DNA from: Rhodosorus marinus CCMP1338
Taxonomy: Eukaryota > Plantae > Rhodophyta
Length of the DNA stretch: 64,000 bases
Direction of reading: 5' to 3'
NCBI GenBank assembly: GCA_029953675.1
Contig: JAMWBK010000006.1
Span: 1,922,001 to 1,986,000, forward strand
In this document: positions 1 through 64,000 of the stretch, piece by piece
Layout of the letters: the number at the start of each line of letters is the position of its first letter
How positions within the stretch are numbered: the stretch's first letter is position 1
The notes under the pieces: generated by a model
What the model was told of the DNA's origin: nothing
Databases searched by the model: none
What the model saw: only the letters and a program-made list of their open reading frames with translations
Position numbers and translations under genes: made by a program

Positions 1-333
1 GTCACGTGGGAGAGGGGAGGATAAGGAAGAGGAGAATCACATTCCAGAAGAGAAAGGTGTCGCTTGTTGTCGAAAGGAAACGAGAGGATGGTGGATACCT
101 GATAGGCTGAATTGGCGGAGTTCTATCTTGAATGTGGATTTCGCCTAGGATAGAGCCCGTTGGGGACTTCGTTCTTTATGCGTCGTTTCTTGTGGGGGGG
201 TTCGCTGAGAGATCTCTCTCTTGGATGGAGGTTGGTGGATCTTACGGTAGAGGGGAGGTGCAACTGTCCGTTTTCTAGTTTTGGGTTAGGTGTATTCGGT
301 GTAGGCGTTCAACTGGGTGGTTGACAGGCCGCG

Positions 334-1814
334 ATGCAGGCGAGCACTCCTCCCGAGCAAGGGCCTGACGAAGAGAAGACTGTTACCAAAACAGATCAGC
401 CGAAGCATGTCTGCGAGCTCCTTATCCTTGTTGACCTCACCATCGGAAGTGATCCGAAGAGAGAACACGAGTTTCAGCAGATCGTTCAATGGGATTGGGC
501 CGCATACAACATCCTCGAGAGGAAAATTGTAGAGAAGAGGAGTATGACATTGGAACGGGAATGGGAAGCGGACACAGAGGATGATGATAGAGTGCACTTC
601 CAGCAAGCAGTAAACCAGTTCGATCAAGCTCTATACGAGATGTTCGTTCAGAAAGATAAGAGCTTCTGCATGTTGACGGATAATTCTTGGACACTCCAGC
701 ACGTCTTCGTGATGGAAGCGATGAGGAAGAACATTCAACTTGCGTCGCACTATCACGTGTTTTTTGACCTTAAGTCGGAATTCAAGAAGTACGAGCCGAA
801 CACTTACTGGCCTCGGGACAGACGTGCAATGCTGGACCATTTCAATTCTCCGGACATCGACGATCCCCGGGATGAGATCGCCCAGATTATTACTCTCCTG
901 CTGGAGCACAATCACTGCTTTGTGTACCCGGAAACTGTTCAAGGGGTTGATTGGGCACGAGAAACGGTAAGCCAGTTCTACATGCTCAGTTGATTTCAAG
1001 GCCGCTTGCTGACTTCTTGTGAACCTGACTTCCTTAGCTTGGTATGCCTGCTCATGCTGCGCCAATTGCGGCAGCGATCCCGGTAGGCGGAATTGTCCGA
1101 CTTCGAGGGCTTCCTTGGGCGGCAAACGAGGAGGATGTTGCGAACTTTTTCAAGGACGTTGAGCTGGTTCCGAATGCTGTTCATATGACTCACACGAGGC
1201 AGAACAAGCCAACGGGGCTTGCCTTCGTGCAAACTGCAACACTGGAAGACGCTGAAGTTGCTGTATCGTTCCACAGGAAGATGATGGATAAGAGATATAT
1301 TGAAGTCTTCAAGTCCTCCCCGCAGGACATGGCTGCCGCGATGGAACGGGCCGATGTACGGAACACAGCTCCAAAAGCTGGAGGAGGATCATACAAGTCG
1401 GTGCCAGTGAACAAAGCTCGAAATGCAGCGGCAGTTGTCGCCGCCGCGGCTGCTGCGGCGGCGGCGGCCGCTGCTGCTGTAGCAACTGCAGCTGTTGCGG
1501 TACCTGTCCCTCTCACATACCAAGTGTCCCACATAGTAAAAATGCGCGGCCTGCCGTTCTCAGCCTCGGTTGCGCAGGTAATCAAATTTTTCGAGGGCAT
1601 TGAGATATCCAACCGAGGGGTTCATCTAGTGTATGGTGCCGACGGAAGGATGGTTGGAGAGGCGTTCGTGGAGTTCCCGAGTGACCAGATGCTTGCGAAA
1701 GCTCTCCAGCGAAATAGGGAGAAGATTGGATCCAGATACATTGAGCTCTTTCGCAGCTCGCCCGCAGAAATGGTTTCTACTTTTGAGCGCTTTGGGTCAA
1801 TGCCTAGTCGCTAG
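334..1814 (+). CDS. ESRP/Fusilli-like RNA-binding protein: N-terminal DnaQ-like (degenerate DEDDh) domain + two hnRNP F/H-type qRRMs; 2 exons (334-966, 1038-1814)
   Basis: An intron at 967-1037 (GTAAG...CTGAC...TTAG) joins ORFs 334..993 and 1044..1814 in frame. FQQAVNQFDQ...SFCMLTD...HVFFDLKSEFKK resembles the ESRP exonuclease-like domain. The qRRMs read IVRLRGLPW...RYIEVFKS and IVKMRGLPF...RYIELFRS. Confidence 0.85.
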
Positions 1815-3639
1815 CTCGCTTGGAGTTTCTCGTGTGGATGTGAGTTTCTGACAGCTTCGCTGTAACACGTCGGTCCGAAACGAAACCTTTCAACATGTAT
1901 TCTAAGGTGAGAACTAGTTTGAGATTCTGTTGGCACTTTGCATCCAAATTGTGTACTGGTGAAAATGCTTGCAGTGCAATTTTTTCCGGAAGGAGTGGAT
2001 GCGACATTGAATCCGCCTGCTCTCTACAGGCGTATCTTTGCGTTGTATCACTTTTCGCAAAAAGCCGGGGCATCGGACATTTCCAGAGATGGTTACAGCC
2101 CTAGCATGCCAGTAATTTGCTGCAACTGACGCGCTGATCTCTATCCTATAGGGGAACTTGCTCTCACACATGGAGGATTCACCTTTAGGAACCTATTAGG
2201 CGCGGCACTGCTATGGGTGATGAGAGGTGCTGGACAACGTTGGAATGATACTCGAAGAATGGGGTATACGCTTAGCTAGGGGAAAGTTATATTCCAGCAA
2301 CATGGCAAGTTCACGATCAGAAGGGAGCCAATGTGTTTATGATTTCAAGAGATCTCATGAAGCTCCTAGCAGAAGTATTTGGGAACTGAATTCATCCCAT
2401 GCGAGATGGCCATGGTGTATGGGGAAGCCGCCGGCCCTACTAACATTTTTTTCTATTGTAAAATACGCAATGAAAGCATCTGCAGCATCTACAATCTGAG
2501 AGCCTCATGAGAAGAGCTGCCACAGCAGCTCTAGAAGGCCTTGTTAGAGTAGGACACTTGTGGTAGCAAGAAGTGCTTTGCCTCGATGGATGTGGACGCT
2601 CTCGACTACCACACGAGTCCTTTATTCTCATATGAATTTAGGCTCCTGGGATTGGGAGCCTAGCCCAAGCATCGGACCATGACAGAGACGCGCTTTGTGA
2701 TGAGGACTAGCAAATACCACCGCAGAACAAATTCTCATGGCTTCTGGTGAACATGAAGCATGTTTATTCCAAAAACTGAGTCAGCTTTCCCAGCATGTAC
2801 CCCTCTAAACTGCCTAGACACTGTACCGATGATTCCTCCAAGCGGACTCTCTTCCAAGCGCGGGTTGGTGACCCCGATCATCGTACTCCCGCGGCTGCAT
2901 AGTTCATTCAGCGATGATTCCTCCTAGAGACTCTCCACACAGGGCTTCAGGGAAAAATCATTCAGTTTAAGACTGCTTGCATCACGACCAGGTTTTTAGT
3001 GCTTTTCGGGTTCCACCAACCCCTTCCAAGCGATTCGGGTTCGAATCCCCCTGTCCCATTGGGGGACCAAGGCGATCAACCTCCATGGACGAGAATTAAG
3101 TAAACGCGTGCCATACAACTATTGGTCTACACAGATGCATTGATTGAGAAAAAACCCGCACAGGAAATTGATTGGTCTACAGCCCTTATGAGATATTTTA
3201 AGGGCAAATTCAAAGCTTTTCTAACACCCCGGCTGGTGACTGTTAAAAAGCATGTTTGGATTTTGTTTTGGATCCAAAAAGTTTGTAAATATTCAGCAAT
3301 ATAATGAGAAGTAGGGAAAACTCAGCACCTAATTTTTGGCTTAAGGGTCCGCTGAGTGTAGAGAGTGGATGGGAACTGTTGGATGGAATCATTTAGGATT
3401 TCGACTGCTATTGTTTTGGAATGGATTGACGGTAGAGCTGGTGGAGCCGGCGCTCAAGAGGTTTTCGTACTGTGTAGGATTGATCTCACAGAAGCTTTCT
3501 AACGTAGATGAGGTTCTGCTAGGCGAAAATCAATTTTGGAAGCGCTGGTTTGCCCTGATTCTGTTCGACTTTCTCGCACCGGGGCGTGGTGGGTAATGTT
3601 GTTGTTTCTTCGTTTATCCCGGTCTGCAAAGGAATAACG

Positions 3640-5521
3640 ATGGCAAGTAGGAGGGCATGTATGATGCTCAGGGGCTCAGTGAGGGGCTCGGTGACAGGTG
3701 TACGAGGACTGGGGCCTGGAATCAGCTCGCGTTCGCGAAAGGCAAATGAAAGGCAGCTCTCCACCCTGGGTCAAAGACCCTTTTGTTCGGGATATCGGGA
3801 GAATCAGTGCAGGACAGTGAGAAAGCTATGCGTATCCTCGGCAGAGTTGCAGGATGCTAGCGCTGGAACCCCGTTCATCCTGGCCGATATTGGGGAAGGT
3901 AGGTCCTGCTGAGCTTCCTCAGACAAGATTACAGCAGGGGAAGACCTCAACCTTAGGCTGGCTGTGATAGGGATCACGGAGGTCGAGATTATTCGGTGGT
4001 TCGTGTCGGAAGGAGATCACGTTACCCAGTTTCAAAAATTGGTAGAGGTTCAGAGCGACAAAGCCAATGTGGACATTACAAGTCGATATGACGGGAAAAT
4101 ACTGAAGCTAGGCTACGCAGAAGGCGACATAGCTATCGTTGGGACACCCTTGGTATGTGAACGATCACGTGGAGCGCACTACTTATCCCGCTTCTATGTG
4201 CTCTGAACTTCGCTTGTCTTAGTGTTTTTTGGAGACGGCAGATGCGCCGGCATCAGCGCCGCCGGAAACGGAGCTCGTACCGCACTCCGGTGACGATGTA
4301 GAAATCGTTGAGGAGCCGAAGAAACGAAGAGTTCTGGCTTCCCCTCCCGTCCGTCTCCTGGCCAAGGAGCACAATATTGACCTGTCAACACTTAGCGGAC
4401 GGTATTCGCATGCGTCAAGGAACGTTGCATCGTCTACAACATTCGAGATCTAAAAATCTGAGGAACCACATCCTCTACTTTTTGTTTCGAACAGAGGTCC
4501 TGAAGGCCGAATAGAGAAGGAAGATGTGCTCGAGGTTCTCGAGGAAAGATCAGAAAGTACCCCTGGCACTGAAGACTTTCAAAAATACCCCTCTCCAGGC
4601 AAATACAAAGCATCACTTCAGCAGAGGGAGCTGGACGAAGCTCATGAGACAACCGTTCCTATTCGAGGTAGGGAATAGTTGGTACCATGGTCATCCCAAT
4701 AAGGGCATGGCATAGAGCATGATGCTCAACACGTTCTGCGCTTCCATTGCATCAGGATTACAACGCGCTATGGTAAAGACCATGACAGCCGCGGTTGCCG
4801 TTCCCCACCTCAACCTCGGGGAGGAGATTTGCTTTGACCAACTCGTTGGTATCAAAAAGTAAGATCACTAAAAGCATCGAATCTGTATGTCATGAGTGAA
4901 CACGATTTCTCAATTTCGCTTTCGTTGGTCTGTTCTAATCAAAGCTCGGTCTCGAAGTGGGCGATGGACAAGCACAGCTTAAAGATCACGTTTCTGCCGT
5001 TCCTAATCAAGGCAACCTCTTTGGCGCTGTCCTCCTTCCCAGTACTGAACTCGCGCGTGGATGAGGGGTGCAAGAACGTCATATATCAGAATCAACACAA
5101 CATTTCCATAGCCATGGATACCCCCAAGGGCCTAGTAGTCCCCAACATCAAGCTAGTTCAAGAGCTGTCTGTACTAGACATTGCGCGGGAATTGAACAGG
5201 TTAAGTGAGACAACCAAGGCTGGTAGATTTCGCGAGGAAGATCTCGCTGGAGGTACTTTTGCTCTCTCCAACGTTGGCTCAATTGCTGGTACATACACGT
5301 CACCAGTAATTATGCTTCCGCAGGTTGCAATCGGAGCCATTGGACGGATACAAAAGCTCCCCAGATTCGATGAGGACGGTCGCGTTGTGGAGAAGAGGAT
5401 AGCACACGTGACTTGGGCCGCTGATCACCGAATCATAGACGGAGCAACAATCGCCAACTTTTCTAACCTCTGGAAACGACACGTCGAGAATCCTGCCGAA
5501 ATGATTCTCGAAATGAAGTAA
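3640..5521 (+). CDS. DBT: Branched-chain alpha-keto acid dehydrogenase E2 (dihydrolipoyl transacylase), mitochondrial, multi-exon
   Basis: Arg/Ser-rich presequence; PFILADIGEG|ITEVEIIRWFV; lipoyl motif VQSDKANVDITSRYDG; E3-binding LASPPVRLLAKEHNIDL; catalytic AADHRIIDGA; canonical introns (e.g. 3899-3970). Confidence 0.93.
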
Positions 5522-6991
5522 CGCACGGGGTGATAGAAGCAGTTGCATATTGATGGACGACCAACAGCGACTTAGAAAGGCTGCGATGGACATTCAAGCG
5601 GACAGACAATCGAAACCCTCCAGTAAATAGTTGGAACCGTGCCCTAACGTGGACGAAGTATTCAGACAGCCTTCATGGTCAGAACGAAGGATCGTGTTTA
5701 GAGCATGCAAAAGCAATTGATCATGTTGTCGGGAGTTGAATTATTGCACGAACCCATTCTCCCAGGGCGCAATCGTTCTAGTACGCGCTCTGCTAGCCTG
5801 TCTGTTGGCGAAACACGGCCAAATTTGGGGAACATTTGGTGTGACTATGATCAAGTCTCATGGAGAATAACAGTTCCAGTTCTGGAACATGGCTGAATAG
5901 TGAGGCTATCTCCTGGTTACTCCTTGGCGGACCAGGCTTCGAAAAAAAAAAAAAAAACAATCCCGCCCACGGCACAACAATCCGAACGCTCCGACAGAAT
6001 CGCGTTTACCCAGGCACACAACACCGAGCAAGAAAACAATGAACAAGCCAAAACCTCTAGAGGGTAGACTACGCTGCCTCTCCAGTCAACCCAGCATGTC
6101 GATCGATCACCAACCGGCCTTCTAGTACAAGTTCCACTCACCCCGCCCGTTCATTAAACCGTACACCACTGTCAACAAACCATGACGTGCACCTCCGAAA
6201 CCCTCAGAAGCAAAAATATCACACATTCACAAATTATTACATATATTCATATCAAAATATATTGATATAAAATATAAAAAGCGTATATAGATTTAATATA
6301 TTTCTTTTTTAATGCAAGATAAATATAAATCGTTTACAAATTATTGGGGTCAATTGCTTATGACATACTAGTTACAAAAACAAACACAAATGAAAATTGT
6401 TAGTCAGTACCAAAATAGTAATGATGTACTAACCACATATTAGCGGAAGCACTTCCGTTTTTGGGATCAAACGGGGTAGGGGCTAGGCTAGAAGTTTGTG
6501 AATGAGTTTCTGTATTCCCAGACTAAGAAATACCCACGCGCCTCCAGGTAGAGTGTCAGCGTCTACGCATCGTAAATAGAAAACTCGAGGAGTAAACAGC
6601 GAGTTTAGCTGGTCTGGGCCCTCAACGAACACTCTTGGAAGCGCGAAAGTAAGTAGCACTAAAATTGGGAAGGGTGGAGGAATGAATTTTTTGCTGTTGC
6701 TGTTAGGTAATATATGCACTAACTTGGGTGTCATGGAGAGTCTTGGGTCTTCATGAAGATGTTCTCGCTTTACATGATGAAGTGCTCTATTGTAAGATGG
6801 GCTTGACTCTCGCGAAGGCGTTGGTGTTGGTCTACCGGATTGTCTTGTTTTGAGTTTGTTTGTTTTGAGTGAGCGGTGGGGTGTTCCTGTTTGGGCGCGG
6901 GACACTGTCTCTCTCCGTGGTTGGGGACCATTTGCGGAGCTGCGGAGAGGAAGAGTGAGCAAAATAATACTGCTGCTCCCTGGGCATCGTG

Positions 6992-9368
6992 ATGCAGCCA
7001 TGGAGCAAACAACATGCTCCACGTGTTCTGGTACTTTTGTCTTTGTTTAGTCTCGGACTTGCTTCCGAATACGATCACAAGGTAACTTTCGACGATTCAC
7101 GGATTTCGTTGAAGCGAAGCTGACGAAAGTCACCTCACTTGCGGATATTGACGGTGTTGACTATTCTAGTATGAGGAAGGTGATAGAATAGGCGTGTGGG
7201 CTGCTCGCGTGGGACCTTTGAGTAAACCGTTTGAGGCTTACAACATGTATGATCTCCCCTACTGTCGACCGGACGCGATCATGATGAATTTAGAAAAGAA
7301 GGAGGCGTTCTTGGGTGAGGAAATCACTTCCTTCAACAAGATACTCAGCTACCAAAAGTTTCATTGCTCTAAAACACCGGAGATTACGGTTGCCGATTCC
7401 GCAGGCGACGCTCTTCAGGGATGCAACATGGAACATACAGGGGTCACGTTGCGCTTTAACGGTAAGTAGGAAAAGCATACATCAGCAAGCGATCCTTGCC
7501 ATTTCGACAAGGGAAGAACTGTATCTCAGCCATTTATTGCCGGCTATTCAGTCCCCGTATCTGGACAGAAGCTGTGCACGTCTTATCCCTCAGCAAGGGA
7601 AAAAGAACGCTTTATGGAAGCGGCTTACGATCGATGGGTATTTACCTTGTACGTTGATGACATGCCCGTCCGAGGCACCGTCGGACCACCCGTGGAGCAG
7701 AACGCGGTTGAGGTGAAGGACTTCAGCAAAGTCAGAATATATACTCAGTTCAGCTTTACTATAGAATACAACAAGAACCGAGTGGTAGGATTGTCGTTGG
7801 AGATGAAGTCCCCAACGGCGGTTGATGGACCTGCCTTGGACGTGACATATGATGTCAAATGGGAAAAGTCTGAGAAGGATTTTGTCTCCCGGTACGAGAA
7901 AGTTATGGAGTCTGAGCTCTTCGCCAGTAGAGCTCACTGGATAGCAATCATCAACTCGATGGCGATCGTTATTGTTATGGTAGCTATTGCAGCGAGGATC
8001 GTTCGAAACTTGCTTAATGCAGATATCCAGAAGTATTCCACCGTGCTCATGGATGATGGTCTTGATGTGGAGTTGGCGGATATAGTAGCCGCTGAGTCTG
8101 GGTGGAAACAAATCAGGGAGGATGTTCTTCGTACGCCCCCATGTCCGTTGATGCTTTGTTCCTTGATAGGCTTCGGAAACCACCTCGTCCTGCTTGTCTT
8201 GTCGTTCGTAGTCGCCACCCTCGCGGGAAATCTGTATGTTACACCGGGCCACCTTGCGAAGGCTTTCTGCCTGTCTTCCACAGTAAGCTGCATTCAACAC
8301 CATTGGGTTGCTCTTTCGATAGTTGTTCTGACGTGCTTGTATGAATTCCTCTCAGTGCACCTCCTTTTTCGCGGGATATTATGCGACTGGAGCATTATGT
8401 CGCATGACGGGCAACCTCTCTACTCGAAGCCATATTATCTCATCGGTTTTGTCTATTGGAGGGATGCTAATTCTAGGAGCTGTTTTTTTCTTACCAACAA
8501 ATCTTCTCTCCTCTATAGCGGGATCAAATCTTACTGTAAGTGAATCCAACCAATTTTATCCACAGCTTCCGCAATTGACCAAGCGCTACTTAACGCGATG
8601 CAGATATCTTACTCAACCATTTTCAAGCTTGGGCGAGTCTGGACTTTCTACTGTCTGCCTCCCGGCGTGCTCGGCTCGAGGGTAGCGAAGAGCCTCCATG
8701 AAAACGCGAAGCCACATCCCTGTAGGGAAGTTCCAAGACCGATTAGGGTTCGATTTTTGACCTCTCCGGTAGGTTGCAGCTTCTTCTCGTGTAAAGCAGG
8801 AACGAATCTAATATTGAGCTTACCTGAAACAGGTGTTCATCGCATCTGTGAGCGCGGTTATGCCCTTCTCCTGCATTGTGATGGAGGTCTTCTTCATTCT
8901 CAAGTCCTTCTGGGGCCTGAAAATGTATTACATATTCGACACACTGTTGATCATATTCTTGCTGCTGATGGCTGTGACTGCAAGTTCCAGCATTGTCGGG
9001 TCATACGTTCTCCTTAGCGCTGAGGATTACCGATGGCAATGGAGCAGTACGTGTTTAGATAACGAAAATCACGTAGAACTGCTAACACCTGATGTTGAGC
9101 ACTGAGAAGTGCCCACTCTGAATTTTCTCTTGGTCTTTTTCCCCCCGCAGGTTGGGGTAGTGGAGCATTTACAGGTTTCTACTGCTTTCTCTACTCTATG
9201 TTTTTCTATGTGTATAATACCAACATATCAGGCGTTGTTCCAACAGTATTCTATTTTACTTTCAGCCTCTTCTTCTCATCCCTCCTAGCGGTTCTCTGCG
9301 GTGCTTTGGCCTATCTAGCTTCGAGTATATTTGTGAAGAAGCTCTACACGAACTTCAAATCAGATTAA
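6992..9368 (+). CDS. TM9SF/nonaspanin (EMP70) family nine-TM protein, multi-exon
   Basis: Signal peptide then SEYDHK|YEEGD...RVGP...YDLPYC; HWIAIINS; SGWKQIREDVLR; EDYRWQW; C-terminal YTNFKSD* (KxD/E Golgi motif). Confidence 0.93.
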
Positions 9369-10258
9369 CTGAAACCGGTATATAACCTAAACTACTAAAT
9401 GGAGAGGTTGATATATGCGTATGGATACGAGATCGTGGCCCCTCCGCTGTTGCGTTGGAGTTCACCTGTCTCGTCAAAACGACCGAGCTGACCAAGGCCC
9501 AAGGTATCCGGTACTGGAAAGCTTTCTTTGAATGTGTGGAGGTTCGTTCAAGAGGCTCAGTCTTGTTATTCCGGTCATATGTCTCGTCCTGCACTACGGG
9601 AAGGGTTTTTAACATGTGAAACCTTCTGTGGGAAGACAGCCTAGCACGAGGAGCCGTCGGGGACTGTAAACTGCGTTGGAGGCGGTAATCCGACCGCCTC
9701 GGTGACCTCGGTAAAGACCCGCGGCTTACGTTTCAAGTTAGGGTCTTTGGTAGTGTCCACCAGAGAGTTTCAAGCAAGCAATGGTTTTACTGTTGGGAAC
9801 CAGCATGCCTTAAAAATCTGTGGTATTGTTCACTGTGCAAGATGCCTGTACTTCTATTGAGCGTAGGGAAGCCTTTCGATGGGCAATGGTTCCTGTGAGG
9901 AGCTGAAAGTATCTGGACATCTCTAACAAAGAAGTTTCAAGATAAAAATACAATCTTTTTCAAGAGATTGTTGTACGTAGTGTTCATTGGATAAAGTTAT
10001 AATCTATTATGGAAATATTTAGATGATATTTCAACTTAGTTTCATTTATTTTCGGTTTTCCAGGACGAAAAGCCCACGGACGGTGTGTGTGGAGATGTTG
10101 ATTGGGTGAATCCTATCTGTACTATAGTATAATTTATAGAATACATCGGTACGTGAATTTGTCCGTTATTGAAAGCTGTTCGACGGGGATGTGACCGTGG
10201 GTTGGGGACGATTGGGTGGGGGTTGTGGATTGCGTCAATGGGATTTTCATGGGGAACC

Positions 10259-12929
10259 ATGGACAGCAACAAGAAGTATAGGAAGGGAGATAGAAATAAG
10301 AAAGGCTCAGGAAAGTTCAACCAAAACGATGCTCGGAAAACGCGCCGTGATAGGGAGGCTACGAGCATTTCGAGGGTGAACGCGGCGGTTGAAGCCATTC
10401 CGCTGTACAGTGGACTTTCGCGAGTTGAAAGGGTAAAACAAGAAAAGTTTTCTGACCTGCCGGTCTCGGAGAAAACTTTGGACGCACTAGCCGCGGCTGA
10501 CTATGAAACCCTCACGGCGATACAGACTTTGGCAATCCCGCAAGGTCTTCGAGGCTCCGACGCTTTAATTGCTGCACCAACTGGAAGCGGAAAGACTCTT
10601 TGCTTTGTAATTCCTGTCATTGAACTTCTTTGGAGATCAAGGTACGTCCTCAGCAGCTTCCAGAAGATCGTTTGTAAGCTCGCAATCCCTTACCTGCACA
10701 ACCATTGCTCCGTTCGCTGGCTACTATAAAACAGATGGAGCAGCTTAGATGGAATTGGAGCTATTATTCTTACCCCAACTCGAGAACTAGCTGTGCAAAT
10801 ATTCGAAGTCGTAACTCAGCTCCTAAAGATGCATCACATCACTGCTGGCCTAGTGATAGGCGGAAAAAGCCTGGCCACTGAACAGAGGCATATAGACAGA
10901 GCGAACATTCTTGTGGCGACGCCTGGTCGTCTGCTCCAGCACATGGATGAGAGCGTAGGCTTCTCAGCAGATAATCTGAAGCTGTTGGTCCTGGATGAAG
11001 CCGACCGAATACTAGATCTCGGCTTTGAAAGGACAATGGAAGCAATCTTGGATAATCTGTCGAGCGACAGACAAACGATGCTATTCTCTGCAACTCAAAC
11101 AAAGTCCGTGAAGGCTTTAGCAAAACTTTCACTCGAGGATCCCCAGTATATTGGCATCAAGCAGGTATGCGTCTTGCTCGAGCTTGTGACCATCAGCCTC
11201 AATGCGAGGCCAGGAGCTTTTGAAGATGGCGATGCTAAGATCCCCCTGGTTGTCTGTGCGTGAACAGGTTGAAGGCAACGAGGGTAGTGCCGCTGAAGAG
11301 AATTCCGAGGAGACGCTATCTGCAACCCCAAAGAAATTATCGCAGTTCTACACTATAATCGGAGAAGGGGATAAGTTGAACGTTCTGTGGTCATTTATTA
11401 CATCACATCTGAAGTCCAAAATCCTCGTTTTCGTGACGAGCTCAAAGCAGGTACGTATCGACTGTATACGCTGCCCAGTTGTTGAGCAGCGCCTAACCCT
11501 TTGTATGACTGTAGGTTCGATTCTTCTATGAAGCATTGCGAAGGATGAGACCTGGAATTCCTCTCTTGCATCTGTTCGGTAGGATGAAATTGCAGAAGCG
11601 AACATCCACGTATGGTGACTTTTGCAAAAGCAAAGCGGCTTGTTTGTTCGCCACCGACGTAGCCTCGAGGGGTCTGGACTTTCCAGCTGTGGACTGGGTG
11701 GTTCAGGTTGATTGTCCAGAGTCTCTTGCAACTTATATACATCGCGTTGGTAGAACTGCTCGGTATACCTCTTCTGGGAAAGCTACTCTGTTTCTTCTCC
11801 CGAGTGAGAACAAGTTTGTGGACCAGTTAAACGATTCGAGACTGCCGGCAAAGAAGATGGTGGTGAAGAGAAACAAGATGCTTGATATCACTCCGAAGCT
11901 TGAGTCGATCGTGGCTGCAAATACGGACGTCAAACATCTCGCGCAGAGGGCAGTAGTTAGCTACCTGAAGGCGGTACATCTTTTTGCAGACAAAGAGGTC
12001 TTCAACCTCCGCGAGATAGACTTCAGGAAGCTGGCACATTCCTATGGCCTTCCGAGCGCACCGAGAGTGAAGTTCCCAGCCGTAGGCGGAACAAAAGCGA
12101 TCAAAGTCGCAAAGGTGAAGGCACAGAACGAGTTTGGGTATGTGCCAAGAAAGAACGCAAACGATATTCGAGGCAAGATCGAGGTAGGTCGATTGCCTCA
12201 CTAGGAATGTGCAAAACAACTTGTGCTTTGTCCCTGTGCTGAAGTCCTAGACGTCCTCACTCTTCTCTGTGGCCCAGCTGGAGCAAGACGATGATGAGGA
12301 CCTATTACAGGTGAAGAGGACAAATCGGGACTTGGTGAACGACACTCATGAACCGGAATATCCTCCCACTATTGAGCCCCCAGTGAAGACAAAGCAAAAG
12401 CTCAAGATTCTGTCTTCGGGAGAGACTCGAAAGACTGAAGCACAGCATGTACAGTTTGGGGAATCCGAGGAACAATCCGATCCAGAGGGATCGGAGATGC
12501 CGACTGTAGTTGCAGAGGTGAGACGTAGGACTGATACTTATCTGGCGAACGCAATCTCTGAAACGGCTTTTCCTCTTTTACGCTTTGTAGAGCTCTGGTG
12601 ACGAGACTTCTGAAGGCGAGCGGGAGCAGAACTTCTTAAAGAGGGTGAGAGAAAAACTCGAAGAGGAGGACCAGAATGATGTCGCGGTACAGAAGGAGAG
12701 GATTCGTGGCAAGCACAAGAAGCAGAGGATCAGCTCTCGAAGAGAAGGTGATATGCTCAGTTCTGCGCTTGCGATGAACGAAACTGCGGACGGGAATCCG
12801 AACGAGGTTGAGAGACCGAGCTCGGAGTACAGCAGCCAAGCAGAAGAGTCTGCTGACCAAGCGGAACAGGAGTATGGACATCATGAAGATGCAGCCCTGA
12901 AGTTGTTGCGATCGACCGCCAGATTCTGA
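10259..12929 (+). CDS. DBP4: DEAD-box RNA helicase Dbp4/DDX10 (18S rRNA biogenesis), multi-exon
   Basis: KFSDLPVS; [11 protein letters not shown]; PTRELA; [11 protein letters not shown]; SAT; HRVGRTARY; C-terminal [15 protein letters not shown]...[11 protein letters not shown] typical of DDX10. Confidence 0.93.
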
Positions 12930-13217
12930 GCGCGCATGCCGGCCTAGAACGTAGTAGCAGAATATTTATATGGTTGTCTTTTGGAAGAAACAAACATCCT
13001 CTCGAAAAGTGCCATATTCCTCAGTTGTATCTACTCTTAGTCGTCTCGGGACAACCATTTCCGAGGAGAAATTTGAGAAAGTTGAATACGCTAGAGTCGG
13101 GTGTTTTTCATTACAGTGTTGCCGAATGGGAAGGTTTGGTTAGTCTCAGGATGACGATTTCCGGAGAACTCGTAAAAAGATTTGAGAAAGTTGAATTCGC
13201 TAGAGGCGGAGTTTTTT

Positions 13218-13693
13218 CATGATGGTGTTGTCGACGCGGAAGGTTTGGTTCTCTTAACGAAGACCTCTAATATCTTCTTCTCCACAGCGCCCTCGAGGAC
13301 GTCCGAATTCTTGGGGAGACTTGACGTCATGTAGACCATTAGACCGAACCTCTTCGCTAAGGAGAACCCGAGAAACAAAAAAATACATAGCGCAAAACGC
13401 AGAGTCTCATCGAATCAGACGAATGCTTCTGGATGTCCTTGGATATGGTACAATCACCTACCCAGCTTCCTGGCCAACCGCTTCGCAAATTCCCCATCCA
13501 AAGCTCCGATCAATATGGACGAGGGTGGATCTCGCTCCATTGCGCTGACTTGAATTGGCGCTGACACTGCCATTGCTCCCATCGGCACTGATCGCCCGCT
13601 ATTCACCCAAACCCACACTGAACTTTCCAGCCACAAGAACTGGTACCGGACAAGGCTATCGCCAAGGCTCTCAGAGAACGCTTCCAACGCCAT
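13218..13693 (-). CDS. PSMG4: Proteasome assembly chaperone 4 (PAC4/POC4), 2 exons
   Basis: FSESLGDSLVRYQFLWLESSVWVWV...MAVS...SSILIG...FAKRLARKL|AKRFGLMVYMTSSLP...VEKKI; intron starts with GTAGGT at 13461. Confidence 0.8.
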
Positions 13694-14358
13694 GACTACT
13701 TTTCAGAACTTGAAGAATCTCACCAGATCCTCCTGTTCGTCCCCATTGAAACGGATCCAAGACTTGCGGTTCCAGTCGTCCGCTTTGCTGCGTCATATTG
13801 ACAAATTGCCTAGCACGCCGAAACCCTCTCCAGGGGACCGAACAGGGTCGGTCCTCAAGTCCAGGCTTTCTAGTTGCAAGCACGTCACTTTATGAATTGA
13901 TGGAAGCTTTGGTGGTTAGGCAGACGCCGGGTTTTCTACGGGAGAGCTCTCGCTGAGATACCTCCTGAACACGCCCCTGGAGGAGTCTTGAGTGCCGGCA
14001 CCGGGGGGCAGAAGTGGGGACATGGAGGATGAGCATATTCTGCTGAGGCACGATAACCCAAGGTGGTTTCGTGAGTACTTAACGAAGTGAAAAGCTAGCT
14101 TTCTCAGGTGCTTGGGCGTGCGCTCCGAGGTCATTGCGCTAACTGAATGACGGTCTCAGAAAGGCGGAAAGAAAGCGCTTGGTAGTAATGTAAAAACTGC
14201 GCGGCTGCAGTGTGGGGATGGAAGCTGAAGGTAGCCAAATGAGTCATTGAGAGCAACGCAATCACTAAATCCAGGCCCAAGACAGACCCTGAGTTCAAAC
14301 ACCTGACAGACCAGCTTCTGCATCCGTTCGGCTTGTCAGTCAGATGGTAATCCCCTAC

Positions 14359-14409
14359 GTTGCTGGCATGAGGTTGCTGGCATGAGGTTGCTGGCAAGAG
14401 GTTACTGGC
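14359..14409. repeat. 14-bp tandem minisatellite (GTTGCTGGCATGAG, about 3.6 copies)
   Basis: Units at 14359, 14373, 14387 (one mismatch) and a partial unit at 14401. Confidence 0.9.
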
Positions 14410-15170
14410 CTTCGCGAGTGTCGCTAGTGAAAAAAGAGCACGCAGAGTCTAGGAAACCTTGATTATACTTCAGATGACACTGAGCCAGGTCGACAGAAAG
14501 CAAGAAGCAGCTAACGCCAGACACCACCCTACCAAACAACCCCTCCCCCTCCCCTTCCCTATCCACAGCATGTACTAACAGATATATAAAGGGGGTAAAA
14601 CCCCAATCTCTCCATAAAACAAATTTTACGAATATTTAAAACTTTTGACAAGCATTTCAGATATATGGGTTGAGCAGATTACCCCCCTGCACACGTTGAT
14701 TTGTCAATTCTACAAACAGGTACAGCTGTCCCGAATGAATAAGAAAATGGAGGAACATTTGTTTGAATATTGTGGCCAATAAAAAAGTAGTATTATTTAG
14801 ATGAAGAAACTTGGGATTTTTGATCGCATCAGCAGATGGATTCAAATGTTGTTTTTTGGAAAGGTTTGATCGAGGAGGGGCTATTGAGGAGGGGAAATGG
14901 ACTAAGAGGAGGATTCGAGCTCTGGATGTTTACGTTGAGAGGAGAGGGAGAGAGGAGAGAGAGAGAGAGAGAGAGGAGTAGGGAGGATCTGAGATCGGAA
15001 ATTGTAGCATTGGGGTGTTTATTATTCTGGGAGATGTTGGATTGAGAGTTTTGAGAAGAAGCCGTGCTTGTCTGTGAGGTTTTGTTTGGCGGGGAGGTGG
15101 GGGGTGGGGGGGGCGAGGGGGGGTGAGTTGTTTTTGGTTAATATTTGAGGGAGGCGGTGTGTTTGGTAAT

Positions 15171-16721
15171 ATGTCTGGACCTCCACCGCCGCCACCGCCG
15201 CCGCCGCCACCGCCACGGGGTGGAGGAGTGGGAGGGGCTCCGCCTCCTCTACAGCCACCACCTCCGGGAGCACTTGGGTCTGCGGGGGGATCTGCTGCGC
15301 CTCCGCCTCCACCTCCGCCGATGGCTTCTGGCGCTGGTATGAGATCGGCTCCAACTGCGCCGGCACCAGCGGCACCGCCACAACCGTCTTCTGGAATCTC
15401 TGCGCCTCCACCGCCGCCACCACCACCACCAGCGTCGAGGTCTGCTGCAGGAGCAGGATCTGCTGCGCCACCTCCGCCGCCACCTATACCGTCATTACCC
15501 TCGAGGCCATCTGCGCCGGTGGTTTCTGCCGCACCACCTCCGATACCACCACCACCATCGTCGAGGCCATCTGCTCAGGTGGTTTCTGCCGCACCACCTC
15601 CGCCGCCACCTCCACCATCGTCGAGGTCTGCTTCTGGACGAGAACCTGTTGCTGCTCCGCCGCCACCTCCGATGCCCAGTTCTGCAACGCAAGCTGCGCC
15701 AGGGATAAGAGCGATGGATGCACCCAGCGCTCCCCCGGTACCCGCAGCACCACTGTCGCGAGTTAAGTCGGACGCGCCCCCTCCTCCTCCTCCCCCGCCT
15801 CCTGCAGGAGTCTCCACTCCAGTTTCGATGGCTTCCGCAGCTGCAGAGGCGCCGCCGCCACCTCCTCCATGTGAAGCTCCTATGCCGCCGCCACCGCCTT
15901 TAGAGGAGGATTCGGGGATTTCGAAGGACACCACGCTGGAGCCCCCTACGCCGCTGCGTCCAGTCCAAGCCGCGCAACGTGCACCAGCCCAGCCATCGGC
16001 GGCTGCTCCGGTAAGCAAACTTTCAAAGCTTTCTTCGTGCACAACTGGACGCCACTAATTAACGCGCTTTATCTCCTTCGTATCTCTCGGTATGGCAAGC
16101 AGGCAGCTAACTACCTGCCACAAGGACTTGAAACGTAAGCACGCATTCACCAAGATGGTAGTTCACTGTCAAGAATCCGCTCCATCCCCTTGCTGACATG
16201 AGCGCTTGACCCTTTGCGTTCCGTATTTCCCAGACCCCAAGTATTCAGACCAGAGATGATGACTAGACCAAGCGGATCTACAACAGTAAAAGCGGAATTC
16301 GTCTGGGGCGATGGAGCAATGGATTCAGTTTCCGTTTGTGGCGCTTGGGACAACTGGAAGCCTGTGCCTTTGGCGAGCGAGGGTGGTGCGGTCCCTGCTT
16401 GTTTTCCTACTCGTTTCGCTGATCTCATCAACATTCACCCGCTAACGCATGAAAAACTTGTCTTTCGGAAGTCCAGATAACATGTGGTCTGTAGTCACCG
16501 TCGTACCCGCTGGGACATATGAATATCGTTTCCTTGTTGACGGAGAATGGAGATTCAGCTCGCGGCACCCGACAGTAGGAGAAGCCCCTGACCTTAACAA
16601 TATAAGAGTATTCCAAGCAGCCCCTCCCTCAATTCAGCAGCGGAAGGCGGTGGAAGAAGCACATGCAACGGCGCATGCACCGGAGACGAAGGAGGGATGT
16701 GCATGCTGTGTGATATCGTAG
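15171..16721 (+). CDS. Polyproline-rich protein with C-terminal CBM48 (AMPK-beta-type glycogen/starch-binding) domain and CaaX box; 4 exons (15171-16010, 16103-16134, 16234-16385, 16477-16721)
   Basis: About 280 aa of Pro-run repeats; AEFVWGDG..SVSVCGAWDNWK.VPL..|..WSVVTVVPAGTYEYRFLVDGEW; ends GCACCVIS*. Splice phases are consistent. Confidence 0.85.
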
Positions 16722-16912
16722 GGGTAGGATCCGTTGGTTGTCACCGCGAACGGCGTATATATTGAAATTAGTTGAGTTTTTGTGTTCCTTTTTACTTAAG
16801 AGAGAACAGCGTCTTCGTAATTTGTGAGAAGAAATCGGGGTTGCCATCGTTAGGATTTCCTCTCTGCTTTTTTGGGCCCTGCAGCCACTTCTTCCGTTGC
16901 TGCGATCGAGAA

Positions 16913-17829
16913 CTACTTGTCATCTTCATATACTGGGATTTGATTATGTCGCCACTGGTGCACCATACTTCTGCCGAAGGCCTGAAACTTTCGGACGTTT
17001 TCCTTCTCAGGCAATCTATCTTCAATTGTGTAGTGGAAACCTAAGAATTTTGAAGGACCGTGATATTGATGCTCTCCCTTCAGTTCAAAGAGGTCCTAGA
17101 AATCTATACGTTGTCATATGCTCCCTTGAAGATCTTACCGTTCCGAACAGCGTACTCTACAGCGGCTTCCTGCGTCGGAAAGGAGACGTTCAAATTTGTC
17201 AAAGGATCGCCAGTGCTCGTCCATCCCTGCCAAGGTACAACACGAGCGACGGAATCAGTTCCTTCGGTTCATTCATGAACCAACGAGTTTCCCTAGAGAT
17301 TTTTCCGATAAATAGTCGAGCAACTTTACCATCAACGGGTTAGTCCACCGGTCCACGTCGCCATCAGTTTTCTCGAATCTGAGATGCCATGTAGCATTTT
17401 TCGATTTCTTTCCCTGTTGCATTGCGGACCTGCACAATCGTTTTCATAGGACGTCAGGTCAGCAGAAAGGAAAACATCGAAGGAGAAAAGGCTCCACTAG
17501 CTCCCAAAAACTAGCGCTACTGGATGAGAGCGAGATAAAGCAAAAAAAAAACAAAACAGCACTGCATACCTGGCAGGCCTGTATATTCTGACATGCCGCG
17601 ATACGTGCTCATCCGGTGCTCCAGACAGCATGAATACCTTATTATGCGGATTCTCCTCTGCAGCCTCCGCAACTTCTCCCCTTCCTTCCTTCACCGCCGC
17701 GACCTCGCCCTGAACCTTAGAAGAAGACTTTAACGCACAAGACGAACCGTGAAACTCCCGCAGCACACTCCCACGGCCTCCCAAAGCGAGAGCCTTCCCT
17801 CTAAAAACCAAATTCCTCCACACAGACAT
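16913..17829 (-). CDS. NDUFS4: NADH:ubiquinone oxidoreductase 18-kDa subunit, 4 exons
   Basis: Mitochondrial presequence; RHVRIYRPAR|SAMQQG...WHLRFE...RWTNPLM|GWTSTGDPL..LNVSFPTQEAAVEYAVRN|GFHYTIE. Confidence 0.93.
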
Positions 17830-18947
17830 CGCTCTCAAAAAAAACAAGTTCAACCCCAAAATTTGCTCCAACAAGAGAATTGACGCTCTCTAAACCCCAC
17901 CGAAAAACCGCCTATGCTGAGTTCGTCTATGAATAGTAGTTCAGGAGCACTATACCCACTTCCTCAATGAAGCTAAGACTCCACCGGCCACCCCTCTCCA
18001 TTCCCAAGCTCCCATCCTCCGGGAGGGGCGATGTATACACCCCACTGTCCTCCTCAGACGAACCTTAACGTATAAAACTGGTTCTTTAGTACTCCCCTAT
18101 AAAACAACCACTAATTTTCTCATTAATCTTTGTATCAGAATATGCCCCCCTTTTCCAAATTCTATTTATTGTTTATTAGAATTTTTATTTTGATACTTGG
18201 TTTTGTAGGGGTGATTTGCTTTTTCTTGGTTTTAGCCTTTGATGGATTGGATAGGGGTGCAGGAAAATTTTGAATTGGATGAGATCGATGTGGGCAACGG
18301 ACGTGTTGGGGTTGTGAATGTCTTGCAAGATGCAGTAAGAATGGTGGAGTTGTAGATTCTCAAACATATTCGTACATGTTAGGAGGTGACGTTGGTTCTG
18401 ACCTGGGGTAGGGGTCTGTGATTTTGAAGAAGTTCCATGGATTGTCGTGACCCTTCCCCTCCCCTTCCCCCCCTCCCCCCTCTCTCCTGAAAGTTGCTGG
18501 TCTTTTACTAGAGATTTTGACCTTTTTCGTTGGACTATTGGGCGATTCACAAGTTTCCAGGTCATCCTGTATCATTGACGTAATCGGTAGTGAAACCTCA
18601 GAAAATTTCAGGGCAAGCCTCTTGGACTATGGATAGCTCCTCGCGCACGTAAAGGAGCAAGAAGGATCTGTATCCATCCCAGCTTCTCTTACAGATTTTC
18701 CCACCGGACTAACTGGTTCGCGTTTTCTGCTTTTTAGTTTCCCTTCGTGCAGGAATTTGACATTGGCCATCCGACGAGATAATTCTGCTCAAGATTGGTG
18801 CGCTGCGTTCTGTGGAAAGGCCAAATTGTTTCTGTCTCATTGTCCTATGCACTCTCGCACTCTTCAGAAATAAACTTTCACCCCCCAGGAAAAAGACTAT
18901 CCCAAGGAAACACGTATTAGAAATAATATCACCTAATCCTTGCTCCA

Positions 18948-19835
18948 TCATTCTTGCTGCAGTTCCTTGATAGATTTTCGGCAGCTCTTGTACTCATCCG
19001 CATAGTCGGTTTTCGCAGCTGCCTCAGTGACGAGCAACACACTTGTAGGTCTCTTCGTCAACGCTGCATTGCCCAACGATTCCTGCGAGCAAAAAAAGTC
19101 AGGCCAGTGGAACATGTCATGTCTTTCAGCATGGGAGTTGGTACGGAACAATTACGGTTGCTGATGGCGATTCACCTTGTATGGAACAAAGCAATAGGGG
19201 ATGCTGGCTTCCTCGCATGTCAACGGCAAATGCGCAATCACATCCACGGGGAAAACGTCACCCGCAAATACGCATATCCTAACAAGATTCAAGCACCATA
19301 TTTAAGCCGTCTACGTCCTACTGGAAACTCGATACAGTAAAGTGGAACTCGACATACCCTTTTTGGCCTTTTCGAATTGATTTTGCCACCTCCCTTATCC
19401 CTCGTCGTATGAGCTTTCCCTTCGCTGCTTTCTTAATCAACTCAAACACTTTGCTAACGACTTCAACATCCGCAAGCGCTGCAACAAACGACCGTATAAA
19501 AGGGCAAAAACGGAAAGAGTTAACCCTTAAGGCTCATTAATCAATACGAGATGAAATAAAAGAACATCCTCCACGCCAAAAAGGAAAGAAAGAAAGAAGC
19601 TAACTCAGGGGGTCCACTTACGAACAGCGATCGGTGAAAGGTGGCTCGCATCCACTGGCTTCGACGGTGTTTTATCAACAACCGCTTTCACCGGGGTCTC
19701 CCCGGATCCAACGCTCTTCTTCGACTTCTTCTTCTTCTTCTCTTCCCCGCCTTCAGACACCCTCTTCTTCTTCTCCCTTCCACCGTCCTCACCCTCAACG
19801 GATTTCTTCCTCTTCTTGTCACTCTTTTCACCCAT
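18948..19835 (-). CDS. NHP2: H/ACA RNP subunit Nhp2 (L7Ae family) with Lys-rich N-extension, multi-exon
   Basis: LSPIA|..LA....SKVFELIKKA..LIRRGIREVAKSIRKGQKG|ICVFAGDVFPVDVIAHLPLTCEEASIPYCFVPYK|ESLGNAALTKRPTSVLLV. Confidence 0.93.
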
Positions 19836-20734
19836 ACCGGCTTCTCAATTCACAAAAGTGCTAACTCAGCTCCTCCAAAATTCTCCTCAGACACAAATCC
19901 GATCACTCCAAACCATACCCCACAAGCTTCTAAGACCCATACTCGCCTTCATCAAACTGCACTCCAGACCATAGCCTTCTTCACCATAATGAATTCTCAT
20001 TTAATTAAAATATTTTCAATGAAAAATCCGTCATGGATGGCCGCGGTCGATGACCCTTTTTTACTCTTCAACAGCTTTCAGGGGCTTGGGGTTGGTGATG
20101 GTTTTGCTACTATAGGCAGCTTAGACACGCTCTGGCCAGGGATTTTGACGGATCGAAAATCGTGAGTTTGAGGCCACCAGGATATCCGGCGGCTATCTGT
20201 TATGTTCAGCAGCTCATCTCACCGTTATTCTACCAACCAGTTAGTTCGGACAGGAGCGGTTTGGACGATTGACTTTATCAAAGAGACCAGTGAGGGCTCT
20301 CTTGGAAATTGAACAATCCAGCTCGGCAGGTTACCGCGCTGCGCACGTCTTGGCGCATTGATTCCTATTCCGGCTTTGGATCCGACCAGGAAGAAACGGG
20401 TGTTACTCCAAGTCTTTTTTTTTTTTTTTTTGCGAGCAATGTAAGTCCGACAGCGTAGGTGCTCTGGACGATAAGCGCCGTGGTGCAGATGTTGAACACT
20501 CTGGACAGGCTGATGTACACCTCTCTGCAAACGTTTCCGCAGTGGAAAATCTTTTCGTACATTGCGACATCGAATGTGTTGTTCACTCGCTGTCAACGTG
20601 GAAGCGACGTAACGGTCAAGGGGCCTGCTTCGTGGAATGTTTGCGTTGCGAGGGATCGTTAGCTTGTTGATACCGACTTTGTTTGCTCTCTTCGAAGAAC
20701 TTTTCGGCCTGAGGTTGTTTGATAGGGCACAAAT

Positions 20735-21799
20735 ATGGCCGATAGCGATGTCGAACTGAAGAAGATTGGCTCGCGAACTTTCCGAATCCACCGAACATGG
20801 GCAGATAGGGAGGCCATCTCGCGAAGGTCCGTTGGCGGACGGACCGAAGGATCGCTGGATATTTTTGAGACGGTCGTGGAGCTAGATACTGAAATTTTGT
20901 CTGAAGACTTGTTAAAGAAGCTGGAGGAATCGACCGCGACGAGGATTGAGGCCAGACGGGGGAGTGTCACAATCTCTGGATCTTCTGGTGAAGCCGTTGA
21001 GGGGGCTAGGGAGGAGATTCGTCGACTGGCCGATGAGAAAAGGACTGGTAGAAAGGCGTCTCCATACACACACTTTGTAGTGATCCCAATGACAACGGGT
21101 TCCATACAGGTAAAGGGCGCAGAGATCCAGCAGCAGATCTTGGATGACTCTCTCGACAGTGTGAATGAGAGATGCCTGGAAAATCCCGAACGTTTTCGAT
21201 GCGTTTTATGCATGCTAAGGCTTCAGTCTCAGTCGGACTTGATGACAGCCAAGCTTGCCCTCCGCAAGGTATCCAGAGAGATGAAGGAAGTAGTCCGCGG
21301 TCGTGGTCTTCGATTGAAAGTGGGTGGTTTGGAGGTTCTCCCTGAAGGAAAGCCGAGGCAAGCCACGTCCCTGTACTGTGTTCTGAAAGAGGTCCAAACA
21401 CAGACCCAGGAGACTTTGCTGAATATCAGTAAGATCCTATACATGAGTCTTCAGGATGCTGGGATTCTAACCGAAGAGGACATGAGGAGGCAGAAGATCT
21501 TGGTGGATTCCGAGATCAGACCCTTGTGAGTATCTTTGAGACGTCTCACCCAACTTAGACACCTTCAAAGATCTAAAGTTGAGATTTCACATGTACTTAG
21601 GTTTTGCATGACTCTGCTAACTGCTCGTTCGGCTGGTGTTCAGAATCTTAACCTAAGCCTGGTTGTGGACAGAATGAGGTTCAGGGAGGTAGGAGAAGTT
21701 CTCGTGGAAGAAATACGGTTGGCTCGACTTGACCAAATAGACGAATCCGGGTTCTTTCGGTCAGAGTTAAGCATGCCGCTTGTAAGCATGCCCCGCTAA
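20735..21799 (+). CDS. ASCC1: ASCC1-like protein (degenerate KH + AKAP7/2H phosphoesterase fold), 2 exons (20735-21525, 21601-21799)
   Basis: N-terminal ELKKIGSRTFR; KKLEESTATRI...VTISG...AREEI; PYTHFVVIP; NPERFRCVLCML; LKVGGLEVL; second exon ...VGEVLVEEIRLARLDQIDESGFF resembles the ASCC1 C-terminus. Confidence 0.8.
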
Positions 21800-23340
21800 A
21801 CCCGCCCATGCGCTACCTGGTCGGGTGGCTTACAATCCTGGAATGGAAAATCTGGTCCGCAGTGGACACGCATCATCTGATCTGCTTCATGGAGACTTCT
21901 TTTTCGAGCAGAGTTTCTCGAACATCTTAGAACCTGAGCAGCCAATGGCGTTCCCGATCATCCGGATGAGCAGCCAGTCTTCGTCCCTTTGCGGGTGGAA
22001 ATCATCCTCGAGAGGGGTTATGAACCTCTGCCAAAGAGATTTGGGACAGGTCGGATTCTCCCCGCTTCGCAGTCGACACTTTGAGAAGCATCTCTTGCTC
22101 TCGAACCAGAAGAGCGAAGCCCTTCGCTCTTTCGCTTATGTAAATGCGAGCAATAGACCAACAAACTAACACAACATTGGCCTCCTGTAACCCCCAGCGA
22201 CCATCAACACCCCCGCTTCTCCCCCAATTTGAGAGGCAGATTTAGAATACTAAATACTTCGTAAAATGAGCAACAATATTATTAAATTCTTATTACTGCA
22301 CAAAATCCTCACACCCCGTACGCTCACCAACCAATTTATCATTGCACCCATACGCCAAATACGTCAACAATATTTCTAAAACTACAAAGCATAGACGCTA
22401 AACTAATATTAAAAAATAATATTATAAACGAACTAATAATTAGAAATTCTATATCTAGCCAAAAATGTTCTATAAAATGCCGATTGAGTCCCAACTATTC
22501 ATCGTCTTGATTGATTCTGTCGTTTGATTGATTGAAGCTTTGTTTTTGAAACAGTTTGGAACGAACCGGAGTTTTTTTTTCGGTGGTTGGTTTTCTTCCT
22601 TTTTGGTTTGTTGATGATGTGACGTCAATGATGACGAGCGGAGGGAGAGGACATTAGCGTTTAGGAAAAGGCTATAGATATATTGAAGGAAAGGGTGTTT
22701 GGGGGTGGGAAGGGGGAGGCAGGAAGAATTCGGTTAGGTTTGGAGGAGGAAAGGAATTTTTTTGTCTTTGGTAATTTGTCTTGTTTTGGTTTATTTGGTG
22801 TGTTGGGGAGGGGGAGGGCGGTGGGTTTGCTTGGTCTTTTGTTTTGCGAAAGGAAAAGGTTTGGGTTGTTTTCCGGGAAGTTTTTCTTGTGGAGGAAGAT
22901 GTTGATTAGGTTTGGAGGAAGAGGTAACAACTGCGTTTTTTAGGTTTTGGAGGGTGTTGAGGTTTACGTGGAGGACGGAAGGTATTGTGCTCTGGGTTCT
23001 GGTTTGTGTGCGAGCTCGGTGGTGGTTTGGCTGCGGTCAAGGACCGTATGATTGATATGACGTGTTGAGTGGTCCAGAGGCTTTCTTTGCGTGACCGGTG
23101 CTTAGATCGAATTGGAAGTGCGGATCGCGGAACAGGATCTCAGAGTGTGAGTGCTCGGCGATGGACGGGGGGGCATAGAATGGGTCTTCGTTGTTCAGTG
23201 TTCTCACAGTTCTTGAATTTCTGGGAATAACCGTGGGTTCCCCGTAGTAGCCGAGTGCTTTGGTGGGTCACACGGGTGAAGGAATAGGTTGTCGGTATTG
23301 TAATTTCTTTGTACATAAGGGAGTTTCGGGATAATCTCAG

Positions 23341-26300
23341 ATGGTGAGCCGTTATCCCAATCCGTACCTCAATCAGCAACAGCATGAGAATCAAGGCGCA
23401 CCGGGATCGAACGATGTGACCCAAAATCACCAAGCCGCGAACGGCGTTTCCGGGGTCCCGCTTGCTGCAAACCAGGCCTACGGGCAGTATGCTTACACTG
23501 GCCAACACCCACAGCCGGTATATCAACAGGATGCTTCTGGCGCAATGGCATCAACAGCGCAACCTCCATCAGCGTCAGGGCATGATGTTCCTCAGCAAGG
23601 ATATATGCCACCACCAGCAGGACAAGTGGACCAGCAACCGAACGCATATGGTCAAGGAGGTGCAGCGATAAATGGGGCGTACACGCAGCAGCCAGGAGGA
23701 CAGCAATATGCGCAGTATGCACAGCAGGATATGAACAGCATGCAGAGCCTAACAGCTCAAGTGCAGAACATGAACATGACAACTGCCGGTCAGCCGGTAA
23801 CTGCGGAAAGTATGCAGCCAGGCATGCAACCTGGATTGATGCCTGGCGTGCAGCCCAGCATGCAACCTGGCATGCAACCTGGCATGCAACCTGGCATGCA
23901 ACCTGGCATGCAACCTGGCATGCAACCTGGCATGCAACCTGGCATGCAACCCGGCATGCAACCCGGCATGCAACCCGCGATGCAAGGTTACATTGAGGAA
24001 CCAACGGCCCCAACGATGGAAAATGCTCCCCGTCCAAGGCTTGAATCAGCGGACGTACTTGCGCGAATAAACGACATGGACATAAAACAGCCGTCAGTTG
24101 CTAGCGTCGCGTCGTCTGGAATGCTCCAAGTCGATGCTATGGGAAGACCTATTCAAGGGGGGGCGCCACAGGAACAGCGGTGGCCAGCAACGGTTGCGTG
24201 TCCCCCTGAGCTCTACTACAACACGAGCCCGCGGTGTGCTCGGCTGACAACCAATGCGTTTCCAAACGCCCGTTCATTGGCGAAGAAATACGGGCTACCG
24301 CTTGGAGCAGTACTCCAGCCCATGGAGGACGGTGCACAGCTGCCCGTAGTGAATTTTGGAAGCGGGGTTGTGAGATGCAGGAGATGCCGCTCTTACATTA
24401 ACTTCATGTGCAAGTTCACGCAGGAGGGCAGAGAGTGGAAATGTTCAATGTGTATGAGCATGAACAAACCAGCGTCGGAGTACTACGCAGCTCTGGACCA
24501 GAATGGGTACCGGGTGGATGTTTCCAGGCGCCCTGAGCTCTTCTGTGGCAGTTATGAGGTGGAGGCTCCCACACAGTATATGGTTAGACCGCCGATGCCG
24601 CCGATGTACGTGTTCGTGGTCGAAGTTACCCCAACAGCAATTAGTTCAGGGCTTCTCAACGCTGCTGTGGCAGGAATTCGTGATTCACTCGACTTGCTGC
24701 CGAACAGTGGACGTACAAGGGTTGGTATTATAACGTTTGACAGCAGTGTACATTTTTACAGTTTCAAGGGAGAAAATCATTCAGAACTTTCGACGATCGT
24801 GCTGCCGGATATCAACGAAGTGTTCTTGCCTACGCTGACGGACCGGATTGCTATTCCACTTCATGAGGGCATGGACGCGCTAAAGCAACTCTTGGACAAA
24901 TTGCCTGAGATGTATGGGGCAGAGGGGGGAGCAATGGCATCGCATGCAGCGGAAAAATCGGCTTTCGGCGCTGCGTTGATTTACGGTCAGGCTATTGTTG
25001 AGGATACCGGTGGCAAAATTATGGCCGTCTTGTGTACAAGACCTAAAATAGGGCCAGGGCTTACCCGCGACAGGAGCGACAACACTGCTCTTGGAACTGA
25101 CAGGGAGAGGCACATGCTGTCTCCTGACAGTACTTTCTACAAACAAAAAGCAGTCGACCTTGCAAGGGTACAAGCCACTGTTGACCTGATCATTTGTACA
25201 CCTACGGTTGGGTCCTTCTTGGACGTAGCGACGATCGCGCCCTTGTCCAAGTATTCTGGAGGGGATCTATTATACAACCCAAATTTTGTCATTGCAAGGG
25301 ATGGGCATCTGCTGGTGGAGTCGATGAAGAGAATGCTGGGACGGGAAACTGGTTGGGAAGCGGTCATGAGGATTCGTGCTTCACAAGGAGTACGGTGCAA
25401 GACGTTCCACGGGCGTTTCTTCCTAAAGAGCACGGATTTGTTAGCTTTGCCGTCAGTGGATCCAGATAAGACTTTTGCTGTCGAGTTCGACTACGACGAC
25501 AGCCTACTAGAGCACACGGTTTTCTGCGTACAAATCGCGCTCCTGTATACAACATCTGCGGGCGAAAGGCGAATTCGAGTGCACACGATCGCCATTCCCA
25601 TTGTGTCGAGCGTGAGCGAACTGTTTTCCAATGCTGACGCTTCAGCAACAGCAAGCATCGTCGCGAGAGCTGCTGCGGAGAACCTTAAGGACAAGCGCTT
25701 AGAGGACGTAAGGCCTGCCTCTGCCATCGACCCTTTTCTTGACTAGGTTTCTAACCTTCAGTTGCGTGCTTTCCTCACTCACGCAGGTAAGAAAATCAGT
25801 TTCCGACACTGCCGTCAACACGCTCGCAGTATATAAGCAGTCAGACATGAAGCACCAGTCCGTACTTGGCTTTCTTCCGGAGTCGCTTTCGCTGTACCCT
25901 CTGTACATCCAAGGGCTTCTCAAGACGCCGTTGTTCTCACGAGATGCGTTTGGCCTCTTTGGCTTTCGAATGGACGACAAGAGTGCGCTGATGCATTATA
26001 TGAACGTCGCCACTTCGGCAACGACGACGGTGATGGGTTACCCTACGATACTGCCCTTGTACCCTCTTCAAGACTACCCTGAGGCTGGAGTAAGTACCAC
26101 CCATACACCTCACTAGTGCACCTCTGTGCAATGGAAACGGCTTGTTTGACGTTGACTGGATTATGGCGTTTAGGTTTACACAGAAGGAGAAAACGGAGTA
26201 GTAGCATTGACATTACCCCCCGCGATGCCGGCTATGAAGGCTTGCTTGCGAAGTAACTCGGCGGTTATGATAGACGACGGTATCACTACTATCATCTGGG

Positions 26301-26617
26301 TCGGTTTGGATGCGATCGCGGGCTTTAGTGAGGTTCTGGTCGGTGCTGCCGAGACCGACCTCTACTCTCTGGGAGGCGCGTGTGTATATGGAGACAGCGA
26401 TGGGGAGGGAGGTCGCGTTCGGGCAATTATAAGAAACGTGAGAGGTTTGAAGCGAGCAGGAGCACCCCTCTTCGTTGTGCAAAGCGGATCGAATCTGCAG
26501 GCTAGAGTTGATGCTTTAATGGTTGAGGACCGAAGCGGAACCCAAATGTCGTATGTAGAGTTTCTAGTCGACCTGCAGAGCAAGGTTAGACGTCGGGCTG
26601 GAACGGTGAAAAACTGA
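23341..26617 (+). CDS. SEC24: COPII coat cargo adaptor Sec24 (Zn finger, trunk, beta-sandwich, helical, gelsolin), multi-exon
   Basis: RLTTNAFP; LPLGAVLQP; CRRCRSYIN...WKCSMC; [10 protein letters not shown]; [12 protein letters not shown]; [14 protein letters not shown]; [19 protein letters not shown]; EDR...MSYVEFL. Confidence 0.95.
23812..23979 (+). repeat. In-frame 12-bp tandem repeat (ATGCAACCTGGC) encoding 14 MQPG-type units in the Sec24 N-terminal low-complexity region
   Basis: Directly visible: [16 protein letters not shown] (MQPG)x9 MQPA. Confidence 0.95.
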
Positions 26618-27467
26618 GTAGTTCAAAACGGAACTAAGTATATTCTGTAAACCTATTCGAAGCCGCACGAGCTGGTGACAGTTAGCTCGTGCCTAGCTAA
26701 CATCATGCGTGTATACTTGACCCCTGAGCGGGAAAAGCAAAGACTTTCTGAAGCCGTAGATTAGGAACCCAGTCTTTTGTCAAGCCACATGCAAAGTCGT
26801 TGCATCCTGAGAAAGTTTTGCCATGTAACAATAAACATTTCTTTTTCGTTTCCGTTCGCTTCGTTGTCAGGCCGAGCTGTGGTGCAGAGTTTCGGGTTGT
26901 GAGTCCCTTCCCACCCCGCAACCTCTTGGATGCACCCTAACCGATTCATCCGCTTCGAACGACGAGGCCGACCTGCAAAGAGAATCGTGTTTTTGGCCAC
27001 CTCTGGTCGCAGAGAAGCTTCCAGGGGAACCAAAAACAGTCTAGAGCTTTGCCATAATGAAGGTCTGTCTACGCTACACAAGCCTAAGGCCCCCATTCAG
27101 CCCATTCTCCTTCACAAAAGCTCTCCGGTGACGTGAAAACTGAAGAACAAATGAAAACAACTCATTTTGGTCCGCAATCTCTTCCTTCGCTTTGGAGCCC
27201 GGGCGCGTTTGGCAGTCCTGGGAAGGTAGGGGCCAATTCTTCTTGAAGCTAATCACAAAACCTAGACCGGAAAGCACCAAATCGTTGGCACCTCTTCTGC
27301 AAATATTTGAGCGACGCGCGACCGATATCAAAGCCATAAGCAAGAACCCCCTTCCCCTCATGACTCACATCGATGAATCAGTAGCTGTCAATGGAACTTC
27401 ACGCCTTTGCTGCTCGAGCAGTAAAGCTCGGAAGCCTTCAAACTCTCTTCCTTCAAACGATTTGCCC

Positions 27468-27572
27468 GAATTTTTGCTATTACGTTGATTAATGAGTCAT
27501 TTCTAAAACGGAACTGGTCGGTCGGAATTTTTGCTATTACGTTGATTAATGAGTCATTTCTAAAACGGAACT
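27468..27572. repeat. Perfect 48-bp direct repeat (period 57), each copy containing ATGAGTCAT (AP-1/GCN4-type bZIP site)
   Basis: GAATTTTTGCTATTACGTTGATTAATGAGTCATTTCTAAAACGGAACT at 27468-27515 and 27525-27572, about 190 nt upstream of the CstF-64 ATG. Confidence 0.92.
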
Positions 27573-27762
27573 CGTCGGACTGTTTCCGACCTTGTTGTAC
27601 AGGTGTAAAATCGATCTGTCTTAGAAGGGGTTTCGCCACCTTCGTGTTGTGATGAAGTGATGATGAGATTAGGGTGGCGTAGTGAGTGAACCTGTCCTCA
27701 AGCTTTGTGGAGCACGAAATTCGGGTGTTTGGTGATCCTGTTTCTGTGAAATTGACTCTACA

Positions 27763-29175
27763 ATGTCCAAGAAGGGTCAGCCAGCAACAGTTTTCGGTGA
27801 GTGGTGTTGCTCCAAAACCGCCTACGGTTTGAGATCTCAGTGCGCGTGGGGGGAGGTGAAGGGTTAGTCTAAGCGCGTATTGGAATCGCCTCTTTAACTT
27901 TCGTTTATCTTGGGTTTTTGGTTCATTTCTAGTCGGGAACATCCCCTTTGACACGACGGAGGAACATCTTAAGGAGATCTTCTCGCAGGTGCGCATTCAT
28001 GTCTCAGCTTTTTGTTTTTTTTTAGTGGCTCTTCCCACTGGGCTTTTTCTGACGGCCTGAATTTGTTTCTCGCCATGTCGTTCCGCTCGTTTAGGTCGGC
28101 GTTGTAAGTTCTTTTAGATTGGTATATGATCAGCAAACAGGAAAACCGAAAGGTTTTGGCTTTTGTGAGTACGAAGATGCGGAAACAGCGATGAGCGCTT
28201 TGCGCAATCTGAACGGAGTAGAAGTAAGCTTGGAATCTTACATCGAGATTAGCATCTAGTTATGAGTTACCAGCGCCGAACTGGACATCAGGAAAGGGCT
28301 GAAAAATGAAAGCTGATTGTGTGGATTTTGGGCGTAGGTAAACGGACGACCCTTACGAGTGAGTTTATCGGAGCACGACAAATCTCGGGTTCAGGAACAA
28401 ACGGGCCAGACGGTAACACAAGGCAAGAATAGTCAAGGCAACACCGGCGGAGGCGGAAGGGCTGATGGGGCGGCCTCGCGTCAGAACGTGATCACCGAAC
28501 GGTAGGTTCCTGTAATATCGGGCCATTCTGCTCCCTCAAATAGACTTTTAAGCGCGCAGTTTGCAATGCATGTTCGTTTAGAATGACGCCACAACAGGTT
28601 TTTGATGTGATGCTGAACATGAAAGAGCTAATTCAGAAGGACGAGAATACTGTGAGGACTCTTCTCAACAACGATCCTAATATGACCTATGCGCTTCTAC
28701 AGGGACAGATCATGCTAGGCATGGTCCCGGCCCACGTAAGCTCTTGGGCGCAAAGCTCTACTTAACGAACAGTGTCCGCTTGCGCGAGCGGAGGATTCTG
28801 ATTATAGGCTTTTGCACGTTTCAGGCCATTCCGGCTGGGGTCCCGCAAGTACCAATACCAGCAGTAGGTGGAGCGCCAGTGCCAATTGGAGCGCCAGTGC
28901 CAATTGGAGCGCTTGCGGGTGGTGTGAATGCAGCACGACCGATCCCAATGGTGCCACCTGCTGATCAAGCTGCTTTACTCCAACAAGCACAACTTGCACC
29001 GAACCAGGGAGATCAACTGCAACAATTGCAAATGCTTATGAGCCTAACCCCTGCTCAGATTGAGCAACTACCACCGGACCAGAGGGAGGTCGTTCTCCAG
29101 CTTCAGAGACAAGTACAGTCCCAGCTGACCGGACCAAACCAAGCACCTCCTGCAGCGCCCGGATCCTTGTACTAG
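27763..29175 (+). CDS. CSTF2: Cleavage stimulation factor 64-kDa subunit (Rna15 orthologue), multi-exon
   Basis: ATVF|[19 protein letters not shown]|[39 protein letters not shown]; hinge [14 protein letters not shown]...[13 protein letters not shown]; C-terminal [17 protein letters not shown]. Confidence 0.95.
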
Positions 29176-29580
29176 GAACCTAATGGGCCCCAAGACTCTT
29201 CTAAGTTAAGGTAGCTCGTCTCTTTTTTCCGAGAGCGTCTTCTGTATGAAGTCATCGAGACTTAGGATCAGAAGTTTGTGCTTAGAAACCCAATTGTGCC
29301 TTTTTTGTGTTACACAACAAGCCTGGGAGTGTTTCTTCCACCCAAGATTGTACAGCCTAGAAAACTGAGAAAACGGAACTTGAGTTCTTTACGAAAACTC
29401 CTTGCATCCAGCAAATTCTCCATTAAATATCTACAGCAAAACAAATACCAGGAGTGGAGCCCCGGAGCGCCGCCCCAAGACAGTTTGTTCTGGGAGCGCA
29501 ACAGAAACGCAGAACACAAGCTCTTTGCCTTGCTGTACTGTTTCTACATTCTAAATTTGTGATCAGACGAAAACCATGTG

Positions 29581-29944
29581 CTAGTCCTTCGTCGCCGAAG
29601 GGTTTTGCGGCTCTTCCACAACCACACCCAATTCGTCTTTCTTGTACTTGCGCTTTCCCTGCTTGTCGCTCACCACTAGCTCCGGTTTCACAACACGTGC
29701 TGCATCTCGTTTTCTCTTATCCGGTAAGTACATGAAGTAGTAGGTAAACCCAGCCGCTAGTCCCCATGTGCTGAACTTCAAATGTCAAGAAAAGAGCAAC
29801 GAACAAATCCTCGAAGATCAGATCCTCAGCTTGACTGATTTCAAAGCACTCCGAGAACTCTATCTTCTACTTTCAAACCTAACCCTTGGTGAGGCATCTT
29901 ACCGCGCGGCCCAACCGAAATCTGATCTTCGTAGCTGTGTCCAT
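29581..29944 (-). CDS. Small single-pass membrane protein (about 79 aa), 2 exons, unknown function
   Basis: MDTATKIRFRLGRA|GTAAG intron with pyrimidine tract|FSTWGLAAGFTYYFMYLPDKRKRD...; one hydrophobic segment followed by a charged tail. Confidence 0.6.
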
Positions 29945-30624
29945 AGCTCCTCTCAAACACAAGCAACTCAACACGAGAATTCCCCTCAGCGTCGAATCAA
30001 AGGAGTCCTCTGCTCGCTGCAAAACGACGTTGAGAATGATCCCGACGTTCTGACCAAACCCAAACGCTAAATTCAACCTACGTCCACTTCCAGCTTCTGA
30101 TATTGCATCGGCCCTTCGCTTGACCCTCGAGGCGGTGGAAGTCGACCTTGGTTAAGGCCATGAACTTGACTAGCTCAATGGCAACAAGCCCTCCATCACC
30201 GATCTGAATAGGGCTAAGGTTTTGGCCTCGAAAGAATGTAGGATGTCAATTGATCCTGTGGACCTTCTGATTCACTTGGACTGACTGTAAGGACTCTGTC
30301 TGCTGCCCAGGACAGTCTGGATGTTTGGTCACGGCTTACAGCATGGCATGAGAGGCTCACTTGGATCCTAGCAATGGCCAACCTAAGAGGTTATACTGCC
30401 AGGACAGGTTATCAACGAGGTCCTTGCTCCTTTGGACCAGATCAAGTCAAGTTATAGGCAGCTTGTTGCCTGTACCAATTTTCCGCACGATGGAAATCTG
30501 AATCGGTACCGCGTCAGTTGCTTCCTTAGGGGATCTTGCATCGAAGCATATTTATACTGTTGAGTGTTTTGTTTTTTTTTTGACTTTTGCTCTTTCCTTT
30601 CCAACCCCTGGGGGCCGGCTGATG

Positions 30625-31774
<1,150 letters not shown>

Positions 31775-33626
31775 CTCAAAGTTTTGTCCCCTACCGATAC
31801 CTCAGCCGCCCCAGTAAATACCACCGCCCGGGAAAACCCAATCTCAATGTCTACCTCCTCCACCAGACTCGCCGCCAAAAACCAGTTTACTTATAAGTAG
31901 CAGGATACGCGTACTCTCCAGATCTTGTCGAAGCTTTTATCTTATAGAAATCTTAAGTCTGCACTCCAGCAAATTTGATAGCACCAGCGTCGAATTCTTC
32001 TCTGCACACTGAGAATCCTCGTTCACAAAGCTCTCCTTCCGATCAGCAATTAAGCACCTCTGATCCAAGATCAACAGGGCAATAAATCCAATCCGTTTCC
32101 CTACCCCTAAACGAAAACCTCCGAAACAACGTCCACAGTCGAATCTACCCCTGCGCCCCAAACAACCCCAAACTAATATGATCCAAAATAGTTTACTATT
32201 CAAACATTTCGCATCCTACGTACCAATCCTTTACCCCTCTGTGACCTTTTTTCGACACCGTGCTTAGAGACTTTTGTATTGAAAGCCTACCCGTAGTAAA
32301 CTAGATAAAAACGTGAGCCTTCCTCTAAACCCCCCCCCCCCAAAAAACCTAGCGCAGCTTTACGTTCCCACAGCGCTAAAAATCTCAAGTTTTTCTGTAC
32401 CCCTTAGGTAGTCACCTCTACAATACAAAAACAGTCTAATTTATTATATATATTCACTTTTCGTATCCCTGTTGAAAAGTCAATTGATTGACAAATACAA
32501 AATATCTTCTAAACCCACCCTCATTTGCTCTACACTCACCCCCCCCTCCCTCTCCGACTCCATCAATCCCGTCTTTCGCCTCGTCGACATAAAAACGTTT
32601 ATTGATGTGAAAAAAAAAAATTCAGGCAATAAATATATTTTTCATTTTAAAGTTGGTTTTAGGACACGTGCCGAAAGCGTTTTCGCCCGCTGCCTCAAGT
32701 AGGTTTATTGGAAATTTATGGACCCTTTACAGGAGTAAGCAATTAGAGAATTTTTGTATGACCCTGAACGCATTCGATGCTCCATCGCTTGGGTGGTCGG
32801 GCTGGAGTGCTGGGTGTAAAAGGACAGTCCGTACTGCTAAATACGGTTGAATATGCCCCTGTTCACTACTAAATCCGCTGTCTGGAGACCAGTATGGTCG
32901 TACACCTGACTATATGGCCACATACTGCAGCGCGGCATCTGTTATGAGGTTGAACGTTGATACGAAGTTGATAAGTATTGTGTTCATCATCTTGAGACCG
33001 GACTGACCTTGTCTGGTAGGGCTGTTTGTCGGGTTTGATCAGGTTTGATCGACCAGACTATCTTCTGATTGGTCTGGGCCCGGAAGACGGCCACATCAGT
33101 AGCGGCATGGAACGGCGTAACAGAATCTCTCAAATTCACGCTAGATGATCCGCCTCACTCATCAGAAATCGGCTTGTCTGTGCAAATGCCGTCTGAAACG
33201 GCTTCAAAAGGCCTCAAGACCTGAAGACCACCCGGGAGGTCAACCATGGCGTAGCGCAACTTAAGCAGCTATGATTACTGGCTGGCGAACGAAGTCTATG
33301 TACTCGCTTCATATCTTGACCGGAAAAAGCGAACGAACCGTCCACTTGCATTATGCAAAATCTCCCAGGGTATTCGACATCCCCATTCCTACAGTTGACA
33401 TTCTCAACTCACTAGTTTGCGAGGATACCTCGAGACGGCAGACTTAAACAAAGCAACAGGCCGGCCGACGAACCATGATGATCTTGTCTAGTTCTTGTGC
33501 TCTTGGACACGCTTCAGCAGTTGATCTTCGCGGTTGAAAGCACAGCACCCCCGCAGGGACTTCTTGATGGTTTCGATACTCTCGGTCCTCGGACAATGCC
33601 ACGTCAGGTACATAGCCTTACATATT

Positions 33627-34762
33627 TTACTTCTGAACCTTCATCAGTGATCTGTTGCGTTTCTTAATGTCCCTTTTGGCTTCCTTTTCTTCCAATTTTC
33701 TTTGCACATCCCTGCTCTTCGACGCTCGATCCTCCTTTTCTTTTTGCTTCTTTTCTATCCGCTGCCTCTGCGCCTCCTCCTGTCGCTCTTTCTCCCTTTC
33801 CTTAGCTAGAATATCCTCTATCTGCTTTCTGTGCTGCTTGATTGCGTCTCGACCGTTGTTTGTGAGCACCAATGATGCGACTCTGTCTGCGTATGACAAG
33901 GAGAACTGTCCCACAGAAAGGTGTAGTCGGTTAGTACTAGGTAGAAGAGGCACGAGCAGCAAGTGCGCCAAACAGCGGGAATATCGAAAGATTAGTCGCA
34001 TACCTGATAAACAAGCTCCTTCACCTTTTCGGAGTCACTTGGAATATAGAAGTCGAAAGCCACCAAGGACTTTTCCTTTGATGCTAGGGGATCGGCCATT
34101 CCTCTGTCAGTAAGATGAATGGAAACAATGTACTTCTCATTCTCTGCAATAAGTTTCTGAACGCTCGCTGGCAGAAGAGCAGGGACGACGTCAGAATTCT
34201 CCGTGAGAATTTCCAACGCCTTGGGTACGGGCGCCGTCGTTGGCCAGGGAGCTGAATGTGTATATATTTCCAAATCTAGATTCTCGTTTCTGATTTTCTT
34301 CACATCTTTCCTCCTTACAACGGAAAATATTAAAGGCTCAACCTTTCCGGAGAATGGTATGACAACCCTCGCGCGGTCTCCACCGGAGCCGAATACTGGT
34401 TCGCCAAAGACGCTGAACATGTCTTGCCTCCGTCGAAGCTCTGCTGCTATTTTGATGAACTTTAAACCCTTTCGACCGGTTGCGTAGAGGTAGCATAACG
34501 ACAACCCGTCCAGGAACATGCCCTTCTTCCCGGAACTTATTCCGACTTGGTCAAATTGGCTTTCCATTTCGCTTGTAAATGATCTTTCCATGCTCTTCAT
34601 AATCGATCTATTTCTAAAAAAGCCAACCAACCCCACCACAACGTACGCCACGCAAACTCCTGCCAAAAAGTGCTCGACTTGCTTAACGCTATGTGGGTCA
34701 AGCGTAGCCCACGATCCTTGCGTATCCCCGGCAGCTTTTGCGCTTGCCACGGGACTTTCCAT
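33627..34762 (-). CDS. CCDC47: CCDC47 / DUF1682 (PAT complex subunit), 2 exons; start codon uncertain
   Basis: TM VCVAYVVVGLVGFFRN; FTSEMESQFDQVG; YLYATGRKG...ELRRRQDMF; EILTEN; SIHLTD; basic coiled-coil tail. Confidence 0.85.
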
Positions 34763-36139
34763 GTCTCTCGGCCTTCTTGCAACCTTGAAAACCCAAACTC
34801 CCAAGCCGTACACAATACGAGCCACACCAGATAAGCGACACACCAAAGCCCCCCTCTTTGTCTTCCTCCACTAGCTATATTCCTTTTCAAACGGTCCTAA
34901 TTACACAACCATTCCAGAACAGAGCTTTTCCGCTTCAACTAGCTCCGGAGTGACCGAGGAGTCGGACAGGGGTGGGTGACCCGTTCTATAGTCATCTTCA
35001 TTAACAATGTGGTGACCCCATTGGGACAACGGAAATTCGGCAACAACCTCCAACTGTCATACTCGTTTCAGTCATTATAATATTTGTTTATGAATATTTA
35101 AATAATTAAGTAATATTTCGTTTATATTGATTGTATTTTGCTACGACAGTTAACGGACAAGTATCCTCAAAGCTTGGACTGGGTGGTGAATTGGGCTTCA
35201 CAAGTAGTTTCGTTGGTTTTAAGAGCTTTACGGTAGCACAGTACGAACATCTGATAGTCTCAGCTAGTAATCGCAAGACGCTCCTGCGACGTGAGTCGTT
35301 GCTAAGATCTGCTCGAGTTAGCCTTAGCCGGGTGGCCTTGTTCGTCTGAACTCTTGCGCTGTGACGCTTTCTCCGCGACCAACCCGACGATCTTAGCTTT
35401 GGACCTCCCTCTTAAAGAGCGGGTGCGCGCCAGAGTCGCTGCTCTTCGCGGGCGCTAAATCATAGTCATGTTTGCTAAAGGTTGGACCATGCCCTTAACC
35501 CGAATGCACACATTCCCATGCGGATCCGAACGGCCAGAAAATACGAACCACGTGAAGAGAGTCCATAGGGGCGTTGTAACTCACGTCGCAGCATTTCGAT
35601 TCCTAACGAGGGTCTGCTCTCTCTCCATCAGCTCTCGGCATCCTTGTACCACAGGAAAGACCTCCCCATTTCCCATTCAAGGACTTGCCTTTCTCAGATA
35701 TAGACATTTAGTGCCCAAATCAATGTACGTGCGAGTATATCAAAATATGAAGATTCTCAATTCGAAATATCCTAAAACAAATAAAATTTATTAGTGCTGC
35801 GTTGATTATGAAAGCCTGTACCATATTGTCAGTACATATTATAAAATATTTCAAGTTCTTCGGGTTTATAGCGGTATTATTGAGTGTTAATAGCTATATA
35901 TTTTGGAACAAACTAGAGCGCGGGGTTCCTTTTTTTTCTTCTCTTTTTTCGTGGGATCGAATAGTTGATGTGAAGGAAGATGGAAGGGTTTGTGAAGGGA
36001 TCGGAGGATGTGTTGAGGTGTTCATCGACGAGGAAGGATGTTGCGAAGAAGAGTCTCCTGACTATGAATATGAAGACTAGGAAGTAATGGAGAGGTGAAG
36101 TACTTGGAGGTTGTACGGTAGGAGACTTTTTTTGCTAGG

Positions 36140-39100
36140 ATGCCTAGCGAAGAAGTTGGGGAGCTACGCGGTCGAGCGTCGCTGAGTTTCGATCGGCTGA
36201 GGAAGGATGTGAGCGGAGCACTGTCCGCGAAGGGTTTGTACGCGGATGATCCGTTCCAAGCAGATGTGGTTAGAAATGTGCACTCGCACTTGCCATATTT
36301 GCAGAAGCCGTTTGCGTCTCTGTCGACGAATCTGATCGCACAGGCTCCTCCATCTGCGCTGGATAACGCAGGGAAGGAGGAGGTGACGCTCAGCGTAATC
36401 GGAGAGGATGGAGTCTACTCCGACGTAACTGTGAATCTGGCACCAGATTTCATCGCTGCGGCGAAGGCATTATCGGACGAACTCTGTCTTGACGCAATGG
36501 ATACGGCTGGTCTTCTGTATTCTGCTAGATCGAGGGCTTTGAAGAGACCAGACAAGGACGTTTCTGCTGCGTGCAGGGATCTTTTCAGATCGGAGAGAAA
36601 GGACCAGCTCTTAACGTTGCAGGAGCTTCTACGGACCCCGTTGGCAAGTGCAAACATGGAGGGCAAGCATCCAGTTTTAGTGGCTCTAGTCAGAGAGCGT
36701 GACGTCCTAGTGATATCGAACGTGATGAAGAATCTTATGGCGGCGATAATGGATGGATTACAAGCTGGATTCGAGAGATCAAAGAGCAACCCGAAAGGCC
36801 TACTCGAGGGTGAGCTAGTTCTTCTTGCAGAGTGCGTTTTTCTCTTTGCGTATACTGTGCAGTGCACTAGCGACGACGCACTATCAATAAGAGGAGCGGC
36901 AGATCTGGTCGCAGAGATGCTGTCGAAGATTTCTGCGGAAGATCCGGTGCAGCTGTCCAGGGCCTCTCATCCGCGGACTAGGAAACAAGAGCTCACAGTA
37001 GCCTCGCACTTGCTCTTCTTGTCCTGGTCCTGCGCGCTGGATCGATCTCGGTATAGCGACTTGTACAACCCAAGAACGAGCACAACAGGACTGAACGAGT
37101 TGCTCAGAGACCGCGATTTCCTGGAGAAATCGAAGACAGAACAATCTCCTGCGCTAGCAGCTCACGAGTTAGTGGGCTGCCTTTTCCGACTTGCGTCGGA
37201 AGTTCCGAATGAGGAGGAAAATGCAGTCTCGATTCCTTTGCGCGTTTGCATGGGAGGTCGTAAGGCCCTTAAGTACCTCTCCGAGGACCTCCCTGACTGG
37301 CTCTTCAGCGGGAGCGCGGTTCTGTCATCGGATTGCGATCTCTATGCAGATGCTTATGAGGATTTCACAATCGACGTTGCAGAAGCACCGACACTGTGTT
37401 CGGTTCTGATCGACTTCACACAGGAGTCAACCAGTGCTGCAGCGTCGTACACACTTTCTGGTGGTCAAGGAGGCAGCGCGATGGAAACATCAATACCGGA
37501 AGGAAGCAATCTCGTAGCAGCGTTGGCCAAGTGCTTCAAGGCTGCGGTGTCATTGACAAAAGTGAAGTTGAGCAGTACAAGGTCTGTTTATGGGGGACTT
37601 CGTTATTTATCTGGGGCGCACGGTAGTGGGGGGGTTATGCAACGCATTGGAGATGCGATTATTGATCTCGGTGATACGTCCATGAGAGATCCCGACGCTC
37701 CAGGTGGAGTTGGAAAGGTTTTCACGGAGGCGTTGGTAGAATTCTTGAACTTTTTGGAATCGTGCAGTTGCGTTTCTGTTCCTTATGCAGCCACGGTTGC
37801 TAGGTACCTCGCAGAGGCGGGCCACCCAATGGCCTCTATGGACAGGCTCCACGCCGCTGTAAGCTACTACACTCAAGCCCTTCGCGAGACAGAGAATGCA
37901 GAGCTCAACCCAGCGGAGAGCAAAATATTAGGTGGACTTATTGCTGTTGTCGGGAGCTGTTCAGCAACGCTATACAAGCATGGAGACTTTCTCAGCCTCG
38001 TAGGCCAGGACTTTCCTATTCGGCTGGCGAATCTCGCGGTACTAGAAACGACTTCTGAATTGAAGAGTGAGGCCGTACTAGCGCTCGAGAAACTACATGA
38101 CGCGCCTGGGATTCTGGCCTTTCTAGAAAGTGCTACAATGGACCGGTGCTCTGGCCTCGCGAAGGAACTGAATGCTGTTGAGTCGGCAAATGGAAAATAT
38201 TCGGTATCTTTGGCAACAATGGAGCTCACTCTCTCAGTACTGGAGGATATGGATGCTTTCTCCGAAGTTTTCTCTGGACGAATGTCGGTAGCAACGGAGC
38301 TTCCTTCCGAGGTTGATGCGATGGTTCAGCACATCATTGACAATGTGCTTTCTCATTGGGGTCGGAGGCAGTACAGGACTGAGTCCGAGCGGTGGAGGGT
38401 TGCGCGAGCTGCAGTAGATGTCCTCTTTGCAGCACGGAAATCGAACAGAATGATTGGAAAGCTCCTGGCCACAGCGCCCGGAAGCGGAGGGCCTTGCTCA
38501 GCTCTGAAGGCGGTAGCAGCGATCGCTGGTATTCGTGAGAATCCTGAACTGGAAGGATTTCCATCGGGGGCGGAGGCTCTTGCCAAAGCGGCAGCCAACG
38601 GTGACGGGCAATGCGAACGGCTGATGGAAAAGGCGTCTTCTCGCGCGTGTGTGCTTCTGCATCAGTTGCTGGATATTCCCTCGGCGGAACTTCGGAGGTA
38701 CATTTAGACTTCTGAAGACCTGAGCAGTGCCATCCACACTCAAGCTGGGCTGAGCCACCCTTCTTTTTCTTTTTATGCAGGGCTTCTGTTTCGGCTGCAG
38801 GTGCCGGTGAACTTCTCTTATCTGAAAGCAAGTCAGTTGTGGATGCGGCGTCCCTGATGGGCTCAGGGGCAGCAGTGAGCGCGCCAGCAGCTGCATATAT
38901 TGCGAGGACTATCGCCGCTGCGCCTGCACTGTCGAGTCGAATCACATCGAGCCCCATTGCCCGTGACCTCAGGTCGTCACTGGCAACATCCATGGAAACC
39001 GAAGAGGAAGAAGAAGTTGGCGAAGAGGATGAGGGACCTTACACGAAGACTCCTCTGTTTAACTCCATTCTGAAGCTGGTGGTAGCTTGCCTGTCCAACC

Positions 39101-41918
39101 CGAAATCGATAGATTCCGGTTTTTTCCTACTGGGGGTGAACCGGAATTCCAACGGTAGGTTCCAGTAGCTTTTGATCCTCTCCCAGCGGCGAAATTGTTT
39201 GTCTAAACTTCTTGATTGCACTGGTCAACAGAAGTCGTAGGTGAATATGGGATACTTGAGGGCATATGTGAGAGAATCCGGAGCGCCACGAGACTAGACG
39301 ATGAGCGGGTTGCGACCGCCGCCTCGTTTCTGGCCTACCTCGCAGGAAATTCGGCCGCCAAGACCTCGTTCGTGACTCTTGAATACCTTCGGAATAGTGA
39401 CTTGGGGAGCTGCGCCTCGCAAGCTCTCACTAGGATATACGTGGAAGTTCAAGTGGAAAGGGTCGAAAGGATGAGATTCAGCGAGCTGACTAGATGTTTA
39501 TCTGCGTGCATGCGTGTTACCGCGTTGGAGTCGCACAAGTTCGCTGCAGGAAGCCTGCAGCAGGATGACGTTCCCGACGGTGGATCGCTGCTGCTCGGAT
39601 TGTTGCGGATAATCGCTCGTTTTGCGAGGGAAGAAAACTTGCAAAACTTGACTGTGTCAACGTTTTCTTCGTGGAGACAACTGTTTTGGACGTGTGCGCC
39701 ACGATTTCAGAGTAAGTCCTTGCTCGTCACTAGTCTTGTCCGGAGAAGTAGCATTTAAACTCTTAATTTCCTTACTAACTGTATAGAGGAGGGAAGGTTG
39801 AACACGCTAACGCTCTACGAGATTGCAGCCGAGGTGCTTGAAGGGCTAGGCGGAAGCTCTGACACGGATATGGAAAGGCTCGTGTCTGCAGATGGGTGTG
39901 AAATTGCGGCATCAACGGCGCTGCTCTCTGTATCTCTTCTACGGGAGCCTCCGCCTGACTCCGAGAGTGTGGACCTGACTCAAGCAGCATCCGTCCTGGA
40001 GAAAGTCGTCCATGCGATCGCGGGAAAGCTTGGTCCGAGAGCAGATGGTGCAAGTGCTAGGACCGCGCTATACGCTGTTTTGGTACACACGGAGCAACTG
40101 ATTGAGAAGATTGGTGGGATGGATGTGATTAGCAACGTTGCGGGGTTGCATCCTTCGGAGTCCAATCGGTCGTCGAGGGAAGTAATCGACACCATCTATG
40201 CCCGAGCCCTCGGCGACGCCCGTATTGGTAGGCGGCAATGGTCGGGCGCTGAAGGCGTGATAGCTGTGGCAAGCGGGGATGCGCTCTCTGGATCTGCTGC
40301 AGCCAGGTCGGCTGCAGTCAATGCGATCGCTTGTATATTGAGGATGGACTGTCACGGCGCAAAGGCCGCTGGCGGGGCGATGAGTTCGTTGAACGCATTG
40401 TCGGCCCAGAACCGCTTAAGAAAGCTTTCTAGTCTTGCTCTTGCAGATTCTGATACGGTTATTCGAATCGGGCAGCTTTTCTCTCAGAGTTCGGCCCTCC
40501 GAGCCAACGAGAATTCAGAGAAAGCCGCCGCCCTCTTCGTTGCGGAGAGTGTGCTCGTCCTGCTTCATCAGGTAGCGAATGTCCCAGGCGGTTCAAGAAC
40601 ACTGATCGATGCCGGGGTTGTTGAGAATGCGGCATTGCTTGGAAGTGCTCTTTCATCCGCCTCCAATTTTGGAGAGGTTGGAGTCTCAAGATCGAGGTTT
40701 GAGTTTGAGGTAGAGCCGTCTGGGTATGTGGAAGAGCATCTAGATGACTTTCAGAACATTTCCGAGACCAGAGCTTCTTTGGCGGGCTCAATTGCCGGTC
40801 TGGCAGCCGCTTCGCTGCGGCGTAGTGGTGGAAGCTCGCGACCGGATTCCGGCCTGGCCTCGCCGGCGATCGGCGTAGTGGAATCAGGACAGGTAGTGTT
40901 TGCAGAGCTCATTCGCGATCTCCGGGATGCCTCGTGTGGTCAGCTCGCCGCGGCATCCTCAGTTGGCTTGCTGTTATCACGACTCCCTCGAGAACTGGCA
41001 GACATCGGCGGAGCGAGCATGCTCGTGCATTTGAGTTCCCGCTTCCTGTGGTCTCTCTTCAGGTCGAAGCGGGAGCGAGTATGGTCGGGCGGGACTCCCA
41101 AAACGACGCTTGAGGCGAGAAGAGCTCAGATCAACCACCCAGAAGGCGGAACACTGTTCGAGAGAGATCTGGGACTTGCGAGGATGACTTGTGCGCGTGT
41201 GATGCTTTCCGCGATACAGGGATCATCAATGCTATTGACCTTTTTCAATGCGAACGTTGCAAGTTCTCGGGAGGCTCATGTAGCAACTAACAAGGCGTCT
41301 CTCTGGGACGTTGTAGAGGTGACGAGAATAGTAGTCCTCGAAATGCAGAGATCTGCCGAGGAAGAAATGAGAATTACTGCTAACCTACCGGTATGCCAAT
41401 CGTTCAACGTGTTTTTTGAGTATTTCATCAGAAAAAAAAGTTCTCAAAGAACTTTTTTTTTCTTGGTTTTCGCCTGCGGCGTGTTGCTCGCTCGCTTCCT
41501 CAATGCTGTTGTGTTATCTGTTTGGTTCTAGGGCGTTGCAAGGAGATCACCCTCGCTGAAGGCTTTTTGTGTTGAGGAGTTTGGACTGAAGGGATCAAGC
41601 CTGGATGCCAAAGTTCTCGAGACGTGTATGCTGAAGGTCGCTGAGCAGAGTCGATTGTACGCGGATAGACTTTGCGGTACCGTTATCGAAAGCTTGATGT
41701 ATATTCTTCGTGAGTACAGTCGCGCGGCTCGGGAACTCCAGAGTGGGAATGGCAAAAAGACTAACCTATCGGAGGCGGATGCAGACGCGATCCTGGTTGA
41801 GGGCAGAACAAACCTCCTCTCGCTCTGTCGAGATATTGACTCAATAGACACGAAGAGGGATGTCTCGTTCATGAGACAACTCAGCAGACAGATTCGTACG
41901 TACATCACCGAGAAGTAG
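36140..41918 (+). CDS. NUP205: Nuclear pore scaffold nucleoporin Nup205/Nup192, multi-exon
   Basis: ALSDELCLDAMDTAGLL; ELNAVESANGKYSVS; HWGRRQYRTESERWRVARA resemble Nup205 blocks. About 1750 aa of helical solenoid; C-terminal FMRQLSRQIR. Confidence 0.8.
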
Positions 41919-43357
41919 CAACCTGCTGAGTAATTCGCTGCCTTGGAGTGGGGAGCTCGCCCATATTATGTACAGGACCAGTTTTGAGAAAATAGATGAG
42001 AACTCTAAGAAAGCCTGTTTCATCAGAGCACCGAATCATCGTATTGAGGGTGCCAGATGCAGATCTAGAGCATTCCAGTTCGCCACACAAGCATCACGAT
42101 TCGTTGCGGCACCGAAGACACAGAATGTGCAATGTTCAAGCCTTGGAACCCAATAACTAGTTGAAGATCACCAGCCCAAGCCACATGACCACCACTGACG
42201 TCAAGACCATTGAACAAGAACGTTGTATAGCTCCGAGACCATGATCACTGGCCCTTTGGCAGCGAAGTTCATCGCGCACGAGGCAGATTCCTATGTCCGT
42301 TGACCTCACAAGTTCTTCGAAGCGACTTGGGTTTCGAGCGTGGCGCCCGTTTGTTTGCTTGTATGTCATAGGAATAAGGCGCACGGCGCCGTCCCCGCTC
42401 CTCCTTAGTGTCTCCCAGCAGCTGTTTCACAGTCGGAGGTCTCAATAAGAAAAAACCTCGATCTGCAAAAGGTTGCGTGAAGAACCGTGGTTGACTGCTA
42501 TCAGAGAAAAAAGTAACCAGAAGCGCTTTCTTTCCACCGGTACTTAACCGCATCCGGAACAACAAGTTCTTGAATTCACTCCTAGTCCCACCTGAATTCA
42601 GGAGTACGAGTGCCTTGGAACCCTATGATGTTCGTAGTTCAAAGCGTTGTAGGGGAGAGCGATACTTTCTGCCTCAGCTGGTCGAGCTTATCCAAAGCAG
42701 CAGCACTGTGCAGTCTACTTCACCAACTCCATCCCTTTTCCATCCAGTAGTCCATATCATAAAACTACGGACAGCAACAGCGCACGAAGAAACCGGGTCT
42801 AATCCTCAATATTCATGAAAAGAAATCCTTTTAAAACCAGTTCAATTCAATTGATTCTTTATTGATGCTCAGTATGACCACATTGTAATCGTGGAATTTT
42901 GGGGTTTCTATCAATCTAATTTCTTTCGTTTTTGACAGGCAAAACGATAATCTCCCATAGAAACTTGTTTCTCAGGTTTTTTCCGGTTTGTTCGCACCTT
43001 TGCCGTCTTCTTCGAGAGGTATGTGATGATATATATTTAAAGCAACGGCTGACGGTCAGGTGGAGCTTTGTTTTGTGGAGATGTTAAAGTGGACTTTCTG
43101 CTGTGCTTGTTGTTGTGAAGTAGTGATTATGTTTGTAGGCGGAGGAGGGAGTAGTATTGTTTTGTTAATTTCAATGAGTGGTTTTTGAGTGGCTACGAGT
43201 TTTGCTGATTGGTTGGTGTTTTTTGATGCACGCCTGAAGTTTTGGATTAGTTTGCTTCTGCTGGGGTTTTTTTGTTTGTGGTGGGTGTTGGGAGTGGAGT
43301 GGAGAAGGTGAGCCGTGTTCTGAGAGGGGAAGGGGTTCTGGGTGAGAGGGTAAAAAA

Positions 43358-44108
43358 ATGGACGGAAGAGAGGATCGTGAAGGTGGAAAGTTCAGCTGGA
43401 ACTCGATTTCCAAGTGGGGAAATATTTCTGTGGGCGCCGCGAGTTTTGTGGCGGGAATTTTCGCTTTCATATGGCAGTTTCTAGATTTCGGCGCTGAGTT
43501 CACGCCACTGACCTTCCTTGTATATATCTATATAGCGTAAGTCAAAGGCTCGATCATGGCTGCGCACTTGATCGTTTTCGTTCATTCTTCCTGAGCGGTC
43601 GTTCCTCTGCTTCTACTTTGCTTGCGGCTCGTTTCTTAACGCAGCGCTTTCGGGGCATTCCTTGTGATGGCTGAGTTGAACCGACCAAAGTGTTTCATGG
43701 TTGCGTGTGATTTCGTTCGGGGTCGTGTGTTCCGTGGTATATTTGTTGGAATGTAAGCAGTCAGTAGCAAAACCTGTTTTCAGGTGTATCGATGCTGAAG
43801 TTCCTCCACACTGCTATTTTGTGTTCGTATATCACAGACTGGCGACACTGACCCTAACCGCCGGTTTTACCGGTAACCTAAGCTCGGCTTCGAACATCAT
43901 CCTGCTGGTGGTTGGGTTCACAACTCTTGCGTTCTCGTTCACGACGTGCATCGTTGGAACCTACATTGCTTATGATGACGAGCCTATTGTTCTGCCAACA
44001 AGAGGCTCTAGCAGAGCACAAAAGCAAAGTAGCACGGCAGGCGTCGGGGCCATGGACGGAGGCGCCGCGCGCACAACCTCATCTCAGAACTTCGTCTCGC
44101 AAATATAA
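43358..44108 (+). CDS. TVP15/COPI-associated-type Golgi multi-pass membrane protein, 3 exons
   Basis: Three to four hydrophobic segments; ...FLVYIYI|AFGAFLVMAEL..P.CF...DFVRGRVFRGIFVG|ILATLTL pattern; GTAAGT/GTAAGC donors. Confidence 0.6.
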
Positions 44109-44577
44109 TCCGAACGATTACTTTCTCTATCTCGTGTTTGATGAGTTTTGTCCAGCCTCTGATGTGGTTCTTTCGGCTTGGAACTTCTGCACCTAGCGCT
44201 CATAGGCCGTCCCAGAATCGGTGGGGAAAAGCGAATGTCCGTGAGACTAAAACGCGCATTTAATTATCTCCTAAAATGGGCTAGTTAGCACAGGGTGGCT
44301 GTTCAATGGCCACCCACGAGAGTTATGAGTCCGTTTCCATGTGTTTGTCCTCTTCCTATCGTCGGAATTGGAAAAAATCCTGTACGAGGAGCAAGTTGAG
44401 TCTGGAATAAAAATGGCTCAACCCCTTGTCCGGTTCCGCACCTGCACATCAAACAATCAGCTTTATCAATTTCTCAGAGCCTGGAAGTCCCTATTATTCT
44501 CACTGCAACGCGAAAAGGATCGAGATGGATTAGAGATAGGTCATTGGCGTGAGGAAAATCGACAGAAGGGGGGGGTG

Positions 44578-44939
44578 TCAACTCACTTCCTGCTTTTCAA
44601 TAAGAGTTTTGGAGACGATGTTCATGCTCTCGACATATCGATCCACACATTTGGCAATGCAATTCTGCTCAGCACCGGTTAAACTCCCAGACGGCCTCGT
44701 CACACACTTCTGAAAACACTTCCTAGTGAGCGTTTGTATCAACTCCGACACCGTTCGGTTAAGCATCTCCGCCTGAACAGCTTCTTCCAGCTGGCCGATT
44801 TTTTTTTTCAACAAGACAAAACAGGATCCAATTCAGATCGTCCATCAAAATAAGGAGCGAAACCCATGAAAGCAAGTTCGAAAGATCTTTACATTACCTC
44901 CTGACGCTCCGTGCCAGACATCGACCTCACGCTCTCCAT
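44578..44939 (-). CDS. TIM13: Small Tim chaperone (twin CX3C), Tim13-like, 2 exons
   Basis: ELIQTLTRKCFQKCVTRPSGSLTGAEQNCIAKCVDRYVESMNIVS. Confidence 0.85.
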
Positions 44940-45900
44940 AGCTTGTCCCAGCCAAAAAGTTTCTTCCAAATAAATCGCACTCTGACAATTAGTCCTAGAA
45001 AAGGTTTGCAGAAGAGACTGTACCTTGTTGATCCTCTATCATACGCTTGCTTCCTCTGCTCCGTACTCGTCTTGTTCATCTATCCTTCCCTTCATCATTC
45101 CATGTCATCGACAAGCCCCACTGCCAAAGGATCGTCATCGATTTCTGTTAACCAACCGTGCCAACCCCTAGTACAAAAACACTTCGAAACCCGAAGAGCA
45201 GAATAATAAACTAATTATTGAATATACAAAAAACAGTTTTTGAATTCCTCCCTACCCTCTACGTGGCATAAACAAAAGATTTCTCGCCGTTGTCCTATTA
45301 ATGGATCGTATTTACGATAAGGAGAAAGATCTGCGAGTGGGAAAATTCGAATTATTTATACTCAAATTTCGTGTATGAACACTGTTTGAATCTCTTGAGA
45401 AAATCCAGTTCTTGCGTGAACATGATTGGCTATTTTGGTGAATGATTCAGGTTGAATTTTGACAGGTCGTCTGGATTATTTGAAATTTATAATAAAATAG
45501 ATCAGTAAAAATGTGTGAGTCAAAAATTGTGCATCCAATCAATACTGATAACATAGATGAAAAGTAAACAATTTCAGTGAAGAACGAAAAAAGAACTTAG
45601 ATATAATTTTCACGTTTCGTTCTTAAAATAATTGTTTTTGATGAGATCTGGTTGTTGTAAAACCAAACTTTTTAGATTGGCCCGCAAGTCGCTGACTGGA
45701 AGCTATGATTTAGTCATTGGAGAAGGCGCTCGCATGCATGGGAGTGTCGTTGTTGAGGGGGGAGGTCGAGAGAAGAAGATTGATCAGCGGATTGTCCCTT
45801 GGGACTCCTTAAAACAGGGGATTATATAGCCAACGACTCATTTTGAACCAACACCGATCATCGCCAAGTGGTTGTTCATCTTGTCGGGACCGGTGTCCAA

Positions 45901-47178
45901 ATGAGAGAGCCGTGGGCGCTGGCGGACATGCCCAATCCGTTTTCGTCAGCGGCTGGTACATGCGGATTCGCCTTGGCATCTAAGGGTAGCCGATCTTCTC
46001 GTTGTGATGTTGCAAAATGTTGCCTTCGAGTAGCCGTCGTTGGCGGTGGGCTCGCTGGGTTGTCCGTTGCTGATAGGCTCTGTAAATTGGGCGTAGAAGA
46101 ACTCGTGCTGTTTGATCCGAATCCTATAGGAGAGGGCAATGCCTCGGCAGTAGCTGCTGGTCTGCTGCACAAGTTCACCCCCCGTGGTAAGAAGGCCTTC
46201 ATGGCGGACGAGGCGTTCCAAAGAAGCCAGGAGTTGATCTCAGAATCCGCTCCGAATTCGATCATCTACCATGGAGCTCTGTTCCGAGCAGCAGTCACCG
46301 AGAAGCAGGAGAAGGATTATATCAAGGCTTCACAGTTAACCCCGGATTCTGAACTGATCCTTTTGCGAGGGGATGAGGTCCAGTGTTCAGTACCCCAGAG
46401 CCCGGCAAGGATGGGTCTGCTCATTCGAAACGCGTTCGTCATCGACACAAAGTAAGTCCAAGAGCCGCCGTGCTCGATGCTGCCACCAGGCTCCGCTGAG
46501 ATTACGTCATTGACATTCATCTGCAAATCATGCTACGCAAAACCAAATTTGGATAGGACGTACATGAAGGAGCTGTGGAACAAGTGTGTTATCACTGGAG
46601 CGGCTTCGCACAGGTTAGAGAGAATCAAGAGGCCTGCGAACTTGTTTGATAGTGGCTTCGACTCAGTAGTAATTGCCGCCGGGTATCAGAGCGACGATCT
46701 CGTTCCTCAGCACATGAACATGCAACGGAAACAGGGGAGAAATGTGATCTTCAGAAAGCGTTGTTCTGGAAGCGTCTTCAATATCCCCATGGTCTCTGGA
46801 AAGTATCTGGTCCCGCAACGAGACAATGACCTACTCGCAGGAGCTACAGTTGAAGCAGTCGACCCAGAAGTGAAGAAGCGATCGATTGCCGAGACGCTAG
46901 AGGCGCTCGGAACTCGTATATTCGAACTCTACCCTGACCTGGAAGAGCATTATGAACCAGCATCTGTAACTTCAGGCGTCCGCGGGATCCCAATAAGGCC
47001 TCCCGGTAGAGCGCCTCTGCCGTACCTATCGAATCCCTCACCACACCTGTGGCTAGTCGCTGGACTGGCTTCGAGGGGAATCCTCCATCATGCACTGCTA
47101 GCGGACCTGCTGACCAACGCCTTGGTATCAAACGACCCCAACCTTTTGCCTAAGGAACTGCAGAGCGGCGTTGACTGA
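45901..47178 (+). CDS. FAD-dependent oxidoreductase (DAO/glycine oxidase-like family), possible organellar transit peptide, 2 exons
   Basis: VAVVGGGLAGL Rossmann motif; ASAVAAGLLH; GKYLVP; LAGATVE; GVRG; LWLVAGLASRGILHHALLA; intron starts GTAAGT at about 46452. Start could be 45901 or 45928. Confidence 0.85.
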
Positions 47179-48183
47179 GTTAAGGATATGTGAAAAGATT
47201 TTCTCCAAAACAGCCCGCAGACGTCGTTCTCCTATTGGTCTTAATGAGTGTTGGACTCCCGCAAGATCTGACCTGGTTTTGAAGTTTCCGTTGGGACGCA
47301 TCTTCTCTTTATCGGTCCATCCCGAATGCTAATACGTCGCGCACGGAGCTCGGGCCATGGTCGCAAGCAAGTCGATCCAGGGCCGTGAGCAGGGCACGTA
47401 ATGCTACCGGATGATGTGACTCCACTGGATCTTAAACGCTGCCCCAAAGCCGTAATTGTTACTCAGAAACTCATACTATTACGTGGGTCTGAAGTTTTCG
47501 CTCTTCCGATCAACGCCCGAAATTCTTGGCAAGCAGACTTTCAAAGTCGGTTGACTATGAAATCGTTGCACGGATGCCTGCGGGCAAAGTCGATGTAAAA
47601 ATTCTCCGTTAGGCTAACTAAGAGGCTGTGTTACCAAACAGCCTCACTTTTGCTTCAATCTTCTCCAAAATATGGATCTAAAGGAACGGACAACCCGAGC
47701 AAGGAAGGCTTTTGCGTGTCAGTAGCGTTAAGTCTCTTTTCGTCTTGCCCGCTCTCTGAGGTAGACTCGAGAGCAGGAAGTCGTTAGTCGACCTGATAAC
47801 CATCGCTCACCTTCAGCAAAGGTTCATTGCTTATCCTAGTTTACATTCCGAGCGAAAAAGCTTTCCAAATTTCTCACCGTTCTCGACCGTTCCGGCTGGA
47901 AAATGGTCAGTAGCCGCCTGACCCGCCAGTCAGGTTGGAGATGCCAAGGACCTGTAGAGTCTAGAGCTGCGTTTTTGCTAGATCGGAGCCAGTACGCAGC
48001 ACTTCTACTGCATTCTCTACTGAGCCGTTTGAGTTTGCTGTTTTCATGTGCGTAAAGAACAAGTCGTGTTGTCCTACTCATAGTCTCGTGAGGCTTGACG
48101 TTGGAGTAGATGGTATGCGGTGTCAAGACCTTAAATGATTAGAACTCCAGGAAGTGCGTTCTTCTCGAGCTTTTTGGAGAGAC

Positions 48184-48866
48184 ATGTCATCACTGCGAGC
48201 CTTGTGCAATCGATCTAGGATCGTTCCTTGGAGCGTGAAGCGGAGATGGCTTTCTGAGATTGCTGGAGACGAGGACTACTTTACCTTGCTGGGTGCGAGG
48301 TATGGTTTTTCTGTGGATGAAGATCAGCTTTATCAAGAGCACAAAAAGCTCATGAAGTCATGGCATCCTGATCGATTCGCAGACGATGCCAAGGCTCAGG
48401 AAAGGGCTTTGAGCATGGCATCGATGATCAACTCGGCTTATAGCACATTGTGCAAGCCGCATCTGCGGGCGAGGTAGGATTCCCTTTCATCTGTCCCTGC
48501 TAGGATCCTGAGCGACCTGCTTCCAATGGAGCTGAAACTGACAGAGATTTCTCCAGGTACATCCTCGAGGTTGAGGGAATCCCATTGAAAGAGGACGAGG
48601 ACGCCCCGGTGGATGATATGGAGTTTTTAGGATTCGTTATGAGCGTAAGAGAGGCGCTCGAAAACGAGCCGAAGGAACGCGACTTGGAGGACCTGAAATC
48701 ACAGATCAACGAGCTTAGCAATGAAAGCGTCCAGCAGGCTGAAGCCGCACTTTCACAGATCAAAAGTGACCCGGAAATGAAAGAAGTCGTCAGAAAACAG
48801 GCTTCAAAACTTCAGTACTTGCACAGAATATCGGAGGAGATCCACAAGCTGACCCAGGTTACGTAA
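48184..48866 (+). CDS. HSCB: Fe-S cluster co-chaperone HscB/Jac1, mitochondrial, 2 exons
   Basis: DYFTLLG; WHPDRF; INSAYSTLCKPHLRAR|YILE; DMEFLGFVMSVREALE; KLQYLHRI. Confidence 0.93.
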
Positions 48867-49620
48867 GCTGCTCAGACAGGTACGAGCTGCGAGGACAGGT
48901 TGGCAAGGCCAAAGATATTCCCGGAGAATCATAAACTCGGATGATCAGGGTAACTGATGGGAAGGATATCCCCGTCCATATGTAAAAGCTTCTTCGAAGA
49001 ACAGCTGGTGCTTTGTCCTCTTGTTGAGGCTATTTTGCTTCTCCAGGATTGGTTTAGATCTTGGCCTCTCCCCTCTTAGAATGTTCTCATTGAATTGGTT
49101 TATGTAGCGCGACTCTAGAACGGTATGACCGTGGCCGGAATGCAAAGAACTAGGTAGAGTCAGGTTCCGGAATAGCGCACAGCAAGGCCTTGCTCACGCA
49201 TCTGGATGCATAGCAAACTGAAAGGCACAACGAAAGGATTACTTAAGGCGGTTTCTCAGAGGGATAATTCCGTGATGACTTGCATCTTCAATGCCTTTCG
49301 AATACAGTGGATCAACCTTTTCATCGCCAGCAGACCGACCCTTGGGCTTATTCAGATCTCCAGGTTTTTCCGGAGTCGACCCTCTTCGATGGCTGATCCC
49401 ATTGTGGATTCGTAAGCACAACTCGAGGACGGGCGCGAACCGCTGGAGGTCTACTACATCTGTCCGAATGTTTGGACAGATCTCAGTTCCCCTCCGGCCT
49501 ACGTATAAAGGTCCTCAGCTCAGACTGGTTCTTGGGCCCTTGCGACCAAGTTGCCTCCAGCTCGATTCGATGAGACTTGCGAAAGCTCCTTTCTTCTGAA
49601 CTTTCAAGGGAGAGTTGTCG

Positions 49621-50405
49621 TCAATGTGGATCTCCGGAAAACTGCCTGTCGGACTTGACAGATTCCGCTTTGCCGAATGGTCTTCCAGCTTGCGAAGGGT
49701 CGGGTTCGAGGCTGTTTGATCTTGGAAGAGCAGGGCTTGTTGGTAGCGATCTCTCAGATGCTTGTTTTGAGAATTCTTCGATTTTTCGCTCAAGAGCACT
49801 GAGAATTTTTGTTCCAAATTGTGCGGAAATATTTGGTTAATAAACGAACGCAACGCAATGCCTTTTGCTTGTTAACGTGAGAATCTTACTCCTTCTCCTT
49901 CCGTGTCTCGTCAAGCTGAATTTGAAGTCGGTTGACTATGTACTCTTGCTCCTGCTCCATTTGGTTTTCAATGTCGACCTTCTCCCTCCTCAACTGGTCC
50001 AATTTCTTCTGCAAAGTGTTAGTCAGGTACTCCTCCTCTTGTTCAATCTGAAGCGCCAGTCGTTCCTTCTCCGCTTTACAATTCTGAAGCAGAGTTATCA
50101 GCTTATTAGAGATATACTCCTCCTCGGTCTCACCCAGCTGACTCTGAACAAGAACAACACAAAGTCAGAAACAAAACAAAAAAAATCTTAGTAAACAAAC
50201 AAAACAAACAAAAAACTAATCCGATTTCACCGCTGCAGAGGCTGATCCAGAAGAAAAAAAAACAGAAAGCCTTCATTACCACTATCGCATATCCTTCCTT
50301 CAGCTTCTCTTGCGTAATCTTAGCTCGTCCAAGCTTTTGCTCTTCCGCCGCCAGCAGCAGTCTTACGCTCTCTACTTCCTTCCGAAGACTCTCCGTTCCG
50401 CACAT
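49621..50405 (-). CDS. CCDC6 (H4/D10S170, DUF2046)-like coiled-coil protein, 3 exons
   Basis: ETEEEYISNKL...EKERLALQIEQEEEYLTNTLQKKLDQLRREKVDIENQMEQEQEYIVNRL matches the characteristic E-x-E-E-E-(F/Y)-x-x-N-x-L repeats. Both ends are uncertain. Confidence 0.8.
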
Positions 50406-50589
50406 CCTACTATTCGATCTCTAGGACGCTTCTTCCTCTGCCTACGAGAAACAGACGTCAACACATCTGACCACAAGAAAGCACTTCTTCTTTCTCCCGT
50501 CCTCAACAGATTGCCTAACTAAAGGCCATCCACCTGCTAGTTGAAACGGCGTCCCCAACTCCTGACAGACTCTGTAGAGCTCTGCTGAT

Positions 50590-51180
50590 TCATTCAAGGC
50601 ATATCGATTGTGTCAGCCTAGTCGAAGACTGCCAGGAGATTCAGCTATCACTGAACACTAGTTGCTATACGAATCCATCGCCATCTAGGAACCTTAGTCT
50701 GGACGTAGTTGCCTGTGAGCTCCGATGTGTGTGTGGTATTGGGTTCAGTTTACTGGATCGAACAACATTGCAAGCAAAGCCTAATGTTCGCAAGTATGCT
50801 GTCGTAAGCCCCAACGGTATGATAGCTCTTGAAGAAGATTCGTTCCTTATATGTCGACTGTAGGTTTGGAAAGACTACTAGCGCACTCTCTCAGCTAACA
50901 CTGAACCTACCACTATCTGGTATTGTACCAGGAAGCGAGCTTCCTGTTCCTGTAGTTGTCACGAATCTGAGAGGCAATTGAGTTACCGCTATCGGACACC
51001 CTCCTGGTCGCGACCAACGCTCCGTTTGCTAAGCTCCAACAATTTTTTTGTGACTATATCTATGATAGCTTTGAAGAAGATCCATTCAACACGCATATCG
51101 ACTGTAGATCTGGGAAGACAGCTAGGCAGCTGGCTCGTCTAACGCTAGTCATCCCCGATGGTGACCACCAGCTTGCAATA
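50590..51180. repeat. Three diverged copies of a unit with period about 245 bp, intergenic; decayed duplication
   Basis: Shared blocks: GATAGCT(C)TTGAAGAAGAT at 50821 and 51064; (GC)ATAT(G)TCGA(C/T)TGT at about 50599, 50849 and 51093; TCAGCTA(T/A)CACTGAAC at 50641 and 50891. Confidence 0.7.
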
Positions 51181-51809
51181 TAAAATCTGAAAGTAGGGCT
51201 TCCTCGGAGCTCTGAAGATGAGCATTTGGAACCTACTTTTGTGCTGTGGGACAACTTCAGTTCTGCGCGTCTAAGGAAAGCCTCGCATTTGCCTCCAAGG
51301 TAGACTGATTTTGCAGGAATGAGAAAATCAGTGGAGATTCTGGTTCCCCTCCTCGTTTTGAGATGATGTAGACGCTCATGGAGCGGTGGAGCTGACCCGT
51401 ACTAATACGCACAAAAATTGCTTTTCCTGCTGTGAAATGTAGTGGTGTACCCCTCGACCACTAGAGCGGTTTGCAAGTGTAGATTTGCGGTCGGTTTCTT
51501 CAATCGATGAGACCGGTTACCAATGAGTGCAAAACGTTTTTTGAGATCTTCGGGTCGTCTGATCTAGTCTTACCAACTGATGCTCTAAATCGGGCTCTCG
51601 CGGGCCTGTTTGATGACTAAGCGAGCCAATACTGTCGCAAACCCACTTCCCAAAGCAGGCAGGTCTTAGCACATGTAGAGCAGGATGATTTACCCGGAAA
51701 ACTTATCTAGAAATGAAAGGTTCTTGAAAAAGGTGAACTGAGCGCGATACTCTAAACGTTGACGGCTCTCCAACTTCCACCCGCAAACAAGAAATTATGG
51801 TTTCCTGAG

Positions 51810-54800
51810 CTATGTCGAAGTATCGGGCCAACCTGCTGCAATAACTTTTTCGGCCAGGGCACGTGGAACCAGCGTGGAATCCTCATCTGTCAACGCCAAC
51901 CCAACGTTGTCGGGGAACAGTCCGAAGATCCTTTCCATCTCTCCAAGCTCACCGGAGTACTTCTCAAGACGTACTCGCGACTTCTCGCTTGCATCGATGT
52001 ACTTTTTCCAGTCGGGAATCTTTCTCTTCACCATAACCTCTGCCTCTCGAAGAGCACTGCTTATGTGCTCTCCGTGTTGGTCTCGGTAAGCAACAAGCTC
52101 AGAGAATCCCCCCTTAAACCTTCCGCAGGCGACGTCGCTCGTGTACTGCATGAAACGGTCGTGGGAAGCCGTCCCATTCACTGTACCATTTCTCCGGTGC
52201 GCTGGGGTCGGCTCTTCTTGTTTCCAGTTTGCAGAGGTCGTCCGATTCGCAATAAGTGACTGTCCAATGTTGGCTAGAAACTCTTCAGTCACATCCGTTA
52301 GTACATCGAGCACCGATCTTGTTGCTTTCGCGAATCCCTCGTGGGTGAGGACTATCGCCACTGCTCTGGAGAGCACCTCTTTCGCGTAACCTTCGCCAAT
52401 CTAAACAGGTGAGAGAATATTTTAGCGGTTGCCCGATGCTGTTCAATCAAGACCTCATTTTCCAGGTGGGTTTGTGCGGTCGTCTTACAATAGTTCCATT
52501 CAAGTAGCAGTCATGGTTAGTAACAATTAGTTCTTCTGTGTTTGGTTGCTTCAATTCCTTCCGCCGGATAGTTCGTAGTCTGTTCATTGCGGTAACGTTG
52601 CTCTGGACTGTCCCTTCAAAGGACAGCAGATCTGTAATCCTAGCCGTGATGGGGTCTGGCCCACTCGGAGGTGGAAACGTTGGTTCCTGCAGAACCGAGT
52701 TCGACAGTTGTTCGTATTCCGGCATAGAAGCGGGTCCCAAAAAATCACGCTGGGTGATCCCAGCCGCGGTAGCCTCCGCTCCTCGAACAAACGCCAGCCT
52801 CTGGTCTATGTCCACAGTTGAAAGCTCAGAGTGTTCTCGAAGAAACTGGTCTCGGAGTTGTTTTCTTCTTGTCCTTCTAATTTTCGAAGCCATATCCATT
52901 CAACGAAAGCAAATTAAAACCATGCTGCAAAGAAGCTCTCGTTCAGAGTATTCTCTTCGCCAAAGCCTACCTCGCGGAAAGTTGCTTTTCTTCGGACTCC
53001 GCAGCACGCGAGCCCTCCACTCCGAACGCCGTCTTCATGGAACCCGGCAAGATGTCGAAAAATCTCCATGCGCTAGGCGGTAATCGCCTCAGCTCTATGG
53101 ATATGCTCCCATCCGCATCCTTCATGGACAGATCAGGTGCAAGCTTCAACTTTGTGATTGCTGATCAGACGAACGCAAAACGAGTTCATTCAGGTCGATT
53201 GAGAAGGTTATCCGACCCTTAGGAGAAGCGAATCTTACCTTCCTTAGCAGCGCTTGCTCCTGCGCGCTCATCCAGACTTCCTTCAGCCTCAACAACACTG
53301 CAGACCTCCAGAGCAACCGTAAGTCTTCCGCCGACATCCGATAGATTCTCGTCCTGGAGGTGCATGGCAAGCGATTCTTCAAGTTTCCCCCTCTGTTCCT
53401 CTCTTAAAGGGGACGAGGGATGGGAATCCGCTTCCGTGCTCCTCCTGGATTCGTGCTCTGGGTCAACTTTCTCTTTTGGAATCCCTTCCCGCAAGTTATC
53501 AGCTGGATCGTCTTTCTCAATATCCATAGGAGCTAACTCCCCATTAACTTCCACTGCACTGCGAGAAGCTGTTTCTTCTTTGCCAACTTCTTTTTCCAGG
53601 CTGAGTTCTGTTTTCGTAGTCTTAGTCTGCAATTGCTTGCTCGGTGGTTTGTCCTCCGCTTCCTGAGTCTGATCTTCCAGCGCTGGCATCGAGATTTCCA
53701 TAGGGTCAGGCCCGGACTCTTTTCCCGTATCGGCCATGCCAACTTCTAAGAGTTCAACATTTTCTGACGGTTGTGACTCGCGGGACTCCGCCGGTACTCC
53801 GTTGAGCTCTGCCCCTTGCTGAGCGGCACGCTCTGTTGCGGGTATTGTCGCACGCTCTGTTGCGGGTATTGTCGCAGGTTCGGCTGCGGCTTCGGTTGCG
53901 GCTTCAGTTGTGGGTTCGGTTGGGGGTTCTGCGGCGGGTTCTGTGGTGCGTTCCGTGGTGCGTTCCGTGGTGCGTTCTGTGGCGGGTTCTGTGGAGGGTT
54001 CTGTGGAGGGTTCTGTGGAGGGTTCTGTGGCGGGTTCCGTGGCGGGCTCTGTGGCGGGTTCTGCGGTGGGTTCTGCGGTGGGTTTGGCGGCGGGTTCTGC
54101 GGTGGGTTTGGCGGCGGGTTCTGCGGTGGGTTTGGCGACGGATTCTGCGGTGGGTTCTGCGGTGGGTTTGGCGGCGGATTCTGCGACGGGTTCTGCGACG
54201 GGTTCTGCGACGGGTTCTGCGACGGGTTCTGCGACGGGTTCTGCGACGGGTTCTGCGACGGGTACTGCGACGGGCGCAAGCTCAACTTCTTGCTTAGGCT
54301 CCTTTACAGCTTCATCCGCACCCAGTGCTTGCATCTCTTCAACAGCGCCTTTTCCTTCATTTTCCTCCGAAAGCGATGATGGCTCAAGGGCTTTAACACG
54401 CCCACCGTCTTCCTCCGCCGGCGCTTGGTCCTCGTGCTCGTCCTTTGGCTTGTTTTCATGCTTGGCACCCTCCTCCCGTTCCCTTTCGCTCTGCAAGGCA
54501 TCTGGCTGTGTTCCACTCTCGAAGTCCGCCTTGGAAGGGCCATCATGCTCGGGACTCTGTGCCGAGGTAATTGGAGTCACCGTATCGGCTTCTGGTCCAT
54601 ATTTTGAACCTCGGGAAGATCTTCGTGGGTTGTCTCTCAGTTTGTCCTTATCTGTCGTTCGGCCTCTCTTCAACTCTTCGGCGGGTGCCTCCTGACTCCT
54701 TCCTAAACTGCGCAGAATAGTCTTCTTTTCTGCCTCTTCCAAAGTTTGACTCCTAGTTCGCTTTCTTGGGATGGGCCTTGGTGAAGCCTTAGATTCGGAG

Positions 54801-56074
54801 TTGGATTCCTCCCCCTCAACTTTCTCGGATGACCGAAGGCGAAGCGAAATTCCAGAGCTCCCCGTTGCTGAGTGCTTCCCCTTGCTGCTACTCGCATCCT
54901 CCGTAGCTTCCTTCTTCTCGGACTCCTCGTCCGGAATCGGGTGAGCGTCGTCGCCATCCTGCAACTCTTTGGCAACGAGATCCTCCGTAGCCTTGTCTTG
55001 AATCATTGAATCCTCTGCATCTACCTTCTCAGCACCGTCAGGATCTTCCTTGTCCACTGCCTCCGCGGTTGCTTCTGATTCGATCTTGGCTTTTGCCAGC
55101 TCTCTGTCCGGTTCTGCAACTGGTGCAACGCTTCCATCGTTTTCCATATCCACATCCTTTGGTACGTTGTCCTTTGCTTCTTTTTGCTCCTGGTCCTCAG
55201 TCTTGGGTTGATCAACCGACGCCGCCTCAGCCTCCTCAGCACTCCCAGCATTGTTGTCAGCAATCTCCGCCGTCTCGTCGGCCTTTTCCAATTCATTCGC
55301 AATTGGGTCACGGGGAGATGTTGAACTGCCACCAACCCCCGCTTTGCCTTCCTCCGGGTCGCTGGGTTCTGTCAAACCATTTGTGGGATCCTCCATTTCA
55401 ACGTCCTTGTCTCCTGTCGTCCCTTCCCCTTTTTCCCCTTCCTCACCGCGACCGTCCTTAACAATGTCCATTGGTGCGGCTTTGTTGGAAACTTCATCTT
55501 GCTGTGCAGTTGTGACGCTCTCCGACTCCAGTTTTTGGTTGTCTTCATCGCCTTTGATGTGCTCCTGTCGTGTCGCCTCAAGATCACCTATTAACCGAAA
55601 GGAAGCATCTTCGGAACTCAAGCCGGCAACTCTGACCTCCTCTTCATCATCTGATTCCAATATTAAATAATCGAGCTGCGAATTGTGGTTACGATTGAAT
55701 GATATAGAAAGTGTCAGCATCAGGAAAACGCAGATCTCCCCACAACGGAGCAAGCTGTTGGAAAGGGGTTGAGACTGAGAGAAGATGCTAACCTGGGACT
55801 TCGGCCGGACGAACTCCTCCTCTGATTCAAGTGGGAGGCGTTCATCGAATAGGTCATCCAAGTGGGGGATCCAGTCAATCAAACATTCCGTTAAATACTT
55901 CCGGATTCCAAATGACCAGTTCTTCTCACAAGTCAAGAACTGGGTCCACGCTTCACTGCTCTGAGCAGCAGCCAGCACGCGTATCCGCTGCTCTGGCTCC
56001 AACTTCGACCAGCCCCCGCGAGCCTCAGTTCGAAGCGCGAGCCGCCTTAGCGCTTCCTCGGCAATGCCGCGCAT
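51810..56074 (-). CDS. SPT7: SAGA subunit Spt7-like (fungal-type architecture: N-terminal domain, long acidic/repeat region, Spt7 core, histone-fold BTP domain), about 5 exons
   Basis: Histone fold LSRAVAIVLTHEGF..AT.SVLDVLTDVTEEFL resembles SUPT7L/Spt7. AWTQFL...SFGIRKYLTECLIDWI, FLGPASMPEYE and GTVQSNVTAMNRLRTIRRK resemble yeast Spt7 blocks as recalled. Phase-consistent introns link the ORFs at 53219..56074, 52967..53149, 52447..52899 and 51810..52376. Confidence 0.8.
53825..54274 (-). repeat. In-frame 12-bp-period array in Spt7 encoding graded tetrapeptides (AEPV, AKPT/AEPT, TEPA/TEPS, TERT, ATIP/ATER)
   Basis: Directly visible GGGTTCTGCGAC / GGGTTCTGTGGA / CGTTCCGTGGTG blocks on the + strand. 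Confidence 0.95.
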
Positions 56075-58557
56075 CTACTGCCAGAAACAGAGCACACTTC
56101 CAAAAAAAATTCACAAATCGAGCCAGGCCCTATTCCAGGCCCTTTCCCCCGACCCCCCTCCACAAATAAATCACCCGTTCCACTGCGATCAGTCGAATTG
56201 TTCCGAATCCGTGCTTCCCAAAAAAAAAAACGCCTGACCTTCAGGCCCAAAAATGTTCCCCTTGAAGCTCCAGCAGGACTTCACTAAATCCTACATTTCA
56301 AAAACTGCTACTATCGGCACTCCAAACGAGGGGACTGAAAACCCCAACCTCGTTTTGTTCTTACACGCAAGTCCGGCTACGACGAAATATTCACCCAACA
56401 CATGTCCTCATAGACTCCTAGAAACGAAAATTGAACTTCAGATCTGAGGTTTCCATATACATCCAATCTTTTTAGTAATAAATACCGACCAGCATCCCAT
56501 CTTCCCAAGCACTTCATCCGCAACACCCGCCTCTCTACTTCCCATGATGAGACCGCCCGGCCCGCTCAAAACAGCCCAAAATGGGGTTCAATAAAAAAGC
56601 ACTTGATTTGGACTGTTCCCGAAGAATTTTGCTGGTGACTTAACAGGTGGGGTTTTGGTGCTTGATAGGCACAGTGCGCATCACCTTGGTGTAGATAGTA
56701 GAGCATCGGGATGAATGAGTCCATGGACGAAGAGAGTCAGCCTTGGTTTGTGCTGACAAGTTTCGACCCCCTCGGCCCTTCTTCCGGTAGAGATCGAGCT
56801 AATGAAGCCGCTTCACGAAATCGGGATGCCTTTTCACTCTGGCTATGATCGATTGGAGTGTGGAAGGGAAGGAAAAGACGCGAGGTACCACAGAACGTAG
56901 GGAGAGGGTGATCTTAGTATTTATCCGTTCACTGCGACGTACGAGGAACCTGCACGGTGGTGGTATGCGAATGTACTGTCGGCTAGCTGTGCTTTCTTTG
57001 CCTTTTTTGGATTCTTTTGCTGCTCAAGATTACCTTATTACTATACAGATTGGCTTGTTTGGTTCGACGATCTTGGATCTACAACAGCGATCATCCACAT
57101 CGAGTGATTCGAACCCTCTGACACTTTCTCAGGCAACCTCAACAATGCGGAAGAGTTCTAAACATTATTAGACGTTTAACACAAAATACCATACTTTTGA
57201 ACGATATACTGTGCTTTATTTTGAAGACTTTTCGAGGGTTCAAACATGAAAAACGGAGTCGCCTCCCGTTTCGAAAAGGACCGCGAAAGCTTTCAACGTA
57301 CAGCTATCTTACCCCCCCTTACATCGTTTTCATAGTTGCCCATGATGAGACAAAGTTGTCAAAACACTTTGGTTGGAATTATGCCGAACTTATTATTGAA
57401 AACTGAGGACACGGTCTTTTCCCACCCCTTGACCTTTTCTGGGCAATATTCCAATCGCGAGTCATGGTGGGGGTTTGGTCCAAACTTGCCTTTCGAACTA
57501 GGAGCTTTGAATAGAACGAACTATCTATAATTTTGACACCACCAGAATGTTTTCAGTGTCCCAGGGAGCACTGTCCCACTGTGGCACAGGGGTCCGAGAT
57601 TTTAAACGTGAAGGCCTACCGCATGGGCTGAAGCGTTGATAGTGATAGGGTTACGGCGCAAGAACTTGACGGAGCCGTGGATTATCACTCTCTCGGCTGC
57701 CAAGAATAATGGAATTGGAAGCTGCCGTACGTGCCCCCAGATTCGTCGGAGGAGACTTTCCAATAATAGGATGCGATCGGGGTTTGGCTACAGCCTGGGC
57801 TGACGGGAGATAATTTGAGCTGCAGCTCCTCGGGCTCCCTCACCAACCAAGACCATGACCAACCAACAGTAGCAGTTCAACCAAGTTATTGGTTGTCAAC
57901 GACCTCTCAACTCCGATTTAACGAACAATAAAGGGACCTGTAGTCACATTGATCAATACGAAGCTCCACCTCTTAAAAAGCCCGAGAACAAGAAAGAGGA
58001 CCTAGAGCGGGATGAAACCACTCTCCAAGGTTTCCAGTTAGAAAGATCGCTTGGATGAAACCTACTGAGTCTATGCCAAATGCAGTCCAAGTCAGACGCA
58101 TGGATATCACCCGCTATCACGATTCACAACCTAAGAATGTCCGGTTCGTATTCGTTTCCTGTTCTATTCCTTTGCTTCTGTCCATCTACTTCCGAGTGAA
58201 TTCCTATCCCTGTAGTTCACTACTATCGAAAGTACACATTCATTTAATGCCCCTGATCTCCTTTACAATGAAGGGTGGGGTTCTGTATCCGCAAACTTGC
58301 TTGGCACCGTTTACCTGATGGGCGTGAGTATCAGGACTGACTGTATGACTCACTGAAGACGATTTAGCTATTCGACTACTAGATCGATGAAGCTCGAGTG
58401 TTGAGGCTGAAAGCTCGGTTGCTTATTGCTGTAGGACTTCTGCTTTGTCTCTCTGGTCTTCTTTGTTGAGTTCTTTTTGTATTGCGAAGGCGAAATTTGT
58501 TACTTCCCGTTATCTAAGGGAAAGATCGAAGTTCTTTGTTTGACAGCGTTTCTGAAG

Positions 58558-59392
58558 ATGGTGACGGAGTCGCTGTTGCGGTATGTGAGCCAAGCTGAGA
58601 CCAAGATCAAGAAGGAAGAACTTGAAATTCAGATTCTCGCGAGGAGGAGAACCTGTCTTCATGATGAATGCTCAACTGGTTGACCGTGCCCTTTGTCATC
58701 TGTTGAATAATTCGTCGGCGAAATCACCATACTGAGTAGCGGGCTTCTCGTTGTTGTAGTTGAAATAGCGACAAAAACTGCAGAAAAAGAACTTGCACTA
58801 ATGCAGTTACAAGCCCAGGACTTAGAGTCAAAGGTCGCGTCCCTGAAAACGCAAGCAATAGAAAGGAAAACCGAGTCCGAGGTTTGCTTGATGCGTGCCG
58901 TGGGTTTCTCGCCCATACTCGCGCTTAACTGAACCGTTCCCTGTCCGTATCAGTCCTTGCAAAAGACTATGTCACTTCTGTCATCACAGATGGACCAGAA
59001 GTCGAAAGCTTTGCAAGACACGAGGTACGGTGGCGCGACGCCCCATGGCCAGTCTGCGCGCTTTTGCTGACCTGAGCCTGATTGCCAGATCCGAACGAGC
59101 GCGACAAGCACTTCGTCTGCAGCAGCAACTGAAGGAGGAAACCAAGCTGATTGAAAACCTCGCAGCCGAGGATTGCCCGACTGTAGAGAATGATGACGGC
59201 ACCAAGCCGGAGCCGATTCCTTCGTCCAGCATGGAATTCGGGGAAACACTTCTCGCAATGAGTAAGAACGAGTACATGCGTGGTTTGATACTTGAGCTAC
59301 TCTCCGAATCGGAACTTCTGGAATGGAAAGAGGATATCCAACGCAACCTCGGCGACAACGGTGTCAGTACTGCAAGTAGCGCCGGAAAATAA
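58558..59392 (+). CDS. Uncharacterised coiled-coil protein (about 200 aa), 4 exons
   Basis: Phase-consistent joins: MVTESLL...ECST|VEIATKTAEKELALMQLQ...ESE|MDQKSKALQDTR|SERARQALRLQQQLKEE...WKEDIQRNL; heptad-rich. Confidence 0.65.
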
Positions 59393-59616
59393 TAGTCCAG
59401 TCCATACGTTTACCGCTTGTGAATGTCTCCTCTAGTTCGAACTCCCATAGTTCAGTTTCAAGAGTACAGGTGCTGGTCAGGCTCATATGTGCAAGGTAGC
59501 ATGTGACCAATCACTGCCGAAGTTGCAAGAGTTTTGCGGGGTAAAAATTCCCCCAGCACATTCAATAAAAACTTTGTTCACTGTTTATTTATAAATGAAG
59601 TTACAACGCTAAAAGT

Positions 59617-59928
59617 CTACATAAACTGCAATTCCTCACTGAACGATACCGCCCTCTCCCTGCACTCTGACTTCTGATCTGCAGATGAGAGCTGTACGTA
59701 CGCAAACAAGTTGTCGAGGGAAGAAGAGACCTTCGAGTACCTGATGAAATACTCCTTGGGGTACTTCGAGCAGTTTCGCTCCGTGTTCTTCCTCGTCTCC
59801 TCGTCCGGATAAAAAGTCGCTCCAAATCCCTTCATCTTCGCACCAACCACCAGTGCAACCTGTCCCAACTTCCACCTGTCCAAACCAGAATCGCTGCCCG
59901 CAAAACCCGATCTACGTCCGCTACCCAT
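59617..59928 (-). CDS. Uncharacterised 103-aa single-exon protein
   Basis: ATG-initiated ORF with coding-like codon usage; promoter-like purine-rich leader upstream and an AT-rich 3' flank. No family recognised. Confidence 0.5.
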   Translation of the reverse strand: MGSGRRSGFAGSDSGLDRWKLGQVALVVGAKMKGFGATFYPDEETRKNTERNCSKYPKEYFIRYSKVSSSLDNLFAYVQLSSADQKSECRERAVSFSEELQFM

Positions 59929-61554
59929 GACACCTTACCCGATTGAATTCACCAGCAACAACAACGAGGCCAACCCTTATATAAACCTCATTATAGGCAA
60001 AGACGCTCAAAAGTCACTCAGGTTGGGGCTCAAATCAGCAGAAATTCCCCTCACCCTGGACAATTTACGAGTCCGGCACAAGACCTTAAAGTGGAACTAA
60101 CTTCCCCATCCCATATCTCAGCAAACCCATATTGCTCTTCGCGTTCCAGCCCCCTCCCCCCCCGCACACCTCCTCCAACCCCGTTCACCATTGCACTATC
60201 CCAAGCAAAAATCGGGTCAATTATTACAAAACTACATTACCCCTGAAAAGTTCACGGTCGGGATTTCCCCCAGCGTCCTTGACGGATTCTGCAAATCAAT
60301 TATAGACCGTAAAAAAAACAAAACAAGAAAATACCCATCCCCCCCTCTTCTTTTCTCTCTTTCCTACTCGTCTTTAGAAGAACATTATTTATTTTTAAAG
60401 GTTTCGTTTTCATGGGCTGATTTCAAACGGGGGGGGGGTTTACGCTTGAAAACGAAGAAATTAAGAGACTGCTGGTTTCAAGAAAACGAAAACATTGAAA
60501 AAAAAAGAGTGGGAAGAAATCCAGAAACGTAAATTTTTGCTAAATGAGGGAGGACTAGATCAGCTCTACCAGTCAGCTGAGCCGCTCAGTCTCTCCTCGT
60601 CCAGTCAAAATATCATAAATTCTCCTAATAACAAAACAAAAAGCATAAACGGGTCCAACCATATATGAACCAAATTTTTACCACAAGAAGAAACAAAATC
60701 TATTTGCTTTTCTCCGAACCAATGGCCAAGCGTAGAGTTGCGAATTCGTCTTGGATTTTTTCGGAATAGATTCTTACGTATCCAATGAATTCGTCCGAAG
60801 TTGATGCAATGCTTTTGTCAGTTGTTTTTGAACAGAATATCCGATTCCGTCCATTGTTCCTGTTTTTAGAAAGTTTTCATGGAGGACGGACTACCGTTCC
60901 TGACACTCTCAAAATGATTGATTTATTCTTTTTTCAATCGAAATGTCGTTTTTGTTGGAAGGGTTATGGCCTGGTGACCCTATTTTCGGAAACGGTGCAT
61001 GTGGGCGCCTCTGCGGAGGGAAGTTGTAGGAGGTGAATGGGAGGGCGAGCTTTGATGAACTTAAAAGTCATACGGTTCGTACATGGACAGTTTTTAGAAG
61101 CAGCTAGCCCTACTCGCCCTTGATCTCCAGGGCGGAAGAAGAAATGGACTAGATTCCGACCATCTATAGGTTGGAGAGAAAGTCGTCCACTTTGCTGAAC
61201 TGTTTTATCCACGTCCGCTCTTTTGGATGTCTGACTCTGCTGGATGCGAGCTGCAATCTCCGTCCAACCTCTTGTAAGTACGATATCCCTTCAAGCTCTA
61301 TGGAAGGTGTTACATAGACGAGGCGTTCGTGCGCAAGGTCCGATTAGCAACCTAGTTCTGATCACGCAGGACATGTACTTGATTTTACCAGTTACGGAGG
61401 CTTGTGCGAGCACAGCTGTAAATACTGGCAGTAAGAATTTTGTAACCAATGCTCCACAGCTTCTCCGGTCAGTAGCAGTGGATGAATCCAACGTGGTGAT
61501 CTAGAGTTCAGGTATTTCGGGTGCTGAGCTTAGCGGCGGACAGTTCGTTGCATT

Positions 61555-61644
61555 GATGATGATGATGATTGTGATGATGATGATGATTGTGATGATGATG
61601 ATGATTGTGATGATGATGATGATTATGATGATGATGATGATTAT
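61555..61644. repeat. Compound microsatellite: five 18-bp units (GAT)5-T(G/A)T
   Basis: Directly visible: three units ending TGT, then two ending TAT. Confidence 0.95.
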
Positions 61645-62252
61645 GTGATGATCAGTTTATTCAGGTTCTTTTCCGCACTAAGACACCCCAGCATTTCTTT
61701 TCTATCAATGAATGAGTGCGACCAGCATGTTCGAAAAGGGAGGATTTATTGGCTCCGTAGGCATTGGTTTGACCAAGCGCAACATAATTGCAGACTTCCC
61801 GATACGATTTTGTAGCTTGTTGGGGTTGCCTAGGAAAGCATTAGCATTGCGGTTGCCTAACTGTAAAACTTGTGAACTGAGGGCGAAACCTTCCTCTCCG
61901 AAAGGCGGATTCCAAAGCTTCGTCCAGATACTCCAAATTCCCAGACTTATTATAAAGGCTCAAACCCGATATATTCTTTGTTCGTAGTCTGCCATGGGAA
62001 CTTCACGATCAGAGAATCACAAGCTCAGGTTTCCTGCACACTTTTTGATACCGAATATTCAGACTTCAAAGCGTCAGAATTCAATGCGTCAGAATTCAAT
62101 TTGGTTGCGAGGCAATTTACGTCCATCGATCAACCAACATGGATTCGTCACTCGATCGACGTGCATGGAATTCTTCCGAAGAATTATTTACGTAACAGAT
62201 AAGACGGATCCAAGGCGAGCTTCTTCTCTTATTGTACAAGCACGACGACGAA

Positions 62253-62468
62253 TCACTCCTCCGATCCATCTTCCGTTTCGGTCGAGCCTTCACCCAGTCT
62301 TGACATAGCGCTGATTTGATTGCGTTCAGCTCGTCGAGCGTTCAGAGTTCGGGCATGATCGCCAGCAAGAAAAACCGAGTACAACACGGTCACCACGGTG
62401 CCAAAAACAAGTACACTCGATATCCCCCGTTGAGCACCGTTCATCACATGGCGCATAACGGACCCCAT
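62253..62468 (-). CDS. Small single-TM protein, possibly COX14-like
   Basis: 71 aa; AQRGISSVLVFGTVVTVLYSVF followed by a basic then acidic tail, resembling the COX14 pattern (H/Q-R-x5-L-V-x2-T). The similarity is weak. Confidence 0.4.
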   Translation of the reverse strand: MGSVMRHVMNGAQRGISSVLVFGTVVTVLYSVFLAGDHARTLNARRAERNQISAMSRLGEGSTETEDGSEE

Positions 62469-63979
62469 CCTTGTGCTCCTCCAGCTAAAAGCAGTTACTC
62501 CTTCTCAGACACCAGAAAAAGACCAATGACTACGACTGGCTCTCGGCAAGCTCCATCTACGTCGAAGCCTTCCCCTCTAGCTCTGCACCGCAGCGCCGAA
62601 AGTTTCCCGTCTGCACGGTCGTCAACAAAAATTCAGGAGCGGCACGACTTTTTCGAGCTGACTTGACTGTTACACGGCGTCATCCGCGGACGGCTATTTG
62701 AGCCATCATTATATACCATAGAGGGGTTCCAAATATTTAGAAGTACAAGCTTGCAGATCGCAGATCGGCGTTATCCAGTCCAGGACCCGCGGGTTAGAAG
62801 AACTTGCTCAAGCGCGTCGCAACGTGATCCCTCATCGTTGTAGCCGGTTACAACGACCGTTGAAAAAGGACTGAACCTGCGCTGACTGTGTCAGCTATTG
62901 AATTCCACAGCGGCCCTCTTTGTCGTAGATCAGATCTTGGTCTGAGCGAACTAGGGAAGCTGAAAGCGATTTCTGTGATCATAACCCTCCACGTACCAGA
63001 AGACAAACGCGCGACCGCGAGGGGAAAAGCCGAAGGACTTGAGAGACGGGGGAGGCACGAATCGACTAACAGAGGCCCTGGGAAGTAACCAGGTAGCGGT
63101 ATAGCTCAAACTAGAGCAAGGCAGGCGTTCGATGAACCGCCCTACGTTTTGGCCGCAATCAACGAACTCTGAAAGCCGGCGCATAGTGAACAATCAATTT
63201 TGAATGTTATGATTGATAATATAATATTTTCTTTCACCAATCAGCTCGTACTGACTGCGACTCGTATCCAAAATCGGTATTCAATCATTTAATCTATAGT
63301 TATGTTTAAATTATTCGAGGACAACTCGATTAATGATTGTTCATCAATCCACGGCGTTCAGTAGATCCCAGCCCCTAAGGATGCCCTCGGGCGGAGTATT
63401 TGTCTCTAAACTTTTTGACCCCTTTGACTCGGAGCATAGAGTCGTCCGTACTTCATTTTAAAGAACTTTAGCTGCATGATCGGTCCATCATTGATACAAA
63501 GTATTGGGGCGAGAAACACTTCTCTAACCCCCTAGGGCTCTTAAGATATCAACAGGACGATCTTCTCGAGCGAATCTGACACATTCAACGTATTAATGGT
63601 CGTAGGCTAGTTTCATTTTTCTTAATTTATCTTTTATATATTATCCAAAAAGGGGATACGAGATAACGAAATAATGGTTGAAGTAGTTGATATACGATTG
63701 AGGGTTCTTGAGCAAAAGGGGCAATGATCGTAAGATCGAATTGGGGTGTGTACAAGTGTAGGAGAAAGCGTGCCAGAGGCGAGAGGGAGAGAGGGGGGAG
63801 GGTAACGAAGGGTTGTGGGTTAACGGTGACGTTCAAGTTCTGTTTGAAGATACGGTTTGGAAAACAACGAATATTAAACTCGATTACTTGAGAGGCTGTT
63901 GTTTCGTGGAAAGGGTTCGTATACCGAGTTGGATTTTCTGTTTGTTTTGGTTTTGTGTGAGGGTCTAGTGTTGCGCAGG

Positions 63980-64000
63980 ATGGCGACGGAAGAGATGATT
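63980..64000 (+). CDS. Probable start of a gene truncated by the window edge (MATEEMI...)
   Basis: ATG in a good context after an AT-rich island and G-rich leader like those of the other + strand genes. Confidence 0.35.

What the first reader, a model, noticed from the sequence alone, without database searches (positions are those of the whole stretch)
15171..16721. Polyproline + CBM48 + CaaX protein: candidate membrane/actin tether for cytosolic (floridean) starch
Seen: about 280 aa of formin-FH1/WASP-like Pro runs (one of 12 prolines, plus repeated SRPSAxVVSAAPPP units), then a CBM48 with its Trp residues (WGDG, GAWDNW, DGEW), ending ...GCACCVIS*. Established: CVIS is a canonical farnesyl CaaX box and adjacent Cys residues are typical S-acylation sites. 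CBM48 binds alpha-glucans in AMPK-beta, PTST and SEX4, and polyproline binds profilin/SH3/WW domains. Red algae store starch in the cytosol. Seen: there is no AMPK-beta ASC domain, no N-myristoyl Gly2 and no PTST-type coiled coil. Inference: a lipid-anchored scaffold that positions starch granules or their initiation at a membrane and links them to the actin machinery. I do not recognise this architecture from any described family.
Basis: partly seen in the sequence, partly recalled or inferred. Interest (0 to 1): 0.78.

Follow-up and report, generated by a model that had tools for sequence, protein, structure and literature searches.

The report
Lipid-anchored starch-binding protein of red algae
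This is a real, expressed gene for a protein with a long proline-rich arm, a starch/glycogen-binding module and a Ras-like lipid-anchor signal; the family occurs throughout the red algae and no paper I could find describes it, so it is a good candidate for holding cytosolic starch at a membrane.

Summary
Window 15171-16721 (+) holds a four-exon gene for a 422-aa protein. Residues 1-280 are 39% proline with eleven runs of at least four prolines. Residues about 308-387 are a CBM48 (Pfam E=8e-15, confident AF2 model). The protein ends ...GCACCVIS, followed by a stop codon. Transcript contigs from a sister species read colinearly through that stop, so nothing splices past CVIS. A profile search found at least 27 sequence clusters with CBM48 plus a C-terminal CaaX, mostly CC-a-a-S, the yeast Ras2 farnesyl+palmitoyl signal. 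Several also have an N-terminal polyproline run. Every named member is a red alga: Galdieria, Porphyra/Pyropia, Gracilariopsis, Rhodosorus, Bangiopsis. They are annotated as hypothetical proteins or, wrongly, as SnRK1 beta-2. The CBM48 and tail are under strong purifying selection (dN/dS about 0.05). Three of the AMPK-beta glucan-binding residues I checked are kept (both Trp and the Asn), Lys126 is Arg, and Leu146 is not kept. There is no ASC domain, coiled coil, FH2 or WH2. My best reading is a dually lipidated membrane adaptor that binds alpha-glucan close to the bilayer and offers a polyproline arm to partners. The actin link is untested speculation. I rate it a new variant of a known kind, of moderate to high interest.

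The parts
15171..16010 (+). Exon 1: start codon and 280-aa proline-rich region (MSGPPPPPPPPPPPP...), FH1-like polyproline tracts
   Evidence: Colinear with transcript L003, and all indels relative to L003 are multiples of 3. The donor is GTAAGC.
15501..15626 (+). 60-bp tandem repeat encoding the SRPSA(P/Q)VVSAAPPP(I/P)PPPPS units
   Evidence: 2.1 copies, 90% matches
16011..16102 (+). Intron 1 (92 nt, GTAAGC...CAG)
   Evidence: Absent from transcript L003; boundaries
16103..16134 (+). Exon 2: 32-nt mini-exon (AANYLPQGLE + 2 nt)
   Evidence: Matches L003 ...SANPLPEGLEQ.... It restores the frame between exon 1 and exon 3.
16135..16233 (+). Intron 2 (99 nt, GTAAGC...CAG)
   Evidence: Absent from L003
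16234..16385 (+). Exon 3: linker motif PQVFRPEMM and the N-terminal half of the CBM48 (from about 16283), including W332, the equivalent of rat AMPK-beta1 W100
   Evidence: RPxxxxPEMM is conserved in P0002.
16386..16476 (+). Intron 3 (91 nt, weak donor GTGCGG, CTAAC branch-like site, CAG acceptor); retained in the sister-species contigs
   Evidence: It contains an in-frame stop and a 5-nt indel relative to L003. P0002 (a transcript) is continuous across this point.
16477..16613 (+). Exon 4, first part: C-terminal half of the CBM48 (MWSVVTVVPAGTYEYRFLVDGEW...LNNIRVF), with R359, W366 and N382 as equivalents of K126, W133 and N150
16614..16694 (+). Tail: short predicted helix (QQRKAVEEAHATAH) and a flexible linker, about 32 residues between the CBM48 and the lipidated Cys
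   Evidence: helix 114-127 of the 142-aa model, low pLDDT; dN/dS 0.045
16695..16721 (+). G-C-A-C-C-V-I-S-stop: CaaX box CVIS (16707-16718), two or three upstream Cys as S-acylation candidates, TAG at 16719-16721
   Evidence: Conserved as CC-a-a-X in orthologues. CCIIS of yeast Ras2 is a transferable farnesyl+palmitoyl plasma-membrane signal (PMC2173492).

Best explanation
The gene encodes a peripheral membrane adaptor found, as far as named members show, only in red algae.

Inferred mechanism:
- The C-terminal CVIS is farnesylated and then processed.
- The adjacent Cys residues (C-A-C-C) are S-acylated, as in yeast Ras2 (CCIIS) and in H/N-Ras. This fixes the C-terminus to the cytosolic face of a membrane, either the plasma membrane or the ER/Golgi.
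- The CBM48 lies only about 32 residues from the anchor. It binds alpha-1,4/1,6-glucan (floridean starch, or glycogen in Galdieria) at that membrane surface.
- The 280-aa polyproline arm projects into the cytosol and serves as a docking platform for polyproline readers (profilin, SH3, WW, GYF or EVH1 type), or simply as a long PPII spacer.
- The net function would be to tether or position cytosolic storage-glucan particles, or their initiation or turnover, at a membrane.

Shown: gene structure, expression, domain identity and conservation of all three modules.
Inferred: lipidation, glucan binding, membrane location, any partner.
For: Gene model and expression. Sister-species transcript contigs L003/L004 are spliced at introns 1 and 2. 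The L001 transcript is one continuous ORF running MSGPPPPPPPP...CBM48...RGCCSIS.

CBM48 identity. Pfam E=7.8e-15. PDB sequence search gives the AMPK beta1 CBM at 1e-8. AF2 pLDDT exceeds 90 over the module. Foldseek's top matches are AMPK beta CBM/cyclodextrin complexes and SEX4.

Glucan-contact residues. The equivalents of rat beta1 W100, W133 and N150 are kept, and K126 is Arg, across most of the family. PMC2955755 names W100 and W133 as the key Trp residues.

CaaX conservation. At least 27 representative clusters end in C-a-a-X, mostly CC[TSVI][IV]S, often preceded by a polybasic patch. Florideophytes regenerate the CaaX across an intron.

Ras2 precedent. CCIIS alone confers dual lipidation and plasma-membrane targeting in yeast (PMC2173492).

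Selection. dN/dS is 0.055 for the CBM48 and 0.045 for the tail, against 0.58 for the proline-rich region.

N-terminal polyproline. Polyproline starting at residues 3-6 recurs in Galdieria phlegrea, in the cluster that includes Bangiopsis, and in unnamed members. Polyproline coding also lies upstream of the truncated Gracilariopsis gene model.

Anchor substitution. Relatives P0054, P0096, P0114 and P0138 carry a C-terminal transmembrane tail anchor in place of the CaaX, which suggests that C-terminal membrane attachment is the selected property.
Against: There is no biochemical or localisation evidence for any member.

The equivalents of beta1 L146 and T148 in the binding loop are not conserved (alignment).

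The window protein lacks the polybasic patch seen in many orthologues (ETKEGCACCVIS), so stable anchoring would depend on S-acylation.

I did not check that this organism has farnesyltransferase, Rce1, ICMT or DHHC enzymes.

The proline-rich region is fast-evolving, and polyproline runs are absent from some models (Rhodosorus KAJ8906651.1, P0012), although those models may be truncated or paralogous.

A subgroup lacks the CaaX altogether (P0016, P0021, P0024).

No WH2, FH2 or Atg8-interaction motif was found.
Confidence: 0.55

Rival explanations
1. It is a divergent AMPK/SnRK1 beta regulatory subunit, as the Gracilariopsis orthologue is auto-annotated. It would recruit the kinase to membranes or glycogen.
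For: The CBM48 is closest to AMPK-beta CBMs. PXF47287.1 is named SnRK1 regulatory subunit beta-2. AMPK beta is also lipid-anchored, by myristate (my own knowledge).
Against: Pfam detects nothing but the CBM48 at E<=0.1 or E<=1, so there is no ASC/alpha-gamma-binding domain (AMPKBI). Only about 35 residues follow the CBM48. The N-terminus is MSG, so there is no Gly2. The database name is similarity-based only.
Confidence: 0.07
2. One reading: a starch-to-actin tether. The FH1-like arm binds profilin-actin, or feeds formins, and couples starch granules at a membrane to actin assembly.
For: Eleven polyproline runs of 4-12 residues resemble formin FH1. N-terminal polyproline is conserved from Galdieria to this window. 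Red algae have formins and actin-based motility without Arp2/3 or myosin II (PMC13606620; PMC10846614).
Against: Pfam finds no FH2, WH2 or other actin-binding element. I identified no partner. The proline-rich region evolves quickly (dN/dS 0.58) and polyproline runs are missing from some family members. Polyproline is also read by SH3, WW, GYF and EVH1 domains, or may act only as a spacer.
Confidence: 0.2
3. The CBM48 is not a storage-glucan binder here. The protein would be a membrane scaffold for another process, for example plasma-membrane wall-polysaccharide synthesis (red-algal cellulose synthase also carries a cytosolic CBM48), or a protein-protein module.
For: Red-algal CESA has an N-terminal cytosolic CBM48 at the plasma membrane (PMC2955755). 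A dual-lipid CC-a-a-S signal predicts the plasma membrane. In AMPK, CBM48 also makes protein contacts (my own knowledge).
Against: The CESA CBM48 has lost both key Trp residues. This family keeps both Trp residues, the Lys/Arg and the Asn under strong purifying selection.
Confidence: 0.13
4. The CaaX-like ending is fortuitous or not used, and the protein is a soluble cytosolic CBM48 protein.
For: None specific. Some CaaX-like ends are poor substrates, and a related subgroup lacks the motif (P0016, P0021, P0024).
Against: The Cys-Cys motif sits at the aligned position in 24 of 24 tail-reaching hits, against Cys at -4 in 4 of 120 control proteins. It is conserved from Cyanidiophyceae to Florideophyceae. 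Tail dN/dS is 0.045. Florideophytes regenerate the CaaX across an intron. Relatives carry tail anchors instead.
Confidence: 0.05

Closest known systems
AMPK/SNF1/SnRK1 beta subunits (N-myristoyl + CBM48 + ASC)
   Same: The CBM48 is of the same subfamily, giving the best sequence and fold matches. The Trp/Lys/Asn glucan-binding residues are kept. The logic of one lipid anchor plus one glucan-binding module on a non-catalytic protein is the same.
   Different: The anchor is at the opposite end and of a different chemistry (C-terminal farnesyl/palmitoyl rather than N-myristoyl). There is no ASC domain, so no route into the kinase heterotrimer. A 280-aa polyproline arm is added.
STBD1 / genethonin-1 (mammalian membrane-anchored glycogen tether, CBM20) - recalled from my own knowledge
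   Same: A non-catalytic protein that couples a starch/glycogen-binding module to a membrane anchor. This is the best functional analogy for tethering a glucan particle to a membrane.
   Different: STBD1 has an N-terminal hydrophobic anchor, a CBM20 and an Atg8-family interaction motif. This protein has a C-terminal lipid anchor and a CBM48, and I recognised no AIM. The two are not homologous outside the broad CBM20/48 clan.
PTST1/2/3 (plant PROTEIN TARGETING TO STARCH; coiled coil + C-terminal CBM48) - recalled from my own knowledge
   Same: A non-catalytic CBM48 scaffold. PTST2 works with the membrane-associated MFP1 to place granule initiation.
   Different: PTSTs are plastidial, use coiled coils for partner binding and have no lipid anchor. 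This protein is cytosolic, carries polyproline instead of a coiled coil and has its own anchor.
Yeast Ras2 / H-Ras type CC-a-a-X dual-lipidation signal
   Same: The family consensus CC[TSVI][IV]S matches the Ras2 pentapeptide CCIIS (P0049 ends in exactly CCIIS). CCIIS is sufficient for farnesylation, palmitoylation and plasma-membrane targeting (PMC2173492).
   Different: Only the tail is alike. There is no GTPase domain.
Formin FH1 domains
   Same: Multiple runs of 5-12 prolines separated by short Gly/Ala/Ser spacers.
   Different: No FH2 or any other formin domain. Profilin binding is untested.
Red-algal cellulose synthase N-terminal CBM48 (PMC2955755)
   Same: A second case of a cytosolic CBM48 held at a red-algal membrane.
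   Different: The CESA module is fused to a transmembrane enzyme and has lost both key Trp residues. This family keeps them and is a stand-alone adaptor.

Membership tests
AMPK/SnRK1 beta subunit | CBM48 (AMPK1_CBM) domain | tested here: met
   PF16561 E=7.8e-15, residues 311-377. PDB AMPK beta1 CBM E=1e-8. Foldseek.
AMPK/SnRK1 beta subunit | C-terminal ASC / alpha-gamma subunit-binding domain (Pfam AMPKBI) | tested here: not met
   No Pfam hit other than the CBM48 at E<=1 or E<=0.1. Only about 35 residues follow the CBM48.
AMPK/SnRK1 beta subunit | N-terminal Gly2 for myristoylation | tested here: not met
   The protein starts MSGPPPP. Orthologues start MSG, MSA, MST, MTS or MSP.
PTST (protein targeting to starch) | Coiled-coil region N-terminal to a C-terminal CBM48 | tested here: not met
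   The N-terminal 280 aa are 39% Pro, which is incompatible with a coiled coil. The only predicted helix is 14 residues long and lies after the CBM48.
PTST (protein targeting to starch) | Plastid transit peptide / plastid location | not testable with these tools
   The N-terminus is a polyproline run and a C-terminal CaaX implies a cytosolic face. No targeting predictor was available.
CaaX prenyl proteins with adjacent S-acylation (Ras2/H-Ras type) | C-terminal Cys-aliphatic-aliphatic-X with X = S/M/Q/A/C (farnesyltransferase type) | tested here: met
   CVIS followed by a stop. Orthologues end in CSIS, CVVS, CTIS, CIIS, CSIQ, CSLQ and similar.
CaaX prenyl proteins with adjacent S-acylation (Ras2/H-Ras type) | Cys immediately upstream of the CaaX Cys as palmitoyl acceptor | tested here: met
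   GCACCVIS in the window. CC is nearly universal in the family. For the Ras2 CCIIS precedent see PMC2173492.
CaaX prenyl proteins with adjacent S-acylation (Ras2/H-Ras type) | Actual farnesylation, aaX cleavage, methylation and palmitoylation; presence of the enzymes in this organism | not tested
   This needs biochemistry. The enzyme genes are not in the window, and I had no organism-restricted search.
Formin / FH1-containing actin assembly factors | FH1-like polyproline tracts | tested here: met
   Eleven runs of at least 4 Pro, up to 12.
Formin / FH1-containing actin assembly factors | FH2 domain (or WH2) that contacts actin | tested here: not met
   No FH2 or WH2 Pfam hit.
STBD1-like glycogen-membrane tether | CBM20 plus N-terminal hydrophobic anchor plus Atg8-interaction motif | tested here: not met
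   The module is CBM48, not CBM20. The anchor signal is C-terminal and lipid-type. I recognised no AIM by eye. The similarity is functional analogy only.
Red-algal polyPro-CBM48-CCaaX family (undescribed; e.g. Gasu_26910, KAJ8906651.1, PXF47287.1, OSX69232.1) | Signature TEFVW.DGA...W(N/D).W.P...(M/L)WSVVT.VP.G..E(F/Y)(K/R)F.VDGEW..S.RHP..G...NN(I/V)R plus C-terminal CC-a-a-X | tested here: met
   Alignments. The profile search ranks these above all other CBM48 proteins.

The most novel reading that the evidence does not exclude
The family is a red-algal invention that solved a problem specific to cytosolic starch, namely where to put the granules. A Ras-type dually lipidated CBM48 receptor would nucleate or dock floridean starch or glycogen particles on a defined membrane (plasma membrane, ER or outer plastid envelope). 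Its FH1-like arm would recruit profilin-actin or other polyproline readers to position or mobilise them. That would make it a functional counterpart of plant PTST2-MFP1 and mammalian STBD1, built from different parts.
Probability: 0.2. Interest if true: 0.78.

Novelty: new variant of a known kind. Interest (0 to 1): 0.6.

Why it matters
From my own knowledge, red algae make starch in the cytosol, and little is known about how granules are initiated, positioned or handed to degradation there. The plant machinery (PTST2, MFP1, SS4, MRC) is plastidial.

This family spans at least the Cyanidiophyceae, Stylonematophyceae, Bangiophyceae and Florideophyceae. It combines a glucan-binding module with a membrane-anchor signal and a long protein-docking arm, which makes it a concrete and easily testable candidate for that missing layer.

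The finding also corrects a database annotation: the Gracilariopsis orthologue is not a SnRK1 beta-2 subunit. It adds a third independent solution, after AMPK-beta myristoylation and the STBD1 anchor, to attaching storage-glucan binders to membranes.

Tried and rejected
1. A two-intron model with a phase-0 acceptor at 16255, built before transcript evidence. I rejected it when P0002 showed that RPxxxxPEMM is coding and L003 revealed the 32-nt mini-exon.

2. Splicing past CVIS at GTAGGG. Rejected because L003/L004 are colinear through the stop to 17041. The downstream 'exons' of those contigs belong to the convergent minus-strand NDUFS4 gene, whose introns at 17042-17137 and 17228-17328 read CT..AC on the plus strand.

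3. The word-indexed homologue search found few relatives even with a 16-sequence profile. The exhaustive representative search was what revealed the family.

4. I suspected the multi-CBM48 proteins high in that list of being eukaryotic relatives. The named ones are bacterial.

5. Identifying the organism. No exact-protein record exists for the window's Sec24 ORF. Sec24 homologues give only a best named hit in Rhodophyta, Hildenbrandia at 45% identity, with unnamed hits up to 63%. The window is therefore probably from a red alga with no close public annotated genome, and its class remains undetermined.

6. Literature searches returned nothing on this family. I searched CBM48 with prenylation, with floridean starch and with red algae; starch-granule proteomics; SnRK1 beta in Rhodophyta; and the accession numbers and locus tags.

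I repeated it with A3.

8. The taxa of the tail-anchored relatives could not be resolved from their contigs.
Full report
**Observation.** The region 15171-16721 on the plus strand contains three reading-frame segments that join into one gene. I fixed the exon structure by aligning transcript-derived contigs from a sister species, L003/L004 (JGI 3300016967, about 87% nucleotide identity), to the window. The structure is:
- exon 1, 15171-16010
- intron 1, 16011-16102 (GTAAGC..CAG)
- a 32-nt mini-exon, 16103-16134
- intron 2, 16135-16233 (GTAAGC..CAG)
- exon 3, 16234-16385
- intron 3, 16386-16476 (GTGCGG..CAG, with a CTAAC branch-like site)
- exon 4, 16477-16721, ending in TAG.

Intron 3 is retained in L003/L004. 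It carries an in-frame stop and a 5-nt indel between the two species, and the more distant transcript L001 is continuous across the homologous point. The product is 422 aa.

**The three modules.**
1. Residues 1-280 are 39% Pro, 18% Ala and 12% Ser. They hold eleven runs of at least 4 prolines; the first run, of 12, starts at residue 4. A 60-bp tandem repeat encodes the SRPSAxVVSAAPPP units.
2. Residues about 308-387 are a CBM48. Pfam AMPK1_CBM matches at E=7.8e-15 and is the only significant family besides the related X25 module. The best solved relatives by sequence are the AMPK beta1/beta2 CBMs, then LSF1 and SEX4. An AlphaFold2 model of the last 142 residues gives pLDDT above 90 over the beta-sandwich, a short low-confidence helix and a disordered tail. 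Foldseek returns AMPK-beta CBM structures, including cyclodextrin complexes, and SEX4. In the HMMER alignment to rat beta1, W332, R359, W366 and N382 correspond to W100, K126, W133 and N150. W100 and W133 are named as the key Trp residues in PMC2955755; the other residue numbers come from my own knowledge of Polekhina et al. 2005. The L146 and T148 loop positions are not conserved.
3. The protein ends KEGCACCVIS followed by a stop.

**Is the stop real?** Yes. L003 and L004 run colinearly with the genome from exon 4 through the TAG for another 320 nt, to 17041. The remaining parts of these contigs match 17138-17227 and 17329-17984, but the two gaps are introns of a minus-strand gene (…AAAC|CTAAG…ATCTTAC|CG… on the plus strand, which is GTAAGA…AG on the minus strand). 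That gene is NDUFS4 (PF04800, E=1e-22). It converges on the gene under study, with roughly 190 nt between the two stop codons. The contigs are therefore chimeras of two overlapping convergent transcripts, not evidence of splicing past CVIS. The independent L001 transcript also stops directly after CSIS.

**Relatives.** The word-indexed search found three: a sister-species fragment ending GCACCVIS, P0002 ending RGCCSIS and P0003 ending KKCCCVVS. Translating their contigs shows the full architecture in each. L001 runs MSGPPPPPPPP…(five or more polyPro runs)…CBM48…CCSIS. L002 (genomic) runs MSALPPPPPPP…a long FH1-like array…CBM48…CCCVVS.

An exhaustive profile search of 1.84 billion representatives gave 2127 hits with E<=0.001. 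Among the top 150, every hit whose alignment reaches the tail (24 of 24) has the Cys-Cys motif at the aligned position. Counting hits whose alignment stops short of the tail, at least 27 clusters end in C-a-a-X. The endings include CCTIS, CCSIS, CCVIS, CCVVS, CCIIS, CCLIS, CSIQ, CSLQ, CCVIQ, CCTIT and CCTII, often preceded by Lys/Arg. In a control set of 120 Sec24 homologues, 4 have Cys at -4. Several members also begin with M-x-x-polyPro: P0007, P0020, P0028, P0058 and P0088.

Named members are all red algae:
- Galdieria sulphuraria (XP_005706424.1/Gasu_26910, GJD11952.1) and G. phlegrea
- Rhodosorus marinus (KAJ8906651.1)
- Bangiopsis sp.
- Porphyra umbilicalis (OSX69232.1), P. purpurea and Pyropia yezoensis
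- Gracilariopsis chorda (PXF47287.1).

The database names are 'hypothetical protein', 'AMPK glycogen-binding domain-containing protein' and, for G. chorda, 'SnRK1 regulatory subunit beta-2'. The named multi-CBM48 proteins that also score high are bacterial. The window itself is probably from a red alga. Its Sec24 has Hildenbrandia (Rhodophyta) as best named hit, ahead of plants, and unnamed hits reach 63% identity. I could not determine the class.

**Selection.** Between the window and L003, dN/dS is 0.055 for the CBM48, 0.045 for the 37-residue tail and 0.58 for the proline-rich region. All indels in that region are multiples of three. The glucan-binding module and the anchor signal are therefore tightly constrained. 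In the arm, composition and frame are kept but sequence is not.

**Mechanism.** The consensus CC-a-a-S is the yeast Ras2 signal. In Ras2 the CaaX Cys is farnesylated and the preceding Cys palmitoylated. Transplanting CCIIS onto another protein is enough for palmitoylation and plasma-membrane targeting, while SCIIS gives endomembranes (PMC2173492). I therefore infer farnesylation at C419 and S-acylation at C418 (and possibly C416), with the protein attached to the cytosolic leaflet.

The CBM48 ends 32 residues before C419, so its binding face would sit within about 10 nm of the bilayer. The proline-rich region could extend tens of nanometres if it adopts a PPII helix; both distances are my own estimates from residue counts. 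A plausible job is to hold cytosolic storage glucan at a membrane and to recruit proteins that read polyproline.

Two observations fit the idea that C-terminal membrane attachment is the selected property. Relatives P0054, P0096, P0114 and P0138 replace the CaaX with a hydrophobic tail anchor. Florideophytes keep a CaaX even though an intron interrupts it.

The actin link is only a possibility. Red algae do have formins and actin-based motility (PMC13606620; PMC10846614). This protein, however, has no FH2 or WH2, and no partner is known.

**Comparison with known families.** It is not an AMPK/SnRK1 beta subunit, because it has no ASC domain and no Gly2. It is not a PTST, because it has no coiled coil and no sign of plastid targeting. 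It is not a formin. It works most like mammalian STBD1 (membrane anchor plus CBM20) or the myristoyl-plus-CBM half of AMPK beta, but with different parts at different ends. Red-algal cellulose synthase also places a CBM48 at the cytosolic face of a membrane (PMC2955755), but that module has lost both Trp residues.

**Novelty and verdict.** The genes are in public databases but are unnamed or misnamed, and six literature searches found no description. I rate this a new variant of a known kind (lipid- or membrane-anchored storage-glucan binders) and a new family as such. Its interpretation is partly supported: the anchor and glucan-binding elements are strongly conserved but untested, and the actin coupling is speculative. 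Interest is 0.6.

Noticed in passing
L005 (G. chorda NBIV01000026.1) about 3600-3852; L006 about 3226-3500: Florideophyte orthologues have an intron inside the CaaX box. G. chorda reads ...TGC TGC ATC|GTAAGT TAA...CTTCAG|TCA TGA, which gives ...KKCCIS. Unspliced, G. chorda would read ...KKCCIVS*, also a CaaX. L006 reads ...TGT TGT GTG|GTAAGT...CCTTAG|TCA TGA, which gives ...KKCCVS. The terminal coding exon is only 6 nt. This explains the ORF fragments that run on past CCVV (P0056, P0061, P0063, P0068, P0080, P0089).
   Followed up: partly
L005 about 2700-3100: The G. chorda model PXF47287.1 (174 aa, named SnRK1 beta-2) looks N-terminally truncated. Polyproline coding (MPPPPPPPPPLPP...PPPPPPPPP...) lies just upstream in another frame.
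   Followed up: partly
P0054, P0096, P0114, P0138 (L007, L008): These are CBM48 proteins related to the family that end in a hydrophobic transmembrane tail anchor instead of a CaaX. Their source organisms are unknown (Logan assemblies).
   Followed up: partly
P0016, P0021, P0024; P0006, P0073: P0016, P0021 and P0024 form a CaaX-less subgroup with Ser/Arg-rich tails. P0006 and P0073 are variants with two CBM48 modules plus a CaaX (KCCALC, KCCLIS). Their taxa are unknown.
   Followed up: no
window about 16911-17990, minus strand: This is a convergent NDUFS4 (complex I 18-kDa subunit) gene with at least two introns (17042-17137, 17228-17328). Its 3' end lies about 190 nt from the stop of the CBM48 gene. 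The sister-species contigs L003/L004 fuse the two transcripts.
   Followed up: yes
window 16386-16476: Intron 3 has a weak donor (GTGCGG) and is retained in both sister-species contigs. Retention would truncate the protein inside the CBM48. It could be regulated intron retention or simply unprocessed RNA.
   Followed up: partly
window 14945-15130: A (GA)n tract and a G-rich tract (GGGGGGTGGGGGGGGCGAGGGGGGG) lie immediately upstream of the start codon, in the promoter/5'UTR region. The sister transcript begins at about 15143.
   Followed up: no
window 53219-56074, minus strand: A 951-aa ORF with a weak PT-repeat hit lies in a stretch with strongly negative AT skew (-0.2 to -0.3 at 52-56 kb). 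It is probably another low-complexity protein.
   Followed up: no
window 1044-1814, 7614-8543, 10793-12900, 20735-21529, 23341-25746, 33992-34846, 36140-38707, 46477-47178: The neighbouring genes are ordinary eukaryotic housekeeping genes. Pfam hits are RRM protein, EMP70, AKAP7-like 2'5' RNA ligase domain, Sec24, CCDC47, a Nup192-like nucleoporin and a FAD oxidoreductase. The 10793-12900 gene looks like a DEAD-box helicase from the ORF translations (not scanned against Pfam). None is related to starch.
   Followed up: partly
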